Source: Armatimonadota bacterium | Lineage (GTDB): Bacteria; Armatimonadota; Zipacnadia; Zipacnadales; UBA5352 | Assembly: GCA_034722055.1 (NCBI GenBank) | Contig: JAYENL010000038.1 | Coordinates: 23,677 to 87,676, forward strand | Length of the DNA: 64,000 bases | Direction of reading: 5' to 3' | Shown here: positions 1 to 64,000 of the stretch, piece by piece | How positions within the stretch are numbered: the stretch's first letter is position 1 | How the letters are laid out: the number at the start of each line of letters is the position of its first letter | Position numbers and translations under genes: made by a program | The notes under the pieces: generated by a model | Database searches by the model: none | What the model saw: only the letters and a program-made list of their open reading frames with translations | Told to the model about the DNA's origin: nothing

Positions 1-2588
1 AGCTCTTCGAGTCCGACTACATCCACTCCATCTACAACCTCAGCTCCCCCCAGCCGGTCCGGATGTACACTGGAAGGGTCGCCCACGACCTCTCCGAGCC
101 GAAGTGGTGGCGCCAGGCGCTGGGTGAGCTGCACGCCCTGGGCGTCAACCAGACCGCTCCGCTGGTGACCTATGGCACAACCGCCATCTACCCAACACTG
201 ATACCGGAGCTGGAGCAGTCGCGGGGCTGGGCCGAGCTGGGGGTGGACCCCCTGCAGATGCTTCTGGATGCCTGCCAGGAGTCCGACGTGGCCTGCTTCC
301 CGGACGTCTGGCTCCACAGGGACGCCTCCCCGGAGCTGTCCGAGAAGGTCATCCGGGAGCTGATAGCGCGCTACGGCGACCACCCGGCCTTCAGGGGCAT
401 CGTGCCCGGCGTGGAGTCCAGCGGCGCCCATGGCATCACCTCCGAGGACTACATCGCGCTGGCCCGCCTGTGCAAGCAGCTCAAGCCGGGCGTGACGGTG
501 ATGGACTACCCCAACGGGCCGTTCTCCCCGCACATCCTGCAGACCATCATGGCCCGCTCGCTGTCGGGGCAGGTGGATATCGAGAACATCCAGTTCCACC
601 CCTCCGACCGCCGGTGGGACGGCAGCTTCACCTTCGCGCGGGGGCTGACGCACCTGGTCATGGGCCTGACGCCCGGAATCCGGTCGATCTGCCACACGCA
701 CTACAAGTACGGCGGCGGCCTGCGGTGGATCCAGCTCGACGACCTCTACCGCGTGCACCAGGCCGCGACGCTGACCGCCACGCCCGACGGGACCTCCATC
801 TTCCTGTTCACCGGCTGCATGTACGGGCGGGTGTCGGCGGGAGATCTGACGCCGACCATGCCCCGGCGGCTCTCGTGGTACGAGGGGATACTGGCCGTGC
901 AGCGGATGGTGCCCTACTTCGAGGATGCCCGGCCCGCCAACGCCGTGGGGATCATGATCCCCCGGCACATCCGCGAGTCCGGCCTCCAGCTCATCGAGGC
1001 CGCCTGGCTGCCGCTGGCGAAGCAGGCCATCGGCGCCCATTTCCTCGTGAATGAGACCAACATCGGGGAGCGGACACAGGCCCTGATCGTGCGCGGGCTG
1101 CAGTGGTGCTCCCCGGAGCAGGTGCGGCTGCTGGAGCGGTTCGTGGCGGAGGGCGGGGCGGCGTGCGTGTTCTGCCTTGAGGATCTCGGCGAGGCACAAC
1201 ACCTGGGCGAGCGCGCCGGCCGCGTGCTGGGCGAGACCTTCCAGGTCCCGTGGCAGCCGGCGGGGGTGACCGATGAGTTCGCGGAGGCTATCGGCCTCGA
1301 TGACCGGACCGGCGCGATGGACGTGACAGAGGCCCGCGAGGTCTCCTACGGTGACGGCAGCATCTACCTGGCGCCATTGGGAGGCGAAATCCGGGAGGGA
1401 TTCCTGCCCCGATGGGCCCGCGAGCACGCCCCGGAGCGCACGGTGGCGGTGGGCCTGGGCGAGGGCCTTGTGATGGACACCTGGCGCAAGTCCGACCGGA
1501 ACACCGACCTGGCGATGGTCATGTTCATGGGCACCACTGCGGGGCTGCAGGATGACAACGTCGTGGTGAGCCTCGCCAGCGACCTGTCCGATCCGCGCGC
1601 GTGGCTGCTGACCCCGGACACCGTCCAGCCGCTTCCAGCGCAGGCTGGTGCCGGGCGCGTGGAGGTGGCCGTTCCCCGCCTGCGCGACGAGTTCAACGCA
1701 CTGATCGTCAGCGAGAGCACCTATCCCTTCATCGTGCCTGAGACGCGCCTGCTGCGCTGCCGGACCGGCGAGAGCGTGCAGGTGCATTTCGGGGTGCTGA
1801 ACGCGCTGGATCGGGAGCTGCAGGGGAGCCTGGATATCATCGCTCCGGACGGATGGCCCCAGGCCGAGCCGAGCGCTATCGAGGTGGACCTGGAGCCCGG
1901 CAGCTCCGCGACGCTGGCCTGCTCCCTCCGCGTCCCGGAGGACGCAGTGCAGGCGCCGCATTTCGTGCGTCTGGAGCTGTCGGGTCTGGTGCAGCGCGTC
2001 ATGCTCTACCCGGAGGACGGCCGGCCGCAGCGCTTCACGGACCAGCCCGAGGAGGAGCTCCTGGCGGCCGAGCGCACCTCCCCGATCCTGGCCCCACCGG
2101 CCCCCCGGCAGACCATCAGTGAGCAGTGGCTTGAGGTCACTGCCGATGATCGCACGTCCGAGAACGTGCGAGCTCACAGCCCGGGCGTGTGCTTTTTGCC
2201 GGGCCCCGAGTGGGACCGGCCGCAGCAGCACGAGGGCCGGATGGCCCGCTACGGCGAGCACCTGCCGCGCCTGGGCGGCCCCAACTTCCTGGTCAACGAC
2301 CCGCCCGCGCGCGACATCGAGGTGCGCCTGACCTACTTCGCGCAGGCCCCGGGCACCATGAGCGTCTACGACGGCGAGCAGTACCACCAGGTGGCGGAAC
2401 TGACCGCCACCGGCGAGTGGGCCGTGGCGAGCGCCCGCGTGCCGCGGGAGATCATCATGTCATCCGCCGCTGATCGGCCGCAGCACCCGGGCCTGAACAT
2501 CATGTTCGTCGTGGACTGCCCGGCCGTGTGGGTGCACAAGATCGAGGTCCGCGCCGTGCCGGTGGAGGCAGGAGCCGGGGAGAAGTGA
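1..2588 (+). CDS. DUF4434-like glycoside hydrolase (TIM barrel) with downstream Ig/NEW3-like and beta-sandwich domains; 5' truncated by the window
   Basis: Frame is open from position 3 (LFESDYIHSIYNLSSPQPVRM...), so the true start lies upstream. DPLQMLLDAC...ELIARYGDHPAFRG resembles DUF4434; APDGWPQAEP...LRVPEDA resembles NEW3. Confidence 0.6.
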   Translation, partial: LFESDYIHSIYNLSSPQPVRMYTGRVAHDLSEPKWWRQALGELHALGVNQTAPLVTYGTTAIYPTLIPELEQSRGWAELGVDPLQMLLDACQESDVACFPDVWLHRDASPELSEKVIRELIARYGDHPAFRGIVPGVESSGAHGITSEDYIALARLCKQLKPGVTVMDYPNGPFSPHILQTIMARSLSGQVDIENIQFHPSDRRWDGSFTFARGLTHLVMGLTPGIRSICHTHYKYGGGLRWIQLDDLYRVHQAATLTATPDGTSIFLFTGCMYGRVSAGDLTPTMPRRLSWYEGILAVQRMVPYFEDARPANAVGIMIPRHIRESGLQLIEAAWLPLAKQAIGAHFLVNETNIGERTQALIVRGLQWCSPEQVRLLERFVAEGGAACVFCLEDLGEAQHLGERAGRVLGETFQVPWQPAGVTDEFAEAIGLDDRTGAMDVTEAREVSYGDGSIYLAPLGGEIREGFLPRWAREHAPERTVAVGLGEGLVMDTWRKSDRNTDLAMVMFMGTTAGLQDDNVVVSLASDLSDPRAWLLTPDTVQPLPAQAGAGRVEVAVPRLRDEFNALIVSESTYPFIVPETRLLRCRTGESVQVHFGVLNALDRELQGSLDIIAPDGWPQAEPSAIEVDLEPGSSATLACSLRVPEDAVQAPHFVRLELSGLVQRVMLYPEDGRPQRFTDQPEEELLAAERTSPILAPPAPRQTISEQWLEVTADDRTSENVRAHSPGVCFLPGPEWDRPQQHEGRMARYGEHLPRLGGPNFLVNDPPARDIEVRLTYFAQAPGTMSVYDGEQYHQVAELTATGEWAVASARVPREIIMSSAADRPQHPGLNIMFVVDCPAVWVHKIEVRAVPVEAGAGEK

Positions 2589-2644
2589 CTGCTCGTGGTG
2601 AGAGCCCAGAAAGAGGCGACAAGCGACTGAGGAGGCCGACCGCG

Positions 2645-5600
2645 ATGAAGCCGATCATCGTGATGCTGGCCGTGCTGGTTGCAGCCGGCATGGCGTGGGG
2701 CAAGGGGGCGCGAACCTACTACGATGACGCCACCATGGCCCGGATGCGCGAGAAACTGCAGGAGCACGAGTGGGCGCGGGACCAGGCGCAGTCCCTGCGC
2801 TCCGCGGCCGAGTGGTACATGTCGATGTCCGACCAGGAGCTGTGGGAGTTCGTGCCCCCGCCCGAGCAGATGCGGGCCATCAACGTCTGCATCGGCCACG
2901 ACTGCCCCTTCTGCGGCCCGGAGATCACGCGCGAAGCCGGCCACTACCCCTGGGAGATGGATCGCGACAAGCCCTTCAAGGTCACCTGCCCCGTGTGCGG
3001 GCGGACCTTCCCTGAGAACGAGTTCGAGCCCTGGAACACCGAGGGCCTGGAGGGCGAGCCCGAGACCGGGGAGCGGATCGTGGACAACGGGCTCGGCTGG
3101 GTGGGGCCGGACGGGCGCCGCTACTGGTTCGTGTCCTACTACATCTTCTGGCAGCGGTGGGTCAGGGACATCCTGGGCGGGATGGCCACGCTCAGCCGCG
3201 CGTACCTGGTCACCGGCGAGCCCGAGTACGGGCACACCTGCGCCGTGATGATGGCGAAGCTTGCGAGCGAGTACAGGCGCTTTGACTACCGCACCCAGGG
3301 CTATCACGAGGGGCGGTTCAATGTGGCGGGCCGCATTTCCGACCGCATCTGGACCACCGGCGACGACACGAAGATCGCCCTGGCCTATGACGCCATCTAC
3401 CCCATCTTTGACGAGGATCAGGCGCTGAGGAGCTTCCTTGCGGAGAAGGGGATCGAGGACCCGCGCCATACCATCGAGCAGGACATGCTCAACGTCATGG
3501 CCGAGGACGTGATGGGCGGGGTGAATGCCGTCGGCAACATGGGCATGCATCAGCGCACGCTGTGCGTGCTGGCGATCGTCCTGGCCAATGATGACCCAGA
3601 GAGCGGGCCGACGACGGCGCAGATGCGACAGTGGCTGATGAGCGGGCCGGGCCGGGTCGAGGACCTGCTGTGGAACGGCTTCTGGCGGGATGGCCTGGGC
3701 GCCGAGAGCGCGCCGGGCTACTCGTCGAGCTGGTGTCGCAACTTCTACGAGATCGCGGACCTGCTGCCGCGGCTGGGCGTGGAGATCTGGGACAACCCCA
3801 AGCTGAAGAAGATGGCCGACGTCGGGATCGACACCGCCGTCTGCGGCCGTTGGGGCCCGGACATCGGCGACTGCGGAGGCCCGCGCGGCGGCGGGCCGGT
3901 CGCCAGACACGCCCAGTTGCAGGGCCGCGCATTCACGCGCTACGGCGAGCCGCGCTTCGCCAAGCTCCTGGCTCAGATCAACGCCACCTCGCGCGATCTG
4001 TTCACCGACTACTTCGACGAAGAGGCAGTGGCTCAAGTGGTCGAGGCGGAGGGCGCCGAGCCTGACCTGGGCACACGGGATATCGGCGGCTACGGGCTGG
4101 CGGTCCTCGAGGCCGGCGAGGGCGAGAACTGCTGCGGCCTGACCATGTACTACGGATCCGCCGCCGGCGGCCACGGCCATCACGACCGCCTGAACATCGA
4201 GATGTGGTCACACGACCGCCCGATGCTCCCCGACGACGGCTACCCCTTCCCCTTCACGCGGCCCGACTTCTGGCGCTGGCGCTCAACCGACACCCACAAG
4301 CACTACTGCGTGGTCGTGGACGAGACGACGCACAACACTCGTCACGCCGGCGACCTGAACCTCCTGGTCTCGACGCCCCAGGTCCAGCTCGCCGATGCCT
4401 CCGCCGAGATCGCGTATCCCGACAGGGTCTCGCTGTATCGGCGCACGGCCGCGCTCATCGACATCTCCCCTGAGGCATCGTATCTGCTGGACATCTTCCG
4501 CGTGCGCGGCGGCTCCCAGCACGACTGGTGCTTCCACGGCCCGATCTGGTTCGACCTGTCGATAGAGGGCGGCGAACTGGGCCCGGCGCGGACAGAGGGG
4601 ACGCTGGCCGGACCCAACGTGCCCTTCGGCACCCAGCCTCACGCCGGGGTGCATGGCGGCATCCCCATGAACCTGCTGCGCGCCGAGGGGCTGCTGACCG
4701 GCGAGGACTACGGCCCGCTGTCCGCGGAGGGCTGGGCGCGCTTCGGCCCGGCGGTGCTCACCAAGAGGCCCCGCGCAGCCATAGCGCTGCCGACGGTGCC
4801 CGTGCCGGCCGGGCACGTCCGGGTCTTCGCCCACATCTACGACTACAACGAGGGCGCGAACCTGCTGGAGGTCACTGCCGGCGGCGTGACCGCGTCAGTT
4901 CACTGCCAGCCCTCCGGTGCCGAGGGCTACCGCTGGGTCTCCGCCGAGATGGACCTTCCCGAGCCCGCCACGGAGGTGACGCTGACCGCGCGCGAGGTGG
5001 GCCAGAAGTACCTGCAGCTCGACCAGGTCGTCTTCGTCACCGATCCGGAGGTCGATCGCCCGCGGGTGGTCGGCGACGGCACCTCCGGCTACCATGGCCT
5101 CTACAACGTGCGCCGCATGTCGCCTCAGGGCCAGTGGCGGGCGATGTGGCGCAAGCCCGACGAGGACCTGGGCCTCACCATGACCATGCCCGCGGGTCTG
5201 GCGCAGGAGGTGATCGTCTGCGACGCCTCGCCGGAGCTGCAGCCCGGCAATCCGGACGTCATCCAGTACGTCCTGGGCCGCCGACGTCTGTCTGACGAGC
5301 GAATTGACGCCGGCGGCGAGCTGCTCTCCCGGTTTGTGGCGGCGGTCGAGCCGCATCAAGGCGCGGCCGCCATCAGCGGCGTCGAGCTGCTGGAGGGCAC
5401 CGGCGCCAGTCCGGAGACGGTCGGCGTGGCCGTGCACCGCGAGGGGGCGGCCGATCTGATCCACAGTGCGCTCGACCGGGAGAGCTGCCAGTGGCGGTAC
5501 AATGGCGAGACGCTCTCGGTGGACGCCGAGTACGCCCTGGTCACGCTTGACGATGCGGGGGTGGCACGCGCAGTGGTCGTCAATGGCACCGGCCTGCGCT

Positions 5601-6136
5601 ACGGGGACTTCTCGCTTGACGCCGCACCCGCGCTGAAGGCCACCGTCACCGCGGTGGACTTCGGCGGCAATGCCATCGTTATCGACGCCGAGATCGCCGA
5701 TCCGCAGCAGCTCGCGGGCGACGTCGTGATCCTGGGCAACCACCTGCAGCGAGCCAGCTACACCGTGGCCGAGGCCGGCGCGGTGGAGGGCGGCACGCGC
5801 CTGGGCTTCGGGGACGTGCTGTTCGTCTTCGGCATGGGCGCCGTCGCGGAGACCGACGCGGACGCCGGCGTCGTGACCTCAGACCGGGACCTCATCGGCT
5901 ACGGGCGCGTCGATGCCGGCAGGCACGCCGGCCGGTGGCTCTACAATGACGATCGCTCGCGGGGCTTCCGTATATCCTCCGTCTCCAGGACGGAGTTTGT
6001 TCTCGAGAATGCCGCGGATGCTCTTGACGAGGTCTTCGGCGATGCTGACGGTGACGGCCGCCGCGTCTACTGGATCAGCGATGTGGGCCCCGCCGACTTC
6101 TGTCGCATCCCGCGGGCGACCGTTTACCAGCGCTGA
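2645..6136 (+). CDS. Secreted heparinase II/III-like (polysaccharide lyase-type) protein
   Basis: Start moved to ATG 2645 (GAGGAGG upstream; signal peptide MKPIIVMLAVLVAAGMAWG). Motifs GHGHHDRLNIEM, HYCVVVDE, YRRTAALIDIS..SYLLDIFRVRGG, ESAPGY. Confidence 0.75.
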   Translation: MKPIIVMLAVLVAAGMAWGKGARTYYDDATMARMREKLQEHEWARDQAQSLRSAAEWYMSMSDQELWEFVPPPEQMRAINVCIGHDCPFCGPEITREAGHYPWEMDRDKPFKVTCPVCGRTFPENEFEPWNTEGLEGEPETGERIVDNGLGWVGPDGRRYWFVSYYIFWQRWVRDILGGMATLSRAYLVTGEPEYGHTCAVMMAKLASEYRRFDYRTQGYHEGRFNVAGRISDRIWTTGDDTKIALAYDAIYPIFDEDQALRSFLAEKGIEDPRHTIEQDMLNVMAEDVMGGVNAVGNMGMHQRTLCVLAIVLANDDPESGPTTAQMRQWLMSGPGRVEDLLWNGFWRDGLGAESAPGYSSSWCRNFYEIADLLPRLGVEIWDNPKLKKMADVGIDTAVCGRWGPDIGDCGGPRGGGPVARHAQLQGRAFTRYGEPRFAKLLAQINATSRDLFTDYFDEEAVAQVVEAEGAEPDLGTRDIGGYGLAVLEAGEGENCCGLTMYYGSAAGGHGHHDRLNIEMWSHDRPMLPDDGYPFPFTRPDFWRWRSTDTHKHYCVVVDETTHNTRHAGDLNLLVSTPQVQLADASAEIAYPDRVSLYRRTAALIDISPEASYLLDIFRVRGGSQHDWCFHGPIWFDLSIEGGELGPARTEGTLAGPNVPFGTQPHAGVHGGIPMNLLRAEGLLTGEDYGPLSAEGWARFGPAVLTKRPRAAIALPTVPVPAGHVRVFAHIYDYNEGANLLEVTAGGVTASVHCQPSGAEGYRWVSAEMDLPEPATEVTLTAREVGQKYLQLDQVVFVTDPEVDRPRVVGDGTSGYHGLYNVRRMSPQGQWRAMWRKPDEDLGLTMTMPAGLAQEVIVCDASPELQPGNPDVIQYVLGRRRLSDERIDAGGELLSRFVAAVEPHQGAAAISGVELLEGTGASPETVGVAVHREGAADLIHSALDRESCQWRYNGETLSVDAEYALVTLDDAGVARAVVVNGTGLRYGDFSLDAAPALKATVTAVDFGGNAIVIDAEIADPQQLAGDVVILGNHLQRASYTVAEAGAVEGGTRLGFGDVLFVFGMGAVAETDADAGVVTSDRDLIGYGRVDAGRHAGRWLYNDDRSRGFRISSVSRTEFVLENAADALDEVFGDADGDGRRVYWISDVGPADFCRIPRATVYQR

Positions 6137-6152
6137 GCAGCCACGGAGCTTC

Positions 6153-6286
6153 GTGGGGCAGACATCCCTGCGTGCCGCGAACAGTGTGAGGCCGTGGAAC
6201 GACCGTGTTGGGCCTCGCTCCTTCGGCGCTCGTGCGGCCCCTCCGACGGCAACGGCAAACGACCGCAGGCTGGAAGCCTGCGCCAC
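6153..6286. repeat. REP-like palindrome pair (REPIN-like) with ACGGCA repeats
   Basis: GTGGGGCAGACATCCCTGCGTGCC at 6153-6176 and inverted GCAGGCTGGAAGCCTGCGCCAC at 6265-6286. Segment 6201-6245 is shared with 25607-25665. Confidence 0.55.
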
Positions 6287-6369
6287 GGGAGAGGGTTGAT
6301 CTGCAGGTCTGCAACGCTCTCACGGTCAAGACCACTCTGCACTCACTGAGGCGTTGGGAGGCGACGCCC

Positions 6370-9300
6370 ATGCAGCGGCGCGCGACGATTCTAATCGGGG
6401 CGATACTCATGGCGGGCCCGGTCATGGCGCAGGACGACTTCCATCCGAAGCGCTTCCACCTGGCGGTGCCGCTGGTGCAGGACGGGGAGCCCGTGGCCGC
6501 GATCGTGGCTGGGGAGGGCGCAGGCTACGCGGAGGTTGCCACACGAGTGCAGGTAGCGGTTCGCGAGGCCAGCGGCGCCGAGCTGCCGATCGTGGCGCCG
6601 GACGAGGCGCTGCCCCAGGCCTGGACGCCGGGCCGCAGCTTCATCGTGCTGGGGCGGCTCGGCGACAGCGCGGCGGTTGACGCGCTGTATCGCAATCACT
6701 ACGTGTGCGCGGACGCAATCTATCCCGGAGAGGGTGGGCACGAGCTGCGCACGGTGCACGATCCGTGGGGCACCGGCGCCTCGGCAGTATTCCTGGGAGG
6801 CAGCGACCTGGCCGGCGTCGGGCGAGCCGTAGATCGCTTCATTGAGCTTCTGCCGGAGGGCGCCAGCATTGTGATCCCGCACACCATCGACGTCGCGGGG
6901 CCGGCTGTGCCGGGCCCCATGACGGAGGAGATGGCGGAGCAGATCCGGGAGCAGCTTCCGACCGCGAACTTCCGGTCCGTGGGCTCCAGGGCGTCGAGCG
7001 GCTGCCAGAACCACCATCGCTCCGGCGACCCGGGCCATGCGGAGATCGCGCGAGATGCCCTCTATCGGCTGCAGGAGATCGTGGCCGGGATGGAGGAGGT
7101 CGGCGACTCCCGCGGCGTGGTCTACCTGCCCACGCTCTTCGACCTGGTCGAGGAGTGCGACGCCTGGACGGATGAGGACCGCGAGCGCCTCAGCCGCTTC
7201 ATGCTCCAGTTCGCCCGGAAGCTGCACTACGCGCGCGCAGACGTCGAGCCCTCGCCGGTGCCGCACGGGAACAACTGGAACATCCGCACGGCCTGGTCGG
7301 CGGCCCGCTACTTCCAGAAGTACTGCGGCCTCGACATCAACGGGACGCTGAACGAGAACGTGGACACCTACTTCGCCAACCAGATGACGTGGAAGTCGCG
7401 CGAGGACTGCCCGGGCTACGGCTCCATCACCGTCATCGACATCCTGCACTACGTGCTGAAGAGGCCGGACTTCGAGGCCTACTTCGGCTCCGGGCTGGCC
7501 CCGAAGATGGCCGAGTACGCCATGACCGTCACCGACAACCTGGGGGGCCTGGCCGGCTTCGGTGACATCTCCGGACACCACACCTCCGCGCACTTCCCCG
7601 ACCCCATGGCCGTCCTGGCGTGGTACTACCGCGACGGCCGCTACCTGTGGATCCGCGAGAAGATGGCCGGGGCGGGCGGCGGCGCGGACTTCCTCGGCCA
7701 CTGTTTCCTCATCGACGACCTCCAGCCCGAGGAGCCCACCGACCTGCTGGGCGTGCACGTCCTCCCGCTGGAGGACTGGATCTACGAGAACCGCGACGAC
7801 GTGCTGGCCACGGGCGTGGCGCTGACCGACCAGATGCTCCGCGCTGGCGAGAACCCGCCGCACGAGCAGTGCTTCGACAAGATCTCCTTCCGCGATGGCT
7901 TCGCGGAGGACAATCAGTACCTCCTGCTGGGCGGCCAGTCGCACGGCTATCACTCGCACCCGGACGGTAACGCCATCATCAGCTTCACCGACAGCGGGAA
8001 GCTGTGGCTCTTCGACAACGGCTATTTCGTCCCCGATACCACGGAGCACAACACCGTGGCGGTCTTCAGAGACGGGCTCTTTCAGCCTGTTCCGCGGCTC
8101 ACGGGCCTCGATGCCATGGCCGACCTTCCCTCCGTGGGCATGACCCGCACCTCGGTGCGCGGCTACAACGGCATGGACTGGCGCCGCAACATCATCTGGG
8201 CGAAGGAGCGCTACTTCCTCGTGCTGGATGAGCTGACCGCGCGGGAGGATGGCGACTTCGGGGTCCAGTGCATCTTCCGCGTGATCGGCGAGCCGGAGAT
8301 CCAGGGCGACCGTGCCATCATCCACGACGGCGGCAAGCGCATGGCGCTGGTGACCGACGGGCGGCCGACGTGGGAGACCCGGCCGGTGACGCCGCCGGCA
8401 GCAGGGCGCCGGGGGCTCTTCCAGAACCAGAACGCCCGCCTGGCGGCGGGAGAGGGGCTCAGCTTCTTGAGCTGCTTCTACTGCCCGGACGGGGAGGAGG
8501 ACGCGCCGTGGGAGATCGTGCGGGCGGCCGATAACGCGGTGCTGATCGGCGGCCCGGATGGGGTTGCCTGCGCCGGGGCCGGCTCGCTGGCGGCAGAGGG
8601 CCTGCCGCAGGTGGAGGCCGCGCTGTTCCACCTCACGCCCACGCGCATCTGCCTGGCCGACGCCACCAGCCTGGCCTGGCCCGAGCCGCTGGTGACCAGT
8701 GACGGCGCGCCGGTGGACGTCGAGGTGGACCTGGCGGCCGGGACTGGCGCGATTGTCTGCACTGAGGCCGTCACCGTGCGCATACCGCCGGCCTGTGCGC
8801 AGGAGCTGACGGTGGACGGCCGCGTCCCGGACTTCACCGCCGAGAACGGCCTGGTGCCGCTGGCCCTGGAGCCCGGCGAGCACGAGCTGCGCTTCGCCGC
8901 CACGGACGCAACGCTGGGCGATGCGGAGGGCCTGCGCACGACATTCGCGCGGCTCGCGGCCGAGAAGGGTGAGCGCCTGGCCGAGCGGGCGGGCGAGGTG
9001 GCGAGGGTCGGCGAGGAGCTGTTCCGCCACGAGGACACCCGGCAGGTGCCCCGGACCGTGTGGGTTGACGCCGAGACCGGTGAGGAGGTCCAGGAGCTGG
9101 CGCACCTGGGCACAGCCAGCGCATGGACCGAGGCGCAGGCGGGCTGCGGCCCCAGCGACGCCACCGATGGCGACCTGGAGAGCTACAGTGCGGTCAGCAG
9201 CAGGGCGCCGCATACCAGCGACCTGCCCAAGGACCTCGGCGTGGAGTGGGACGAGCCGCGGACGATCAGCCAGGCGTGGTTCTGGCATTACAGCCCGCCC

Positions 9301-10605
9301 TATGCGCCGGCGGAGGACGGCCACGACATTCAGGTCTGGGATGGCAAGCAGTGGGTCTCGGTCGATGACACCGTGGAGGTCCTGGATGACGGCGCGACGT
9401 GGGTCCACACCTTCGAGCCGGTGGAGACCACGCGCCTGCGGCTGTATGTGACCGCCTTCGCCCAGTCCCGGACGGCCATCCGCGAGATGAAGATGTTCGC
9501 GCGGCCGGCGGTGCCCGAGGAGCGGGTGGAGGTGCTGCCGAACGACGTCTACGTGATGGTCACCGGGGACATCACCGGTGACGGCGCGCAGGAGACGGTG
9601 GCCTGCATCGGCGGGGACGTGGTGGTGCTGGCGGCAGATGGCACGACCTTGTGGCGGCAGCCGGTCGGCACCAAGCGCGGTCGGTCGATGGACGTCTTCG
9701 ACCTCAACGCCGACGGCCGCCCCGAGATCATCGTGGGCGGGCAGGATCACCGGGTGCACTGCTATGACGCGGACGGCAACGAGCTGTGGGTCACGATGTG
9801 CCCCGCCGATCCCTTCCAGCCCGAGCGCGAGCCTGAGACGGGCTACATCGATGTCCTGGCGGCCGGCGACATCGACGGCGACGGCCTCGGCGAGGTGGTC
9901 TTCGGGGCCTCCAACTGGTTCGCCTACGCCCTCGACCACGAGGGGAATCTGCTGTGGCGGGCGCTGAACTGGGCGCATCCGCCGCTGGACATCACACTCC
10001 ACGACGTGACCGGCGACGGCCGGCTGGAGGCGCTGATCGCCACACGCTACAACACCGCGAATCTCTTCACCGCCGACGGCGAGCGGATCGACGCCGTCAG
10101 CGCCGGCTACCACGGCATCCCCATGTCCGTGGCCGCCGGCGACCTCGACGGCAACGGCGCGGTGGAGATGGTCATCGGCTCCCGCATCGGCAATGTGCAC
10201 TGCAAGGAGCATGAGGGCGAGCGCGCCTGGGAGCTGGCCATGGGGAGCCAGGTGACCGACGTTGCCGTCGCCGACGTTGACGGTGACGGCTCGTTGGAGG
10301 TCCTGGCGTGCTCCAGCAACCACTACGTCATCTGCACGGATGCCGACGGGGCCGTCCTGTGGCGGCGCAACGTGGGCGGCGCCGCCCGGCAGATGGCGGT
10401 CGGTGACATCGACGGCGACGGCCTCCCGGAGATCGCGGTGGCCGTGGCCGACGGGCCGCCGGCGCTGCTCGACAGCGACGGCACGCTGCTGGGCAGAGCC
10501 GGCGCCCTCGACGCCGAGCACCTGGCGCTGGCTGACCTGACCGGCGAGGGGCGGCTGGTGCTGGTGACGGCGGCGCCCGGGGAGATCGTGGCTGTCCGCC
10601 CCTGA
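6370..10605 (+). CDS. Secreted multidomain protein: heparinase II/III-like + discoidin (F5/8 type C) + FG-GAP/PQQ-like propeller
   Basis: ATG 6370 after GGGAGG; signal peptide ending PVMA/Q. HGYHSHPDGNAII and EHNTV (heparinase-like); ATDGD...FEPVETTRLRL...IREM (discoidin); many DxDGDG repeats. Confidence 0.7.
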   Translation: MQRRATILIGAILMAGPVMAQDDFHPKRFHLAVPLVQDGEPVAAIVAGEGAGYAEVATRVQVAVREASGAELPIVAPDEALPQAWTPGRSFIVLGRLGDSAAVDALYRNHYVCADAIYPGEGGHELRTVHDPWGTGASAVFLGGSDLAGVGRAVDRFIELLPEGASIVIPHTIDVAGPAVPGPMTEEMAEQIREQLPTANFRSVGSRASSGCQNHHRSGDPGHAEIARDALYRLQEIVAGMEEVGDSRGVVYLPTLFDLVEECDAWTDEDRERLSRFMLQFARKLHYARADVEPSPVPHGNNWNIRTAWSAARYFQKYCGLDINGTLNENVDTYFANQMTWKSREDCPGYGSITVIDILHYVLKRPDFEAYFGSGLAPKMAEYAMTVTDNLGGLAGFGDISGHHTSAHFPDPMAVLAWYYRDGRYLWIREKMAGAGGGADFLGHCFLIDDLQPEEPTDLLGVHVLPLEDWIYENRDDVLATGVALTDQMLRAGENPPHEQCFDKISFRDGFAEDNQYLLLGGQSHGYHSHPDGNAIISFTDSGKLWLFDNGYFVPDTTEHNTVAVFRDGLFQPVPRLTGLDAMADLPSVGMTRTSVRGYNGMDWRRNIIWAKERYFLVLDELTAREDGDFGVQCIFRVIGEPEIQGDRAIIHDGGKRMALVTDGRPTWETRPVTPPAAGRRGLFQNQNARLAAGEGLSFLSCFYCPDGEEDAPWEIVRAADNAVLIGGPDGVACAGAGSLAAEGLPQVEAALFHLTPTRICLADATSLAWPEPLVTSDGAPVDVEVDLAAGTGAIVCTEAVTVRIPPACAQELTVDGRVPDFTAENGLVPLALEPGEHELRFAATDATLGDAEGLRTTFARLAAEKGERLAERAGEVARVGEELFRHEDTRQVPRTVWVDAETGEEVQELAHLGTASAWTEAQAGCGPSDATDGDLESYSAVSSRAPHTSDLPKDLGVEWDEPRTISQAWFWHYSPPYAPAEDGHDIQVWDGKQWVSVDDTVEVLDDGATWVHTFEPVETTRLRLYVTAFAQSRTAIREMKMFARPAVPEERVEVLPNDVYVMVTGDITGDGAQETVACIGGDVVVLAADGTTLWRQPVGTKRGRSMDVFDLNADGRPEIIVGGQDHRVHCYDADGNELWVTMCPADPFQPEREPETGYIDVLAAGDIDGDGLGEVVFGASNWFAYALDHEGNLLWRALNWAHPPLDITLHDVTGDGRLEALIATRYNTANLFTADGERIDAVSAGYHGIPMSVAAGDLDGNGAVEMVIGSRIGNVHCKEHEGERAWELAMGSQVTDVAVADVDGDGSLEVLACSSNHYVICTDADGAVLWRRNVGGAARQMAVGDIDGDGLPEIAVAVADGPPALLDSDGTLLGRAGALDAEHLALADLTGEGRLVLVTAAPGEIVAVRP

Positions 10606-10650
10606 GGCGCGCCATCGAGGAGCGCTCGAGCGCACCTCGATGCGTCAGGC
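10600..10650. other. Intergenic stem-loop without U tract
   Basis: CATCGAGG-a-GCGC-TCGA-GCGC-a-CCTCGATG at 10613-10642, just after the stop codon. Confidence 0.45.
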
Positions 10651-10742
10651 TGAAGGCCGGCGTGTCCGGGACGGCGAAAACGCGGGCGATGCAAGATCGA
10701 TCGTCCGCCAACGCTCGACGAGGGAGAACCGGGAGGGATTCG

Positions 10743-13700
10743 ATGCTCTCACGGAAGGCGTTCGCAGTTGCAGTGAGCGTGCTGGGTGTGTGCCTGCTTG
10801 CGACGATTGCGCACTCGGCTCCGCCCGGCACCGCCCAGCAGTGCCCGGCGGCCGTGGTGCCGATGGTCCTGGGAGGCCCGTCGATAGATGGCGACCTCTC
10901 CGACCCGGTGTGGACGCGCGCCCCCGCGCTGGGGCCGTTCGTCACCATCGCGGGCGCAGAGGCGACGAATGAGACGCAGGCCATGGCGCTCCGCACAGTG
11001 GATGAGCTCTTCGTGGGCTTCCGCTGCGGCTTTGCCGAGGGCTCCGAGTTGCAGGTTGAGGACAGGACTCGCGACGGCGACGTCTACCTCGACGAGAGCA
11101 TCGAGCTGTTCATCGACTCGCACCTGACCATGCGGCGTTACTACCACCTCCTCGTCAACGCGGACAACGTCCAGCGGGACGAGGCGGCGGACAGGTTCGC
11201 GAGCCCCCAATACGATGCCGGCTGGAACGGCCGCTGGCGCTCGGCGGTGTCAGTGGCCGGCGACGGCTGGCAGGCCGAGATTGCCATCCCGCTGGGCGAG
11301 ATCGGGCTGCAGGAGGCCCAGGGCGCGACCATCGGCATCAACTTCTGCCGCAATGACATGACCGTCGGCGAGCACACCTGCTGGTCGCCGACGGGCGCGG
11401 GCTTCCACCAGCCCCCGCGCTTCGGAGTGGCGGTCCTGCCGGCGAGCTTCGGGCGCCCGCGCTTCGACCTCACGCTCCCGTCAGTCAGTGATCCAGGGCT
11501 GGGCGCGAACCAGCAGCCGCTGACTCTGGTCAGCGGCGATCGGCGCGCGCGGGAGCTGCAGGGGCGGGTCGTGACCGTTATCGGCAGGCGCCGAGACGAG
11601 CAGCCGCTTGATCTGCCGGAGCTGCCTGCCGGGGCAACGGTGACCGCGACGGCGAGCTACGAGATCCAGGAGGCCGGCGACGGCGCGGTGGTGCTGCTGG
11701 CTGAGGAGGGCGGTGAGGTGCAGCGGGCAGCCAAGGTGGCGGTCTCGCTGCCACGCGCGCTCTACGAGACAATCGGCTACCGCCTCGCCGATGAGGGGCC
11801 GATGGGGCTGTGGTGGGCGGAGAGCAGCTACAAGATCCATCGCGAGCAACAGCCGCCGTCGGAGGTGCGCGACGCCGTAGAGCTGAGCGCGGCGGGGCGC
11901 GAGTTCGAGGCGGCCCAGATCGTGCTGCGGCCCAGCGAGACCATGGATGTCACGGTTCAGGTCTCGGACTTCCGGAGCGATGAGGCGGCCATCGACGCCG
12001 ACGACTTCCGGGTGCTGGAGGTGGCCTATGTGCCGGTGCACTGGCGGACGGACTCCTTCGGCTTTCCAGGCGACTGGCCGGACCCGCTCCCGCCGCTGGA
12101 GGGGCCGCTGCACTGTGAGGCCGGGCAGAACCAGCCGCTGTGGCTGCTGGCCCACGTCCCGCCGGGCACCCCGGGCGGCGTCTACGAGGGCGAGGTGACG
12201 CTCACAGCCGGCGATGTCTCGCAAAGCGTGCCGGTGCGGCTGCGGGTGTGGGACTTCGGGCTGACCCCTCAGACGCACACCCGCACGGCCTACGGCGTCG
12301 GTCCGCCCTACGGGTTCGTCGGCGCGCAGACGGAAGACGACAGGCGCGAGGTGTTCGACCTCTACATGCAGGTCTGCCGCGACCACCGCATCTCGCCGTA
12401 CCGCCCGTTCAGCTTCCACCCCATGGACATCCAGACGCTGCCGCCCATGCGCCAGCTCACGATGGGGCGGTTCGAACTGGTCCTGCCCGAGGCTGGGCAG
12501 CACCCCTGGCGGATGCTCTGGGACGGGGAGCGGATCGCCACCCAGCGGACGTCCATGACGCACTTCGAGAGGGAGGGCGTGGGCTATCAGGGCACGGGTG
12601 TCTCATGGCCCTACGTGAACAACATCGCATCGGTGACCGAGGTGGAGAGCAGCGAGCACATGCGCGTCTACGAGGTGGTGGCCGAGCACACCGGCTCGGC
12701 GCCGGCCGCGCGCAGCTTCCGGCTGACTTTCCGCCTGTATGTGCCCGCCGGCGACAACTGGTTCGGCTGGCGCCTCGTGCAGATGGAGAGCACCGACGAG
12801 GTCGAGGTCGAAATCCGCAACTACTACAACATTCCGCATACAGACTTCGAGGCGCAGCAGGTCGCCAACGGCGATGGCTTCGCGACATGGTCGGGCGATG
12901 AGGTGGGCTTCGGCATGCTCTGCCTGGATGGCTCCGTCTCGGGGCTGAGCGTCAAGGAGGGCGCATCCGGCGTGACCGTCGCCAACGGGGTGGAGCCCTT
13001 CGGCATCGAGCAGGGCCAGACGCACGAGGGCTGGGGACCGTTCGTGGTCTACTTCGCGACCGGTCAGACCTCACCCGAGGCTATGGCCGAGCGCGCTGAG
13101 TGGCTGCGCGGGCGCATCGACCCCGCCGACCCCACGTCCTATGTTCCCGCCCAGCCGCAGCAGATCGCGGAGGACCGGCGCGAGACGACCGAGTTCAGCC
13201 ATGACTTCGCCCGGTTCGACGAGGGTGCCGAGCGCTACCTGGAGCAGTTCCACTTCAACGCCTTCAACTACTCGGCGATGCCGGGGAGCATAGCGGGCCA
13301 CTCACGCTTCAGTGATGAGTACAAGCGTCTGCACGCAGAGATGTACGGGCCTGCCATCGAGCACCTGCGGGAGAGGGGCTGGCTGCCGCTGGCCTACTCC
13401 TACTGGTTTGACGAGCCGACCGAGGAGGAGTATGAATACGTGGCCGAGGGCATGAGCGTGCTTGGCGAGAACTGCCCCGGCCTCACGCGACTGCTGACCG
13501 AGCAGCCCGAGGAGCCGCTGCACGATGTGGTGGACCTGTGGGTGCCGGTGCTCAGCCGCTTCGACCCGGAGGCGTGCGCTGCGCGGCAGGCCGCTGGCGA
13601 CGAGGTGTGGTGGTACGTCTGCTGTGGGCCCCGCGCGCCCTACCCCAACAACTTCATCGACCACCCGGCCATCAACCACCGCATCCGCTTCTGGATGGCC

Positions 13701-14195
13701 GAGAAGTACGGTGTCGAGGGCTCACTCTACTGGTCCACCACCTACCACGGGTCCATCCCTGAGGGGCTTGAGCAGGCCGCTGCGGGGCCGCGGAATCCGT
13801 GGGAGGAGGCCATGAGCTTCAACAGCCGCGGCGGCCACTGGGGCAACGGTGACGGCTTCCTGCTCTACCCGGCCTGCCGCGCGCCCAGTGACGAGCCGGT
13901 CCTCGAGCCGCCCGTGGTGTCCTTGCGCTTTGAGATGCTCCGCGACGGCCTGGAGGATCGGGAGTACTTCTGGACGCTGCGGGAGGAGGTCGAGCGGCTG
14001 GAGGCGATGCGGCCGGGCGCCGATCGCGCCACGCGCCGGGCCATCGAGGGGGCCCTCCGGCAGGCGCGGCAGGCCCTCGGCGCCCCCAACAGGCTGGCGA
14101 AGACGCTGACCGAGTACACCAAGGACCCCACCGAGCTGCTGGCGGAGCGCCGGGCGCTGGCGGAGGCCATCGAGGAGTGCGCGGCCATCCAGTGA
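10743..14195 (+). CDS. Secreted CBM9-like + DUF4091 (GH123-like) glycoside hydrolase
   Basis: ATG 10743 after GGGAGG; signal peptide. PSIDGDLSDPVW...DESIELFID...WQAEIAIP (CBM9-like); YWFDEP, WWYVC, GDGFLLYP, SLRFEMLRDGLEDREY (DUF4091). Confidence 0.75.
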   Translation: MLSRKAFAVAVSVLGVCLLATIAHSAPPGTAQQCPAAVVPMVLGGPSIDGDLSDPVWTRAPALGPFVTIAGAEATNETQAMALRTVDELFVGFRCGFAEGSELQVEDRTRDGDVYLDESIELFIDSHLTMRRYYHLLVNADNVQRDEAADRFASPQYDAGWNGRWRSAVSVAGDGWQAEIAIPLGEIGLQEAQGATIGINFCRNDMTVGEHTCWSPTGAGFHQPPRFGVAVLPASFGRPRFDLTLPSVSDPGLGANQQPLTLVSGDRRARELQGRVVTVIGRRRDEQPLDLPELPAGATVTATASYEIQEAGDGAVVLLAEEGGEVQRAAKVAVSLPRALYETIGYRLADEGPMGLWWAESSYKIHREQQPPSEVRDAVELSAAGREFEAAQIVLRPSETMDVTVQVSDFRSDEAAIDADDFRVLEVAYVPVHWRTDSFGFPGDWPDPLPPLEGPLHCEAGQNQPLWLLAHVPPGTPGGVYEGEVTLTAGDVSQSVPVRLRVWDFGLTPQTHTRTAYGVGPPYGFVGAQTEDDRREVFDLYMQVCRDHRISPYRPFSFHPMDIQTLPPMRQLTMGRFELVLPEAGQHPWRMLWDGERIATQRTSMTHFEREGVGYQGTGVSWPYVNNIASVTEVESSEHMRVYEVVAEHTGSAPAARSFRLTFRLYVPAGDNWFGWRLVQMESTDEVEVEIRNYYNIPHTDFEAQQVANGDGFATWSGDEVGFGMLCLDGSVSGLSVKEGASGVTVANGVEPFGIEQGQTHEGWGPFVVYFATGQTSPEAMAERAEWLRGRIDPADPTSYVPAQPQQIAEDRRETTEFSHDFARFDEGAERYLEQFHFNAFNYSAMPGSIAGHSRFSDEYKRLHAEMYGPAIEHLRERGWLPLAYSYWFDEPTEEEYEYVAEGMSVLGENCPGLTRLLTEQPEEPLHDVVDLWVPVLSRFDPEACAARQAAGDEVWWYVCCGPRAPYPNNFIDHPAINHRIRFWMAEKYGVEGSLYWSTTYHGSIPEGLEQAAAGPRNPWEEAMSFNSRGGHWGNGDGFLLYPACRAPSDEPVLEPPVVSLRFEMLRDGLEDREYFWTLREEVERLEAMRPGADRATRRAIEGALRQARQALGAPNRLAKTLTEYTKDPTELLAERRALAEAIEECAAIQ

Positions 14196-14215
14196 CGCGC
14201 GCGCCTTGAGCGCGA

Positions 14216-17200
14216 TCATTCGCCGACGGTCAGCTCCGCGGAGCCCGCGACACCGGTCGCCACGTCGGTGGCACGGATGGTCCAGGTGCCGGGCGCATCG
14301 TCGAGCGCCAGGCGGAGCTCCGTGGAGGCGATCCCGCGCGGGGCGGTGAGCTGCTGCCCGTAGTGCTCCAGCACCTGGCCCGCCGGGTCCGTGACCTCGA
14401 CCCTGAAGACGTGCAGGCTGGCTTCGTCGGGGCCGTCCACTGACACCAGCGCCTGGACGGTATCGCCGGGAGCGACCTCGGCGTCGCGGAGGCGGACCCT
14501 CAGGCCCTCCACGCGGTAGGGCAGCAGCGAGTAGATGCGGCACTGCCCGGGCTCGAAGACCTGCTCCACCGTCTGCCCGGCCCCCAGGTAGCTGCCGGTC
14601 CGAGCCTCGTAGACGTGCGGACCTCCCTGGAACGTCAGACGCACCTCCGACCGGCCCTTGGCGGCGTCCCGCAGTACGCCAACGAACTGGGCGCCTCCAG
14701 CCCGGAAGCGCGCGATGTACAGGTGGTGGTCACCGGTCACCTCGAAGTCGATGGCCGGCCGCACGCCCGCCAGCCTTAGCGTCTCCGCCACCAGCTCCCG
14801 CACAGGCTCGCCCACGCCCACCTCGCGGCGGCGCCGGTAGCTGTCGAGGAAGAGGTTGAGCAGCACCGCGCGCCCCTCGCCCACGTCGTTGACGATCAGC
14901 GCCGGCTGCCCCGCCACCTCACCCAGGGCCCGCGCGGTGGTCAGCGACAGCCCCGTGTCGCCGCCGAGGGTCTCGAAGCTGAGGGAGGTGGGGTCGCACT
15001 CGCCCATGGTCTCAGTGAAGCTGGCCATGCCTTCGGGCCGGCGCGCCATCGGGTCAATGTCCTCGCGCCGCACGCCGAACAGCTCATCGAGCGCGCCGAC
15101 CGCACGCGGCGTGCAGTGCTCGTCCATCAGGCCGATGCGCGCATCGGCCAGCAGCGTGCCCCCGGAACGAACGTAGCTCTCGATCTCCGCCACCTCGCCA
15201 TCCGAGAGCGCTACGGAGTAGGGCAGCAGGAACGCCGCGGGCATCAGCTCCGTCAGCTCCCCGTCCTCGAGCTGCTGGTAGGAGAGGAAGCGCACCTGCA
15301 TGCCGGAGTCCTCGATAGCCTGCACCCATCCGCCTCGGTTGTCGCTGAACAGCGCCTGGCCGCCGGTGATCCAGGCTCCGTGGATGCTCGGGTGCGAGTA
15401 GTGAACGAGGACATCGGCCTGCCGCTCGCAGCCGTCCAGCAGGCGCGCCAGGCCCCCTTGGATGTCATCCAGGTGGCGCAGGGCGTCTGAGGTGCTCTGC
15501 GTCCACGTGTAGTCGGGCCAGAACACGTAGGTGCTGGTGAAGAAGCTGCCGCCGTCGCTGGCGTTGAGCAGCCGGCGCCAGAGGCGGTGGGAGAGGCCGG
15601 GGTCGGTCGCTGCATAGCCCCACCACGGCGCTGTGAGCAGGTCATGGAAGGAGCGCTGCATCTCCCCGGTGTTCTTGTGGTCGTATGTCTGGCCGAAGTC
15701 GAGGGCGTCGGTGAGCCGCCACCAGTCGTAGCCGCCGTAGGCCTCAGCCGCCTGGGTGCCGGACATCCCCACCCGCGCGCCGGGATCGTGGGCCTCCAGC
15801 TCACCGTCAACGAAGTCCAGGAACCACGCCATGGTGAACTCCATGAAGGTCCGGTGATCGGCCCAGGGGGCGTAGTTGCCGCGCTCGCGCACCTCCTCGG
15901 CGGTCATGGGCATGACCTCGTCCCACGCCGCGAAGTCGGTCTCCCACTGGTCGTTCAGCGCCGCCAGCGAGGGGTACCGCTCCTGCAGCCACGCCCTGAA
16001 GTGCTCCAGCGCCACAGGGCTGAAGTCGTAGTCGAAGGGCGTGACGTAGTGGGTGATCGACAGCTCATCGCCGCAGGAGTAGCCCACCGGTCGGTAGCGC
16101 GCCACCGCCTCAGTGACCTCCGCGATCTTCTCCGACACGAGCTGCCGGGTGTTCTCGGCCTGCAGCGTGTAGGGGCGCTGCAGGTACTGCTTCTCGCCCG
16201 TCTTCGTGTAGAGCTCGCGCTGCTCGTCGAAGGTCAGCATGTCCTCGCCACGCACGGAGTTCATGTGCAGGACCGGGCCGATGATGCCCAGCGGGATGGC
16301 GCGAAAGCCATGCTCGAAGGTGTTCCGCTGCTCGCCATCGTGGAGCCAGTTCGAGGAGGTGGTGACGGCCTCGATCCCCAGGCGCTTGACTCGCTGGGAG
16401 GCCCAGTCGGCCAGATACTCCCGGGAGTATGCCCCGGCCGGACCACCCCACATCGCCGCCAGCCACGGCTCCCAGGTGCGCTCGTCCCAGGCCGGCGGCA
16501 TGGTCAGGACAGTGCGCTCCTCGGCATCGAGCAGCCTATCGCCGTCGCGGACTTCCACCCGCAGCGTCGCGGTGGTGGCCAGCGGCTCAGGCAGCTCGAT
16601 GGAGACCGACGCCTCGCCGGACGATCCCGCCTCCTGGGTCTCCCTCGCCACCAGCCGGTCGTAGCCGTCGCGCAGCAGCGCAACGAGCTGGACTTCCGCC
16701 GGCGCGGGCTCGACCGGCTCCAGCGTCACCTGCGCCTGGACGGCATCGCCCTCCCGGTAGATGCGATCCTCCACCTCCAGCGCGGTGACCTCCACGCGGG
16801 GCGTGACGCGCACCGTGGCCGTGCCCCAGTCGAGCACGGCCCCCTGCTCGTCGCGGAGGATGAGATCGACCAGGTGCAGCCCGCCAGCCATGTCCTCCGC
16901 AAGCGGGATGGCGTTGTCGCCCTCGGTGAGGCTGACCTGCGCCGTATGCTCCACGCTGCCGAACTCGTCCACGATGCGGACCTGTGCCCGGACCGCGTCG
17001 GCGGCGCCCTGGAGTGTAACGTGAAGCGCGGGCGCCTCGCCGCCCTGCAGGGGCGTACCCGGCTCCACTGACAGCGACGCGATGCGACCCTCAGGCTCGC
17101 GGCCGGCAGCCCACAGTGTGCACTTTGCCAGCAGGCTGTGGTAGTACTCCCAGTAATCGAACCTGGTAGGCGCGAACTGAATCCAGGGCGTGAGGCCGTT

Positions 17201-19084
17201 GGAGTAGCTGCCCGGCCCTTGCCAGGAGGTGCAGTAGCCCAGGCCGACGATGCGACCGTCGCCGTAGTTCTTCACCGCCAGCAGCGGATACCTGTCAGCG
17301 CGCGCAAGGACCTGGCCATCGTCCGTGTAGCGGGTGGTATCCGTAGGGGGCAGGGCCTCCCACGGGATGCCGACCGTCAGGTAGTGCTGCCGCTCGGCGC
17401 GCCAGGGGAACTCCGGGCGCGATCCGCCCTCGATGCCCCCGAAGGGCAGGGCCTCCCACAGCTTTTCGGAGCAGTCGTTGGGATTGGCCCACACCAGCCC
17501 GGCGCCATCCTCCACCTGCCCGAGGATGGCGTCGATGATGTCCTCGGGGAACAGCTCAGCGGAGAGCCCGCCGATGAGGATGGCCTCGTACCGGTTCTCC
17601 TCCAGCAGCTCGCGAATGTTGTCGAGGGACCACTCCAGGTTGACGGCCTTGCCGAACATGCCTGTGGTGGCGCTCATGGCGTAGGGCGTGGTGATGGTCG
17701 GCGCGTCGTAGTCCATCTCCAGGCGCTGGGCCAGCTCCACGGTCTCCCTGCCCACCAGCAGGTCGTTGATGATCAGCGCGCGCACCGGCCCGCCGGCCAG
17801 CGGCTTCGCCCACCTCACGTGCGGCGTGACCACGTCCTCGGATGGTGGCCGGTCCTCAGGGCCCGTGCCCCGGGCCGCGAGCTTGTCCTCGAAGCGCTCG
17901 CCGACCCGCCCTACGCGCTCCTCGACCGGCTCCAGCGCAATCTGTCCGCTGCGCTCGCCTACCACCAGCTCGTGGCTGAAGTCCGTGAGGCGCTCCCCGT
18001 TCGCTCGCACCTCGCCGCGCAGCACCCACGTGCCGGCCTGCGGCAGCTCCACCGACAGCTCATGTTCGTGGGTCTGTCCAGGCTTCAGCTCCGCACTCCA
18101 GGTCGCAACGTCCTCAGCCTCGCCATCCGGAAGCCGCCGGCCGCTGAGGGTCACGCGGGCGCTGAGCTGGCGCGGGGAGGAGAGCTGCACGGTGAGCGGA
18201 ACCGCGCCCGGCGCGTCGATGGAGTCCGGGGCGTCGCCGAGGCCCACCACCACCTCCCGGGCGGCGCCCGCCACCCGGCCCATCTCGGCGAAGGGCAGCA
18301 GCCAGGCCGTGGTCTCCATGGCCGAGCCGTTGGGGATCTCCCGCGAGCGGAAGGCCCACTCCAGGCTCGCCACGTCCCCGCCCATCCAGTTGTAGAAGAG
18401 CATCAGCGGGGGGAACTCGGTGATCGCCGCCACGCCCACGCCGCTCTCAGCCGCCACCGCCGACCAGCCGCGCGCCGGGTCGTACCACCAGTACTCGCCA
18501 CCGCCGCCCGCCCCGTAGCTGGCGGTTTTAACGCCCTCGGTGGTCGGGACGTAGTAGGTGTTCTGCTCCTGGGGCACGCCCAGACGGCTGTGCCACCACA
18601 GGCCGACTCGCAGCGGCTGCATCGCCGCCTGGCCGACGCCGAAGCGGTAGTCGGCGCGGACGGCGCTGGAGCCGGCCTCGATGCTGATGGTCTTCTCGAA
18701 GGTCATGAAGCGCCCCGGGCCCACCGAGCCGGGACCGGTCATGGTGATGGCCGCACGCGCTGGAGTTCGGTCCACAGTGTAGGTGTAGACGGACTCGGTC
18801 CACTGGCGGTAGACGTCCGCGTTGGCGTAGTTCCACAGCCGGTCCACGAACACCCTACCCTCGGTGCGTGAGGTGAGATGCGTCTCGGCGGGCTTGTAGA
18901 ACAGCTCGTCAAGCCGCCCGCCCATCGTCGGCCGGGCGCGCAGCCGAACCAGCTCGTTCTCGAGCACGATGGCCGGCTCGCCCATCACGGTGGTCTCCTC
19001 CACCGTGCATTCGGCGCCAGCCATCTGCAGCGACGCCACCATCAGGACGATCGTGGCTCCCACGCGCACGTGTCTCGTCGTCAT
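14216..19084 (-). CDS. Secreted GH42-like beta-galactosidase-type multidomain protein (mutarotase-like N-terminus, trimerization domain, C-terminal Ig)
   Basis: Signal peptide. GYSCGDELS, FRAWLQERYPSLAALNDQWET, WADHRTF, YVRSGGTLLAD...LDELFGV, DDAPGTWTIRATDVATG. Confidence 0.65.
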   Translation of the reverse strand: MTTRHVRVGATIVLMVASLQMAGAECTVEETTVMGEPAIVLENELVRLRARPTMGGRLDELFYKPAETHLTSRTEGRVFVDRLWNYANADVYRQWTESVYTYTVDRTPARAAITMTGPGSVGPGRFMTFEKTISIEAGSSAVRADYRFGVGQAAMQPLRVGLWWHSRLGVPQEQNTYYVPTTEGVKTASYGAGGGGEYWWYDPARGWSAVAAESGVGVAAITEFPPLMLFYNWMGGDVASLEWAFRSREIPNGSAMETTAWLLPFAEMGRVAGAAREVVVGLGDAPDSIDAPGAVPLTVQLSSPRQLSARVTLSGRRLPDGEAEDVATWSAELKPGQTHEHELSVELPQAGTWVLRGEVRANGERLTDFSHELVVGERSGQIALEPVEERVGRVGERFEDKLAARGTGPEDRPPSEDVVTPHVRWAKPLAGGPVRALIINDLLVGRETVELAQRLEMDYDAPTITTPYAMSATTGMFGKAVNLEWSLDNIRELLEENRYEAILIGGLSAELFPEDIIDAILGQVEDGAGLVWANPNDCSEKLWEALPFGGIEGGSRPEFPWRAERQHYLTVGIPWEALPPTDTTRYTDDGQVLARADRYPLLAVKNYGDGRIVGLGYCTSWQGPGSYSNGLTPWIQFAPTRFDYWEYYHSLLAKCTLWAAGREPEGRIASLSVEPGTPLQGGEAPALHVTLQGAADAVRAQVRIVDEFGSVEHTAQVSLTEGDNAIPLAEDMAGGLHLVDLILRDEQGAVLDWGTATVRVTPRVEVTALEVEDRIYREGDAVQAQVTLEPVEPAPAEVQLVALLRDGYDRLVARETQEAGSSGEASVSIELPEPLATTATLRVEVRDGDRLLDAEERTVLTMPPAWDERTWEPWLAAMWGGPAGAYSREYLADWASQRVKRLGIEAVTTSSNWLHDGEQRNTFEHGFRAIPLGIIGPVLHMNSVRGEDMLTFDEQRELYTKTGEKQYLQRPYTLQAENTRQLVSEKIAEVTEAVARYRPVGYSCGDELSITHYVTPFDYDFSPVALEHFRAWLQERYPSLAALNDQWETDFAAWDEVMPMTAEEVRERGNYAPWADHRTFMEFTMAWFLDFVDGELEAHDPGARVGMSGTQAAEAYGGYDWWRLTDALDFGQTYDHKNTGEMQRSFHDLLTAPWWGYAATDPGLSHRLWRRLLNASDGGSFFTSTYVFWPDYTWTQSTSDALRHLDDIQGGLARLLDGCERQADVLVHYSHPSIHGAWITGGQALFSDNRGGWVQAIEDSGMQVRFLSYQQLEDGELTELMPAAFLLPYSVALSDGEVAEIESYVRSGGTLLADARIGLMDEHCTPRAVGALDELFGVRREDIDPMARRPEGMASFTETMGECDPTSLSFETLGGDTGLSLTTARALGEVAGQPALIVNDVGEGRAVLLNLFLDSYRRRREVGVGEPVRELVAETLRLAGVRPAIDFEVTGDHHLYIARFRAGGAQFVGVLRDAAKGRSEVRLTFQGGPHVYEARTGSYLGAGQTVEQVFEPGQCRIYSLLPYRVEGLRVRLRDAEVAPGDTVQALVSVDGPDEASLHVFRVEVTDPAGQVLEHYGQQLTAPRGIASTELRLALDDAPGTWTIRATDVATGVAGSAELTVGE

Positions 19085-19090
19085 CTCAGC

Positions 19091-19921
19091 TCAATCCTCT
19101 CGCTTGACCGGCAGCACGATGTCAAGATCGATCAGGGAGCGAACGCCGGGGTAGGCCCTGGCCGGGTAGCCGAGCTTCGGCACCCGCATGAAGAAGGCGT
19201 AGTCATCGGGATTCCAGCGCTGAACGGTGACCTGTGCTCCGTCATTGACCCACAGATGCAGCGGCGCCTGACCGCAGTCCACGGTGAAGGTGCGCAGTTC
19301 CCCCCGCAGTTCCGACAGCGAGTGCTCGTCGGGGTCGGCGCTGATGGTCCCGCCCAGGGCGTGGCTGGTGAAGTCCGCCGACCACCGGCAGCCATCGAGC
19401 GGCCTGGCACGCATGGCGATGACCAGGTTCGCGCCACGCAGATGTACCAGCCGCAGCCAGTTGAACTCGTAGCGCAGATGCACGCGGCCGGTGGGATGGA
19501 CGGTGACGGTCTGGGTGAGGCGATAGAGCGGATCGCCCCCCAATATCTCCTCGCGGAGGCAGTTTCGCGAGATCACAACGGTGGCGGACTCGCCACGGAG
19601 GTCGGCGTGGATGCTTTCGGGCGCCGGCCCCAGGCCCCCGCGCGAGGTCTCGCCCTGGACGGCGCGGAGTCCCTCGCCGGTCTGGAAGGATATGGGCGTG
19701 GTGTAAAGTGCGATGAGCCAGATCTGCTCGGTCTCGCCGACCGTCAGCGGGCCGAGTCGCCCCGTGCAATCGACCTGCACGGAGAAGGCGTCCGTGCCCA
19801 GGATGACGCTGTCGGGGCTCTCCTCCAGCACCCGGACAGGCTCGGCTGGCGCCGGCGAAGCGCTGGCGCACAGAAGCACCCCGAGGGCGGTGACTAAGAT
19901 GGCTCGGGACCCGGTATCCAT
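19091..19921 (-). CDS. Secreted hypothetical protein, probable beta-supersandwich
   Basis: Signal peptide ending ASPAPA/E; ends 6 bp before the next gene, suggesting an operon. Confidence 0.55.
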   Translation of the reverse strand: MDTGSRAILVTALGVLLCASASPAPAEPVRVLEESPDSVILGTDAFSVQVDCTGRLGPLTVGETEQIWLIALYTTPISFQTGEGLRAVQGETSRGGLGPAPESIHADLRGESATVVISRNCLREEILGGDPLYRLTQTVTVHPTGRVHLRYEFNWLRLVHLRGANLVIAMRARPLDGCRWSADFTSHALGGTISADPDEHSLSELRGELRTFTVDCGQAPLHLWVNDGAQVTVQRWNPDDYAFFMRVPKLGYPARAYPGVRSLIDLDIVLPVKRED

Positions 19922-19963
19922 GGCCCATCTCGCAGAGGCGCGCTGACGTTGGGGCCCACGCTC

Positions 19964-19992
19964 ATCGTACCGCCGGTAGCCCGCGCCGTCAA
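19964..19992 (-). promoter_or_regulatory. Sigma70-type promoter for the 19921/19084 operon
   Basis: TTGACG (19992-19987), 17-bp spacer, TACGAT (19969-19964) on the minus strand. Confidence 0.65.
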
Positions 19993-20010
19993 GCGCAGGC
20001 TACGGAGCGC

Positions 20011-21987
20011 TCAGGGGAAGACGCGGTGGCCGACCTTGCCGAGGATGGCGTCGATGATCAGCCACAGGCCGGCGGTGGTGTACTCCCCGAGGACCAAGCC
20101 CAGGAAGGGCACCTGGAGAGTGCGGTAGAGGTGGACGGAGCCGTAACGGGTCACCGTGGCCTTGGCGACCCAGCCGATGAAGAACGGGAACCACATGCGC
20201 GAGGCCTCGAAGCCGGTGCCCACGACGTAGGCGATAGGATGCAGCGGGAACCACAGGAAGAGCTGGCGGGCGCGGATAAGCACCGCGCAGATGCCGGCGC
20301 CCGCAGCCAGGGCTATGAGGCGGGCCGGCTCCACCCCGGTGGCGTTGATGATCATGCTCTTGAGGCGCTCGGCATTGCCCCGGGGCCCGCTGATGAAGAA
20401 CCACGGGTGCATGGCCAGCGCGCCCTTGGAGTAGGCGACCTCCAGGGAGGCCCAGTAGGAGATGAGGACCGCGGCGCCGACCGCCGCCGCCAGCGCGTGG
20501 TACATGTGCCTGCGGTTGATTCGAGCCTCGTCGGCGATCTTCAGGCCGTGGAGGATCTGCGGCATGAGGAAGCTCTTGAGGTCGTACATGAAGACGTACT
20601 CGGTGAAGTTGAGGATGGTCAGGTCCGCGGCCGCGAAGTGAGCCGAGCCGGCGAGGCCCGTGAGCAGCACGCTGGGGCGCATCTGGACGGCCTTGGCGAA
20701 AAGAATCCCGCTCTCCACCACCAGCCGGGCCATGCCCCAGCAGATGACGAGGAAGATGACGTAGGTGAGTGCGGCGACCAGGACCGACATCCCGGCCATG
20801 TTCAGCCACGCCACGACGATGCCGCCGGCGACGATCAGGCCCCAGAAGGCGACGATCGGCGTCATGGCCTCCGCCCGCTGGTCACCCGACAGGCCGCGAT
20901 GGCGGACGAAGGCCTCCCACATCTCGCTCAGATGGCCGCGGGCCACCCACAGCCCGTAGACCACGTACATCAGGAAGGCGCCCTGGTACTGGTTCTCCTC
21001 CACCCTGGCGAGCATGGGGCGGCGCCCGACGGCGTCGAAGAGGACGTGCTGGAGGCGCCCCAGCCACCAGAACACCCACAGCGACAGCGAGATCTCGGTG
21101 GTCAGAAAGAACGCGAAGCCGATCACAGAGAAGTGCACGTAGATGGGCGATTGCAGGTAGCGCCAGGGGCGGCCGGTCACGCCCGAGAGGAAGCTGATGC
21201 CCTGGAGCTTGAAAAGCGGAATGCCGGGGAGATAGGCGTGGAGGGCGTTGAGGTTGTGGACCAGGAAGGGGATCGCGAAGCCTATCCACAGCAGCGTGTT
21301 GCGGAAGAACGGGACCGCCGAGATGTCGTGCCGCTGGGGCATGATCATCTCCAGCGGAAGCTGCACCAGCGGGAAGATGAGGTTCTCGCGGGCCACCCAC
21401 TGCCTCCGCACGATGGCGCCCAGGCAGAACATGGCCAGGTAGAGGCCGAAGGTCAGGATGCTCCAGGCCACCAGGGGCATGGCCCACTGCCCCCAGGGGA
21501 TGTCCATGCCGGGCGGGGCGCCATCGTAGAACCACCGCACCGCAGTGCTGTCGGCTCCGGGAGCCATCCAGGGAGGCAGGTGCTGGAAGAAGGTCTCCTC
21601 CCACTGGTTTTCGACGGAGGCCATGTAGAATGGGGCGGTGGTGACCGGGAACAGATACAGCGCCAGGCCGAAGGTGGGGATGCCCGCCGCCACCAGCATC
21701 ATGGCCGTGACGATGAGATTGTCCTGCTGCGTGAGAGCCCAGCGATGGGTGATGCGCGCGCTCACCCAGCTCACCGGGAGGACCACCACGACGAGCAGAA
21801 AGATCGGCCCGACCGGGAAGTGACAGCCGCCCAGCTCTGAGGCGTGCATGAAGCCGGTGGTGTAGGGGATAGCGGCGCAGAGGATCGCCACGCACACGAG
21901 GCCCAGCACAAGGGCGCGCGCCGTCAGTGGGGCGCTCCTGGCGGCTGCATTATCCCCGGTCGTCGGCGCGATCTGCTGGGCGGACAA
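20011..21987 (-). CDS. DUF6785/DUF6784 family polytopic membrane protein (putative OPT-like transporter)
   Basis: TTG start after AGGAGG; many TM segments; RRQWVARENLIFPLVQLPLEM, WFPLHPIAY, PFLGLVLGE. Confidence 0.7.
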   Translation of the reverse strand: MSAQQIAPTTGDNAAARSAPLTARALVLGLVCVAILCAAIPYTTGFMHASELGGCHFPVGPIFLLVVVVLPVSWVSARITHRWALTQQDNLIVTAMMLVAAGIPTFGLALYLFPVTTAPFYMASVENQWEETFFQHLPPWMAPGADSTAVRWFYDGAPPGMDIPWGQWAMPLVAWSILTFGLYLAMFCLGAIVRRQWVARENLIFPLVQLPLEMIMPQRHDISAVPFFRNTLLWIGFAIPFLVHNLNALHAYLPGIPLFKLQGISFLSGVTGRPWRYLQSPIYVHFSVIGFAFFLTTEISLSLWVFWWLGRLQHVLFDAVGRRPMLARVEENQYQGAFLMYVVYGLWVARGHLSEMWEAFVRHRGLSGDQRAEAMTPIVAFWGLIVAGGIVVAWLNMAGMSVLVAALTYVIFLVICWGMARLVVESGILFAKAVQMRPSVLLTGLAGSAHFAAADLTILNFTEYVFMYDLKSFLMPQILHGLKIADEARINRRHMYHALAAAVGAAVLISYWASLEVAYSKGALAMHPWFFISGPRGNAERLKSMIINATGVEPARLIALAAGAGICAVLIRARQLFLWFPLHPIAYVVGTGFEASRMWFPFFIGWVAKATVTRYGSVHLYRTLQVPFLGLVLGEYTTAGLWLIIDAILGKVGHRVFP

Positions 21988-22006
21988 CCCGAGGGCCTCC
22001 TCCTAG

Positions 22007-22056
22007 CAGCTATCAGCTTTCAGCTATCAGCTATCAGCTACAACCAACGGCAACGG
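22007..22056. repeat. Heptamer tandem array (CAGCTAT)x5 followed by CAACGG repeats
   Basis: cagctat cagcttt cagctat cagctat cagctac aaccaacggcaacgg. Confidence 0.85.
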
Positions 22057-22115
22057 TGCACCGCGTAGTCTGGGCTCGCAGGTTCGTCGACCCCGCCTGC
22101 CGCTCGCACGCATGT

Positions 22116-22375
22116 CGTACGGATCCGCGGGCTGCTTTGCCCGCCCGCGTCGTTCGGCGACGCCTCGGTCGCGGCGTGTCGTGCCCCTCCGTGGCACGCA
22201 CACTCCTGTGCGTGCGCCGTACAGGCGACACACAACGGCGGACGGACAGGAGTGTCCGTCCCACCGAAAGGTCTGTCTTCCTACGTGCGCCGCAGCGGCG
22301 ACGCAGAAGCGCAGACAGACATGCTCCCGCTCCCTCGCCGTACGGAGGGCGGGCTGCTTTGCCTGCCCGCGTCGT
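22116..22375. repeat. Cluster of REP-like palindromes
   Basis: Inverted pair GTGGCACGCACACTCCTGTGCGTGC (22191-22215) and GACGGACAGGAGTGTCCGTCCCAC (22241-22264). Direct repeat CGTACGGA..GCGGGCTGCTTTGCC(C/T)GCCCGCGTCGT at 22116-22153 and 22339-22375. Confidence 0.65.
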
Positions 22376-22579
22376 CTACGGCGCAGAACGGCGGGAGGCC
22401 AGCAATTCCCCGCCAGGCGCGCTCTCACCTTCCACGCCGGCGAAGGCCCGCGCCGTGGGGCTCGCCCTTGATACTGCGCGCGTGGGCCTCGGGCAGGGAC
22501 AGCGGACCGGCCGAAGAAGGGACTCCTGCAGCGCTGTCCGACGCGCGTATCCACTGCCGCCGGCCAGGAGGAAGAGACC

Positions 22580-25438
22580 ATGAAGCGCCTGTGCCTGGTG
22601 CTGGTCCTCGCCGCCGCTGCCGTCACGTGCGCAACCGCGGAGCCGCCGCCGTCGCTTCGCACCATCATCCCCACGCCTCAGGATATCGAGGCCGGAGAGG
22701 GGACGTTCACCCTGGTGGACGATGGCGAGGCCGTCGCGAGTCTCGTCCTCCCCGCCGAGCCGCCCGCGAAGGTCCGACTGGCCGCCGAGCACCTCAGCCG
22801 GAGGATCGAGGAGATGGCGGGTGTCGCCCTTCCGGTGGTCTCCCAGGCCCACGCCCCGGAGGGCCCCGCGCTGTGGCTCGGTGAGGCCGGCCGGCGGCTG
22901 GTGCAGCCGGCCTGGAACGAGGAGCTGACGCCGGCGCAGGCGGAGCAGGAATACGCCATCGTGCCGCTGCCGGACGGTCGCGGATACGCGCTGGTCGGCC
23001 GCCAGCCGCTCGGCACCCTCTACGCCACGATGACGGTGCTCGGCGCGGTGAAGGCTGAGGACGGCCGCGCCTGGATGCCCAACTTCACCTGCCACGACTG
23101 GCCCGACATCCCGTATCGCTGGGTGGGGGGCTTTCCCAGCTTCGACAGCGTCGAGGACCGCATCGAGTGGTGCATGGAGCACAAGATCAACGTCATCAAC
23201 TCACCCGGCTTCTACCGCCGCACCATGGATGACGCCGAGACGCAGCTCGCGCAGAACCGCTTCGCACGCGAGCACGGTGTGCGCTCGCTCAACCTGCTCT
23301 TCGGCAACCTGGGGCTGCTCAACCGCCGCGGCTATCCGGACGGCGAGACCTACGAGTGCCTCGATGAGGGCGCGCCCAGCACCCGCGGCTGGTGCGTGAC
23401 GAACCAGGAGATGCTGGCCCAGAAGCAGCGGATCCTGCGGGAGTTCGTCGAGGCCACCGAGCCGGGCGTGCTCTACATCCACTTCGTGGACGAGGATGAC
23501 ATCGGCGACGCCGCCGAGATCTGGCTCAACCGCTGCGACGACTGCCGCGAGGCCTACCCCAATGACCTCGTCGAGGCCGAGGACGGCAAGGCCGGCGCGC
23601 AGGCCCGGGTCTTCGACCTCATGTGTGAGGCCATCTTCTCGGTCAGCGACCCCGAGTCCGGCTACGACGCCTCGCGCGACTGCCTGATCATCTTCGTCAG
23701 CGCGCCCTACACGCTGTGGAGCGAGGATGACGCCGCCTGGGACCGGGAGCTGCAGTATCACTGCACGGTCAGCCGGCTCATGGAGCATGTGGACAATGTG
23801 CACTTCTGCATCCGGGAGAACGGCCTGCGCCGCGACAACGACCGCAAGCGGTGTCTGGAGCTGGCCGAGGCCCTCCGGGAGCGGGGCAACGGCCACCGGG
23901 TGATGATGTACTTCCGGGGTGGCGACTCCCGCGACACCACCATCGGCTGGCCCCGGCCGATGCGGGTGGCGTGGCCGATGCTGGCGGCTCCGGCGATGAC
24001 CGCCTCCTTTGAGGGAGCGGGCTCGATCCTGCAGGCGGGCAGCGCCCCCGGCCTGCTGGAGAACGAGTACTCCTGGAACCTCCGCGGCGACGGCTTCTAC
24101 TACGATCCCGCCACGCAGGAGGAGTGGCGAGAGACCTACGTGGGGCTGGTCGGCGGCTCGCTGCGGCCGGAGGAGATCTTCGGCGACGAGGGCTTCCTGG
24201 GCCGGATGCTGGCGGACATCTACGGCCCCACTGCCGCCTCGCACCTTGGCGTGCTGTATCGGCCGCAGCCGGTCGAGCAGGCTCAGGGCGCAGTTCTGCC
24301 CCCTGCCTCCTGGAGCGGGTGGCTGGTGCTGGCGCGTCAGCCATGGTTCGGCACCATGAGCCCCGACCGCCTGCGGCAGTTCCGCACGCTCTTCGAGGCC
24401 TGGCGAGGGGTCAACGAGGAGGCTATCTCAGCGGTGCAGGCGGCCCTGGAGGCGCCCGAGCTGGGCGAGCGCCATCGACAGGCGCTGGAGAGGAGACTGT
24501 CGGGTCTGCAGGTCGGCGCGGCACTGCAGGACGCGGCGGCGCACGCGTCGGAGGCCTGGGCGCTGGTGATGGAGGGCGATGAGGAGCCGGCCGAGGCCGA
24601 GATGCAGGCGGCGCGAGACGATTGCGCGCAGGCGCGGGAGCTGGCGGCCGGGCTGGAGGAGCAGGCGGCGGAGGTCGAGGCACAGCAGGAGGCGATGGAG
24701 GGCCACTACCGTGCGCTGCTGCGCAACTCCGAGCAGATTCGGGAGGCCTGGCGGCGCCTGGAGCAGACCCGGGCGACGGCGGCCGAGGATCGTGCGGCGC
24801 TGCAGGAGGAACTTGCGCAGGATTCGGCTGCCGATCCAGCGCGGCTTCAGGGCAAGAGCGTGGTCCTTTTCGGCGGTGGCGCGACGAGCCCGATGGTGGA
24901 GCTGCTGGAGGCGCACGGGGCGGAGGTCGTCCCGATGCCTGCGGCAGCCGATCTTCCCGAGGAGGCCCTCGCCGCCGACCTGATCGTGCTGATGGTGCGG
25001 TCGCTGTCCGAGGGGGCCCTGGCGCAACTGCAGGACTACATCGAGGGCGGCGGGGCCGTGCTGCTGGGCAGCGCGACGCCCTTCTACATGGTCGGCAATG
25101 ACGTGGACCTGGCGAGGATCGCACTATGGCTGGGCGCGGAGCGTTACGGCAACTACGGCGGGGCGGTCGAGACCGCGTTCGACAATGCCATCACTCGCGC
25201 CCTCGAGATCGATGAGTCCATGGAGCCGACCAGGAGCGCCGCATGTCTGGGCCGGCCGCTGGGAGCCGCGCCTCTGCTGACCGCGAAGGGCAATCGGGGC
25301 ATCATCTCGGCGCTGGCCCATCGCTTCGGGGACGGCCGCGTCGGCTACCTGTGGACGCTCAGCCTCGGCGAGGATCTGCAGGTCCCTCGGGCCGAGCTGC
25401 TGCTGCGCATGGCAGCGTGGCTCGTCGGGGAGGAGTAG
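22580..25438 (+). CDS. Secreted protein with GH20/GH67 domain-2-like N-terminus, TIM-barrel-like core, helical region and C-terminal class I GATase/ThuA-like domain
   Basis: AGGAGG RBS; signal peptide. IIPTPQ...GTFTL, QEYAI...LVGRQPLGTLYA...HDWPDIPYR; DYIEGGGAVLL...HRFGDGRV. Confidence 0.6.
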   Translation: MKRLCLVLVLAAAAVTCATAEPPPSLRTIIPTPQDIEAGEGTFTLVDDGEAVASLVLPAEPPAKVRLAAEHLSRRIEEMAGVALPVVSQAHAPEGPALWLGEAGRRLVQPAWNEELTPAQAEQEYAIVPLPDGRGYALVGRQPLGTLYATMTVLGAVKAEDGRAWMPNFTCHDWPDIPYRWVGGFPSFDSVEDRIEWCMEHKINVINSPGFYRRTMDDAETQLAQNRFAREHGVRSLNLLFGNLGLLNRRGYPDGETYECLDEGAPSTRGWCVTNQEMLAQKQRILREFVEATEPGVLYIHFVDEDDIGDAAEIWLNRCDDCREAYPNDLVEAEDGKAGAQARVFDLMCEAIFSVSDPESGYDASRDCLIIFVSAPYTLWSEDDAAWDRELQYHCTVSRLMEHVDNVHFCIRENGLRRDNDRKRCLELAEALRERGNGHRVMMYFRGGDSRDTTIGWPRPMRVAWPMLAAPAMTASFEGAGSILQAGSAPGLLENEYSWNLRGDGFYYDPATQEEWRETYVGLVGGSLRPEEIFGDEGFLGRMLADIYGPTAASHLGVLYRPQPVEQAQGAVLPPASWSGWLVLARQPWFGTMSPDRLRQFRTLFEAWRGVNEEAISAVQAALEAPELGERHRQALERRLSGLQVGAALQDAAAHASEAWALVMEGDEEPAEAEMQAARDDCAQARELAAGLEEQAAEVEAQQEAMEGHYRALLRNSEQIREAWRRLEQTRATAAEDRAALQEELAQDSAADPARLQGKSVVLFGGGATSPMVELLEAHGAEVVPMPAAADLPEEALAADLIVLMVRSLSEGALAQLQDYIEGGGAVLLGSATPFYMVGNDVDLARIALWLGAERYGNYGGAVETAFDNAITRALEIDESMEPTRSAACLGRPLGAAPLLTAKGNRGIISALAHRFGDGRVGYLWTLSLGEDLQVPRAELLLRMAAWLVGEE

Positions 25439-25471
25439 CCGCCGAGGCTCCCCTCAGTCCGGCAACCGCAG

Positions 25472-25528
25472 GTGCCATTGTCGTTGCCGTTAGACGTGGC
25501 TTGCAGCTTGTAGCTGATAGCTGATAGC
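25472..25528. repeat. Heptamer/ACGGCA composite module, copy A
   Basis: gtgccattgtcgttgccgttagacgtggcttgcagcttgtagctgatagctgatagc; near-direct repeat of 25723-25795. Confidence 0.8.
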
Positions 25529-25722
25529 ACACGTCCGGGCGCGCCGATCGCAGGCGCCGTTGTCGTTGCCGTATGGCGTTGCCGTCGCCATTGTTGCTGC
25601 TCCGCGGACCGTGTTGGGCCGACCTCCTCGGGGTGCTTGACACCCCTCGTCGTGCGGCCCCTCCGCACGACACGGAAGCAACGACGGACAACGGCCTCAA
25701 CGGCGGACGGCGTAGCCACGCC

Positions 25723-25795
25723 GTGCCTTTGTGGTTGCCGTTGGACGTAGCTTGTAGCTTGCAGCTTGCAGCTTGTAGCTGATAGCTGATAGCTG
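25723..25795. repeat. Heptamer/ACGGCA composite module, copy B
   Basis: gtgcctttgtggttgccgttggacgtagcttgtagcttgcagcttgcagcttgtagctgatagctgatagctg. Confidence 0.8.
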
Positions 25796-25800
25796 CCATC

Positions 25801-26844
25801 TCACCCGTAGACGCCCTCCTCCAGCACCGTCTCCACCATGGCGTCGAGGTGCTCCAGCGGCGCGCCCCGGTGCAGCGAGCAGGAGGCCATGAGGACGTAG
25901 CCCCCATCGCCCATCGCCTGCCGGAGGCACTCGCGCGTGACCTCCCGGACGCGCTCCGGGGGCCCGGGCAGCAGCACCTCCGGGATATCGGGCCCGCCCA
26001 GGATGCAGATGCGGTCGCCCCACCGCTCCCTGGCCACCGCGAGGTCGCAGTCCTCCCCGAACTGGAAGCCGGCGATGCCGCAGTCGATGGCCGCGTCAAC
26101 CAGCTCGTGGAAGCGGCGGTCGGTGAAACGCCCGTGTGGATGAAAGACCACCGGCGCCTGGCCCGCTGCCTCCACAATCCGCTGCAGGCCGGGGATGGTC
26201 AGCTCCAGGTAGTCACGCGGCGAGATGACGGCGGGGCCGTCGGAGGCGGCGGCGATGAAGATGAGGTCCGCGCCCGCCTCCAGCAGCCTGGGCACGTGGA
26301 CGAGGGCGATCTGCGTCGAGAGCTCCACGAGCCGCTCCGCCATCTCGCGGTCGGTGGCCAGGTCCATGGCCAGGCGCTCCAGCCCCCGCAGCAGGCCCGC
26401 GCGCGTGACCGGCCCCTCAATCTTGGCGGCCACCGCGGCCTTGTCGCCGAGCTGCTGCCGCACGAGTCGGTAGGCCTCCTCGACCTCCGGCCAGCGGCCG
26501 CACTCGTCCGGTTCCAACGGCTCCGCCGCGGCCGCGGCGTCATCCTCAGCCAGCGGGTGCTCGGCTATGTAGGGGATGCCTCGCTCGGGGAACTCCACGC
26601 GGCCGCCGAGCGGCTCGACGTCCAGCCCCAGATCGTGGATGCAGCCCACCACCGCGTCCTGGTGGAAGCGCGCTTGGCTGGCGAGCACGGCCTGGGCGGC
26701 CCTCGCCGCGTCATAGCCGGCGCTGACCTCCGGGGTGCTGAAGTCGCACAGGTCGAGGCCCAGCGTCAGGTCGCGCAGGAAGATGGGCACCCGATCCGGC
26801 CTCTGCCCCCGCAGCGCCGCCAGCATCCGCTCTCTGCCCTGCAT
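25801..26844 (-). CDS. Uroporphyrinogen decarboxylase / MtaA-CmuA methyltransferase superfamily protein
   Basis: RERMLAALRGQRPDRVP, IEGPVT.AGLLRG, LLEAGAD, ISPRDY, GPPERVRE, GYVLMASCSL. Confidence 0.8.
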   Translation of the reverse strand: MQGRERMLAALRGQRPDRVPIFLRDLTLGLDLCDFSTPEVSAGYDAARAAQAVLASQARFHQDAVVGCIHDLGLDVEPLGGRVEFPERGIPYIAEHPLAEDDAAAAAEPLEPDECGRWPEVEEAYRLVRQQLGDKAAVAAKIEGPVTRAGLLRGLERLAMDLATDREMAERLVELSTQIALVHVPRLLEAGADLIFIAAASDGPAVISPRDYLELTIPGLQRIVEAAGQAPVVFHPHGRFTDRRFHELVDAAIDCGIAGFQFGEDCDLAVARERWGDRICILGGPDIPEVLLPGPPERVREVTRECLRQAMGDGGYVLMASCSLHRGAPLEHLDAMVETVLEEGVYG

Positions 26845-26864
26845 CGCGGTCGCTCCGCCCGTCG

Positions 26865-28025
26865 CTACTTGAAGATGTGATCGTACTGCAGGAGCACGGT
26901 GTCGTTATCCACCTCGCCCACGGCCTCGTCGCGGTGCACGTACTGCAGGCGCACCTGTCGCGCGCAGCCCTCGATGTGGTAGTTCGCGCCCAGGGTCAGC
27001 CATCTGGCCTCCAGGCGAGGCGCCGCGGCGCCTGGATCGAACTCCTCCCATCCCCCCACGAGCTCGAGCTTGTCCTCAGCGCCGCTGCACGGGACGAACC
27101 GGCTGAGCTGGGCGTAGCAGCCGCTGGCGGTGACGCCCCGGTGGCCGGAGGCGCTGATGCCCTTCTCATTGTAGCCGGCCCAGACTGAGGTCGGGCCCTC
27201 GCGCCAGATGGCATCCAGCCCCCACGCCTCCTCGTCCACCTGCCGATCCCGGTAGAGCTCCGCCAGGCCGAGGGGGTCGCCGTTCCTCGAGACGAGCTTG
27301 CGGAAGGTGCTGGTCCTGGTCTCCTTGTTCAGGGCCCAGTTGGCGCCGACGTTCAGGTTCTCGGTGGCGAGCCACTCCAGTCGGGCCACGGAAATGGGGT
27401 CTCCGGTGGCATCCAGCTCGTTCTTTCCGTTGCCCAGGTAGAGGCCAGCGTACCAGCCGACGCAGCCGTCGTCGCTGGTGCCGTGGAGCAGAGCGCCGAT
27501 GTCGCGATTGGGGATGAGCAGGATGCTCGATCGAGGCCGCTCCGCCACAGGCAGCTTCACGTCGCTGGTCATGAACTGGCGGTCGAAGGGCGTCATCATC
27601 TGCCCGACGGTGAGGTTGCCCCAGTCGAGCCCCGACCAGGTGGCGTAGAGGTCATGCCACTCGAACTCGTCGGCGCCCCAGTCGCGTCGGATCTGGGCGA
27701 ACACCAGCAGGTCGTCGGAGGGCTGGTGCGACCACGCCAGGCGCAGGCGCCTGGTGTTGTAGTCGTCATAGCCGGCTCGATCGTCGCGCACCAGCCAGGT
27801 CGGCTGGTCGGGGTCGCTCTGCGTGTGGGAATACCGCGCCTGCACGCGAGCGGTCAGGCCGCCCGGCCTTGGCTCGCCGGGGCGCTCAGTGACGGGGCAC
27901 TTCCAGTAGCTCCCGGGTCTGGGGCACTGGCCCTCGGCTCCGGGAGGCAGGCACATCTCCAGGGCAACGAGTGAGGCGACGGTCACAGCCGGTACGATGA
28001 TGCGGCGCGCCAGGTCCAGTGTCAT
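26865..28025 (-). CDS. OprO/OprP-like (phosphate-selective family) outer-membrane porin
   Basis: Signal peptide; RVQARY, RRLRL, LTVGQM..PF, RDIGA, amphipathic beta-strands, C-terminal LQYDHIFK. Confidence 0.7.
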   Translation of the reverse strand: MTLDLARRIIVPAVTVASLVALEMCLPPGAEGQCPRPGSYWKCPVTERPGEPRPGGLTARVQARYSHTQSDPDQPTWLVRDDRAGYDDYNTRRLRLAWSHQPSDDLLVFAQIRRDWGADEFEWHDLYATWSGLDWGNLTVGQMMTPFDRQFMTSDVKLPVAERPRSSILLIPNRDIGALLHGTSDDGCVGWYAGLYLGNGKNELDATGDPISVARLEWLATENLNVGANWALNKETRTSTFRKLVSRNGDPLGLAELYRDRQVDEEAWGLDAIWREGPTSVWAGYNEKGISASGHRGVTASGCYAQLSRFVPCSGAEDKLELVGGWEEFDPGAAAPRLEARWLTLGANYHIEGCARQVRLQYVHRDEAVGEVDNDTVLLQYDHIFK

Positions 28026-29038
28026 GACGGCTCCTCCTCGGTCAGCAGGTCAGGCAGCGCGAGTTGCGAGTCGATGTCCGGGACCTCGTCGATGCGGCCC
28101 TGGTCCTTGAGGAACTGGGCTGTCATCTCCAGGCTGTCGATGACCGACCGGGTCAGATCGGTGCCGAAGTTGTAGTCCTTCAGCATCTCCCGCTCCCGCG
28201 CGGGTGCGACGCCGGACCTGACCGAGATCAGGTCGGCCGTCTCCTGGGGGTGCTCGTCGATCCACTCGGCAGCGGCCTGGGTGGCGCGCACGACGGCCCT
28301 CGCCGCCTCCGGCTGCTCGGTGGCAAACTCCTCGCGCGCCAGCAGCAGCACCGGATAGGTGTTGTCCAGGCCCTCCAGATTCGCGAACGGCTCGGCGTTG
28401 TCACAGGCCGCCAGCACGTTCTGCGGCCAGGGCGCGCTACCGGCGGCGGCGTCGATCTGTCCGGCGCTCATGGCCTCGGGGAAGTCGCGCGGCGAGAGGG
28501 AGACGAGGGTGATGGAGGCGGGGTCCACTTTGTGCTCTTGCAGATACAGCAGCAGCCCGCCGTGGGTGCTGGACCCATGCTGGACGGCCAGGCGCTTGCC
28601 GGCGAGGTCGGCAGGCCGCTTGATACCGGCGCCCCTGCGAACCACGATCCGGTGTCTGCGCTCACCGTCGCCCAGCCGTGCTAGCAGCAGGACCTTCGGG
28701 GACCGCGACATGCAGATGATGGCCGGCGCGTCGCCCAGCGCCGCCACGTCCGCCTGGCCGGAGACGATGGCCTCCGCGGACTCGATCCCGCCGGTGACCA
28801 CCTGCTTCTCGATCTTCAGCCCCTCCTCGGCGTAAAGGCCCCGCTCGACGGCCACGACCACCGGGGCGTTGGAGGTCTTCTCGCTGTAGGTGAAGCGCGC
28901 CGCCACAGGCTGCTGCGCCTCCTCGACTGCCTCCGGGATCTCGACCGGTGCTGGGGGAGCCTGCTCCCTCCGCGCGCAGCCTGTCAGCACCACACTCGCC
29001 GCCACCGCAGTCGCCAGAAAGCATCGCATTCGCCTCAT
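28022..29038 (-). CDS. SsuA/TauA/NMT1-type ABC substrate-binding lipoprotein
   Basis: Lipobox LTGC; GLYAEEGL, GQADVAALGDAP, DLAGKRLAV..GS, GQIDAA. Confidence 0.85.
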   Translation of the reverse strand: MRRMRCFLATAVAASVVLTGCARREQAPPAPVEIPEAVEEAQQPVAARFTYSEKTSNAPVVVAVERGLYAEEGLKIEKQVVTGGIESAEAIVSGQADVAALGDAPAIICMSRSPKVLLLARLGDGERRHRIVVRRGAGIKRPADLAGKRLAVQHGSSTHGGLLLYLQEHKVDPASITLVSLSPRDFPEAMSAGQIDAAAGSAPWPQNVLAACDNAEPFANLEGLDNTYPVLLLAREEFATEQPEAARAVVRATQAAAEWIDEHPQETADLISVRSGVAPAREREMLKDYNFGTDLTRSVIDSLEMTAQFLKDQGRIDEVPDIDSQLALPDLLTEEEPS

Positions 29039-29059
29039 GCTGCACCTCCTCGCATCATA

Positions 29060-29842
29060 TCAGGCGGAGTCGGCCGCCGGACTGACGTCTTGGACCTCGG
29101 GCAGCTCCCGGAGCAGGCGCATCTCCAGGGAGCGGACGCCGTCGGAGAGGCGCGAGCGGGGCCGCGGCAGCTCGGCGGGGATGTCGTCCAGCACCCGTCC
29201 GGGCCGTTGCGAGAGTACCACGATCCGGTCGCCGAGGTAGGCCGCCTCCGCCACGTTGTGGGTCACGAACAGGATCGTCGTGCCCGTGCGCCGCCAGATG
29301 CCGAGCAGCTCGTCCTGCAGGCGCTCCCGGGTCTGGGCGTCGAGGGCGCCGAAGGGCTCATCCATCAGCAGCACCCTGGGCTGCAGTGCCAGCGCGCGGG
29401 CGATGGCGACGCGCTGCTTCATCCCCCCGCTCAGCTCATGGGGATGGGCGTCCTCGAAGCCCTCCAGGCCCACCATCGCGATGAGCCGCTCGCGTTCGCG
29501 GCGCCGTTCAGCCTCAGGTCGGTGGATCATGCGCATGGGGAAGTCGATGTTGCCGGCCACGCTCAGCCAGGGGAAGAGCGCGGCGTCCTGGAAGACCACC
29601 GCCCGGTCGGGTCCGGGGCTGCGCACCGGCCTGCCGTCGAAGCGAATGCTCCCCGCCGTGGAGGGCATGAAGCCAGCCACCAGGTTCAGCAGCGTGGTCT
29701 TCCCGCAGCCGCTGGGGCCCAGCACGCACACCAGCTCGCCGGCCCGAACCGACAGCGTGACGCCGTCGAGCGCCCTGACAGCGCCATTGTCATTAGCGCC
29801 GGTGTAGGTCATTCCCACGTCCGCCAGCTCGATGAGCGCCAT
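29060..29842 (-). CDS. SsuB/TauB-type ABC ATPase
   Basis: Start moved to ATG 29842, overlapping the permease stop (TGATG). GPSGCGKT, LSGGMKQR, LLMDEPF, FVTH. Confidence 0.9.
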   Translation of the reverse strand: MALIELADVGMTYTGANDNGAVRALDGVTLSVRAGELVCVLGPSGCGKTTLLNLVAGFMPSTAGSIRFDGRPVRSPGPDRAVVFQDAALFPWLSVAGNIDFPMRMIHRPEAERRRERERLIAMVGLEGFEDAHPHELSGGMKQRVAIARALALQPRVLLMDEPFGALDAQTRERLQDELLGIWRRTGTTILFVTHNVAEAAYLGDRIVVLSQRPGRVLDDIPAELPRPRSRLSDGVRSLEMRLLRELPEVQDVSPAADSA

Positions 29843-30642
29843 CAGGCTCGCACCATCCCCCACCGCTGCACTGTGGCCTCCTCGAGCCGCGCGAAGCCCA
29901 GATACTCGATGACCAGTCCCACCAGGCAGATCAGGATGATGCAGACGAAGGCCGAAGCGTAGTCCAGAGTCCACCGCGACTGGATGATGCTGTAGCCCAG
30001 CCCCGAGCCGGTGCCTACGACCATCTCAGCGGCGACGACCACGCGCCAACTGTTGCCCAGCCCGACGCGCAGGCCGCTCATCAGGTGCGGGATGGAGCCG
30101 GGCAGAAGCACGTGGAAGAAGGTCTCCCGGGGGCCGGCCCCGGCCATGCGCGCCACCCGCAGATGCTGCTCGGAGGCGCTCTTGAGGCCTGCAACCATGT
30201 TGACCGCCACCGGGGCGAGCGCCGTCATGACAATCATGAAGACCGTGGCCTCGTTCCCGATGCCGAGCAGCAGGATCGCGACGGGAATCCAGGCAAGGCC
30301 AGGGATGAGCTGCAGCACGTAGACCAGCGGCATCAGCAGCCGCTCGGCCACCCGCGACCAGCCCACCAGCGCGGCCACGGTGATGCCGGCGGAGGCGCCG
30401 ATGCAAAAGCCGATGATCCAGCGGGCGAGGCTGGCCCCGGCGTGGGCGTAGATCGTATAGTCCAGCAGCCGCTCGCCGCCGAGAAGGTCGAACAGGCGGA
30501 TGGCAGTCTCGATGGGCCCCGGGAAGGGCGCCCGCGGTCTGACCGCCGCGGCGACCACGGCCCAGATGGTCAGGCCCAGCACCACCGGCGCAATGGCCCA
30601 CAGGGCCCTGCTGACTGCGCCGCGCGACCGGCGCTGGGTCAT
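29842..30642 (-). CDS. SsuC/TauC-type ABC permease
   Basis: SLARWIIG, IPGLAWIP, EAA-like loop RVARMAGA, SWRVVVAAEM...GLGY. Confidence 0.9.
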   Translation of the reverse strand: MTQRRSRGAVSRALWAIAPVVLGLTIWAVVAAAVRPRAPFPGPIETAIRLFDLLGGERLLDYTIYAHAGASLARWIIGFCIGASAGITVAALVGWSRVAERLLMPLVYVLQLIPGLAWIPVAILLLGIGNEATVFMIVMTALAPVAVNMVAGLKSASEQHLRVARMAGAGPRETFFHVLLPGSIPHLMSGLRVGLGNSWRVVVAAEMVVGTGSGLGYSIIQSRWTLDYASAFVCIILICLVGLVIEYLGFARLEEATVQRWGMVRA

Positions 30643-31244
30643 GCCGACTCCAGGTGCTCCTGCAGCATCTCACGGAGCGCACCGGGGGAGGGAACGCGGC
30701 CGCTGATCAGCACCGTGTCATCCAGCACCAGCGCTGGTGTGAGGACCGGCCCATAGGTGGCGATCTCCGCGGGCTCCTTGATGTGCTCCACCGTCGCGTC
30801 CGCCACACCCAGCTCGTCGAGGGCCTCCGTGGTGAGCTCATAGAGCCGATTGCACTTGGGGCAGCCGGTCCCCAGGATGTACAGGCGATGACCCCCGCCC
30901 TCAGGGGCGGCGCGCTCGGCGAACGCTCCCGGCACGCGCTCGCAGAAGGATGCGACCACCTGCGCGGTGGAATCCAGGCGCTCGACCTCGGCCTGCAGGT
31001 CACTCAGCCAGCGCTCGATGACGGCCAGCCGCTCCTCAATGCCGGGCGTGGCCTCCTCAGATAGCGCCTCCGCTTGCTCCTCCCCGGTGGGTGTCAGCAA
31101 GCGGTCTATCTCGCTGCGGGGGATGCGGTGCTGGCCCCCGGGGAGCTTGGCGGACTTCAGCTTCCCGTCGTAGATATAGCGCTTGATGGTGGGGACGCTG
31201 AGCTGAAGCGCCTCCGCCGCCTCCGTCACCGTGAGGTAATCTAT
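30639..31244 (-). CDS. Excisionase-type (HTH_17) DNA-binding domain fused to MTH895-type small thioredoxin
   Basis: (I)DYLTVTEAAEALQLSVPTIKRYIYDGKLKSAKLPGGQHRI plus ILGTGCPKC...TPALVLD...GRVPS. Start placed at ATA 31244, 7 nt after GAGGTG; GTG 31229 is the alternative. Confidence 0.8.
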   Translation of the reverse strand: MDYLTVTEAAEALQLSVPTIKRYIYDGKLKSAKLPGGQHRIPRSEIDRLLTPTGEEQAEALSEEATPGIEERLAVIERWLSDLQAEVERLDSTAQVVASFCERVPGAFAERAAPEGGGHRLYILGTGCPKCNRLYELTTEALDELGVADATVEHIKEPAEIATYGPVLTPALVLDDTVLISGRVPSPGALREMLQEHLESA

Positions 31245-31260
31245 CGCGATTCACCTCATT

Positions 31261-31318
31261 GAGTATCATCGGATAGGTAAGCGAATATACTTATATCATA
31301 TCGTATCATAAAGGTCAA
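31261..31318 (-). promoter_or_regulatory. Sigma70-type promoter with overlapping TGATA direct repeats
   Basis: TTGACC (31318-31313), 17 bp, TGa-TATAAG (hexamer 31295-31290). Minus-strand repeats tatgatacga / tatgatataa / gatgatactc in a conspicuously AT-rich patch. Confidence 0.7.
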
Positions 31319-31413
31319 GAACCGCGTCGGGTTTGAATCCCAGATGTCGGTAGGATGCGCGGGCCAGGGCGCCCAGAGGCGCCAAGCGCCTTCGCCCGCC
31401 CATCGCATCCTCC

Positions 31414-31544
31414 GAACCCGGCGCCCTCGCGCGCCTATTCCATCCTGGGAACCCGGCGCCCTCGCCGGCTTGTGGCGCGCAGCGCCACTCCACCCGTGGC
31501 CCACCTGAGGCCAACGACGCCCGGGCGAGGGCGCCCGCGCCCCA
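31414..31544. repeat. REP-like GC-rich palindromes
   Basis: AACCCGGCGCCCTCGC occurs twice (about 31415 and 31450). Inverted partner CCGGGCGAGGGCGCCCGCGCCCCA at 31521-31544 is related to 43759-43781. Confidence 0.55.
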
Positions 31545-31669
31545 ACCGGTAGTCTTGGGCCGCGCTCTGCGCGTCTTGCACCCCGCCCGGCAGGCCTGCC
31601 TCCGTCGGCGGCGAATAGCCCCGCAGGTCCGCGGCGCGAGGACGACACCCGCCTGGGAGGGCGACCACG

Positions 31670-33619
31670 ATGACTGACGAGGCCTTGGCCGTCGAGCACA
31701 TCGAGCTGCCCATCGAGCAGTTGCCAGCCGGCGAGATCGCGCCGCCGATGGAGCCGGATCATCCGTCATGGGCGGTCCTGGAGGGCTGGGATGACCCGCT
31801 CGCGCCACGAGCCGGCTACCGCCTGCCCTCCGGGAAGCGCCGTGTGGAGCGCGGAGGCCGGGCGGCGCTTGAGTTCGAGAGCGGCGGCGCGATTGAGCGG
31901 GCGCTGGTGACGGGCGAGGAGACCTGGCGGGAGCTGGCCATCGAGTGCGAGATGCAGGGCCTTCAGGAGGAGGCCGGCCCCACGAACGATGACTGGATGG
32001 TGGAGCGCGCCCGGGCGGGCCTGGTCTTTCGCGCCGGTACCTCGCGGCGGCACTACTTCCTGTGCCTGGAGGGCCTGCAGCAACTGGTGCTCTACCGCCG
32101 CATCGACCAGGAGTGGCTGGAGCTGGCCTCCGCCGCTGTGGACTACGACGGGCAGGTCATCACCCTACGCGTGGAGCTCGACGCCGACGGCATCCGGGCG
32201 TCCTGTGCAGAGCTTGGGGTGGAGATGTTCGCCACGGACACCACTATCCAATCGGGGCGGGCCGGCTTCCGCTCTCTGGGGGGCTCCCGGCTGCTGTCGC
32301 TCTCCGTGGAGCTGACGCCCTCGCAGCAGCGGACGAACCGCCGGGTGGCGGAGGGGCGCCGGCGGGCGGTCGCGGCCGAGCATGAGGCCCTACCCCCCGC
32401 AGAGCAGGTCGATGAGTTGTGCCTCCCTGCCGGCCACCGACTCCTGGAGGCTATCGACCTGCGAGGCGGCGAGGACAACGACCTGCTGCTGCGCGGCCCG
32501 GACGGGCTGGTGGCGAGGGACTGGGAGGGCACTGAGCTCTGGCGCTTCGCCGATGATGTGTCGCAGGTGAAGGTGGCATCGGAGCCCACCGGCGGATCGC
32601 GACGTATCTATGCGCTGGTCGGCCGCCAGCGCGCGCACGAGCAGGTGAGCGTGCGCGGGGACGCCAACGTGTGGACAGTGGCCTCGCAGATCGTGGTGCT
32701 GGATGGCGCGACGGGCGGGGAGCTGGCCCGCCGGGACCTGCCCGAGGATCCCCACCTGAATGTGCTGCGCCAGTATGACCTCTCCAACGAGACCGGCCGC
32801 CTGGCCGGGGATGAGCCCGTGGACATCATCGTGCGCCACTGGCGGCAGGATTTGGGGCACGGCGGCCGCGACCTGTGGGCCTTCGATGGGCAGCTTGATC
32901 TGCTGTGGCACGCGGAGGTCGATCCGCCCTACGGCCACCACAACGCGGTTCACCTCGTGGACCTGACTGGCGACGGCCGGTCGGAGGTTGTCACGGGCGG
33001 GACCACGCTGTCGGCCGACGGGGAGGTCATCGCCGTTCACGACCTGGCGCACGAGATGAGCGCCATCCGGGGCGCCGGACACTATGACGCGGTGGCCGCG
33101 GGCCACTTCGAGTGCGACCCGGACCGCGATCCGGTGGCCTTCCTGATCGCGGGCAGCGCCGGGGTCTACGTCACGGACCCGCTGAGTGGCAGGACGCGGG
33201 CTGTGCATCGCATCGGCCACGCCCAGGGCGTGCAGGAGTGCCGTGTGCGCGAGGACATTCCCGGCCGACAGGCCCTCGCTCACACCCGCTGGGGGAACAT
33301 GGGGATCACCACGCTGCTGTCCGGCCTTGGCGACAGGCTCTGGACCATCCAGCCGCACTTCATCCCCGGCACCAGGCCGGTGCAGTGGCTCCCCGAGGGG
33401 CCGCAGCACCTGTGGGTCTGCCCCACGCGCCAGACCCTCGCGCTCTACGACGGCCGCGGCAGGCGCATTCGGGAGCTGGAGGCGCTGCAGCGCGCCTGGG
33501 GCGATCGCCCGGCCACCCAAGTCCGCGGCACTGTGCTCAGGCGCTCGCCTGAGGGTCGGGACCTGCTGGCGCTGACCATCGACGAGCGCATCCTGCTCTT
33601 CGGGCCGACATCGGCCTGA
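31670..33619 (+). CDS. Cytoplasmic protein: DUF1080-like beta-sandwich + PL11 (rhamnogalacturonan lyase)-like propeller
   Basis: GGGAGG RBS; no signal peptide. AGLVFR, SGRAGF; GHHNAVHLVDLTGDGRSEV, GHYDAV. Confidence 0.5.
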   Translation: MTDEALAVEHIELPIEQLPAGEIAPPMEPDHPSWAVLEGWDDPLAPRAGYRLPSGKRRVERGGRAALEFESGGAIERALVTGEETWRELAIECEMQGLQEEAGPTNDDWMVERARAGLVFRAGTSRRHYFLCLEGLQQLVLYRRIDQEWLELASAAVDYDGQVITLRVELDADGIRASCAELGVEMFATDTTIQSGRAGFRSLGGSRLLSLSVELTPSQQRTNRRVAEGRRRAVAAEHEALPPAEQVDELCLPAGHRLLEAIDLRGGEDNDLLLRGPDGLVARDWEGTELWRFADDVSQVKVASEPTGGSRRIYALVGRQRAHEQVSVRGDANVWTVASQIVVLDGATGGELARRDLPEDPHLNVLRQYDLSNETGRLAGDEPVDIIVRHWRQDLGHGGRDLWAFDGQLDLLWHAEVDPPYGHHNAVHLVDLTGDGRSEVVTGGTTLSADGEVIAVHDLAHEMSAIRGAGHYDAVAAGHFECDPDRDPVAFLIAGSAGVYVTDPLSGRTRAVHRIGHAQGVQECRVREDIPGRQALAHTRWGNMGITTLLSGLGDRLWTIQPHFIPGTRPVQWLPEGPQHLWVCPTRQTLALYDGRGRRIRELEALQRAWGDRPATQVRGTVLRRSPEGRDLLALTIDERILLFGPTSA

Positions 33620-33641
33620 CAGCGGACGAGGAGGCACTGCC

Positions 33642-34622
33642 ATGACTGACGACGCGGCGGAGATCAGACCGGACCGCTACCACTGCACCTTCGGACCTCA
33701 CGATCCAATCGCCAGGATCGAGCAGGGCCGGGAGGCCGTGGTGTGGTGTGTCGATGCCCGGGGCCTGGACGAGAACGGTGAGGCCATCGGCGTCGAGGAC
33801 CTTGCGGGACCGCCCGGCGCCCGCCGGCAGATCAGCAACCCGGTGACGGGCCCCATCCACGTCGAGGGTGCCGAGCCGGGCGACGCCTTAGCCGTGCATC
33901 TGCTTGAGGTGGCGCCGACCCGCCCGTGGGCGTGGTCGGCGGCCCACAGCGACTTCGGCCTCTTCAGCACCGAGGACATCTACGGACCCACCACCTTCGC
34001 CCCGCCTCAGTGGCCTGACCGGGAGAGCTGCGAGTTCCGCTGGGACCTGGATCTCGAGCGTGGCACCGGGCGGCTGGAGCTGCAGCACAGTCGCCTCCGC
34101 GAGGTGGAGCTGCCTCTCTCGCCGTTCCTGGGCTGCCTGGGGGTGGCGCCGGAGCGTGGCGAGTGCAGAATGACCATGACCCCGAGCCGCCACGGCGGGA
34201 ACATGGACTGCCCCCAGGTCCGCGCCGGGACCACCGTCTACTTCCCGGTCTTCGAGGAGGGCGGTCTGCTGCTGATGGGCGACTGCCACGCGGCGCAGGG
34301 CGATGGCGAGCTATGCGGGGTGGGGCTGGAGGTGAGCTGCCGCGTGCGGCTGAGGGTGGAGGTCCTGGACGGCTGGACGATCCGCTGGCCCCGCGCGGAG
34401 GATGACACGCACATCATGACTATCGGCAGCGTCCGGCCCCTGCGCGCGGCCCTGGCGGCGGCCCAGGTGGAGCTGCTTGACTGGCTGGTGACTGACTACG
34501 GCTTCGACGCCCTCGAGGCCTGGCAGGTGCTCTCGCAGGTCGGCACGACTCGGATCGGCAACGTCGTGGACCCCAACTACTCCGTCGTCGCCCGCTTCCC
34601 GAAGGCCTACCTGCCCGAGTGA
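33642..34622 (+). CDS. Acetamidase/formamidase family protein
   Basis: NPVTGPIHVEGAEPGDAL, HGGNMD, GDCHAAQGDGELCG.GLE. Confidence 0.9.
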   Translation: MTDDAAEIRPDRYHCTFGPHDPIARIEQGREAVVWCVDARGLDENGEAIGVEDLAGPPGARRQISNPVTGPIHVEGAEPGDALAVHLLEVAPTRPWAWSAAHSDFGLFSTEDIYGPTTFAPPQWPDRESCEFRWDLDLERGTGRLELQHSRLREVELPLSPFLGCLGVAPERGECRMTMTPSRHGGNMDCPQVRAGTTVYFPVFEEGGLLLMGDCHAAQGDGELCGVGLEVSCRVRLRVEVLDGWTIRWPRAEDDTHIMTIGSVRPLRAALAAAQVELLDWLVTDYGFDALEAWQVLSQVGTTRIGNVVDPNYSVVARFPKAYLPE

Positions 34623-34703
34623 GCGCGCGGGACGCAGGCTCATGGCGGGGAACGCCAGGCGGACGCGTGAGGTCGAGTGTGACCGATGGCCCCGGAGGCC
34701 GCC

Positions 34704-35804
34704 ATGACGAGTCAGCTTGAGGAGGAACTGCGACGCCGGATAGCCGGCACCATCGAGACCGCAATCAGAGATGACGTCACGCCGGGCGCGGTGGTCCTGG
34801 TCGGCCGCGGCGACGAGGTGCTGTGCCACGAGGCGCTCGGACATCGGATGGTGCAGCCGGAGCGGCGGCCGATGAAGCTCGATACCGTCTTCGACGTGGC
34901 GTCGCTGACCAAGCCGGTGGCCACGGCTGTCTCGGTGCTGCAGCTCATCGAGCGGGAGGAGCTGTCGCTGGACACTCCGGTGCGCGCGATCCTGCCCGGG
35001 TTTACCGGCGATGGTCGCGAGTCGGCCACCGTCCGGCACCTCCTCACCCATTCGGCCGGGCTGCCGGCCTACCGCAACTACCTCGACGAGCTCGGCGAGG
35101 ACATCCCGCCCGCGCAGCGGCGCAGGCGGGTGGTCGAGGACGTCTGCTCGCTTCCCCTCGAGCACGCGCCCGGCGAGGGCTTCCTGTACTCCTGCCTGAG
35201 CTACATCCTGCTGGCCTCAGTCGTGGAGGCGGTCGCCGAGACGCCGCTGGATGAGCTGGCGGCACAGAGCATCTTCCGGCCGCTGGGCATGGCGGACACC
35301 TGCTTCAACCCGCCGCCGGAGCTTGCGGCCCGCTGCGCCGCCACGGAGCAGCTTCCCGACGGCGTGCTGTGCGGCGTGGTGCATGACGAGGACGCCCGGT
35401 ACCTGGGCGGCGTGGGCGGCAACTCGGGGCTGTTCTCGACCGCCCGGGACCTGTCGCGCTTCGTGCGGGCGATCCTGGCCGGCGGAGAGCTCGACGGCGT
35501 GCGGATCCTCAGCGAAGGCAGCGTGCAACTGATGATCTCGCCGCAGCTTGAGGTGGGCGAGACCAGGCGGGGGCTGGGCTGGGACATCGCCAGCTCCTAC
35601 TCCCCGCAGGTCCGGGGCGGCTTCCCGCCGGGAGGCATCGGGCACAGCGGATACACAGGCACCTCGATCTGGGCCGACCCGCCAAGCGGGGTGTACGTGA
35701 TCCTGCTGACCAACCGCGTCCATCTGGGCCGCGATCGGGAGATCGGCCCGCTGCGGCGAGAGGTGGCGACGATCGCGGCGGAGGTGCTGCTCCCCGCGCA
35801 GTGA
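34704..35804 (+). CDS. Serine hydrolase, beta-lactamase class C / AmiE-like family
   Basis: SxxK (ASLTK), LLTHSAG, YSC, HSGYTG, LLTNR. ATG 34704 follows GGAGG; alternative start 34686. Confidence 0.88.
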   Translation: MTSQLEEELRRRIAGTIETAIRDDVTPGAVVLVGRGDEVLCHEALGHRMVQPERRPMKLDTVFDVASLTKPVATAVSVLQLIEREELSLDTPVRAILPGFTGDGRESATVRHLLTHSAGLPAYRNYLDELGEDIPPAQRRRRVVEDVCSLPLEHAPGEGFLYSCLSYILLASVVEAVAETPLDELAAQSIFRPLGMADTCFNPPPELAARCAATEQLPDGVLCGVVHDEDARYLGGVGGNSGLFSTARDLSRFVRAILAGGELDGVRILSEGSVQLMISPQLEVGETRRGLGWDIASSYSPQVRGGFPPGGIGHSGYTGTSIWADPPSGVYVILLTNRVHLGRDREIGPLRREVATIAAEVLLPAQ

Positions 35805-35852
35805 GCCCATGCGCGGCTGCGCGGGACTGTCGGCGACGAGAGGAGCCTGGTC

Positions 35853-37505
35853 ATGTGGTGGCGACCGATCCTGGTTGTTGTGATCCTGCTGCTGGAGGGT
35901 GTGGCGATGGCGTCGATCGATGATGGGCTGGTAGGACACTGGCCGCTTGCCGGGGACTGCCGCGACCACTCCGGCCACGGCAACGATGCCGTGAACCACG
36001 GGGTGAATCTGCGCGCCGAAGGCCCCCGAGGCGAGCAGGACGGGGCTGCGCTGTTCGACGGCCGGTCGAGCTGGCTGGAGGTGCCCGATGATCCCAGCCT
36101 GCGGGTCGGCAGCGGCGACTTCACGATCGCGGCATGGCTGCGCACCGATGAGCTGCTGGACGATGTCATCGGCGACATCTGCTCCAGCTACGATCCCGCA
36201 AGCCGCCGGGGATTCAACCTGACTGTGGTCAACCATGCCGGGATGACCTCCAGCCAGAGCAACTACCGGACGCTGCAGTTCGGCATCGACGACGGGCGCA
36301 TGACCGGCTGGCAGGACTCCGGCCGGCCGGGCGAGGCGGTGTTCATCGCTTCCATGGCGGTGCACGGTGGGGACCTCTACGTCGGCACCTGTGAGCCAGA
36401 CGAGGGCCAGGCGGGCCGCGTCTACCGCTACCTCGGCGAGGACGAGTGGGAGGACTGCGGCAGCCCGGACGGCAGCAACTCCGTGATGGCGATGGCGGTG
36501 CACGAGGGCGACCTCTACGTGGGCTCAGCGGCCTACAACACGAGGGGCTCGCTTCTGCCGGCGGCGGAGAACACGGCGCCCGGCGGGCATGTCTACCGCC
36601 TCGCGGAGGATGGGAGCTGGACCGACTGCGGGCAGATCCCCCAGGCGCGGGCGACCTACTGCCTCACCGTCTACCGGGGCGATCTCTACGGCATCGCCAT
36701 GTACGTGCCGGGCGTCTACCGCCACGATGGAGGCACGGACTGGGCCTACTGTGGCACGCCCGGCGACCAGCGCTCCATGGCCCTGGCGGTGCACAATGGC
36801 TCCCTGTGGGCCAGCGGCAACGGCGGCGCAGGCGTGCACGGCTATCTCGGCGGCGAGGACTGGGAGTTCTGTGGCAGGCAGGAGGACAACACCCAGACCT
36901 ACTCCTTCGCCATTCACGAGGGCGACATGTACGTGGGGACGTGGCCGGACGGCTCGGTGCATCGCTACGAGGGAGGCACCCGGTGGACGAACGTCGGCCG
37001 CCTGGGCCGGGAGAAGGAGGTCATGGCCATGGCGGTCTACAACGGGCGGATGTACGCCGGAACGCTGCCGCTGGGCCAGGTCCATCGCTTCGACGGGCCC
37101 CACACCTGGACCCTCACCGGACAGCTCGATACCACGCCGGACGTTCCCTACCGCCGGGTCTGGACCATGGCGATCCACGACGGCTGGCTGTACGCCGGCA
37201 CGCTGCCCTCGGGCCGCGTCTACCGGATGCAGGCCGGCACCGTCACCACCTACGACCGACCGCTGCCTCCGGGGTGGTGCCACATTGCCGCCGTGCGCGA
37301 GGGCGAGGCCCTGAAGCTATTCGTAAATGGCGCACTTGTGGGCCGCTCGGCCGCCCGGCATCCCGCCGACTACGACATCGACAGCGGGACGCCTCTGCGC
37401 ATCGGCTTCGGCCAGCACGACTACCTCAACGGATCACTGACCGATGTCCGCGTCTACCGTCGGGCGCTGACCGCTGGGGAGGTCGCCGCCCTGGCGGAGC
37501 AGTGA
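35853..37505 (+). CDS. Secreted LamG-like jellyroll protein interrupted by a beta-propeller
   Basis: GLVGHWPL...DFTIAAW at the N-terminus, WCHIAAV...LFVNG...DVRVYRRALT at the C-terminus, with repeated MAVHxGxLYVG blades between. Confidence 0.7.
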   Translation: MWWRPILVVVILLLEGVAMASIDDGLVGHWPLAGDCRDHSGHGNDAVNHGVNLRAEGPRGEQDGAALFDGRSSWLEVPDDPSLRVGSGDFTIAAWLRTDELLDDVIGDICSSYDPASRRGFNLTVVNHAGMTSSQSNYRTLQFGIDDGRMTGWQDSGRPGEAVFIASMAVHGGDLYVGTCEPDEGQAGRVYRYLGEDEWEDCGSPDGSNSVMAMAVHEGDLYVGSAAYNTRGSLLPAAENTAPGGHVYRLAEDGSWTDCGQIPQARATYCLTVYRGDLYGIAMYVPGVYRHDGGTDWAYCGTPGDQRSMALAVHNGSLWASGNGGAGVHGYLGGEDWEFCGRQEDNTQTYSFAIHEGDMYVGTWPDGSVHRYEGGTRWTNVGRLGREKEVMAMAVYNGRMYAGTLPLGQVHRFDGPHTWTLTGQLDTTPDVPYRRVWTMAIHDGWLYAGTLPSGRVYRMQAGTVTTYDRPLPPGWCHIAAVREGEALKLFVNGALVGRSAARHPADYDIDSGTPLRIGFGQHDYLNGSLTDVRVYRRALTAGEVAALAEQ

Positions 37506-37594
37506 CGGATACGGGCGTGCGCCGGAGGACGAGGGGCGCCACGAATGTGCCTGCCCAGCGCTTGGGTGTTCGGACGGTCCCTCTGCGGGAGATC

Positions 37595-39145
37595 TCACTG
37601 CTGCCGCCGGATGGGGACAGGCTCGGCGTCCGCGATCTGGAAGGCGTAGAGCTTCGCCATGTCCAGCCGGAAGCGCAGGCGTACCGCCTGCCCGGCGTGC
37701 TGCGACAGGTCGGCGCCCTCACGCCACATAGGCGTGAGGGCCACATCGTCGGCGTGAACCGGCTCTGAGGTGGCGAGCACCTCGCCATCCAGGTCGAGAA
37801 GCTCCACGGTGACCGAGCTGCCGGCCTCGTTGGGCGGGTTCGGCGGTGCCAGACCGGCATTCGCGTTGATCTCCAGCCGGGTGCCCCGAAGCACGAAGGG
37901 CTTCGTCGTTACGGTTCCGGGCCTCCCGGCGGCGTCGAGAGAGACGAAGCCATCGAGCCGCTGCACGTAGCGGTGGATGCCGCCCTCGATTCTCCGGCCG
38001 TACCACCGGCCGATGTGCGGGGTCTCGTGCTCGACGCCGTACATCCACAGCTCGTCTCCGGCGCGGATCATGCCGGAGCCCATGTAGGCGGAGTAGCCGA
38101 TCTGATCGCCCAGGCGCCTGGCGTCGGGGTCGATGGGCACGTACGCCTGGCGGAACCGGCGGTCGAGGTGAATGCCGTCGCGGCTGGTGGCGAAGGTGAT
38201 CTCGCACAGCCCGTTATCGTAGTGATGCACTGACGGGAAGAACAGGTAGACGCCCGGCGCGAAGGGATAGATGGTGGCGGCGGAGTTGTAGAGCCCGCAT
38301 CCCCACTCGCCACCGGGATCGTTGGCGTCGGGAGCGGCGATCTCCACCGCCCGCGGGAACTCGCGGAACACCTCGGACTCGCTGCGGCCGATCCGCCGCG
38401 AGGCCTGCCCGATGGGGTTGCCATCCGCGTCTTTGCGATAGACGTTGACGCGGGTGTAGGCGACGTACTTCTCGATGTAGGGGTCCCAGAAGCACACGTT
38501 CTGGGTGTCGGTGCCACCAGACGGGAACAGCAGGCCGTGCGGGGTGTCGATGGACCTCCAGTGGATGCCGTCGGCGGAGACCGCCCCGCTGATGCTGGTG
38601 TGCTGCGGGCAGCCCTCGTAGGGGTAGATGCGATAGAAGTCGCCGAAGATCATCTTGTACCTCTCATCCGGCGACGCCGCGTGCGGGTCAATGAACACGG
38701 AGCCCCCGTGCACGTACCCGCCGCACTTGCCCACCATGATGAGGTTGTTATCCGCGGATCCCTGGAACTCGAACTGCCCCAGGCTCGGCTTGTCCCAGTG
38801 GATCCCGTCCCCGGACTCCGCGTACCCCGTTCTGTCCATCCAGTGGCCCTTGATGTCGGGGTGCCAGTACCAGCTTCCGTAGTACATCCTGAACCGCTCG
38901 CCATCGCGCAGGACCGTTACGTAGCCCAGCCCCGTCGGCTCCCACGGCGCATCGGCCCGCAGCACCTCGCCGGCCCTGCGCGCGGGGTTGAGGGTGAACT
39001 GAACGCCCTGCATCGCCTCGACGATGTCCTCGTCGATGAAGAGCTGCTTGTTGCCGCCGATCTCCCGCACGTCGTCGGCCCATGCGCTGCCGCTGGCTGA
39101 AATCGCCGCCGCGAGCGTCACGATCACACCGGTCCTGGGCTTCAT
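37595..39145 (-). CDS. Secreted five-bladed propeller glycosidase-like protein (GH32/43/130-like fold)
   Basis: ATG 39145 after GGGAGG; signal peptide ending SAWA/D. KQLFID, YAESGDGIHW, SADGIHW, TSRDGIH, RLDGFVSL. Confidence 0.6.
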   Translation of the reverse strand: MKPRTGVIVTLAAAISASGSAWADDVREIGGNKQLFIDEDIVEAMQGVQFTLNPARRAGEVLRADAPWEPTGLGYVTVLRDGERFRMYYGSWYWHPDIKGHWMDRTGYAESGDGIHWDKPSLGQFEFQGSADNNLIMVGKCGGYVHGGSVFIDPHAASPDERYKMIFGDFYRIYPYEGCPQHTSISGAVSADGIHWRSIDTPHGLLFPSGGTDTQNVCFWDPYIEKYVAYTRVNVYRKDADGNPIGQASRRIGRSESEVFREFPRAVEIAAPDANDPGGEWGCGLYNSAATIYPFAPGVYLFFPSVHHYDNGLCEITFATSRDGIHLDRRFRQAYVPIDPDARRLGDQIGYSAYMGSGMIRAGDELWMYGVEHETPHIGRWYGRRIEGGIHRYVQRLDGFVSLDAAGRPGTVTTKPFVLRGTRLEINANAGLAPPNPPNEAGSSVTVELLDLDGEVLATSEPVHADDVALTPMWREGADLSQHAGQAVRLRFRLDMAKLYAFQIADAEPVPIRRQQ

Positions 39146-39278
39146 CGCCAACGCCTCCCTGCGTGCCATCTGGACCACGTCCGGGGTCTGCGGCGAACGC
39201 CGTTGGAGTAGCATCGGCTCAAAGGCACGCACGTCTTGTCCAAGCCATAGGTGGCCAGTCGCACGGCTCTGGCACGGC

Positions 39279-40034
39279 TTAGCCGAAAACCGAGTACAGG
39301 AGCACGGCCGCTGCGGCCATCAGCACGGCGTAGACAACGCGCCGGAAGAGCAGTTCGTCCACGCGGTAGTGCGCCGGCGCCCCCAGCGCCAGCCCCGCGA
39401 GGGTGAAGGGCACGCACACGGCCGCGACACGCAGGATGTCGATGGTGAGGCTCCCGGCGGCCACCCAGCGGCTGATCAGAATCGTGTTCAGCACCAGCCA
39501 CAGCAGGCTCATGGTCACGCGGAAGAGACTCTTATCGGGAAGCGCCCGGGCGCAGTAGACGACCATCAGCGGCCCCCCGGCCCCGAAGGCGCCGTGGATG
39601 ACGCCACCCAGCGGCAGCAGCGCGGTCATGGCGCCACCCTTCCAGCCGCTGAGCCCATCCTCGCCCACCTCCGCGGGCATGGGATGGATGAGCCCGTGGA
39701 TGCTCACACCCAGTGTGAAGACCCCGAGCACGAGCTTCAGCGGCCCCTCGGGCATGGCGCTGGCCATCCACATGCCGACGGGCAGCCCAACGACCACGAA
39801 GCCCAGGAGCTTGCCGAAGGCGGGCCAGCGGATGTGCCGCCAGGCCTCGATGACGATGAGGACCGCCAGCAGCCAGGCCTGCATCACGAGCACGGGCACG
39901 GCCATGTCCAGGCCGATGAGCAGCGTCACGAAGGGCAGGGCCAGCACCGTAGCGCCGAAGCCGGTGATGCTGCCCTGGAAGTTGGACAGGAAGACGACCA
40001 GGAAGACCAGCCCGTATCGCGTGAACTCGCTCAC
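39279..40034 (-). CDS. TauE/SafE family sulfite/sulfonate exporter
   Basis: GSITGFG..LALP and GAFGAGGP duplicated motifs; about 8 TM segments. Confidence 0.85.
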   Translation of the reverse strand: MSEFTRYGLVFLVVFLSNFQGSITGFGATVLALPFVTLLIGLDMAVPVLVMQAWLLAVLIVIEAWRHIRWPAFGKLLGFVVVGLPVGMWMASAMPEGPLKLVLGVFTLGVSIHGLIHPMPAEVGEDGLSGWKGGAMTALLPLGGVIHGAFGAGGPLMVVYCARALPDKSLFRVTMSLLWLVLNTILISRWVAAGSLTIDILRVAAVCVPFTLAGLALGAPAHYRVDELLFRRVVYAVLMAAAAVLLYSVFG

Positions 40035-40046
40035 ATCGGCAACCCG

Positions 40047-40547
40047 CTACCCGAGGGTCTCCATCTCACGGTCCCGGGCCACGTCGCCGCGGGCGCAGAT
40101 CTCGTCGCGGGCCTCCTCCCAGAAGTCCAGGACCTCCTGTGGGATGCCGGGCACGTCCTGGAACTGGGCGGTCAGGAAGATCTCCGCCATACGGCAGCCC
40201 ATGTCCGGCGTCACCAGGCTCTCGCCCATGCACATGACGTTGGCGTCATTTATCTTGCGGGCGAACTCCGCCGCCATGGGGCCCTCGCACGGGACGGCAC
40301 AGATCCCCTCGAACTTGCCGGCCGCCAGGGCCATTCCGGTGCCGGAGCCGCAGCAGAGGATGCCGCGCTCCGCCTCCCCCTGCTGCAGCACGCGCGCGGC
40401 CCGCTCGCCGATGGACGGGAACTTCACGAAGGTGGACGTGTCGTGGCAGCCGACATCGATCACCTCGTGCCCATTCTCCTCCAGCCACTCCTTGACGGCG
40501 CTCTTGAGCAGGAAGCCCTTGACGACTGAGCCGACGACGACCTTCAT
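40047..40547 (-). CDS. RpiB/LacAB family sugar isomerase with atypical anion-binding residues (SqwI-like candidate)
   Basis: GHEVIDVG, GILCCGSGTGM, NDANVMCMG; lacks GxDH, RxHN and RHxxR. Confidence 0.8.
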   Translation of the reverse strand: MKVVVGSVVKGFLLKSAVKEWLEENGHEVIDVGCHDTSTFVKFPSIGERAARVLQQGEAERGILCCGSGTGMALAAGKFEGICAVPCEGPMAAEFARKINDANVMCMGESLVTPDMGCRMAEIFLTAQFQDVPGIPQEVLDFWEEARDEICARGDVARDREMETLG

Positions 40548-41500
40548 TGTGCTCCGCCCTCTCCCTGTTTGCAGGCTTGCTTGATGTGCTCCACGTTCAT
40601 GTTGTGCTTGTTGAGCAGGTACTGCTCGGTGGCGACCTCACCGAACTGATCGTGCACGCCCAGCCGCTTGACGGGCGTGGGCAGCCTCTCGCAGAGCACC
40701 TCGCAGACCGCGCCACCGAGGCCGCCGATCACGCTCTGGTTCTCCACGGTCACCACCCAGCCGGTCTTGCGGGCCGACTCCAGCAGGCTCTCCTCGTCGA
40801 AGGGCTTGACCGAGGCGTAGTGGAGGTGATCCGCGGCTACCCCCTCCTCGGCCAGCTCCTCGGCAGCCTGCTTTGCGAACTGCGTCGTCCAGCCGGTGCT
40901 GACGAGCGTGGCGGCGTCGCCCTCGCTCATCTGCACAGCGGTCTCGGGGTCGAAGACGTAGTCGTCGTCGAAGATCTGCGGCTGCACCGGCCGGATCATC
41001 TGCATGTAGGCCGGGTGGCCGTACTGTGCCATCCACCGCACACAGGAGGACAGCTCGTAGACGTCGCAGGGCGAGAAGACCACCATGTTGGGCATGGCCC
41101 GCATGATGGCCAGGTCCTGGAAGCACATGTGTGTGCCGCCGTTGGCCCCGGTGGTGATGCCCGGCGCAGTGCCCACGATCTTCACGTTGGCGTCGGCGTA
41201 GGCCACCGAGATGGTGACCTGGTCGTAGACGCGGCGCGTGGCGAAGCAGGTGAAGCTGGCGCAGAAGGGGATCATCCCATCCACGGCTAGCCCGGCACCG
41301 ATGCCGATCATGTCCGCCTCGGCCACCCCGGCGTCGATGAACCGCTCGGGGTGAGCCTCGGAGTAAGTGGGGATGGTCCCTGAGGCCTTGCCAAGATCGG
41401 CCTCGACGACGACGATGTCGGGGTCGCTGTCCGCCAGGTCCACCAGCGTCAGAGCGTAGACCTTGCGCATCTCAAGCTCGTGCAGTGGGACATCGGTCAT
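40544..41500 (-). CDS. Split transketolase, C-terminal subunit
   Basis: ERFIDAGVAEADM, RVYDQV, GGTHM, LAIMRAMPN, VTVEN...GGLG. Confidence 0.92.
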   Translation of the reverse strand: MTDVPLHELEMRKVYALTLVDLADSDPDIVVVEADLGKASGTIPTYSEAHPERFIDAGVAEADMIGIGAGLAVDGMIPFCASFTCFATRRVYDQVTISVAYADANVKIVGTAPGITTGANGGTHMCFQDLAIMRAMPNMVVFSPCDVYELSSCVRWMAQYGHPAYMQMIRPVQPQIFDDDYVFDPETAVQMSEGDAATLVSTGWTTQFAKQAAEELAEEGVAADHLHYASVKPFDEESLLESARKTGWVVTVENQSVIGGLGGAVCEVLCERLPTPVKRLGVHDQFGEVATEQYLLNKHNMNVEHIKQACKQGEGGAQ

Positions 41501-42360
41501 GGCTGTTCGACCTCGTAGGGGAGAGTATAGTCCTGGCGTCTCAGGCCGGACATGTACCTCTGGAAGGTCTCCTCGTCCGGGATCTTGATGTTGTGGCTGT
41601 CGGGGCGGTTCTCGGCCACCGTGCAGTCGCGGGCCTTGCAGGTATGGGCGATGATCATGGTGGGCTTGCCGGAGACCTGCTGGGCGGCCGTGATGGTGTC
41701 GTAGATGTCGTCCCAGTCATGGCCGTCCATCTCCATGACCTCCCAGTTGAAGGCCCGCCACCTGTCCACCAGGGGCTCGAGGGTGATGACCTCGTCGGTG
41801 AACCCGTCGATCTGTAGCTTGTTGTAGTCGGTGATCGCCACGAGGTTGTCGAGCTTGTTGTGGCCGGCGAACATGCCGGCCTCCCAGATCATGCCCTCGT
41901 CGCTCTCACCGTCGCCCACGATGCAGAACACCGTGTGATCCTGGTTGCGGATCCGCGCGGCCATGGCGAAGCCGCAGGCGCACGAGAGGCCCTGTCCCAG
42001 CGACCCGGCGGTCATGTCTATGCCCGGCGTCTGCAGCCGGTCCACGTGGCTGGGCAGCCGGGTGCCGTCGGCGTTGATGGTCTTCAGCTCCTCCTTGGGG
42101 AAGAAGCCCTGATAGGCGAGGGCCACGTAGAGCACGGGGCCGGCGTGGCCCTTGGAGAGCACCAGGCGGTCGCGGCCGGGCCACTTCGGGTTGTTCGGAT
42201 CGTAGCTCATGATCCGCCAGTAGAGCGTGATGATGATCTCCACCAGGCTCAGCGACCCGCCCAGGTGCCCGGAGCCCGACCGGCAGATCATGTCGGTCAT
42301 CACGTACCGGAACTCGCCCGCCAGGTCGTCGAACTTCTCTCTGTCGAATTCCTCTGGCAT
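41497..42360 (-). CDS. Split transketolase, N-terminal ThDP-binding subunit
   Basis: SGHLGGSLS, RDRLVLSKGH, GSLGQG, GDGE..EG.IWE...DYN. ATG 42360 after GAGGAG. Confidence 0.92.
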   Translation of the reverse strand: MPEEFDREKFDDLAGEFRYVMTDMICRSGSGHLGGSLSLVEIIITLYWRIMSYDPNNPKWPGRDRLVLSKGHAGPVLYVALAYQGFFPKEELKTINADGTRLPSHVDRLQTPGIDMTAGSLGQGLSCACGFAMAARIRNQDHTVFCIVGDGESDEGMIWEAGMFAGHNKLDNLVAITDYNKLQIDGFTDEVITLEPLVDRWRAFNWEVMEMDGHDWDDIYDTITAAQQVSGKPTMIIAHTCKARDCTVAENRPDSHNIKIPDEETFQRYMSGLRRQDYTLPYEVEQP

Positions 42361-42371
42361 GTGATCTCTCC

Positions 42372-43499
42372 TCACAACATGCTGCGATAGATCTCGCGAA
42401 GCTGATCCGGCGCAACCTCCCGGGGGTTGTTGTCCATCAGGGGGTGGAAGCTGCTCTCAACGATCTCGTCGATGTCCTCCTCCTCCACGCCGATCTCGTC
42501 CAGCGTGGTGGGCAGGGGCGAGGCGGCCTTCATCCGCGCCACCTCGTCCGCGAGCTCCAGCATATCCCCGCAGCCTGCCGCCCGGGCCAGCGCCTGCCCC
42601 CGCTCACCCATGGCCGGGGCGTTGAAGCGGATGAAGTGATCCAGCGTCATGGCGCACGCGGTTCCGTGCGGGAGGTGATAGGTGGCTGAGAACGGGAACG
42701 AGCAGGCGTGCACCGCCGCGTTCTGGGGCGCCTGGAAGGCCAGCCCACCCAGCAGCGCCGCCATCGACATGCCCTCCCGGGCCTCCATGTCCCCCGGCTC
42801 CTGAAGCGCCCCGGGCAGGTGTTCGAAGACCAGCCTGACCGCCTCCAGCGCGAAGAGGTCGCAGATGGGCTGATGGTTCTTCGACCAGTAGCCCTCCACC
42901 GCGTGCGCCAGGGCGTCGAAGCCGGTGGAGGCGGTCACCATGGGCGGCATGGAGGCGGTCACATCGGCGTCGATGAGCGCTACGGTGGGGTAGAAGTTGT
43001 CGTGCACCAGGGGGGCCTTGACGCCCTTCTCCGGGTCGCCGAGCACCGCGTTGGGCGTCACCTCGCTGCCGGTCCCGGCCGTGGTCGGCATGGCGATCAG
43101 CGGCAGGTGCCTGTCGTCGAGCGTGGCCCCCTCCGAGTGGTACTGCCGGGCCAGGCCGCCCTGCACCGCCACTGAGCAGGCCACCTTGGCGCAGTCCATT
43201 GAGCTGCCGCCGCCGGCGGCGACGACCACGTCGATCTCCTCGTCGCGGATGGTCTTCACCAGCGCATCCACCATCCCGACCGTGGGGTTGGGCTCCACCT
43301 CCGCGAACAATGGCGCATCAGGGCCGAGTATCCCGCGGATCTCCTCCATCAGCGGCAGCTCAGCGAGCCCGCTGTCGGTCACCAGCACCGGCGATTCGCC
43401 GAGCTCCGAGACGACTCCCGGAAGCTGCCTCCGAACCCCAGGTCCGAACACGATCTCAGTCGGCTGCCAGTACCTCCAACCATCGCCCTCAAGCTGCAA
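42372..43499 (-). CDS. Iron-containing (group III) alcohol dehydrogenase
   Basis: PTEIVFG, VEPNP, GGGS.MD.AK, PTTAGTGSE, metal ligands DALAH/H/PHG. TTG 43499 after GGGAGA; the upstream part of the listed 819-aa ORF is a shadow frame. Confidence 0.88.
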   Translation of the reverse strand: MQLEGDGWRYWQPTEIVFGPGVRRQLPGVVSELGESPVLVTDSGLAELPLMEEIRGILGPDAPLFAEVEPNPTVGMVDALVKTIRDEEIDVVVAAGGGSSMDCAKVACSVAVQGGLARQYHSEGATLDDRHLPLIAMPTTAGTGSEVTPNAVLGDPEKGVKAPLVHDNFYPTVALIDADVTASMPPMVTASTGFDALAHAVEGYWSKNHQPICDLFALEAVRLVFEHLPGALQEPGDMEAREGMSMAALLGGLAFQAPQNAAVHACSFPFSATYHLPHGTACAMTLDHFIRFNAPAMGERGQALARAAGCGDMLELADEVARMKAASPLPTTLDEIGVEEEDIDEIVESSFHPLMDNNPREVAPDQLREIYRSML

Positions 43500-43758
43500 T
43501 GCCCGCTCTCTCCCTGTCCGACGTGATAGTGGCGGCTGGGACGGACTTCGCGCAGCCGCCGCCAATCCCCTTCTCCGGGAGGCGCCGCCTCCGGGCAGGA
43601 GACACCGCACGCGCCGGCGAAAGGACCCTGGCGACACACGCCGGCCCTTCGGTGCCGGAGGCGTCTCGCGACGATGCAGCACTCCCGGATCGGCCGGGTG
43701 CGGCCGCGGATTGTCGGTTGCGGGGGGCGCCCGCAACCTGGGTAAGCCAGGTAAGTAC

Positions 43759-43781
43759 TGGGGCGCGGGCGCCCGCGCCCG
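43759..43781. repeat. REP-like palindrome
   Basis: TGGGGCGCGGGCGCCCGCGCCCG; one mismatch to the reverse complement of 31522-31544. Confidence 0.55.
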
Positions 43782-43865
43782 CGCGTTCCACCGACTCCTG
43801 GAGTTCGCACCCGACCGGCCCGCGCAAGGGTCGGCGCCGAATCTCGCCGTCAGGAGGCCACGAGC

Positions 43866-45029
43866 ATGGCAACGACACCGTTGATCCCCGATGCTGAGTT
43901 CGAGCAGCGATGGCAGACGCTGCAGGAGAAGATGGCCGAGAACGACCTGGATGTGGTCATCGCCCACGGCCACGAGGCCGACCCGGCCAACGTCCGCTAC
44001 CTCTCGGACTACTGGCCCCTGTTCGAGACCGGGGGCGTGGCCGTGGGGCGCAGCGGTGAGCCGGTGCTCCTCATCGGTCCCGAGAGCCTCACCTTCGCTG
44101 AGGATCGCAGCCGGATCCCGACCATCATGCAGGTGCTGGAGTACCGGGAGTCCGCGGAGCCGGACTACCCCGGGATGGAGCTGGACAGCTTCGAGGACGT
44201 CTTCGCGGCCGTGGCCGGGGGCGAGGTCAGCCGCATCGGCATCGCCGGCCTGTCGGTCATGCCCATGACCATCTACAGCGCCATCGAGGAGGCTGCAGGC
44301 GAGGCCGAGGTGGTCCGTGCCGACGACCTGCTGACGGAGATGCGCCAGATCAAGAGCGAGAGCGAGATCGCCTGCATGCGGGAGGCCTTCCGCATCAGCG
44401 AGGAGGCCACCGAGGTGGTCCTGGAGGAGATGAAGCCGGGGATGACCGAGCAGCAGGTGGTGGGCATCGCCCAGGGCGCCATGTACGCGGCGGGCGCCGA
44501 GTACGAGGGCCATCCCACCTACGTCCTCAGCGCGGAGGCCAGCACCCACGCCATCGGCCGCCCCAGCCCCAAAGAGCTCCGCCAGGGCGAGATGATCCAG
44601 CTCAACATCGGGGCCCTGGTCAGCGGCTACTCCTCCTCCGTCGGCCGCCCGGTGTGCTTCGGGCCCATGCCCGACGCCATGCGAGAGCTGGTGGAGGTGG
44701 GGCTGGAGGCGCACCACAAGACCATGGAGCTGATGCGGGCGGGCATCCCCGCCAAGGAGGTCGTCATCAAGTACGAGGAGTTCATCGAGGAGAAGGGCTA
44801 CGCCGAGAACCTGCTCTACGGCCCCTGCCACGCCATAGGGCTGATGGAGGTGGAGCGGCCCTGGATGGAGAGCAGCTCGGAGTACCTCCTCGAAGAGAAC
44901 ATGACCTTCCAGGTGGACACCTTCCTGTATACCGAGGACTTCGGTCTGCGATGGGAGGATGGCGTGCGCGTCACCAGCGGGGGCGTGGAGATGTTGTCGG
45001 ACCGCTTCCTGGAGGTCATTGAGCTCTAA
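43866..45029 (+). CDS. M24 / creatinase-fold hydrolase with degenerate metal site
   Basis: AGGAGG RBS; NVRYLS, RQIKSESEIACMREA, HAIGL, GLRWED. Confidence 0.85.
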   Translation: MATTPLIPDAEFEQRWQTLQEKMAENDLDVVIAHGHEADPANVRYLSDYWPLFETGGVAVGRSGEPVLLIGPESLTFAEDRSRIPTIMQVLEYRESAEPDYPGMELDSFEDVFAAVAGGEVSRIGIAGLSVMPMTIYSAIEEAAGEAEVVRADDLLTEMRQIKSESEIACMREAFRISEEATEVVLEEMKPGMTEQQVVGIAQGAMYAAGAEYEGHPTYVLSAEASTHAIGRPSPKELRQGEMIQLNIGALVSGYSSSVGRPVCFGPMPDAMRELVEVGLEAHHKTMELMRAGIPAKEVVIKYEEFIEEKGYAENLLYGPCHAIGLMEVERPWMESSSEYLLEENMTFQVDTFLYTEDFGLRWEDGVRVTSGGVEMLSDRFLEVIEL

Positions 45030-45102
45030 GGCAGTCGCAAATCACACGCCGGAAGTCGCAAGCGACGTGAACGGCTAACGCGAACAGTCGCGGTCAGGAC
45101 GT

Positions 45103-45149
45103 GTGGCCGTCGCCGTTAGCTGGCAACTGATGACTGATGACTGGAGACT
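45103..45149. repeat. Degenerate heptamer/ACGGC module
   Basis: gtggccgtcgccgttagctggcaactgatgactgatgactggagact. Confidence 0.55.
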
Positions 45150-45152
45150 ATC

Positions 45153-46037
45153 ATGTCCGACATCACCGTCGTGCTGGGCTTTGACATGGAGACGGATGTG
45201 GGGAGCTGGTCGCCCTACTACCAGGGCATCCAGCAGGGAACCCCGCTGATCGTGGACCTGCTGGAGGCGCAGGGGGCCACCGGCACGTTCTTCTTCACCG
45301 GCGATGCCGCCCGGCAGTTCCCGGACATCGTGCGGACCGTGGATGAGGCGGGCCATGAGGTGGGCTGCCACTCGCTGTATCACGAGACCGTGGGGGACCC
45401 CATCTTCGAGATCCCGGGCGTCAAGCCGCTGCTGCCCGAGGAGGTCCCGCTGCGGCTGCGGGTGGCCACACAGTGGGTGGCCGAGAGCCTCGGTGACTCG
45501 CCGGTGTCCTTCCGCGCTCCCCGGCTGTGGGGCAGCACGGCCATGCTCACGGCCCTCCAGGACCTGGGGTATGTGGCCGACGCATCCTACCCCCTGTACT
45601 ACTACGAGGAGCGCCTGGCGCCGTATCATCCCAGCCGCGAGGACTGGACGCAGCCCGGCGAGATGCGCATCCTGGAGATCCCCAACTTCGCCGATATGAC
45701 CATCGACAGCACTGACGAGTACGGGCGCGACCGCGACCAGTGGCCGCTGTTCCGCACCGAGAGCGCCGACAGGCTCATGGCGCACATCGACGCCTTCATC
45801 GGCTACGTGCGCCAGCGGGGAGAGCCCGCGGTCCTGTGCTTCTACTTCCATCCCTGGGAGTTCGTGGAGATGCCCACCAGGATGCACTACGGCGAGGGCA
45901 CCGTGATCCCGGACTACTTCCTGGTAAAGAACTGCGGCGAGTACGCGCTGGAGCAGCTCGGCGTTCTGCTGACCCTGCTCGATGAGCGCGGCGCGGACTT
46001 CACGACCGCCCGCGACCTTGCCGCGAGCTGGGACTGA
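45153..46037 (+). CDS. Polysaccharide deacetylase (NodB/CE4, PuuE/PgdA-like), cytoplasmic
   Basis: GFDMETD, TFFFTG, GHEVGCHSLYH, SFRAP, YFHPWE. Confidence 0.85.
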   Translation: MSDITVVLGFDMETDVGSWSPYYQGIQQGTPLIVDLLEAQGATGTFFFTGDAARQFPDIVRTVDEAGHEVGCHSLYHETVGDPIFEIPGVKPLLPEEVPLRLRVATQWVAESLGDSPVSFRAPRLWGSTAMLTALQDLGYVADASYPLYYYEERLAPYHPSREDWTQPGEMRILEIPNFADMTIDSTDEYGRDRDQWPLFRTESADRLMAHIDAFIGYVRQRGEPAVLCFYFHPWEFVEMPTRMHYGEGTVIPDYFLVKNCGEYALEQLGVLLTLLDERGADFTTARDLAASWD

Positions 46038-46071
46038 CCGGGCAGCGGTCCGCGAGACAGGAGGCATTCCG

Positions 46072-46449
46072 ATGAGCGCTGGCGAGGGACATCGCGTGTG
46101 GATCTTCCCCGACGGGGACCTCCCGCCCAGGGGCCAGCCCGACCTGCCGCTGGAGGGGCACGAGTCCCTGATCGTGCTCAATACGGGCGATGAGGACGCG
46201 CAGATCGAGATCGACATCTACTTCCCTGACCGGGAGCCCGAGGAGGGGCTGAAGGGTGAGGTGCCGGCGCGCCGGGTGCGCTGCTTCCGGCTCGACCAGC
46301 CGGTGGGCGACCGGGGCTTCGAGATCCCCTTCGGGCAGTACGCCCTGCGGCTGCGCTCCAGCGTGAACGTGGTGGCGCAGATCGGGCGCGCCGACGTCCG
46401 CCAGGAGAGGCTGGCCTACTACACCACCATAGGCTTCGGCAGCGGCTGA
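46072..46449 (+). CDS. Anabaena sensory rhodopsin transducer (ASRT) family small-molecule-binding protein
   Basis: G.RVWIFPDG.LP...GHESLIVLNTGDEDA.I.I.IYF.DREP...VPARRV; ATG 46072 after AGGAGG. Confidence 0.85.
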   Translation: MSAGEGHRVWIFPDGDLPPRGQPDLPLEGHESLIVLNTGDEDAQIEIDIYFPDREPEEGLKGEVPARRVRCFRLDQPVGDRGFEIPFGQYALRLRSSVNVVAQIGRADVRQERLAYYTTIGFGSG

Positions 46450-46520
46450 TGCCGTTGTCGGCCCATCGAGCCTACCGCCGCTGGCTCCCGACTCGGGGAC
46501 CGCATCTGGAGGATCACCAT

Positions 46521-48791
46521 ATGAAGCTGGCCGATACCATCCCGTTCTCGACCGACCTTCGCTCGCCGCTGTGGACGGAGATCGCCTGCCGCCCCGGCGC
46601 CCGCCCGGAGGCAGGCGATGTGCGCATCGACGGCTCCTGGGAGGTGGTGGCTGAGGCCGAGGAGCCGGCTGTTGCCGCCGCTGCGGATACGCTCGAGGAC
46701 GTCCTTCACCTCTCATACGGCGTTCCCAGGGCCAGAGCCGCCGAGCGGCCGATCCTGCTGCGCATTGACCCGACGCTGGGCGCCAGTCCCGAGGTTCACT
46801 CCCTGCGGGTAGGCGAGGACGGAATCGAGGTCCGGGGCGCGGGGCCAGCAGGGGTGCTGCATGGTGTCTTCCGGCTTATCGGGCTGATGCGCGAGCGTGG
46901 CGGACCCTTCGTGCCGCCCGTGGAGGAGACGCGGAGGCCGCTGTTCCGCCACCGCATCCACCGCTCGCCCCTGTCCCCGTTCTACGTGGAGGAGCTGACC
47001 GGTTATGCGGGGCCGCCCTTTGAGAGCAAGTGGCGGGAGACGGAGTGCGAGTATCCAGCGTGGCTCGAGGAGGACGCCGGGCCCGACAGCTTCTACGACG
47101 ACAATCTGCTCCTGCGGCTGGCGATGCACGGCTTCAACGGCATCTGGATCCGCGGCGCGCTGCGCAAGTTCGCCAGGTGCGAGGTCTTCCCGGAGTTCGG
47201 CGCGGACGCCGAGCGCATCCTGTCCGAGCTGCAGCGCCTGTGCCGCCGGGCGGCCCGGTTCGGCATCCGCGTCTTCCTGTATCTGAACGAGCCCATGGGC
47301 CTGGATGAGGATGACCCGTTCTGGCAGCGCCACCCGCAGGTAAAGGGCCCGCTGTGTCACCTCAAGCCCGTCAACTACCTGTGCAGCAGCACGCAGGAGG
47401 TGAAGGACTACCTCCGCCAGTCCTGCGAGTACGTCTTCACGCACGTCCCGGAGCTCGCCGGCGTGCTGCTTATCACCGCCTCGGAGTATCCCAGCCATTG
47501 CTACTGCCACACCAAGCGTCCCGGCAGCGCCGAGCAGCTTGAGGAGATGATCGAGGAGGGTCAGCTCTGCCCGCGCTGCGCCGAGCGGACGCCCCAGGAG
47601 GTCGTCGGCGAGATCATCACCCTCATCCGCGACGGCGTGAAGGCCGCCAAGCCTCAGGCCGGGGTCATCGCCTGGAACTGGAGCTGGAACATGTACGAGC
47701 CCGACCCTCAGCGGGGCGTCCTGGAGCAGCTTCCCGACGACGTCATCGTCATGGGGGATTTCGAGCGCGGGCAGCCCACCTCGGCGCTGGACTTCGAGTA
47801 CACCAATGACGAGTACTCCATCAAGGTCATCGGTCCCTCGCCGCGCTTCACTGGCGTGGCGGACTTTCAGCGCGAGCGCGATCTGCCCGTCTACGCCAAG
47901 GTCCAGATCGGCACCACGCACGAGAACCCCGACGTGCCCTACCTCCCGGCGCTGCAGAAGATCGCCCGCAAGTGGCAGGCGCTCGTGGAGTCCGGCTGCA
48001 CCGGCATGATGACCTGCTGGAACTTCGGCAATATGCCCTCCCTGGCCACCGAGGTCGCCGGGGAGATGACCTGGGACCCGCAGCCACAGGTGGAAGAGGC
48101 GCTGAACAGGGTTGCCGCCAGGCACTTCGGGCCGGAGGCCGCCGGGAAGATGGTGGCCGGCTGGGAGAAGCTCTGCCAGGCGCAGGACGACTTCCCCACC
48201 AGCATCCCGGTGATGTACTACGGTCCGGTCTCGCGCGGTCCGGCCTTCCACCTGGTCTTCGACCAGATCGACCGCAAGTTCCCCCGCTCATGGATGCTGG
48301 ATACCGACGTGGAGGGCGATCGGCTGGACTGGGTGCAGCCCTTCGGTGCCCAGAAGGTGCTGGAGTGCTACCGTGCGGTTGCCGAGCAGTGGGCTGAGGG
48401 CCTGGAGCTGATGGAGCCGGCGCTGGAGGAGGCGCAGGGATGGCCCCGGGAGCAGCTTGCTCGGGAGATCAGCGTGGCCCGGTTCTGCCTCTCACAGCTT
48501 GTCAGCGCCGCGAACGTCACGGGCTTCCTGCTGGCACGCAACGCCTTCTATGCCTCCGATGATCCCCGCGAGAGGCGCAGGCTGCTGGATCGGATGGACC
48601 TGATCTGCCGCGATGAGCTTGAGAACGCGTCGTCGGCGATCCCGCTGTGTGAGGCGGACTCCCGGCTGGGGTGGCATGGGGAGGCGTACGGGTATCTCAT
48701 CAACCGGGAGCTGATCGAGCGCAAGCTGGAGGGCCTCCGGGAGATCGTGGAGCACCGCATACCCGCGGAGCGCGCGAAGCTGAGCGAGTGA
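46521..48791 (+). CDS. Cytoplasmic glycoside hydrolase-like protein (GH20/GH67 domain 2 + TIM barrel)
   Basis: ATG 46521 after GGAGG. EVHSLRV...IEVRG...GVLHG, GFNGIWI, RAARFGIRVFLY, CPRC, VIAWNW; no signal peptide. Confidence 0.6.
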   Translation: MKLADTIPFSTDLRSPLWTEIACRPGARPEAGDVRIDGSWEVVAEAEEPAVAAAADTLEDVLHLSYGVPRARAAERPILLRIDPTLGASPEVHSLRVGEDGIEVRGAGPAGVLHGVFRLIGLMRERGGPFVPPVEETRRPLFRHRIHRSPLSPFYVEELTGYAGPPFESKWRETECEYPAWLEEDAGPDSFYDDNLLLRLAMHGFNGIWIRGALRKFARCEVFPEFGADAERILSELQRLCRRAARFGIRVFLYLNEPMGLDEDDPFWQRHPQVKGPLCHLKPVNYLCSSTQEVKDYLRQSCEYVFTHVPELAGVLLITASEYPSHCYCHTKRPGSAEQLEEMIEEGQLCPRCAERTPQEVVGEIITLIRDGVKAAKPQAGVIAWNWSWNMYEPDPQRGVLEQLPDDVIVMGDFERGQPTSALDFEYTNDEYSIKVIGPSPRFTGVADFQRERDLPVYAKVQIGTTHENPDVPYLPALQKIARKWQALVESGCTGMMTCWNFGNMPSLATEVAGEMTWDPQPQVEEALNRVAARHFGPEAAGKMVAGWEKLCQAQDDFPTSIPVMYYGPVSRGPAFHLVFDQIDRKFPRSWMLDTDVEGDRLDWVQPFGAQKVLECYRAVAEQWAEGLELMEPALEEAQGWPREQLAREISVARFCLSQLVSAANVTGFLLARNAFYASDDPRERRRLLDRMDLICRDELENASSAIPLCEADSRLGWHGEAYGYLINRELIERKLEGLREIVEHRIPAERAKLSE

Positions 48792-48815
48792 TCCCGGCCA
48801 GGGGGTGACCATGCG

Positions 48816-48935
48816 ATGGGTGATGGTAAGCGGATGAGCCGGCGCGAGGCCATTCAGCGGATGGCGCTGGCGGCGGCCGGTGTGGGTCTGTGCGTGAGCC
48901 GCGGTGCCTGGCGCCAGCAGCGGCGGACCACGTAG
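48816..48935 (+). pseudogene. 39-aa ORF consisting essentially of a twin-arginine signal peptide
   Basis: MGDGKRMSRREAIQRMALAAAGVGLCVSRGAWRQQRRTT*; GGGGGTG upstream. Confidence 0.4.
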
Positions 48936-48982
48936 CAGACGTGGCCCCGAAGCCACTGCCCGCTGACAGGGAGTCTCTCACG

Positions 48983-51900
48983 ATGCGCTGTCTGCTCCTG
49001 CTTGTCTGTCTGGTGGCACCCATCGCAGCCGCTCGCGCCGAGAGCTTCGTCGAGGGGTTCGAGGATGATCCGGGCGACGCGTGGGAGCTGCGCAGCCATG
49101 AGCCCGGCCGGGCGGCCTTCGATGACGGCCGGCTGGTGCTGGACCTGACCGCGGCCGAGAAGGGCAAGTGGGCGTGGGCCCTGCTGCACCGCTCGATTGC
49201 CCTTCCCGCCACGGTCCGATGGCGCCAGCAGCTCGCGCACGACAGCCCCCACACCTACCTCTGCGGCCTGGCAGTGATGCGGCGGTCCGGGCAGTGGTCG
49301 GGGATCAACGTCGGACTGGGGGGCGGCGGCCTGGATGATTGCGTGGTGCTGGGAAGCCAGCGGGCGGCCGAGGGACAGGTGCGGCAGGGCCGCTGGTATC
49401 GGATGACCCTCACGCTCTCATCCAGCGAGCAGATCCTCGTGGTAACGGCGGAGGGGGCGGACGAGCCGCTGGCGACGGCCCGCGAGCACCGAGCGCTCAC
49501 CCGGGGGCCCTACTTCCTGCGCTTCTTCCAGAACGACCACCGCCTGGGACGCGACATGCCGGACGAGTACGAGCAGGACCGCGGCGCCACCTGGATCGAC
49601 GACCTGCAGGTGGAGGCGCAGGAGATTCAGGTTGCATCGCCTCCACCACCGGGAACCAGCAATCCCCTGGCGATTCCGGTGGTCTACAACCGCGCCACGC
49701 GGTGGTTGACGAGCGAGGATGGGCTCTCGGGCGGCTGCATCGCCTGGGAGGCGGTCGGGGAGATGCTGCTGACCGGCGAGTCCGGCGTCTCCCGCTGGCT
49801 GCGGCTGCGCCGGTGGGTGCTGTCGAAGGTTCCCCACTGGCCGGACCAGCCCACCATCCGGCACGTGGACGGCCGGACCACCGACTTCCTGCTGCCTGAG
49901 GGCGAGACGGAGGCCACCTTCGCGCTGCGGGCCCTGCAGTGGAACCTGGACCAGCATCCCCGGTTGCGATGGTCGGCTCAGCCACGGGGCGTCTCCTGGT
50001 CGATGGCCGTGAGCGCTACGGACGGCGTGCATCCCTTCGTGTGGCGACTGGCGGAGACCGAGGAGGCCCACGCGCCCTCGGAGGGGGAGCTCGACCTCCG
50101 CGAGATCTATCGCGCCTCCGGACGTCCGAATGCGCGCGCGGAGATGGACTTCGTGATCACTATCCGAGCCACTGACAACGCTGGCCGGCGGCCGGGGCTG
50201 GCGCTGAGGCTCATCATGCCGGGCGCCAACGCCGTGCTCCCTCGCACTCCGGTAGTCGTTCCCGTGGATGCCGCCCGGCAGGGCGTGCCACTGGAGGCGG
50301 TCGTTGTCGGCTCAGACGGTGCGCTCATGGCTGACGGACAGGTTCAGGCCACCGTGGATGGCCGACCCGTTGATCTGCAGCTCGTTGACGAGAGCGGCCT
50401 GCGCGGGGCGGAGCTGGTCGCCCTGCCAGTTGGTGGTCACGAGATCCCGCTCCGGGCCACGAACGCTGACGGCGAGACGCTGGCCACCGGCAGTGCCACA
50501 GTCACTGTGACAGACCTGGACTTCCTCAGCCATTACGAGCGCGCCAAGCGCAGCTACTGCACCCCCGATGGCGAGGCGGCCGGCCCGCTGCTGGGCGACC
50601 TGTTTGCCTGGGTGCTCTACGAGGACATCGCCGGTCCGGACCGCCGCATGATCCTGGGCCTGGACGACTACCGTCGCTGCGCGCGGGCCGGAGCGGATGT
50701 TACGCAGACCAAGTGGCGGGTGATGCCGCGGGCGGCCATCGAGCGCTACGTGGAGCACCTGGCTGAGAGCGGCGTCGAGGTCATCCGTATCACCCCGAAC
50801 GTGCAGGTGCGCGAGTACTACCTCGACGCCGGTGGGCACCTGGCGATGCACGGGCTGGAGCAGCTCAGCGACATCCTTGACGCGGGGCGCCGACACGGAA
50901 TTCGGGCGGTCATCAACCTCTTCCACTACCCCTACAACCAGTTCGGCCCGCCGGTGAACGCCTACTTCGAGGCCGGCTATCCGGACGAGATGGGGTGGCG
51001 CAGCGACGAGATGTGGGCCCTGCTGTCGCAGTATCTGCACGAGCTGCTGGGCTTCATCGGCTCCGATCCGGCGGTAATGGCCTACACCGTCATGGGCGAG
51101 AACGACCAGGTCCTGCCGGTGGAGTGGCTCAACCGAGCTCACGACTTCATCAAGCAGCGTGCGCCGCGGCAGATGGTGGTGCTCGAGCAGGGCGGCGACA
51201 TCTTCAACTGCCGCGAGGGGCACCCCGCAAGCTACGCTGAGTTCGCTCCCGCCACCGACGGCGGAGTGGGGTATCGGGCGTATCAGACCAGGCAGTACCC
51301 CACGGACTGCTTCATGGCGGTCTGTGCCCGCTTCTATGACCTGGCGCCGCCGAGCTACCATGGAGAGATGGCGTGTGGCATCAAGGTGACCCCGCAGTTT
51401 CAGGTCAAGCTGCGGGACGCCATGGGTCTGGCGCTGACCCTGCAGCAGACGATGGCCATCTCGTGGTCGGCCCCGCCGCTGGAGGAGCTGCGGGGGGCTT
51501 TTGCCGAGGCGGGGAATCTGGTAGACTGGACGCGATTCCGCCGGGCGCAGCCGCCGGTGGCCATGGTAGTTGACACGATAGACGGCGAGACCGCCCGCCG
51601 CCTGGTGGAGTACGAGGAGATGCTCCAGGCGCTGGCGGTGGACTGCGAGTACATCGGGCCTGAGGCCGACCGCAACGGCTACCTGGTGACGCTGGACGCG
51701 CGAGAGGAGATCCCGCCGAAGGCTGAGGAGGCGCTGCGGCGGGCGGCAGAGGCGGCATCGCCGCTGCGCGTGAGCGCGGGGAATCACACCACCTACGCAC
51801 TCTCGTCGGATCGGCGCTGGATGGTCGCCTACGTACGCAACGCCACGCGCTACGAGGTGATGGAGTGTGACATTCGCGCCGTCGAGCGCTGCCGAATGCC

Positions 51901-52078
51901 GGACCGACCCAGGCGGCTGCGCGTGACGCTCCAGGGGTTTGGGGCCTCCTGTCGCTATCGCGTCTGGGATGCCGCAACGGCGGCGGTGGTGCAGGAGGGG
52001 AGTGTCCGGGAAGGTGTGGAGCTAGATCTGGGAGAAACCAACATCGATGTGCTCGTCGGCGTCTTCCCCCAGGAGTAA
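48983..52078 (+). CDS. Secreted multidomain protein with clan GH-A/GH5-like TIM barrel
   Basis: ATG 48983 after AGGGAG; signal peptide ending AARA/E. LAESGVEVIRI, ILDAGRRHGIRAVINL, PAVMAYTVMGEND, YHGEM. Confidence 0.55.
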   Translation: MRCLLLLVCLVAPIAAARAESFVEGFEDDPGDAWELRSHEPGRAAFDDGRLVLDLTAAEKGKWAWALLHRSIALPATVRWRQQLAHDSPHTYLCGLAVMRRSGQWSGINVGLGGGGLDDCVVLGSQRAAEGQVRQGRWYRMTLTLSSSEQILVVTAEGADEPLATAREHRALTRGPYFLRFFQNDHRLGRDMPDEYEQDRGATWIDDLQVEAQEIQVASPPPPGTSNPLAIPVVYNRATRWLTSEDGLSGGCIAWEAVGEMLLTGESGVSRWLRLRRWVLSKVPHWPDQPTIRHVDGRTTDFLLPEGETEATFALRALQWNLDQHPRLRWSAQPRGVSWSMAVSATDGVHPFVWRLAETEEAHAPSEGELDLREIYRASGRPNARAEMDFVITIRATDNAGRRPGLALRLIMPGANAVLPRTPVVVPVDAARQGVPLEAVVVGSDGALMADGQVQATVDGRPVDLQLVDESGLRGAELVALPVGGHEIPLRATNADGETLATGSATVTVTDLDFLSHYERAKRSYCTPDGEAAGPLLGDLFAWVLYEDIAGPDRRMILGLDDYRRCARAGADVTQTKWRVMPRAAIERYVEHLAESGVEVIRITPNVQVREYYLDAGGHLAMHGLEQLSDILDAGRRHGIRAVINLFHYPYNQFGPPVNAYFEAGYPDEMGWRSDEMWALLSQYLHELLGFIGSDPAVMAYTVMGENDQVLPVEWLNRAHDFIKQRAPRQMVVLEQGGDIFNCREGHPASYAEFAPATDGGVGYRAYQTRQYPTDCFMAVCARFYDLAPPSYHGEMACGIKVTPQFQVKLRDAMGLALTLQQTMAISWSAPPLEELRGAFAEAGNLVDWTRFRRAQPPVAMVVDTIDGETARRLVEYEEMLQALAVDCEYIGPEADRNGYLVTLDAREEIPPKAEEALRRAAEAASPLRVSAGNHTTYALSSDRRWMVAYVRNATRYEVMECDIRAVERCRMPDRPRRLRVTLQGFGASCRYRVWDAATAAVVQEGSVREGVELDLGETNIDVLVGVFPQE

Positions 52079-52270
52079 GGTCGAGTGCTGCTTGCGGGCG
52101 TTCTGGCTTCAGGCGTGCTTCTGGTGTTGCATAGCGCTTGGGCGAGTATCGTCCTGGAGTTTGTCCGGCAGAGCGTGACCGTCGTGCCGGTAATCGTACT
52201 ATTCTCCCGTCGGCTGGTCCTGCTGGACGCGCATGACCGCCGGCGGGCGTCTGAACAGGGGACAACCGTT

Positions 52271-53146
52271 GTGAGCAAGCCGCTCGTAGCCCGGATCAAG
52301 GCGCGCATTCCCAAGCCGGTAAAGGAGGCGGTGCTCAGCGCCAAGCGCCTGCCGCGTCTGATGACCAGTCACAGGCGCGTGCTGCCTGATTACATCATAT
52401 TCGGCGCCATGCGGTGCGGGACATCGTCGCTGTATCACAATCTCACGGACCACCCGCAGGTGCTGCAGGCCTTCCGCAAGCAACTGCGGTTCTTTGACCG
52501 CGAGTTCCAGCGCGGGCTCGAATGGTACCGCGCTCACTTCCCGCTGCAGTCCGCCATGGAGCGCATCCAACGCGAGGCCGGAGGCGCCTTCACCGGCGAG
52601 GCAAGCCCGGAGTACATCTTCCATCCGCTGGCCCCCGAGCGCATCTCGGACACGCTCCCGAACGTAAGGCTCATCGCTCTGGTGCGCGATCCTGTAGAGC
52701 GGGCGTGGTCTCACTACAAACATGCCGTTCGCATCGAGGTAGAGAGCTTACCATTCGAAGAGGCGCTGAAGCGGGAGGACGAACGGCTGGCGGGTCAGCT
52801 CGAGCGGATGCGGAGCGACGAGTCCTGCGATCGGACCTACCAGGACTTCTCGTACATTTCGCAGGGCATCTACGCCGAGCATCTGCAGGCCTGGTTTGAG
52901 CACTTCCCGCGGGAGCAGATTATGATCGTGCGCAGCGAGGACATGTTCGCCGAACCCCAGCGGGTGATGTCCGAGGTCGGCGCGTTCATCGGGCTGGGCG
53001 AGTGGACGCCGGACTACAGGGCCTTCAACAGAGCGCGCCCGGGTGATATGCCGCCGGAGATCAGGCGGCGGCTGACTGAACTGTTCGCGCCACACAACGA
53101 GCGCCTCAGCGAGCTGCTGGGCAGGGACATGGCCTGGGATGAGTAG
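52271..53146 (+). CDS. PAPS-dependent sulfotransferase (heparan O-/N-sulfotransferase-like fold)
   Basis: PDYIIFGAMRCGTSSL, GEASPEY, LVRDPVERAWSHY, GIYAEHL..WF. GTG 52271 preferred; the ORF is open from 52085. Confidence 0.85.
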   Translation: MSKPLVARIKARIPKPVKEAVLSAKRLPRLMTSHRRVLPDYIIFGAMRCGTSSLYHNLTDHPQVLQAFRKQLRFFDREFQRGLEWYRAHFPLQSAMERIQREAGGAFTGEASPEYIFHPLAPERISDTLPNVRLIALVRDPVERAWSHYKHAVRIEVESLPFEEALKREDERLAGQLERMRSDESCDRTYQDFSYISQGIYAEHLQAWFEHFPREQIMIVRSEDMFAEPQRVMSEVGAFIGLGEWTPDYRAFNRARPGDMPPEIRRRLTELFAPHNERLSELLGRDMAWDE

Positions 53147-54155
53147 AGACGGATTCCCCGGCGGAGTAATGGTGATCTCCCTGGACTTCGAGCTCGCATG
53201 GGGCCTCCGCGGCTCGAGAGATGATGCCGGCTGGCACGCGAGGATTAAGGGGGCGCGCGAGGCAGTTCCGCGTCTTCTCGACGTCTTGGCCAGCCACGCC
53301 GCGCACGCCACGTGGGGCGCCGTTGGGATGCTCGCGCTTGAGGGATGGGAGGAGCTGCGGGCGAGCCTGCCGGAGGTGCGAGGTGACTTCGAGGGCCCCG
53401 ACCTCTGTGCGTACGAGTACATCCGGCACGTCGAGGGCCGCGAGGGAGAGGAGCAGTTGCACTTCGCTCCGGAGCTGATAGGCGCCATCGCTGACGCGCC
53501 CGGACAGGAGTTGGCCACGCACACGTTCTCGCACTACCACTGCGTCGAGCCGGGGCACACGACCGCCGCCTTCGAGGCCGATCTGCTGGCCTCGCTGGAC
53601 GTGCTGGGTCGCATCGGGCCCCGGCCGCAGAGCATCATCTTTCCGAAGAACCAGGTGGCCGAAGACTGCCTGCGCGTCTGCGCAGGCCACGGCATCGTAG
53701 CATATCGCGGCAACGCGCCGGGCTGGCTGGCGAGGCCGCGCCACAGCCGCGAGCGGGCGCGCGGTCTGCGCCGCGGCCTGCGAGTGCTGGACGAGGTGCT
53801 GCCCCTGTCGGGCCACAACTGCTATCCCCCGGCCAGCATTGCCAGTGGGACCCCACAGGACGTGACCGCCAGTCGCCTCTTTCGCCCGGGGCGCCTGCGT
53901 GGGCAGGCGTTCGACAGGCTGCTGCTGCGGCGCATCACCAGCAGTATGAGCTACGCCGCCAGGCGGGGGCTCGTCTACCACCTGTGGTGGCACCCGCACA
54001 ACTTCGGCATCGCCACCGAGCGCAAGCTGGCGCTGCTCCAGGAGGTTCTGACGACGTTGGAGCACCTGCGTGACGAGCGTGGGATGATGAGCATGACCAT
54101 GCTGGAGGCGGCTCGGGCGACGGCGCCAGCGGGGGCGGGAGCGGTGGAAGGATGA
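53139..54155 (+). CDS. Polysaccharide deacetylase family protein (surface-polysaccharide-locus type)
   Basis: ISLDFELAWG, ATWGAVG, QELATHTFSHY, FPKNQ, YHLWWHPHNFG; overlaps the upstream stop. Confidence 0.85.
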   Translation: MSRDGFPGGVMVISLDFELAWGLRGSRDDAGWHARIKGAREAVPRLLDVLASHAAHATWGAVGMLALEGWEELRASLPEVRGDFEGPDLCAYEYIRHVEGREGEEQLHFAPELIGAIADAPGQELATHTFSHYHCVEPGHTTAAFEADLLASLDVLGRIGPRPQSIIFPKNQVAEDCLRVCAGHGIVAYRGNAPGWLARPRHSRERARGLRRGLRVLDEVLPLSGHNCYPPASIASGTPQDVTASRLFRPGRLRGQAFDRLLLRRITSSMSYAARRGLVYHLWWHPHNFGIATERKLALLQEVLTTLEHLRDERGMMSMTMLEAARATAPAGAGAVEG

Positions 54156-55342
54156 GACTGGTCGTGGCCGCGCAGCAGAAGCTGCTGGAGCGCGATGGTG
54201 ACTACGTCGCCGCGACGAAGGGCTACGAGCGGCTCTTCGGCCGCTACTTCGAGGTCTTCGAAGAGGTGGTTGTACTCGCGCAGACCATCGACGAGGCGGA
54301 CTGGGAGGGGATACGGGCCACCGGCCCCGGGGTGTCGATTGTGCCACTGCCCCGCATCGGCCGTTCGCTGCAGCTTGTGGTGGGCCTGCCGACAATCGAG
54401 CGGCGGCTCGCGGAAATGCGCCTCCCTGACGACGCCTATCTGCTGCGATTCCCGGGAGTCGTCGCGGATGTGCTTGGACGGCGGCTCATTCGGGAGGGGC
54501 GGCCGTTCGGGATCGAGGTGGCCGGCGACCCGCACCTGACCTTCGGCCCCGAAGGCCACCGGCACCCGCTGGCGCCAGTGGTGCGATGGCACTTCATGAG
54601 AGTGCTGCGGCGGCAGTGTGCCAGTGCGGCAGCCGTGGCCTATACGAGCCGTTCGCAGCGAGTGCGGTATCCGCCGGCAGAGGACGCCTTCGTGACGTAT
54701 TACTCCTATCTGTCGCTGCCGGAGGAGCACCTGGTGCAGAAGCCGCGGAGCTTCCCCGAGAGCGGGCACCTCAGGCTCATCTGCGTTGCGGCGCTGCAGC
54801 GGATGTTCAAGTCCCCGGATGTCGCGATAGATGCCCTTGCCAAGTGCGTGGCCTCAGGACTTGACCTGGAGCTGGTGTGGGTCGGCGGGGGGCGATTGCT
54901 CGAGCCGATGCGTCGGCGCGCCCAACGTCGCGGAGTCGCGGGGCGGGTGACCTTCACAGGCCAGCTCCCCTCCGGGAGGCCGGTGCTTGAACAGCTTGAC
55001 GCCGCTGACCTCTTCCTGCTCCCGTCTCGCGCGGAGGGTCTCCCCAGCGCGCTGTTAGAGGCCATGGCCCGCGCGCTGCCCTGCATCGCGTCGGATGTCG
55101 GCGGTATTCCGGACCTGCTGGCTGAAGACGACCTGGTACCACCCGGGAGATCGGACGCGCTGGCTCGGAGGATCATGGAGGTGGCCGGGGACCGGTCGCG
55201 AATGGAGCGCATGTCGAAACGCAATCTCCAGACGGCGTGGAACTACAGGGACGAGGTCGTGGACCAGCGCCGGAGAGCCTTCTACCAGGCTGTGAAACAG
55301 ACGACGCACCAGTGGCTGGACCGGCACGGCGCGAGCCTCTGA
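54152..55342 (+). CDS. Glycosyltransferase family 4
   Basis: ADLFLLPSRAEGLPSALLEAMA.ALPCIASDVGG (EX7E); ATGA overlap. Confidence 0.9.
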   Translation: MRLVVAAQQKLLERDGDYVAATKGYERLFGRYFEVFEEVVVLAQTIDEADWEGIRATGPGVSIVPLPRIGRSLQLVVGLPTIERRLAEMRLPDDAYLLRFPGVVADVLGRRLIREGRPFGIEVAGDPHLTFGPEGHRHPLAPVVRWHFMRVLRRQCASAAAVAYTSRSQRVRYPPAEDAFVTYYSYLSLPEEHLVQKPRSFPESGHLRLICVAALQRMFKSPDVAIDALAKCVASGLDLELVWVGGGRLLEPMRRRAQRRGVAGRVTFTGQLPSGRPVLEQLDAADLFLLPSRAEGLPSALLEAMARALPCIASDVGGIPDLLAEDDLVPPGRSDALARRIMEVAGDRSRMERMSKRNLQTAWNYRDEVVDQRRRAFYQAVKQTTHQWLDRHGASL

Positions 55343-55352
55343 GTCCGCCCCT

Positions 55353-55489
55353 TACCAGCTACCAGCAGTCAGCTACCAGCAGCGAGCAACGAGAAACGGC
55401 TGATGCGTCGTAGCTGATCGCTGATAGCTGACCGCTGATAGCTGACCGCTGATAGCTGACCGCTGATAGCTGACCGCTGATAGCTGAGC
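55353..55489. repeat. Inverted heptamer arrays: (TACCAGC)n facing 11 GCTGAnn units including (GCTGATAGCTGACC)x4
   Basis: Directly visible at 55353-55387 and 55413-55489; the two arms are partly complementary. Confidence 0.9.
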
Positions 55490-55502
55490 CCTGTTATGCC
55501 TG

Positions 55503-57464
55503 ATGGCCCGTGATGTGCTGACGCAGACACCCACGCAAGCCCGGCGCCGCCCCGCGGTGACCACCAGGGCGCTGGTGGTGGGCGCGGTGCTGATCCCCTT
55601 CAACGTCTACTGGGTCATGACGGTAGAGGGCATCTGGCACACGGGCCACCCGAGTGTCATGGCCCTCCCCTGGGGCGTGGTCTTCAACATCATCGTGCTT
55701 CTGCTGATCAACGCCCTGATCCGCCTCGTGCGGCCCCGCTGGGCCTTCACGCAGGCTGAGCTGGTCACCATCTACGTCATGGTCTGCATCGCGGTGATGC
55801 TCTCGGGCCACGACACTCTCCAGCTCGGGGTCCCGAACCTCAGCCACGCCGCGTGGTACGCCACGGAGGCCAACGATTGGGAGAACCTCATCCAGCCGTA
55901 CCTGCCGGAGTTTGCCACGGTCAACGATCTCAGCGTGCTGGAGCCGTTCTACGAGGGCCACGAGACGCTCTACCGGCCCGGCCGCGTCATGGCCTGGCTG
56001 TGGCCCGTGCTGTGGTGGGTGGCGGTCATCCTGGGCGTGGGCCTGGTCATGGTTGGCATCTGCGTGCTGCTCCGGCGGCAGTGGACGGAGCGCGAGAAGC
56101 TGGGCTACCCCATCGTGCAGCTTCCGCTGGCGATGACCGAGGATGGCGGCAGCCGCCGGTTCTTCGCCGACCGGGTGCTGTGGCTCGGCATCCTGCTGGC
56201 CGCCGGACTCGACCTCTACAACGGGCTGCACTACTTCTGGCCGGTGCTGCCCGTCGTGGATGTGAGGCACAACGGCAGCCACTACATCGACACCCGCCCG
56301 TGGGGGCTGCCGTGGAGCGCCATGGGCCGCATTCCGATTCCCCTCTATCCCTTCCTGATCGCGCTCGGCTTCATGATCCCGCTGGATCTGTGCTTCTCGA
56401 TGTGGTTCTTCTACCTGTTCCGGAAGCTGCAGCAGGCGGGGGTGGCGGCCATCTCCGTGCCCATGATGCCCGGGCTGCCCTATCTGACGGCCCAGTCCTT
56501 CGGCGCCTGGTTCGCCCTCTTCGCCTACGCCATGTGGATGGGGCGGCGCTTCCTGTCCGAGCTGTGGGAGAACATCAGGCAGTGGACCATCTCGGACAAG
56601 GTCGCGGCCGGCGACCCAATGAGCTACCGTGCGGCGCTCATGGCCATCATCGCCGGGCTGTCCTTCCTGGTGTTCTTCTGCATGCGGGCCGGGATGACGT
56701 TCGCGGCCGTGGCGCCGTTTCTGATCTTCGTCATCGTCATCCACACCGCGCTCACCCGCGTCCGCGCGGAGCTGGGGCCGCCAGCGCACGAGATGGCGGG
56801 CAACATGAACGCCGCGCACCTGGAGCTGATCTTCGCGGGCAGCCGGAATCTCGGCCCGCACAACCTGGTGATGTTCCCGCTCTTCTGGTGGCTGACCGGC
56901 CGCGGCTACCGGACCACGCCCATGCCGGTGCAGCTTGAGGGCTTCAAGATGGCCGAGGTCTCCGGGGCCGAGCCGCGGCGGCTGGCAGTCGGCATGGCCC
57001 TGGCCTTCCTGCTGGGCGGCTTCTTCAGCTACTGGGCGGCGATCCATCTCACCTACCTGCACGGGAACTCGCCCCTCATCGGACACAACCGCGGACAGTG
57101 GAATCAGCTCGCCTCCTGGCTCACCTATCCCAGGGACCCAAGCTGGCAGCGCATGACCTTCATCGCCGTCGGCGGGCTGTTCACATGGGGGATGATGTGG
57201 ATGCGGCTGCAGTTCTTGTGGTGGCCGCTGCACCCGGCGGGGTACGCTCTTGGCATGGTCTTCGGAGTGGAGTACTTCTGGAGCTGCCTGCTGATCGCGT
57301 GGGCGGTCAAGTGGGCGATTCTGCACTGGGGCGGCCAGCGGAACTATCAGCGCTTCGTCCCATTCGTCTACGGTGTGATCATCGGGGAGTACACCGTGGG
57401 GGCCTTCTGGAGCGCTATGAGCGTCATCCTCCAGCGCCCCCTCTACGACTTCTCGCCGGGATAG
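55503..57464 (+). CDS. DUF6785/DUF6784 family polytopic membrane protein (paralog of 20011-21987)
   Basis: VTTRALVVG, RRQWTEREKLGYPIVQLPL, WWPLHPAGY, GVIIGE. Confidence 0.7.
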   Translation: MARDVLTQTPTQARRRPAVTTRALVVGAVLIPFNVYWVMTVEGIWHTGHPSVMALPWGVVFNIIVLLLINALIRLVRPRWAFTQAELVTIYVMVCIAVMLSGHDTLQLGVPNLSHAAWYATEANDWENLIQPYLPEFATVNDLSVLEPFYEGHETLYRPGRVMAWLWPVLWWVAVILGVGLVMVGICVLLRRQWTEREKLGYPIVQLPLAMTEDGGSRRFFADRVLWLGILLAAGLDLYNGLHYFWPVLPVVDVRHNGSHYIDTRPWGLPWSAMGRIPIPLYPFLIALGFMIPLDLCFSMWFFYLFRKLQQAGVAAISVPMMPGLPYLTAQSFGAWFALFAYAMWMGRRFLSELWENIRQWTISDKVAAGDPMSYRAALMAIIAGLSFLVFFCMRAGMTFAAVAPFLIFVIVIHTALTRVRAELGPPAHEMAGNMNAAHLELIFAGSRNLGPHNLVMFPLFWWLTGRGYRTTPMPVQLEGFKMAEVSGAEPRRLAVGMALAFLLGGFFSYWAAIHLTYLHGNSPLIGHNRGQWNQLASWLTYPRDPSWQRMTFIAVGGLFTWGMMWMRLQFLWWPLHPAGYALGMVFGVEYFWSCLLIAWAVKWAILHWGGQRNYQRFVPFVYGVIIGEYTVGAFWSAMSVILQRPLYDFSPG

Positions 57465-57587
57465 AGTCCATCCGGCGTCCGATCGAAACGGCTCTGTCCG
57501 GCGTGCCCTGCGAGGCGCACGGGGGCGGCCACCTTCGGCCGCGCGTCCTGCCCACACTGCGAATTCACAGCCCGGCCCCGGCTCGCG

Positions 57588-57616
57588 TTGCATCCACGGC
57601 ACGTTTGTGATAGTAT
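57588..57616 (+). promoter_or_regulatory. Sigma70-type promoter, probably giving a leaderless nadD mRNA
   Basis: TTGCAT (57588-57593), 17 bp, TGa-TAGTAT (57611-57616), then 7 nt to ATG 57624 with no SD. Confidence 0.6.
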
Positions 57617-57623
57617 CCCTGCA

Positions 57624-58286
57624 ATGGGCATCGACGAGATAAACCGGTCGAGGCGGCTCGCCGTCATGGGCGGGACCTTCGACCCCATACACTATGTGCA
57701 TCTGCTCATTGCCGAGGACGTCCGGGAGCGTTTCGAGCTGCCGCACGTCCTCTTCATGCCCTCAGGCAATCCACCCCACAAGCGGGACTACGAGGTCACC
57801 CCGGCCGAGGATCGCTACGTGATGGCCCTGCTGGCCACCGCCGGCAATCCGCACTTCTCCGTCTCCCGCCTGGAGATCGAGCGCCCCGGCCCCTCGTACA
57901 CCATCGACACCATCCGCCAGCTCAAGGCGGAGCTGGGCGACGGGGCGCAGATCCTCTTCGTGACCGGGGCCGATGCGGTGCTGGAGATTCTCACCTGGCA
58001 CCAACCGGACGCCATCCTGGAGGAGGCCCGGCTGGTGGCGGTGCCCAGGCCGGGCTTCGACCTGGAGCAGCTCGATGAAACGCTGGGGGCTGCACGCGCG
58101 TCAAAGGTAACGGTCATCGACGCTCCGCTGGCGGACATCTCCTCCACCATGATCCGTCGGCGCGTCGGCGCGGGCGAGTCCATCCGCTACCTGACGCCGC
58201 GGGCGGTCATCGACTACATCGAGAAGAGGCGGCTCTACCGGGCGCGCGTCCTGGAGCGCGAGTCCATGGACGAAACGACAGCATGA
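57624..58286 (+). CDS. nadD: Nicotinate-nucleotide adenylyltransferase
   Basis: GGTFDPIHYVH, PPHK, SYTIDT, GADA, ISSTMIR; upstream of rsfS. Confidence 0.93.
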   Translation: MGIDEINRSRRLAVMGGTFDPIHYVHLLIAEDVRERFELPHVLFMPSGNPPHKRDYEVTPAEDRYVMALLATAGNPHFSVSRLEIERPGPSYTIDTIRQLKAELGDGAQILFVTGADAVLEILTWHQPDAILEEARLVAVPRPGFDLEQLDETLGAARASKVTVIDAPLADISSTMIRRRVGAGESIRYLTPRAVIDYIEKRRLYRARVLERESMDETTA

Positions 58287-59554
58287 GAGCATTCCTGGAC
58301 TACCTCATATACGTGTGCGCGTTCTGCGTGATCGGTGTCGGGGCCCTGGGGGCCTGGGACGCCGTGTCGCATCAGCCGCCGGTGCTGCTGACCGGGGGCG
58401 CGGGCGAGGCGGTGGAGGATGCCACCTCGGTATTGCCCGAGCCCTTCCCGGGCCGCAACAAGATCACGGTGCTGATCGTGGGGGCCGACGAGCGGCCGGA
58501 GCTGGGGGACAAGGGACGCTCGGACACCATGATCCTGCTGTTCGTGAACCCGCGCACGAACCAGGCGGCGATGCTGTCGATTCCGCGTGACCTCTACGTC
58601 CGCATCCCCGGCCACGGCAGGGACCGCATCAACCACGCCTTCTACTTCGGCGGCGTGGACCTGATCAGGGAGACCGTGGAGGACGAGTTCGAGGTGGATA
58701 TCGACTACTGGGCGAAGGTGAATCTGGCCAACTTCGTTGAGATCGTGGACTCCCTCGGCGGCGTGGAGATCGACGTCCCGGACGTCGAGGGTCGGGGGCG
58801 AGGCATGAACTACGATGACGAAGGCGGCAAGCTGCACATCCACCTCAAGCCCGGCCGCCAGCACCTCGACGGCGAGCAGGCCATGGGCTTCGTACGCTAC
58901 CGCAAGAGCAACACGCCCGGGCTCGGCGACGGCGACTTCAAGCGCTCCGAGCGCCAGCACCAGTTCCTCAAGGCCATGGCGGAGCAGAAGCTGAAGCTGC
59001 GGAATGTGCCGCAACTGATGAGGCTGCCGCTGAAGATCCTCGAGGCCGTTGATACGAACATGAGCTGGCGGGAGGCCGTGGACATGGCGCGGGCGATCCG
59101 CAAGGTGCGGCCCGACTGCCTCATGTCCGCCAGTCTGCAGCCCTATCTCAGATCGCTGCGTGTGAGAGACATGGCGCTGGTGGACATCAGCGACTCCGAC
59201 ATCAACAGGGTCCTCAGCGAGATCAACCAGCATCTGCGGTCGATCCCCGGACAGATCAATCTGGTCGAGGTGCTCAACGGCTCCGGCGAGACGGGCGCGG
59301 CGGCCACCGTGGGCGAGGTGCTGTCGGAGGCGGGCTTTGAGATCATCGACACCGCCAACGCTGACAGCTTCGACCATCAGCGGACGCTGATCTACCACCC
59401 CGATGACGGCCTCAGCGCCGCCCGCCGCGCGCAGAGGACGCTGGGGGCCGGCGAGCTGGTGGAGATCGACGAGAGCGCCGGCTACAGCCCCGATCGGATC
59501 ACCATCATCGTGGGCTCCGACGTGGCGATCACCACCATGCAAACGGCGGGGTAG
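58283..59554 (+). CDS. LCP (LytR-CpsA-Psr) family protein with LytR_C domain
   Basis: N-terminal TM; GRSDTMIL, SIPRDL, RINHA, FVRYR, D..RSERQ; VEVLNGSG. Confidence 0.92.
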   Translation: MRAFLDYLIYVCAFCVIGVGALGAWDAVSHQPPVLLTGGAGEAVEDATSVLPEPFPGRNKITVLIVGADERPELGDKGRSDTMILLFVNPRTNQAAMLSIPRDLYVRIPGHGRDRINHAFYFGGVDLIRETVEDEFEVDIDYWAKVNLANFVEIVDSLGGVEIDVPDVEGRGRGMNYDDEGGKLHIHLKPGRQHLDGEQAMGFVRYRKSNTPGLGDGDFKRSERQHQFLKAMAEQKLKLRNVPQLMRLPLKILEAVDTNMSWREAVDMARAIRKVRPDCLMSASLQPYLRSLRVRDMALVDISDSDINRVLSEINQHLRSIPGQINLVEVLNGSGETGAAATVGEVLSEAGFEIIDTANADSFDHQRTLIYHPDDGLSAARRAQRTLGAGELVEIDESAGYSPDRITIIVGSDVAITTMQTAG

Positions 59555-59590
59555 TCGCATCAGCTTTCATGTCAAGGGAGGCGCAGCGTA

Positions 59591-59965
59591 TTGGAGCTTG
59601 AGCCGAAGGAGAAGGCCCTGCGTGTCGCGGAGGCTGCCGATGACAGACGTGCACAGAACCTGACCATCCTGGACATGCGCGGGCTGATGACCATCTGCGA
59701 CTACTTCGTCATCTGCAACGGCCGCTCCAGGCTTCACGTCAACGCCATCTCCGAGGAGATCGACGAACAGATGGGGGCCATGGGAGTGGAGCCTCAGCAC
59801 ATCGAGGGCATCCCGGACTCAAGCTGGGTCATCCTTGACTACCTTGACGTTGTGGTACACGTCTTCGAGCCGGAGGCCCGCCGCTTCTACAACCTCGAGG
59901 GCCTCTGGGGCGACGCCGCGCGGGTGGAGGTGCCCGCCCGCGAGGGCAGCGGCACCCAAGGGTAG
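59591..59965 (+). CDS. rsfS: Ribosome silencing factor
   Basis: DYFVICNG, WVILDYLDVVVHVF, R.FYNLEGLW; TTG start after GGGAGG. Confidence 0.95.
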   Translation: MELEPKEKALRVAEAADDRRAQNLTILDMRGLMTICDYFVICNGRSRLHVNAISEEIDEQMGAMGVEPQHIEGIPDSSWVILDYLDVVVHVFEPEARRFYNLEGLWGDAARVEVPAREGSGTQG

Positions 59966-59979
59966 GGAAGGCCACCGCC

Positions 59980-60717
59980 ATGCGGCCCGATGACGCCGAC
60001 GAGCTGGAGGAGATGCAGCGCCAGCACGAGCTGGGCCGGCTGGTCAGCCGCACCAAGCGGGCCATCGACATGGGGCGCCTCCAGCAAGCCCAGCAGTTCG
60101 CCCACCAGGCCGCGGAGCTGGCCCCCGACACCACCACCGTCGAGGAGCTGCTGGGCGACCTCGCCATGGCCAAGCGGGAGTATACCGCCGCCCGCGATCA
60201 CTACCAGCGGGCGCTGGAGATCGAGCCCATCAACGCGGACGCAGAGGAGAAGCTCGGCGAGGCCGTCCTGCACATCCAGGAGGGCTCCCGGCTGCGCCAG
60301 CGGATGGAGGAGGCCGTCGATCACCCCGAGGAGTACAAGGGCTTCCGCCGCAACCCCGTGCTGGCCGCCTTCTACTCCGTGATCCCCGGCCTCGGCCAGC
60401 TCTACAACCACGAGTACGAGAAGGGCCTGGCCATGGCCGGCGTGGCCATGCTGCTGCTGGCCTGGATCCTCTCCAAGCTGCTCACCTACTTCGGCGTCAA
60501 CCTCATTGCCACCCGCGCAACGAACCCCCAGCTCGAGCGTGAGGCCGCCCGGCAGGTGGTGGAGGGCTACGGCCCGCTGACCTGGACGCTGATCGTGCTC
60601 GCCATCGCCGCCTATCTCGCCATCTGGATCTACAGCATCGTGGACGCCTACCGCGTGTGCACCGAGCAGGCCCGCGAGGCCGACGAGCTGGGCGTCGAGC
60701 TCGAGCCCGAACGGTAG
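59980..60717 (+). CDS. TPR-containing membrane protein
   Basis: TPR ELLGDLAM...YQRALEIEP; SVIPGLGQLYN and WIYSIVDAY TM motifs. Confidence 0.7.
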   Translation: MRPDDADELEEMQRQHELGRLVSRTKRAIDMGRLQQAQQFAHQAAELAPDTTTVEELLGDLAMAKREYTAARDHYQRALEIEPINADAEEKLGEAVLHIQEGSRLRQRMEEAVDHPEEYKGFRRNPVLAAFYSVIPGLGQLYNHEYEKGLAMAGVAMLLLAWILSKLLTYFGVNLIATRATNPQLEREAARQVVEGYGPLTWTLIVLAIAAYLAIWIYSIVDAYRVCTEQAREADELGVELEPER

Positions 60718-60940
60718 CCGATCTCTCCCCGATGGGCCCGCGCCCCACAGCGGGAGCTGCGCCGGCGGGGCGGGGAGCTTGCATAGATCACCGGCGCGCG
60801 GGGCTCGGCATGGGAGGTGCAGGGGCCGACGACTGAAGGCAGTCTTCCCTTCATCGCCTGGTGTGACGGGCAACCTCCCCCTCAAGCTCAGCGGCCGGAC
60901 GGCCCCTTGTGCGCAGGCCGGGCAAGCAGAGCGCTCAGGA

Positions 60941-62053
60941 TCATCCCACGGTGCTATCCGTCATTCGCTCCGGCCTGAGAATGAACATGCCTCCCTCTTC
61001 GTCGAAGAAGATGCCGCGGCCGATGATGTCGCCGCGGTTGTTGACGGCCCGCGCCACCACAAGCTCCCAGCTTGACATAGGGTCGATGCAATCGTTGAGG
61101 TCCATGGCCTGATCGCCTATCCACAGCACGGCTCGCGGTCCACTCCCGACGGCGGCCCCGACGATCCAGCCCTTGTCGCTGATGTCACACGCCCAATAGA
61201 TACACGCGCCAGCGGGTCGTGGCAGCTCGCGCATCCCGGTCTCGCTGCTGTACGCGAAGGCCCGAAGCCGACCGTCATCGCGAGCGAATGCGCGGCCAAC
61301 GACCATTCCGGCATCATTGATCGCAACGGCGCGGCTGACGCCCGCGGACGGAGGCGCCACCCAGGTCATCGCATAGCTCCCGTCGGCCTGAGGCTCCCAT
61401 ACGCAGGCCCTCTCCATCGGGCCCGAGCCGACGTAGCCTGCGACCTGACCCATGTCGTTGATGTCCTTGGCGCGGCCTGGCGACGCGCCCAAGCTTACAG
61501 CCGCCCCGCCCCGGTCCCACACCGCCGGCTCCCATGTGCCGTCGGCAAGCCTGATGGCGCCCACGACCTGTCCGAGATTGTTCATGCCACACACGTCACA
61601 CCTGGAGTCCGCCATGCTGGTGCGCAGCTCCAGATCGACGCTCTCTCCGTCGGGATCACACAGCAACCCCCTGCAGACGAACTCGCCCACGGGATCTGTC
61701 GCGAGGCACGCAACGCGACCGGCCGCATCCACGGCCACGCCGCGAGAGGTCCCGGCGCCGGGGATGCCGAGATCGACGATCCGGCCGTCATTCCAGATGA
61801 CCGCTCGCTGTTGCCCCTGCTGGCTCGCGGACCCGGTGGCTCGGCCGGCGTCGTTGATGTCGCTGACGGCGATCCACCCGCCGTCAAGACCCATCAGACC
61901 GCTGACAACGAAGCTCACCTGAGGGGCGCCGCTGGATTGGGCTGCCGCGCCGAACCCCAGCGACGGCACTTTACCGCAGACAGCGACCATCACTCCGCAC
62001 AGCGAGATCGCAAGCACGCTCGCCAACGCCGCCCTGCGCACCAGTGCCGTCAT
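60941..62053 (-). CDS. Secreted HAF-repeat (DUF3466-like) beta-propeller protein
   Basis: Repeated A.xIND.G.V.G...RA..W blades; terminal ARAVNNRGDIIG. Confidence 0.75.
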   Translation of the reverse strand: MTALVRRAALASVLAISLCGVMVAVCGKVPSLGFGAAAQSSGAPQVSFVVSGLMGLDGGWIAVSDINDAGRATGSASQQGQQRAVIWNDGRIVDLGIPGAGTSRGVAVDAAGRVACLATDPVGEFVCRGLLCDPDGESVDLELRTSMADSRCDVCGMNNLGQVVGAIRLADGTWEPAVWDRGGAAVSLGASPGRAKDINDMGQVAGYVGSGPMERACVWEPQADGSYAMTWVAPPSAGVSRAVAINDAGMVVGRAFARDDGRLRAFAYSSETGMRELPRPAGACIYWACDISDKGWIVGAAVGSGPRAVLWIGDQAMDLNDCIDPMSSWELVVARAVNNRGDIIGRGIFFDEEGGMFILRPERMTDSTVG

Positions 62054-62058
62054 CCGCG

Positions 62059-62739
62059 CTACCTCCCATTCTCCGCTTCCTGCCGCCCGGAAGCCCGGCC
62101 TCGACGTTCCCCTCTGGCCCTCGGCCGGAACTGCATCAGCTCATCCTTGCTGACCCGCCCGTCTTCGTCCGCGTCCGCCCTCATCACGCGGTCCGCCAGC
62201 TCCTCCGGCAGCTCCTCCCGCGTCAGGAGCTCGTCACCGTTACTGTCGTACTGCTCGAAGAGGCGCTGGCCGCGGCGCCCGCCTCGCCGCTCTCGGAATC
62301 CAGCGCCCTCTCCAGCCAGCCCCTGCGGCCCCTCCCGGACAGCCCGCCTCTCGTCCGGCCCGCCAGGCGGAGCGTCCTCCACGGGCGTCGCCCGCTGTGT
62401 CTCTCCGGCGCGACTCGGGGCAGGCGGCTGCGCAGACGTCTCCTCCACCTCTCGAGTCCGCGGTGCCGGCGGCCTCTCCACTGGCGCCGCCTGCTGGGCT
62501 GCGGGCTCTGATTCAGGTGTGCCGGCCTCCGCAGCCGCTTGGCCCTCAGGCTCCTCGACCTGTGGCTCATCGCCTCCCGGCGCCATGTCAGCCGACGGTG
62601 CGTCCACGCCCGGGACCTCGTTCCCGGGGCCGACGGCCGGCTTCGTGCACCCCGAGATTGCCAGGCAGACAACCACAGCGGCGGTGACGGCGGCGAAGTA
62701 TACCCTCACGACGACTGCTCCTCGCTCCTGCCTCGTCAT
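62059..62739 (-). CDS. EF-hand lipoprotein with Pro/Glu/Ala-rich linker
   Basis: Lipobox ISGC; DSNGDELLTREE and DADEDGRVSKDE. ATG 62739 after GGAGGGAG; alternative GTG 62709. Confidence 0.7.
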   Translation of the reverse strand: MTRQERGAVVVRVYFAAVTAAVVVCLAISGCTKPAVGPGNEVPGVDAPSADMAPGGDEPQVEEPEGQAAAEAGTPESEPAAQQAAPVERPPAPRTREVEETSAQPPAPSRAGETQRATPVEDAPPGGPDERRAVREGPQGLAGEGAGFRERRGGRRGQRLFEQYDSNGDELLTREELPEELADRVMRADADEDGRVSKDELMQFRPRARGERRGRASGRQEAENGR

Positions 62740-62764
62740 CTCGCTCCCTCCTGCGACGACCTTC

Positions 62765-62801
62765 TCTCCGCAATGGTTCGGTTGCGGAGACAACCTTTTT
62801 T
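62765..62801 (+). terminator. Terminator-like hairpin with T tract
   Basis: TCTCCGCAA-tggttcgg-TTGCGGAGA then caaccTTTTTT; no plus-strand gene ends nearby. Confidence 0.3.
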
Positions 62802-63100
62802 GCTCTGCTATTCGGCAAGGACGGAGCACGGGCGCAGCAGATTCCATGTTCTTCCCGTACGCCGGGGTCCGTGCGAGGAAATTGCCGCCGGGAGGCCTGC
62901 GACGGCCCGGGGCGGGGGCGGTCTGTCCGCCGCCCGGATGTCCCGCGGCCGCGATGCAGGTGCTCGTCAGGGGCCGGAGAAGGCCTATCGGCGCAGCAGG
63001 CCGACCGGCCCTGGTGGCCGGTGTGCCGGAAGCTGGAGTGGAGCGACAGGAGGCCAGGCCGGCCTGATGCGTTCTGGGGGCCGGGTCAGGAGGCATGGTC

Positions 63101-64000
63101 ATGCGTGTGAGGACACTTCTGCGCGTGTTGGTGGTGGCTATCGCTGTTGCGGGGTGTGACGCTATGGTGGAGCCACAGGACATCGATCCCGGCTTCGAGC
63201 CCGAGCTTGTGGACGTCAGCTTCACATCGCGCCAGATCCGCCCCGGCGACCAGTTCGCCATGACCATCCGCTTCCGCAACGGCGGCGAGCGTCCGGCGAG
63301 GGCGGACTACATGGTCTTCGTGCACTTCGAGGCCCCGGAGGCGAGCTGCGAGGACATCGTCTTTCAGGCCGACCACCCGCCGACCGTTCCCACCTCCATG
63401 TGGCAGCCCGGCGAGGTCATCACCGAGGGTCCCCATGTCCTCCGCGCGCCCGAGGACCGGCCGGAGCAGCAGTACTTCGTCCATATCGGCGTCTACGACC
63501 ATCTGGAGACCGGCGAGCGCCTGCTGGAGACCTATGAGGGCGGGAAGATCGCGGTGACCAGCGACGCGCCGCCGTCCGAGAGCATGGCCCCCGAGCCGCT
63601 GCCGGACGTCGAGGTGGCGCGGCGGCGAGAGGCCATGCGCCAGCGGGTATCCGCGGACGCGGCGGCCTCCCTCGAGACCGAGGACTGGCGCTTTCTGCTC
63701 GACCCGGACACGACCGCGTGGCTGCTGGAGGACAGGCGCACCGGCGTGGTCTGGGCGTCGCGGCCGGATGCGGCGCGCTTCGGCCAGATCCTGCTGCGCA
63801 GCGGCGAGCGCAGCTTCCAGTATCACATTGTCGGCTTCGAGGAGGTCAGCGAGGAGCCGGGCGCCCTGCGTCTTACGGTGCGTCCGAGGGCCTACGGCGA
63901 GCCGACCGGCGTCACGGTCACCTTCACGGTGGAGCCCGTGGCCGACCCCGGCGGCCTGCGCATCAGCTACGCCTCAGAGGAGGAGGGCCAGTGGCGGGTC
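63101..64000 (+). CDS. Lipoprotein with N-terminal Ig-like domain, possibly DUF5696-like; 3' truncated and absent from the ORF track
   Basis: Own translation MRVRTLLRVLVVAIAVAGCDAMVEPQ...YMVFVHFE...WQPGEVI...IGVYD...LEDRRTGVVWAS...; AGGAGG 7 nt upstream; open to the window end. Confidence 0.7.
   Translation, partial: MRVRTLLRVLVVAIAVAGCDAMVEPQDIDPGFEPELVDVSFTSRQIRPGDQFAMTIRFRNGGERPARADYMVFVHFEAPEASCEDIVFQADHPPTVPTSMWQPGEVITEGPHVLRAPEDRPEQQYFVHIGVYDHLETGERLLETYEGGKIAVTSDAPPSESMAPEPLPDVEVARRREAMRQRVSADAAASLETEDWRFLLDPDTTAWLLEDRRTGVVWASRPDAARFGQILLRSGERSFQYHIVGFEEVSEEPGALRLTVRPRAYGEPTGVTVTFTVEPVADPGGLRISYASEEEGQWRV

Follow-up and report, generated by a model that had tools for sequence, protein, structure and literature searches.

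A predicted sulfo-transketolase operon lies back to back with an apparent N-acyl sugar module in an Armatimonadota genome

Genes of the divergent locus

The window analysed here is a 64,000-nucleotide stretch of contig JAYENL010000038.1 from an Armatimonadota genome (GCA_034722055.1) that is 92.7% complete. Between positions 37595 and 48791, an ORF check and Pfam families gave ten intact ORFs in the order and orientation reported by a first-pass annotation, whose two divergent operons and, two labels apart, gene families were thereby confirmed. The operons share an intergenic region (43500..43865) that contains a promoter-like motif and is ~120 bp longer here than in the relative G001. A shared operator upstream of both operons was considered and rejected, as the motif proved to be a genome-wide promoter-like one; a sigma-70 scan returned 0 promoter-like sites.

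On the minus strand, reading away from this region, lie genes for an Fe-ADH (42372..43499, TTG start) that is a predicted TauF/SqwF-like sulfoacetaldehyde reductase, the SqwG-like N subunit (TK-N; 41497..42375, PF00456) and SqwH-like C subunit (TK-C; 40544..41500, PF02779/PF02780) of a split transketolase, a SqwI-like isomerase of the RpiB family (40047..40547, PF02502), and a TauE/SafE exporter (39279..40034, PF01925, E 6e-22) that travels with this cassette and may take the SqwE role. Beyond them, also on the minus strand, the leftmost ORF (37595..39232, likely start ~39145) encodes a predicted secreted protein of an unnamed family, possibly a beta-propeller hydrolase, with a maximum 11-residue hydropathy of 2.4. 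What survives of its earlier label as a propeller glycosidase is a likeness to the BNR/sialidase cluster by features alone (0.92, a type of score often reached by chance); it has no Pfam family and no meaningful PDB sequence match. Homologues adjoin the cassette in G001 and also in G008, the latter at 25-26% identity. We rejected this ORF as a dedicated cassette glycosidase, since tblastn gave 12 further matches in the same genome and the ORF is not a conserved neighbour of the cassette.

On the plus strand are an M24/creatinase-fold protein with a non-canonical site, which forms the core of the right module (43866..45029, PF00557 and PF01321), a CE4-fold amide hydrolase that is probably a de-N-acylase (45153..46037), the small beta-sandwich protein ASRT (DUF1362; 46072..46449, PF07100), for which a sugar-binding or anomerase role is suggested with the help of passages in PMC2739507, and a predicted cytoplasmic glycoside hydrolase of an unclassified family (46449..48791, likely start 46521). 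The N-termini of these four proteins have no strongly hydrophobic segment, the highest hydropathy over 11 residues being 0.5-1.1.

Sulfo-transketolase signatures of the left operon

Sequence comparisons strongly support the left operon as the lower part of a sulfo-transketolase (sulfo-TK) pathway, and our verdict is that of a known pathway in new hosts. The first-pass annotation had suggested as much, and its proposal is reinforced by the TauF-type ADH, by substitutions in the transketolase and RpiB, and by sister clusters with SqwDKL-like genes. The best solved relative of the Fe-ADH is BkTauF (6JKO), at 311 bits versus 198 for the next PDB match. Measured against the excerpted account of BkTauF (6JKO/6JKP; PMC6616044), the equivalents of F252, H261, F265 and H275 are kept, whereas T257, described there as essential, is replaced by Asn, such that two of the three tested substrate residues are retained; BkTauF also acts in taurine catabolism, in contrast to the sulfosugar context here. 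The F252/F265 motif is present in 16/16 readable ADHs of the clade and in 0/4 of the other Fe-ADHs of the genome, and the T257 position is Asn in 14 of those 16.

TK-C carries an NGGTHM motif and has lost a phosphate-binding His, features common to 11/11 canonical-type sulfo-TK loci, where ‘canonical’ is defined by gene content and not by the characterised MSTE9 sequences. NGGTHM occurs in all 36 readable rows of the clade and differs from the genome's other two readable TK/DXS matches. Identity to canonical loci is 44-50% for TK-N, 38-50% for the transketolase and 39-48% for RpiB. The latter, rightly called atypical at first pass, is without equivalents of His9, His98/99 and Arg109, retains the catalytic Cys, and has an [IV]NDAN motif in common with RpiBs of canonical sulfo-TK loci; in a quick tree it groups with SqwI-like RpiBs with moderate support (SH-aLRT 86). 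The clusters that hold its next-best matches from outside the clade also have YihQ (above cut-off), an SftI-like isomerase and SauS-like/ligase genes. Within the clade, no kinase was found at any locus, and three loci (L183, L270 and L273) have SqwDKL-like genes in place of ADH and TauE; identity to the canonical-type counterparts is 51-68%. These three resemble the oxidative variant of Acholeplasma sp., which according to reviews uses SqwD and SqwKL (Chu et al. 2023); the window has a reductive ending instead. Sister loci also contain a SauS-like dehydrogenase (528 bits), although the SftI and SauS family scores of the sister genes lie below their cut-offs.

The closest published system is the reductive pathway of Clostridium sp. 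MSTE9, for which excerpts of the literature list SqvD, SqwGH, SqwI, SqwF and SqwE (Liu et al. 2021; PMC12890257, PMC11659671, PMC13219744). As there, an SqwGH-type split transketolase, an SqwI-type RpiB, a sulfoacetaldehyde reductase of the Fe-ADH family and a TauE exporter share one operon without a kinase; unlike the MSTE9 operon as excerpted, the left operon has no SQ isomerase (SqvD/SftI), which is absent from the whole window, and no sulfoquinovosidase, mutarotase or importer. These families and signatures were observed directly, and the reactions are carried over from the published pathway. With sulfofructose (a 6-sulfo-ketohexose) as donor and G3P as acceptor, transketolase would transfer a C2 unit, RpiB would turn the resulting sulfoerythrose into sulfoerythrulose, a second transketolase cut would yield sulfoacetaldehyde, and the ADH would reduce this to isethionate for export by TauE. 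The cassette would thus extend sulfo-TK to Armatimonadota and Lentisphaeria/Kiritimatiellia, whereas the hosts named in the published excerpts are Clostridia, Spirochaetes and Thermotogae; among the matches listed in a literature search, none dealt with sulfoquinovose in the host phyla.

The missing entry step, raised at first pass for the window, holds at genome scale: profile searches of the genome detected no YihQ-type glycosidase and no cassette-type SQ isomerase, and 11 of the 12 order relatives that carry the cassette gave no cassette-type SftI either. A GH188 enzyme may still be present among the 47 Gfo/Idh/MocA matches, in which this family is not separable. The best SqvD/SftI match in the genome reaches 139.5 bits against a cut-off of 700, adjoins an FGGY-type kinase gene and has an orthologue in 0/12 cassette relatives. 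Several candidates were rejected: a FucI-type gene on contig C154 as the isomerase (orthologue in 0/12); the genome's one GH31, on C254, as the sulfoquinovosidase (48.5 bits on the YihQ model versus 179 on alpha-xylosidase); and an AGE-family gene on C248 as YihS (best match N-acylglucosamine 2-epimerase). A sulfatase that adjoins the cassette in genus g3 was also discounted as a cassette part, being family-wide (13/17). Outside that genus, a sulfatase adjoins the cassette in G047 only, and this one is unrelated. Published sulfo-TK genomes may likewise be without both GH31 YihQ and GH188.

Since the isomerase was not found in 11 of the 12 order relatives, some other feeder must exist, and the persistence of an intact cassette in several genera for which searches gave no known SQ isomerase suggests an entry enzyme or sulfosugar yet to be discovered. 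Our best guess is that the enzyme making the sulfo-ketose is encoded elsewhere in the genome, as a NagB-like or TIM-barrel isomerase; sister cassettes hold candidate entry enzymes of their own. In a more specific alternative, which we consider unlikely, an amino-sulfosugar feeds the cassette by way of NagB-like and amidohydrolase genes instead of M24 and CE4, with a NagB-like gene on C186 as the representative here. Among 40 clade loci, many of them short, NagB-like genes occur at 7, amidohydrolases at 7 and class II aldolases at 10, and the C186 gene is 50-51% identical to its counterpart at cassette locus L271. However, the C186 gene sits among housekeeping genes and does not track the cassette, being family-wide (14/17) and not found in 4 of the 12 cassette relatives; class II aldolase was not found in this genome, NagB-fold proteins could equally be plain isomerases, and the substrate is unreported in the literature searched.

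A conserved right-hand module

The right operon (M24, CE4, ASRT and glycosidase) is a conserved module present in at least seven phyla, apparently undescribed and for N-acylated sugars; no paper joining creatininase, Xaa-Pro and GHL6 was found in the literature searched. Amide hydrolases are interchangeable at 96 M24 loci, where CE4 (53/96), creatininase (16/96), amidohydrolase (7/96) and PIG-L (5/96) families are represented by at least one member in 74, and CE4 and creatininase together at one. This pattern strongly supports the earlier suggestion that the operon deacylates an N-acyl amino sugar. Other partners are GH67-like proteins (46/96), ASRT (33/96) and GHL6 (25/96), and ASRT and DUF6786 never occur together. 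The CE4 protein of the window has a NodB domain (PF01522, above cut-off) with intact D-x-E, H-x-x-x-H, R and H metal/catalytic motifs, consistent with its predicted role as a deacetylase.

The M24 protein adopts the two-domain pita-bread fold of creatinase and DoeA (TM ~0.83-0.85 in a fold search), and its site comprises R232, N247, S258, H322, E328, E330, D351 and E364. It does not have the site of an M24B X-Pro metallopeptidase: the dimetal-ligand positions are occupied by N247, S258, H322, D351 and E364, so that two of five ligands are altered (Asp to N in 85/96 orthologues, Asp to S in 96/96), and in the alignment of the 96 orthologues both substrate His positions are lost, with I230 and V329 in their place. 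The His position that creatinase and DoeA have in common with the peptidases is Ile here when compared through the X-Pro peptidase alignment, given what we take to be the catalytic His and Glu positions of creatinase and DoeA. The site has probably been rebuilt around a mononuclear metal. Creatinase, ectoine hydrolase (DoeA/EutD) and DMSP lyase (DddP) are precedents for new chemistry on the M24 fold, and DoeA pairs with a deacetylase. The protein described here differs from all three in its ~20% identity, its glycan context and an invariant set of its own (R232, Y255, H322, E328, E330, D351 and E364). Among 172 plasmid-collection records it had no match at >=60% identity, with 24-30% for the 50 matches listed.

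The earlier label of ‘GH20-like’ for the glycosidase fits the N-terminal domain alone: PF02838 (GH20b) matches and PF00728 does not, and the barrel scored 0.7% probability against one GH20 sequence (hhalign). The protein looks closer to GH67 uronidases, as judged from sequence alignment and a predicted model. In that model (pLDDT 94.8) the GH20b domain is followed by a TIM barrel and a helical domain, the architecture of the GH67/GH138/GH84/GH20 group; the top Foldseek matches are GH67/GH138, and by VIA, GH84, GH20 and GH138 tie by Z-score. In hhalign its motifs on beta-4, beta-5 and beta-7 were matched to those of a single GH67 sequence (probability 87-95%), giving a GH67-like acid motif in which beta-4 ITASE aligns with KADSE and there is no Asp-Glu pair. 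It differs from that group in its low identity (10-16%) and four near-invariant cysteines, and from GH67 in a beta-7 Lys where GH67 has Glu. The family numbers 906 representatives at E<=1e-10; PF07488 (GH67) has no match in this genome.

While the module's make-up and the exchange of its partners are observed, the substrate and step order that follow are our proposal. Inside the cell, the module would act on an N-acylated amino sugar that derives from the surface glycans of bacteria; the likeliest candidates are an amino-uronic acid and a 6-deoxy amino sugar bearing acetamido, acetamidino or N-acyl-aminoacyl groups. Release of the sugar would fall to the GH67-like enzyme, in relatives with help from GHL6 and GH29 enzymes; ASRT (or DUF6786) may bind or anomerise it; an N-acyl group would be removed by CE4 or by a substitute from the creatininase, amidohydrolase or PIG-L families; and M24 would break another C-N bond, in an amidine, amide or amine, at its rebuilt site. 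Amino-uronic and 6-deoxy amino sugars with N-acyl-type groups do exist in bacterial glycans, according to excerpts of PMC3210612, and none of the matches listed in a literature search concerned amidino-sugar degradation. This module, which combines a uronidase-like glycosidase of an unclassified family with an M24 protein whose active site appears rebuilt, is the larger novelty of the locus and may be a route by which unusual N-acylated sugars of the bacterial surface are recycled from glycans.

Relationship between the two operons

We favour the view, with a probability of roughly two in three, that two independent catabolic modules have been brought back to back in this genus, sulfo-TK on the left and N-acyl amino-sugar breakdown on the right. 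The operons are probably two separate sugar-breakdown sets that are neighbours in this genus only, and not one pathway. The first-pass proposal that the right operon feeds the left largely failed the refutation test that accompanied it; in the neighbourhood comparison, cassette genes were adjacent in 1/96 M24 loci (INDEPENDENCE). In 10 other order-level relatives with both M24 and an RpiB orthologue the genes are apart and have other neighbours. In G225, M24 and the cassette are ~1.9 Mb apart on a single 4.3-Mb contig. The RpiB orthologue is absent from 39/49 M24 genomes in one sample and from 45/52 in the Lentisphaeria class, where these 45 are without the cassette. Conversely, no M24 orthologue was found in cassette genomes G015, G195, G333 and G472, of which G333 and G472 are 97% complete.

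At genome level, cassette genomes have M24 more often than expected. M24 is present in 11/12 cassette genomes of the order sample versus 25/48 (p 0.019), which weakens to p 0.12 when the sample is limited to genomes of 4.4 Mb or larger, and in 7/8 versus 45/143 of the Lentisphaeria-class sample (p 0.0025, a value that is not size-corrected and in which kin are not independent). The excess is partly due to genome size; owing to what remains of it, we assign direct coupling a small probability and regard it as quite unlikely. Such coupling would have the right operon free an N-acyl-6-sulfo-hexosamine, CE4 deacetylate it, and M24 act as a deaminating isomerase to give sulfofructose for the left operon. 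Stated more broadly, and with equally slim prospects, M24 would be a kinase-free deaminase/isomerase for C6-acid hexosamines, carboxylated in most hosts and sulfonated in cassette-bearing Armatimonadota, with the module replacing SqvD and feeding sulfo-TK from an unreported amino-sulfosugar. The divergent arrangement kept in G001, the co-occurrence excess, the rarity of cassette-type isomerase in the order relatives, and the consistent pairing of a deacylase with an M24 protein that has lost peptidase ligands all fit this scheme. It is opposed by the single adjacency, the candidate entry enzymes of sister cassettes, the cassette genomes in which M24 was not found and the many M24 genomes without RpiB, and further by the absence of any recurring TauE, transaldolase or kinase beside M24 in the 96 loci and of any upstream motif shared by the two operons beyond the genome-wide promoter-like one; the literature searched contained no report of the proposed sugar.

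Returning to the two-module reading, its left half could be wrong if the cassette acted on a non-sulfonated substrate, such as a sugar acid or a phosphorylated branched sugar or polyol. Split transketolases with RpiB also occur in other pathways, of the apiose/erythritol type, the T257 position is Asn, and TauE is a broad family. We consider this very unlikely, however, given that transketolase and RpiB have lost phosphate-binding residues just as in canonical sulfo-TK loci, that the ADH is of TauF type, that sister loci carry a SauS-like dehydrogenase and SftI-like isomerases, and that clade loci have no kinase. Least probable of all is that the right operon serves generic oligosaccharide/peptide salvage, its M24 and glycosidase being a standard X-Pro peptidase and a standard hexosaminidase: databases do label M24 ‘Xaa-Pro aminopeptidase’, its nearest structures are prolidases, and GH84/GH20 tie at the top by Z-score for the glycosidase, but the altered metal ligands and lost His positions of M24, the GH67-like beta-4 strand of the glycosidase and the tight linkage of M24 to interchangeable deacylases across phyla all argue against it.

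A probable sulfo-TK lower cassette

At a probability of roughly two in three, the two divergent operons are best read as a sulfo-TK lower cassette whose feeder is encoded elsewhere, lying next to an amino-sugar deacylation module that is independent of it, widespread and apparently undescribed. The sulfo-TK pathway itself is already published. In a literature search with subscription papers largely outside its range, as in the accessible part of PMC13436972, sulfo-TK was not placed in Armatimonadota, Lentisphaeria or Kiritimatiellia; the search also found no amino-sulfosugar substrate named and no description of the M24 module. In the host genome (6.14 Mb, 92.7% complete), all ten ORFs are intact in the order and orientation first described, and Pfam and NCBIfam assignments were obtained. 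The leftmost ORF (37595..39232) has no Pfam family, gave no meaningful match in a PDB sequence search and resembles BNR proteins at the feature level only; 12 more matches to it occur elsewhere in the genome.

The top solved relative of the Fe-ADH in a PDB search is 6JKO (311 bits; runner-up 198 bits), the sulfoacetaldehyde reductase BkTauF, in which mutagenesis found F252, T257 and F265 to matter (PMC6616044). The window enzyme retains the F252 and F265 equivalents, whereas Asn replaces T257; at that position, readable ADHs of the clade of window-type cassettes carry N in 14 of 16 cases and T in 2 of 16, and this motif is absent from four other Fe-ADHs of the genome. On alignment, TK-C is without a His that serves ordinary transketolases as a phosphate ligand, and NGGTHM is present in 36/36 readable clade rows and 11/11 rows from canonical-type loci, those whose gene content resembles published sulfo-TK clusters. 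RpiB retains its Cys, has lost the equivalents of His9, His98/99 and Arg109, and shares [IV]NDAN with canonical-type RpiBs.

When an RpiB alignment was used for a metagenome scan and the best 80 of 574 relatives were retained, 14 of these 80 fell in the window's clade (56–77% identity). The next tier among them (39–48%) lies mostly inside clusters with above-cut-off YihQ-family GH31, SftI-like isomerase, split TK, and SauS-like and ligase genes, the composition given for sulfo-TK in the accessible portions of PMC12890257 and PMC11659671. In a quick tree, clade and canonical-type RpiBs split from generic RpiBs (SH-aLRT 86), and in three clade loci SqwDKL-like genes stand in for ADH/TauE. We conclude that the left cassette ends in sulfoacetaldehyde, its individual reactions being inferred from the published pathway; the TauF-like ADH, the common TK-C and RpiB substitutions and the clusters of canonical-type relatives strongly support its first-pass annotation as a sulfo-TK-like lower pathway.

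Two clade loci have an aldehyde:ferredoxin oxidoreductase gene immediately upstream of TK, replacing ADH or SqwD (L271:3361-5262 and L274:5947-7803, the latter supported by a Pfam match), possibly a third route for sulfoacetaldehyde disposal. Clade RpiB also occurs without neighbouring transketolase genes in L090, L266 and L272 (genomes G003, G076 and G095). G003 (95% complete) carries only rpiB-tauE of the cassette, and no TK-C orthologue was found in it, which suggests cassette decay or a separate use of clade RpiB.

The missing entry step

A sulfoquinovosidase and an SQ isomerase had been reported as unrecognisable in the window, and for the YihQ type and the cassette-type isomerase this absence holds across the genome at its 92.7% completeness. 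There, tblastn with a YihQ-type query and for class II aldolase gave no match, the sole GH31 is nearer to alpha-xylosidases, and the best SftI-family match reaches 139.5 bits against a cut-off of 700. An orthologue of that best SftI-family gene was found in 14/60 relatives, but in 0/12 with an RpiB orthologue. The cassette-type isomerase was found in one of 61 genomes, and its family model scored at most 49 bits in the five cassette genomes searched. A known sulfoquinovosidase can be absent from published sulfo-TK genomes (PMC13219744, in the part available), and it is the isomerase absence, rather than that of the sulfoquinovosidase, that is unusual.

Among 40 clade loci outside the window's genus, many of them short, we counted SftI-like isomerase in 9, class II aldolase in 10, NagB-like genes in 7, amidohydrolase in 7 and GH116-like genes in 3. 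By this tally, sister cassettes carry entry candidates of their own, while the cassette of the window's family stands alone.

Five sister sulfo-TK clusters combine one or two NagB-like genes with an amidohydrolase and a class II aldolase, and no kinase (L180:3523-13236; L183:546-13401; L264:1-13730; L265:8016-14950; L270:1-13185). These genes are better candidates than the window's M24 and CE4 for an entry route from an amino-sulfosugar or a C4-epimer of the sulfofucose type; sulfofucose is dealt with in PMC12421959. Three clade cassettes that also hold an SftI-like isomerase contain a GH116-like gene (L264:4893-7289; L267:1564-3993; L269:7819-10332), possibly a new type of sulfoquinovosidase.

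A probable amino-sugar deacylation module

The M24 gene of the right operon (43866-45029) has orthologues at 60–91% identity in 35/60 order-level relatives, and one further match is a fragment at the end of a contig. The genome collection yielded 402 confirmed relatives, of which the best 80 belong to Armatimonadota, Lentisphaerae/Kiritimatiellae/Verrucomicrobiota, Planctomycetota, Acidobacteriota, Bacteroidota, Hydrogenedentota and Omnitrophota records. Neighbours were tallied at 96 loci, comprising these 80 and 16 of 17 Lentisphaeria-class loci picked for long contigs (L288 was omitted, its M24 being unlabelled by ORF picking), with some second paralogues of one genome included. CE4 was found at 53, a GH20b-type glycosidase at 46, ASRT at 33, GHL6 at 25, creatininase at 16, DUF6786 at 9, Zn-dehydrogenases at 9 and 7, amidohydrolase at 7, GH29 at 6 and PIG-L at 5. 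At least one amide hydrolase is present at 74/96 loci; CE4 and creatininase share a single locus, and ASRT and DUF6786 share none (p 0.025, with related genomes not independent). Two distant M24 paralogues adjoin a PTE-family or PIG-L hydrolase. The repeated exchange of one amide hydrolase for an unrelated one speaks for coupling of the M24 reaction to a deacylation step, in keeping with the earlier proposal that the right operon deacylates an N-acyl amino sugar. Our guess at such a substrate, from bacterial glycans, is based on the presence in them of amino-uronic acids, L-FucNAm and N-acetyl-alanyl amino sugars (PMC3210612, accessible part).

Aligned with X-Pro peptidases, M24 has N247 and S258 in place of Asp ligands and D351 in place of the first Glu, and both substrate His positions are gone; R232, Y255, S258, H322, E328, E330 and D351 are invariant in 96/96 orthologues. 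A fold search placed it roughly equidistant from prolidases, creatinase and DoeA, and DddP illustrates that the M24 fold can host other chemistry (PMC4108388, accessible text). ASRT has been proposed as a sugar-binding domain, and peptidase or deacetylase neighbours go unmentioned in the available main text of that paper (PMC2739507).

The glycosidase gave a confident structure model (pLDDT 94.8), for which Foldseek ranked GH67 and GH138 first and VIA returned GH84, GH20 and GH138 (Z 19–21, rmsd 4–9 over about 400–580 residues). In profile comparisons, its beta-4 ITASE aligned with KADSE of one GH67 sequence at a probability of 87–95%, against 0.7% for one GH20 sequence; E321 within ITASE (numbered from 46524) is 99% conserved. 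Taken together, the model and profiles point to an unclassified family, predicted to be uronidase-like more than hexosaminidase-like; the original "GH20-like" label fits the N-terminal GH20b domain alone, the barrel being nearer to GH67. Cys287, Cys326, Cys349 and Cys352 of this protein (46524-48791), 99–100% conserved in 106 family members, are likely to form a structural metal site inserted in the barrel.

A second M24 subgroup (44–45%; Lentisphaeria-class loci L277, L280, L282 and L290), often an additional copy in the same genome, has an amidohydrolase partner, with ASRT at 3/4 loci. In Bacteroidota (L147, L148, L152, L155, L162) the module comprises GHL6, unclassified hydrolases, M24, creatininase, DUF6786 and an MFS transporter; a cultured host among these loci, the Mariniphaga record of L162, makes it testable.

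Linkage between the operons

The first-pass annotation suggested that the right operon may supply the left with a sulfo-ketose derived from an N-acyl amino sugar with a C6 sulfonate or sulfate group. Such direct coupling now appears improbable, although M24 is enriched in cassette genomes in both samples: 11/12 versus 25/48 in the order sample (p 0.019; p 0.12 at ≥4.4 Mb) and 7/8 versus 45/143 in the Lentisphaeria-class sample (p 0.0025, not corrected for genome size and with related genomes not independent). This enrichment counts against independence of the two modules. An excess of co-occurrence at genome level remains, in part a matter of genome size. The cassette is found at one of 96 M24 loci, L093, in a relative of the same genus, and the other two weak matches at these loci look like one AdhE-size protein and one DXS-like gene. 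Ten other relatives hold M24 together with an RpiB orthologue; in these, the gene visible upstream of M24 is not ADH, and the cassette has different neighbours. RpiB orthologues were found in 10/49 further M24 genomes. Among 151 Lentisphaeria-class genomes, 52 have M24, 8 have clade RpiB (plus one weak match) and 7 have both; in G225, one of the relatives' genomes, M24 and cassette lie about 1.9 Mb apart on a 4.3-Mb contig. TK is present in 7/251 phylum-wide genomes, and in two of these seven, each 97% complete, no M24 orthologue was found.

The motif carried by the intergenic stretch (43500-43865, the Fe-ADH starting with TTG at 43499) is not an operator specific to the operon pair. It reads GCAGGA-N16-19-GCGAA (43595-43621, upstream of M24) and is common across the genome (255 sites versus 136 in one shuffle). 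Most sites avoid ORF cores, those facing downstream genes outnumber the rest 108 to 34, and the motif is possibly a common promoter of the window's lineage. About 120 bp with GC-rich inverted repeats (~43696-43818) is missing from the intergenic region of the same-genus genome G001. That genome keeps the synteny of a convergent operon at 31670-37505, encoding an unknown protein, an acetamidase/formamidase, a beta-lactamase-fold serine hydrolase and a LamG-domain protein. At 52085-57464, a sulfotransferase, a second CE4, a GT4 glycosyltransferase and a DUF6785/6784 membrane protein suggest synthesis of a surface glycan, separate from the two operons.
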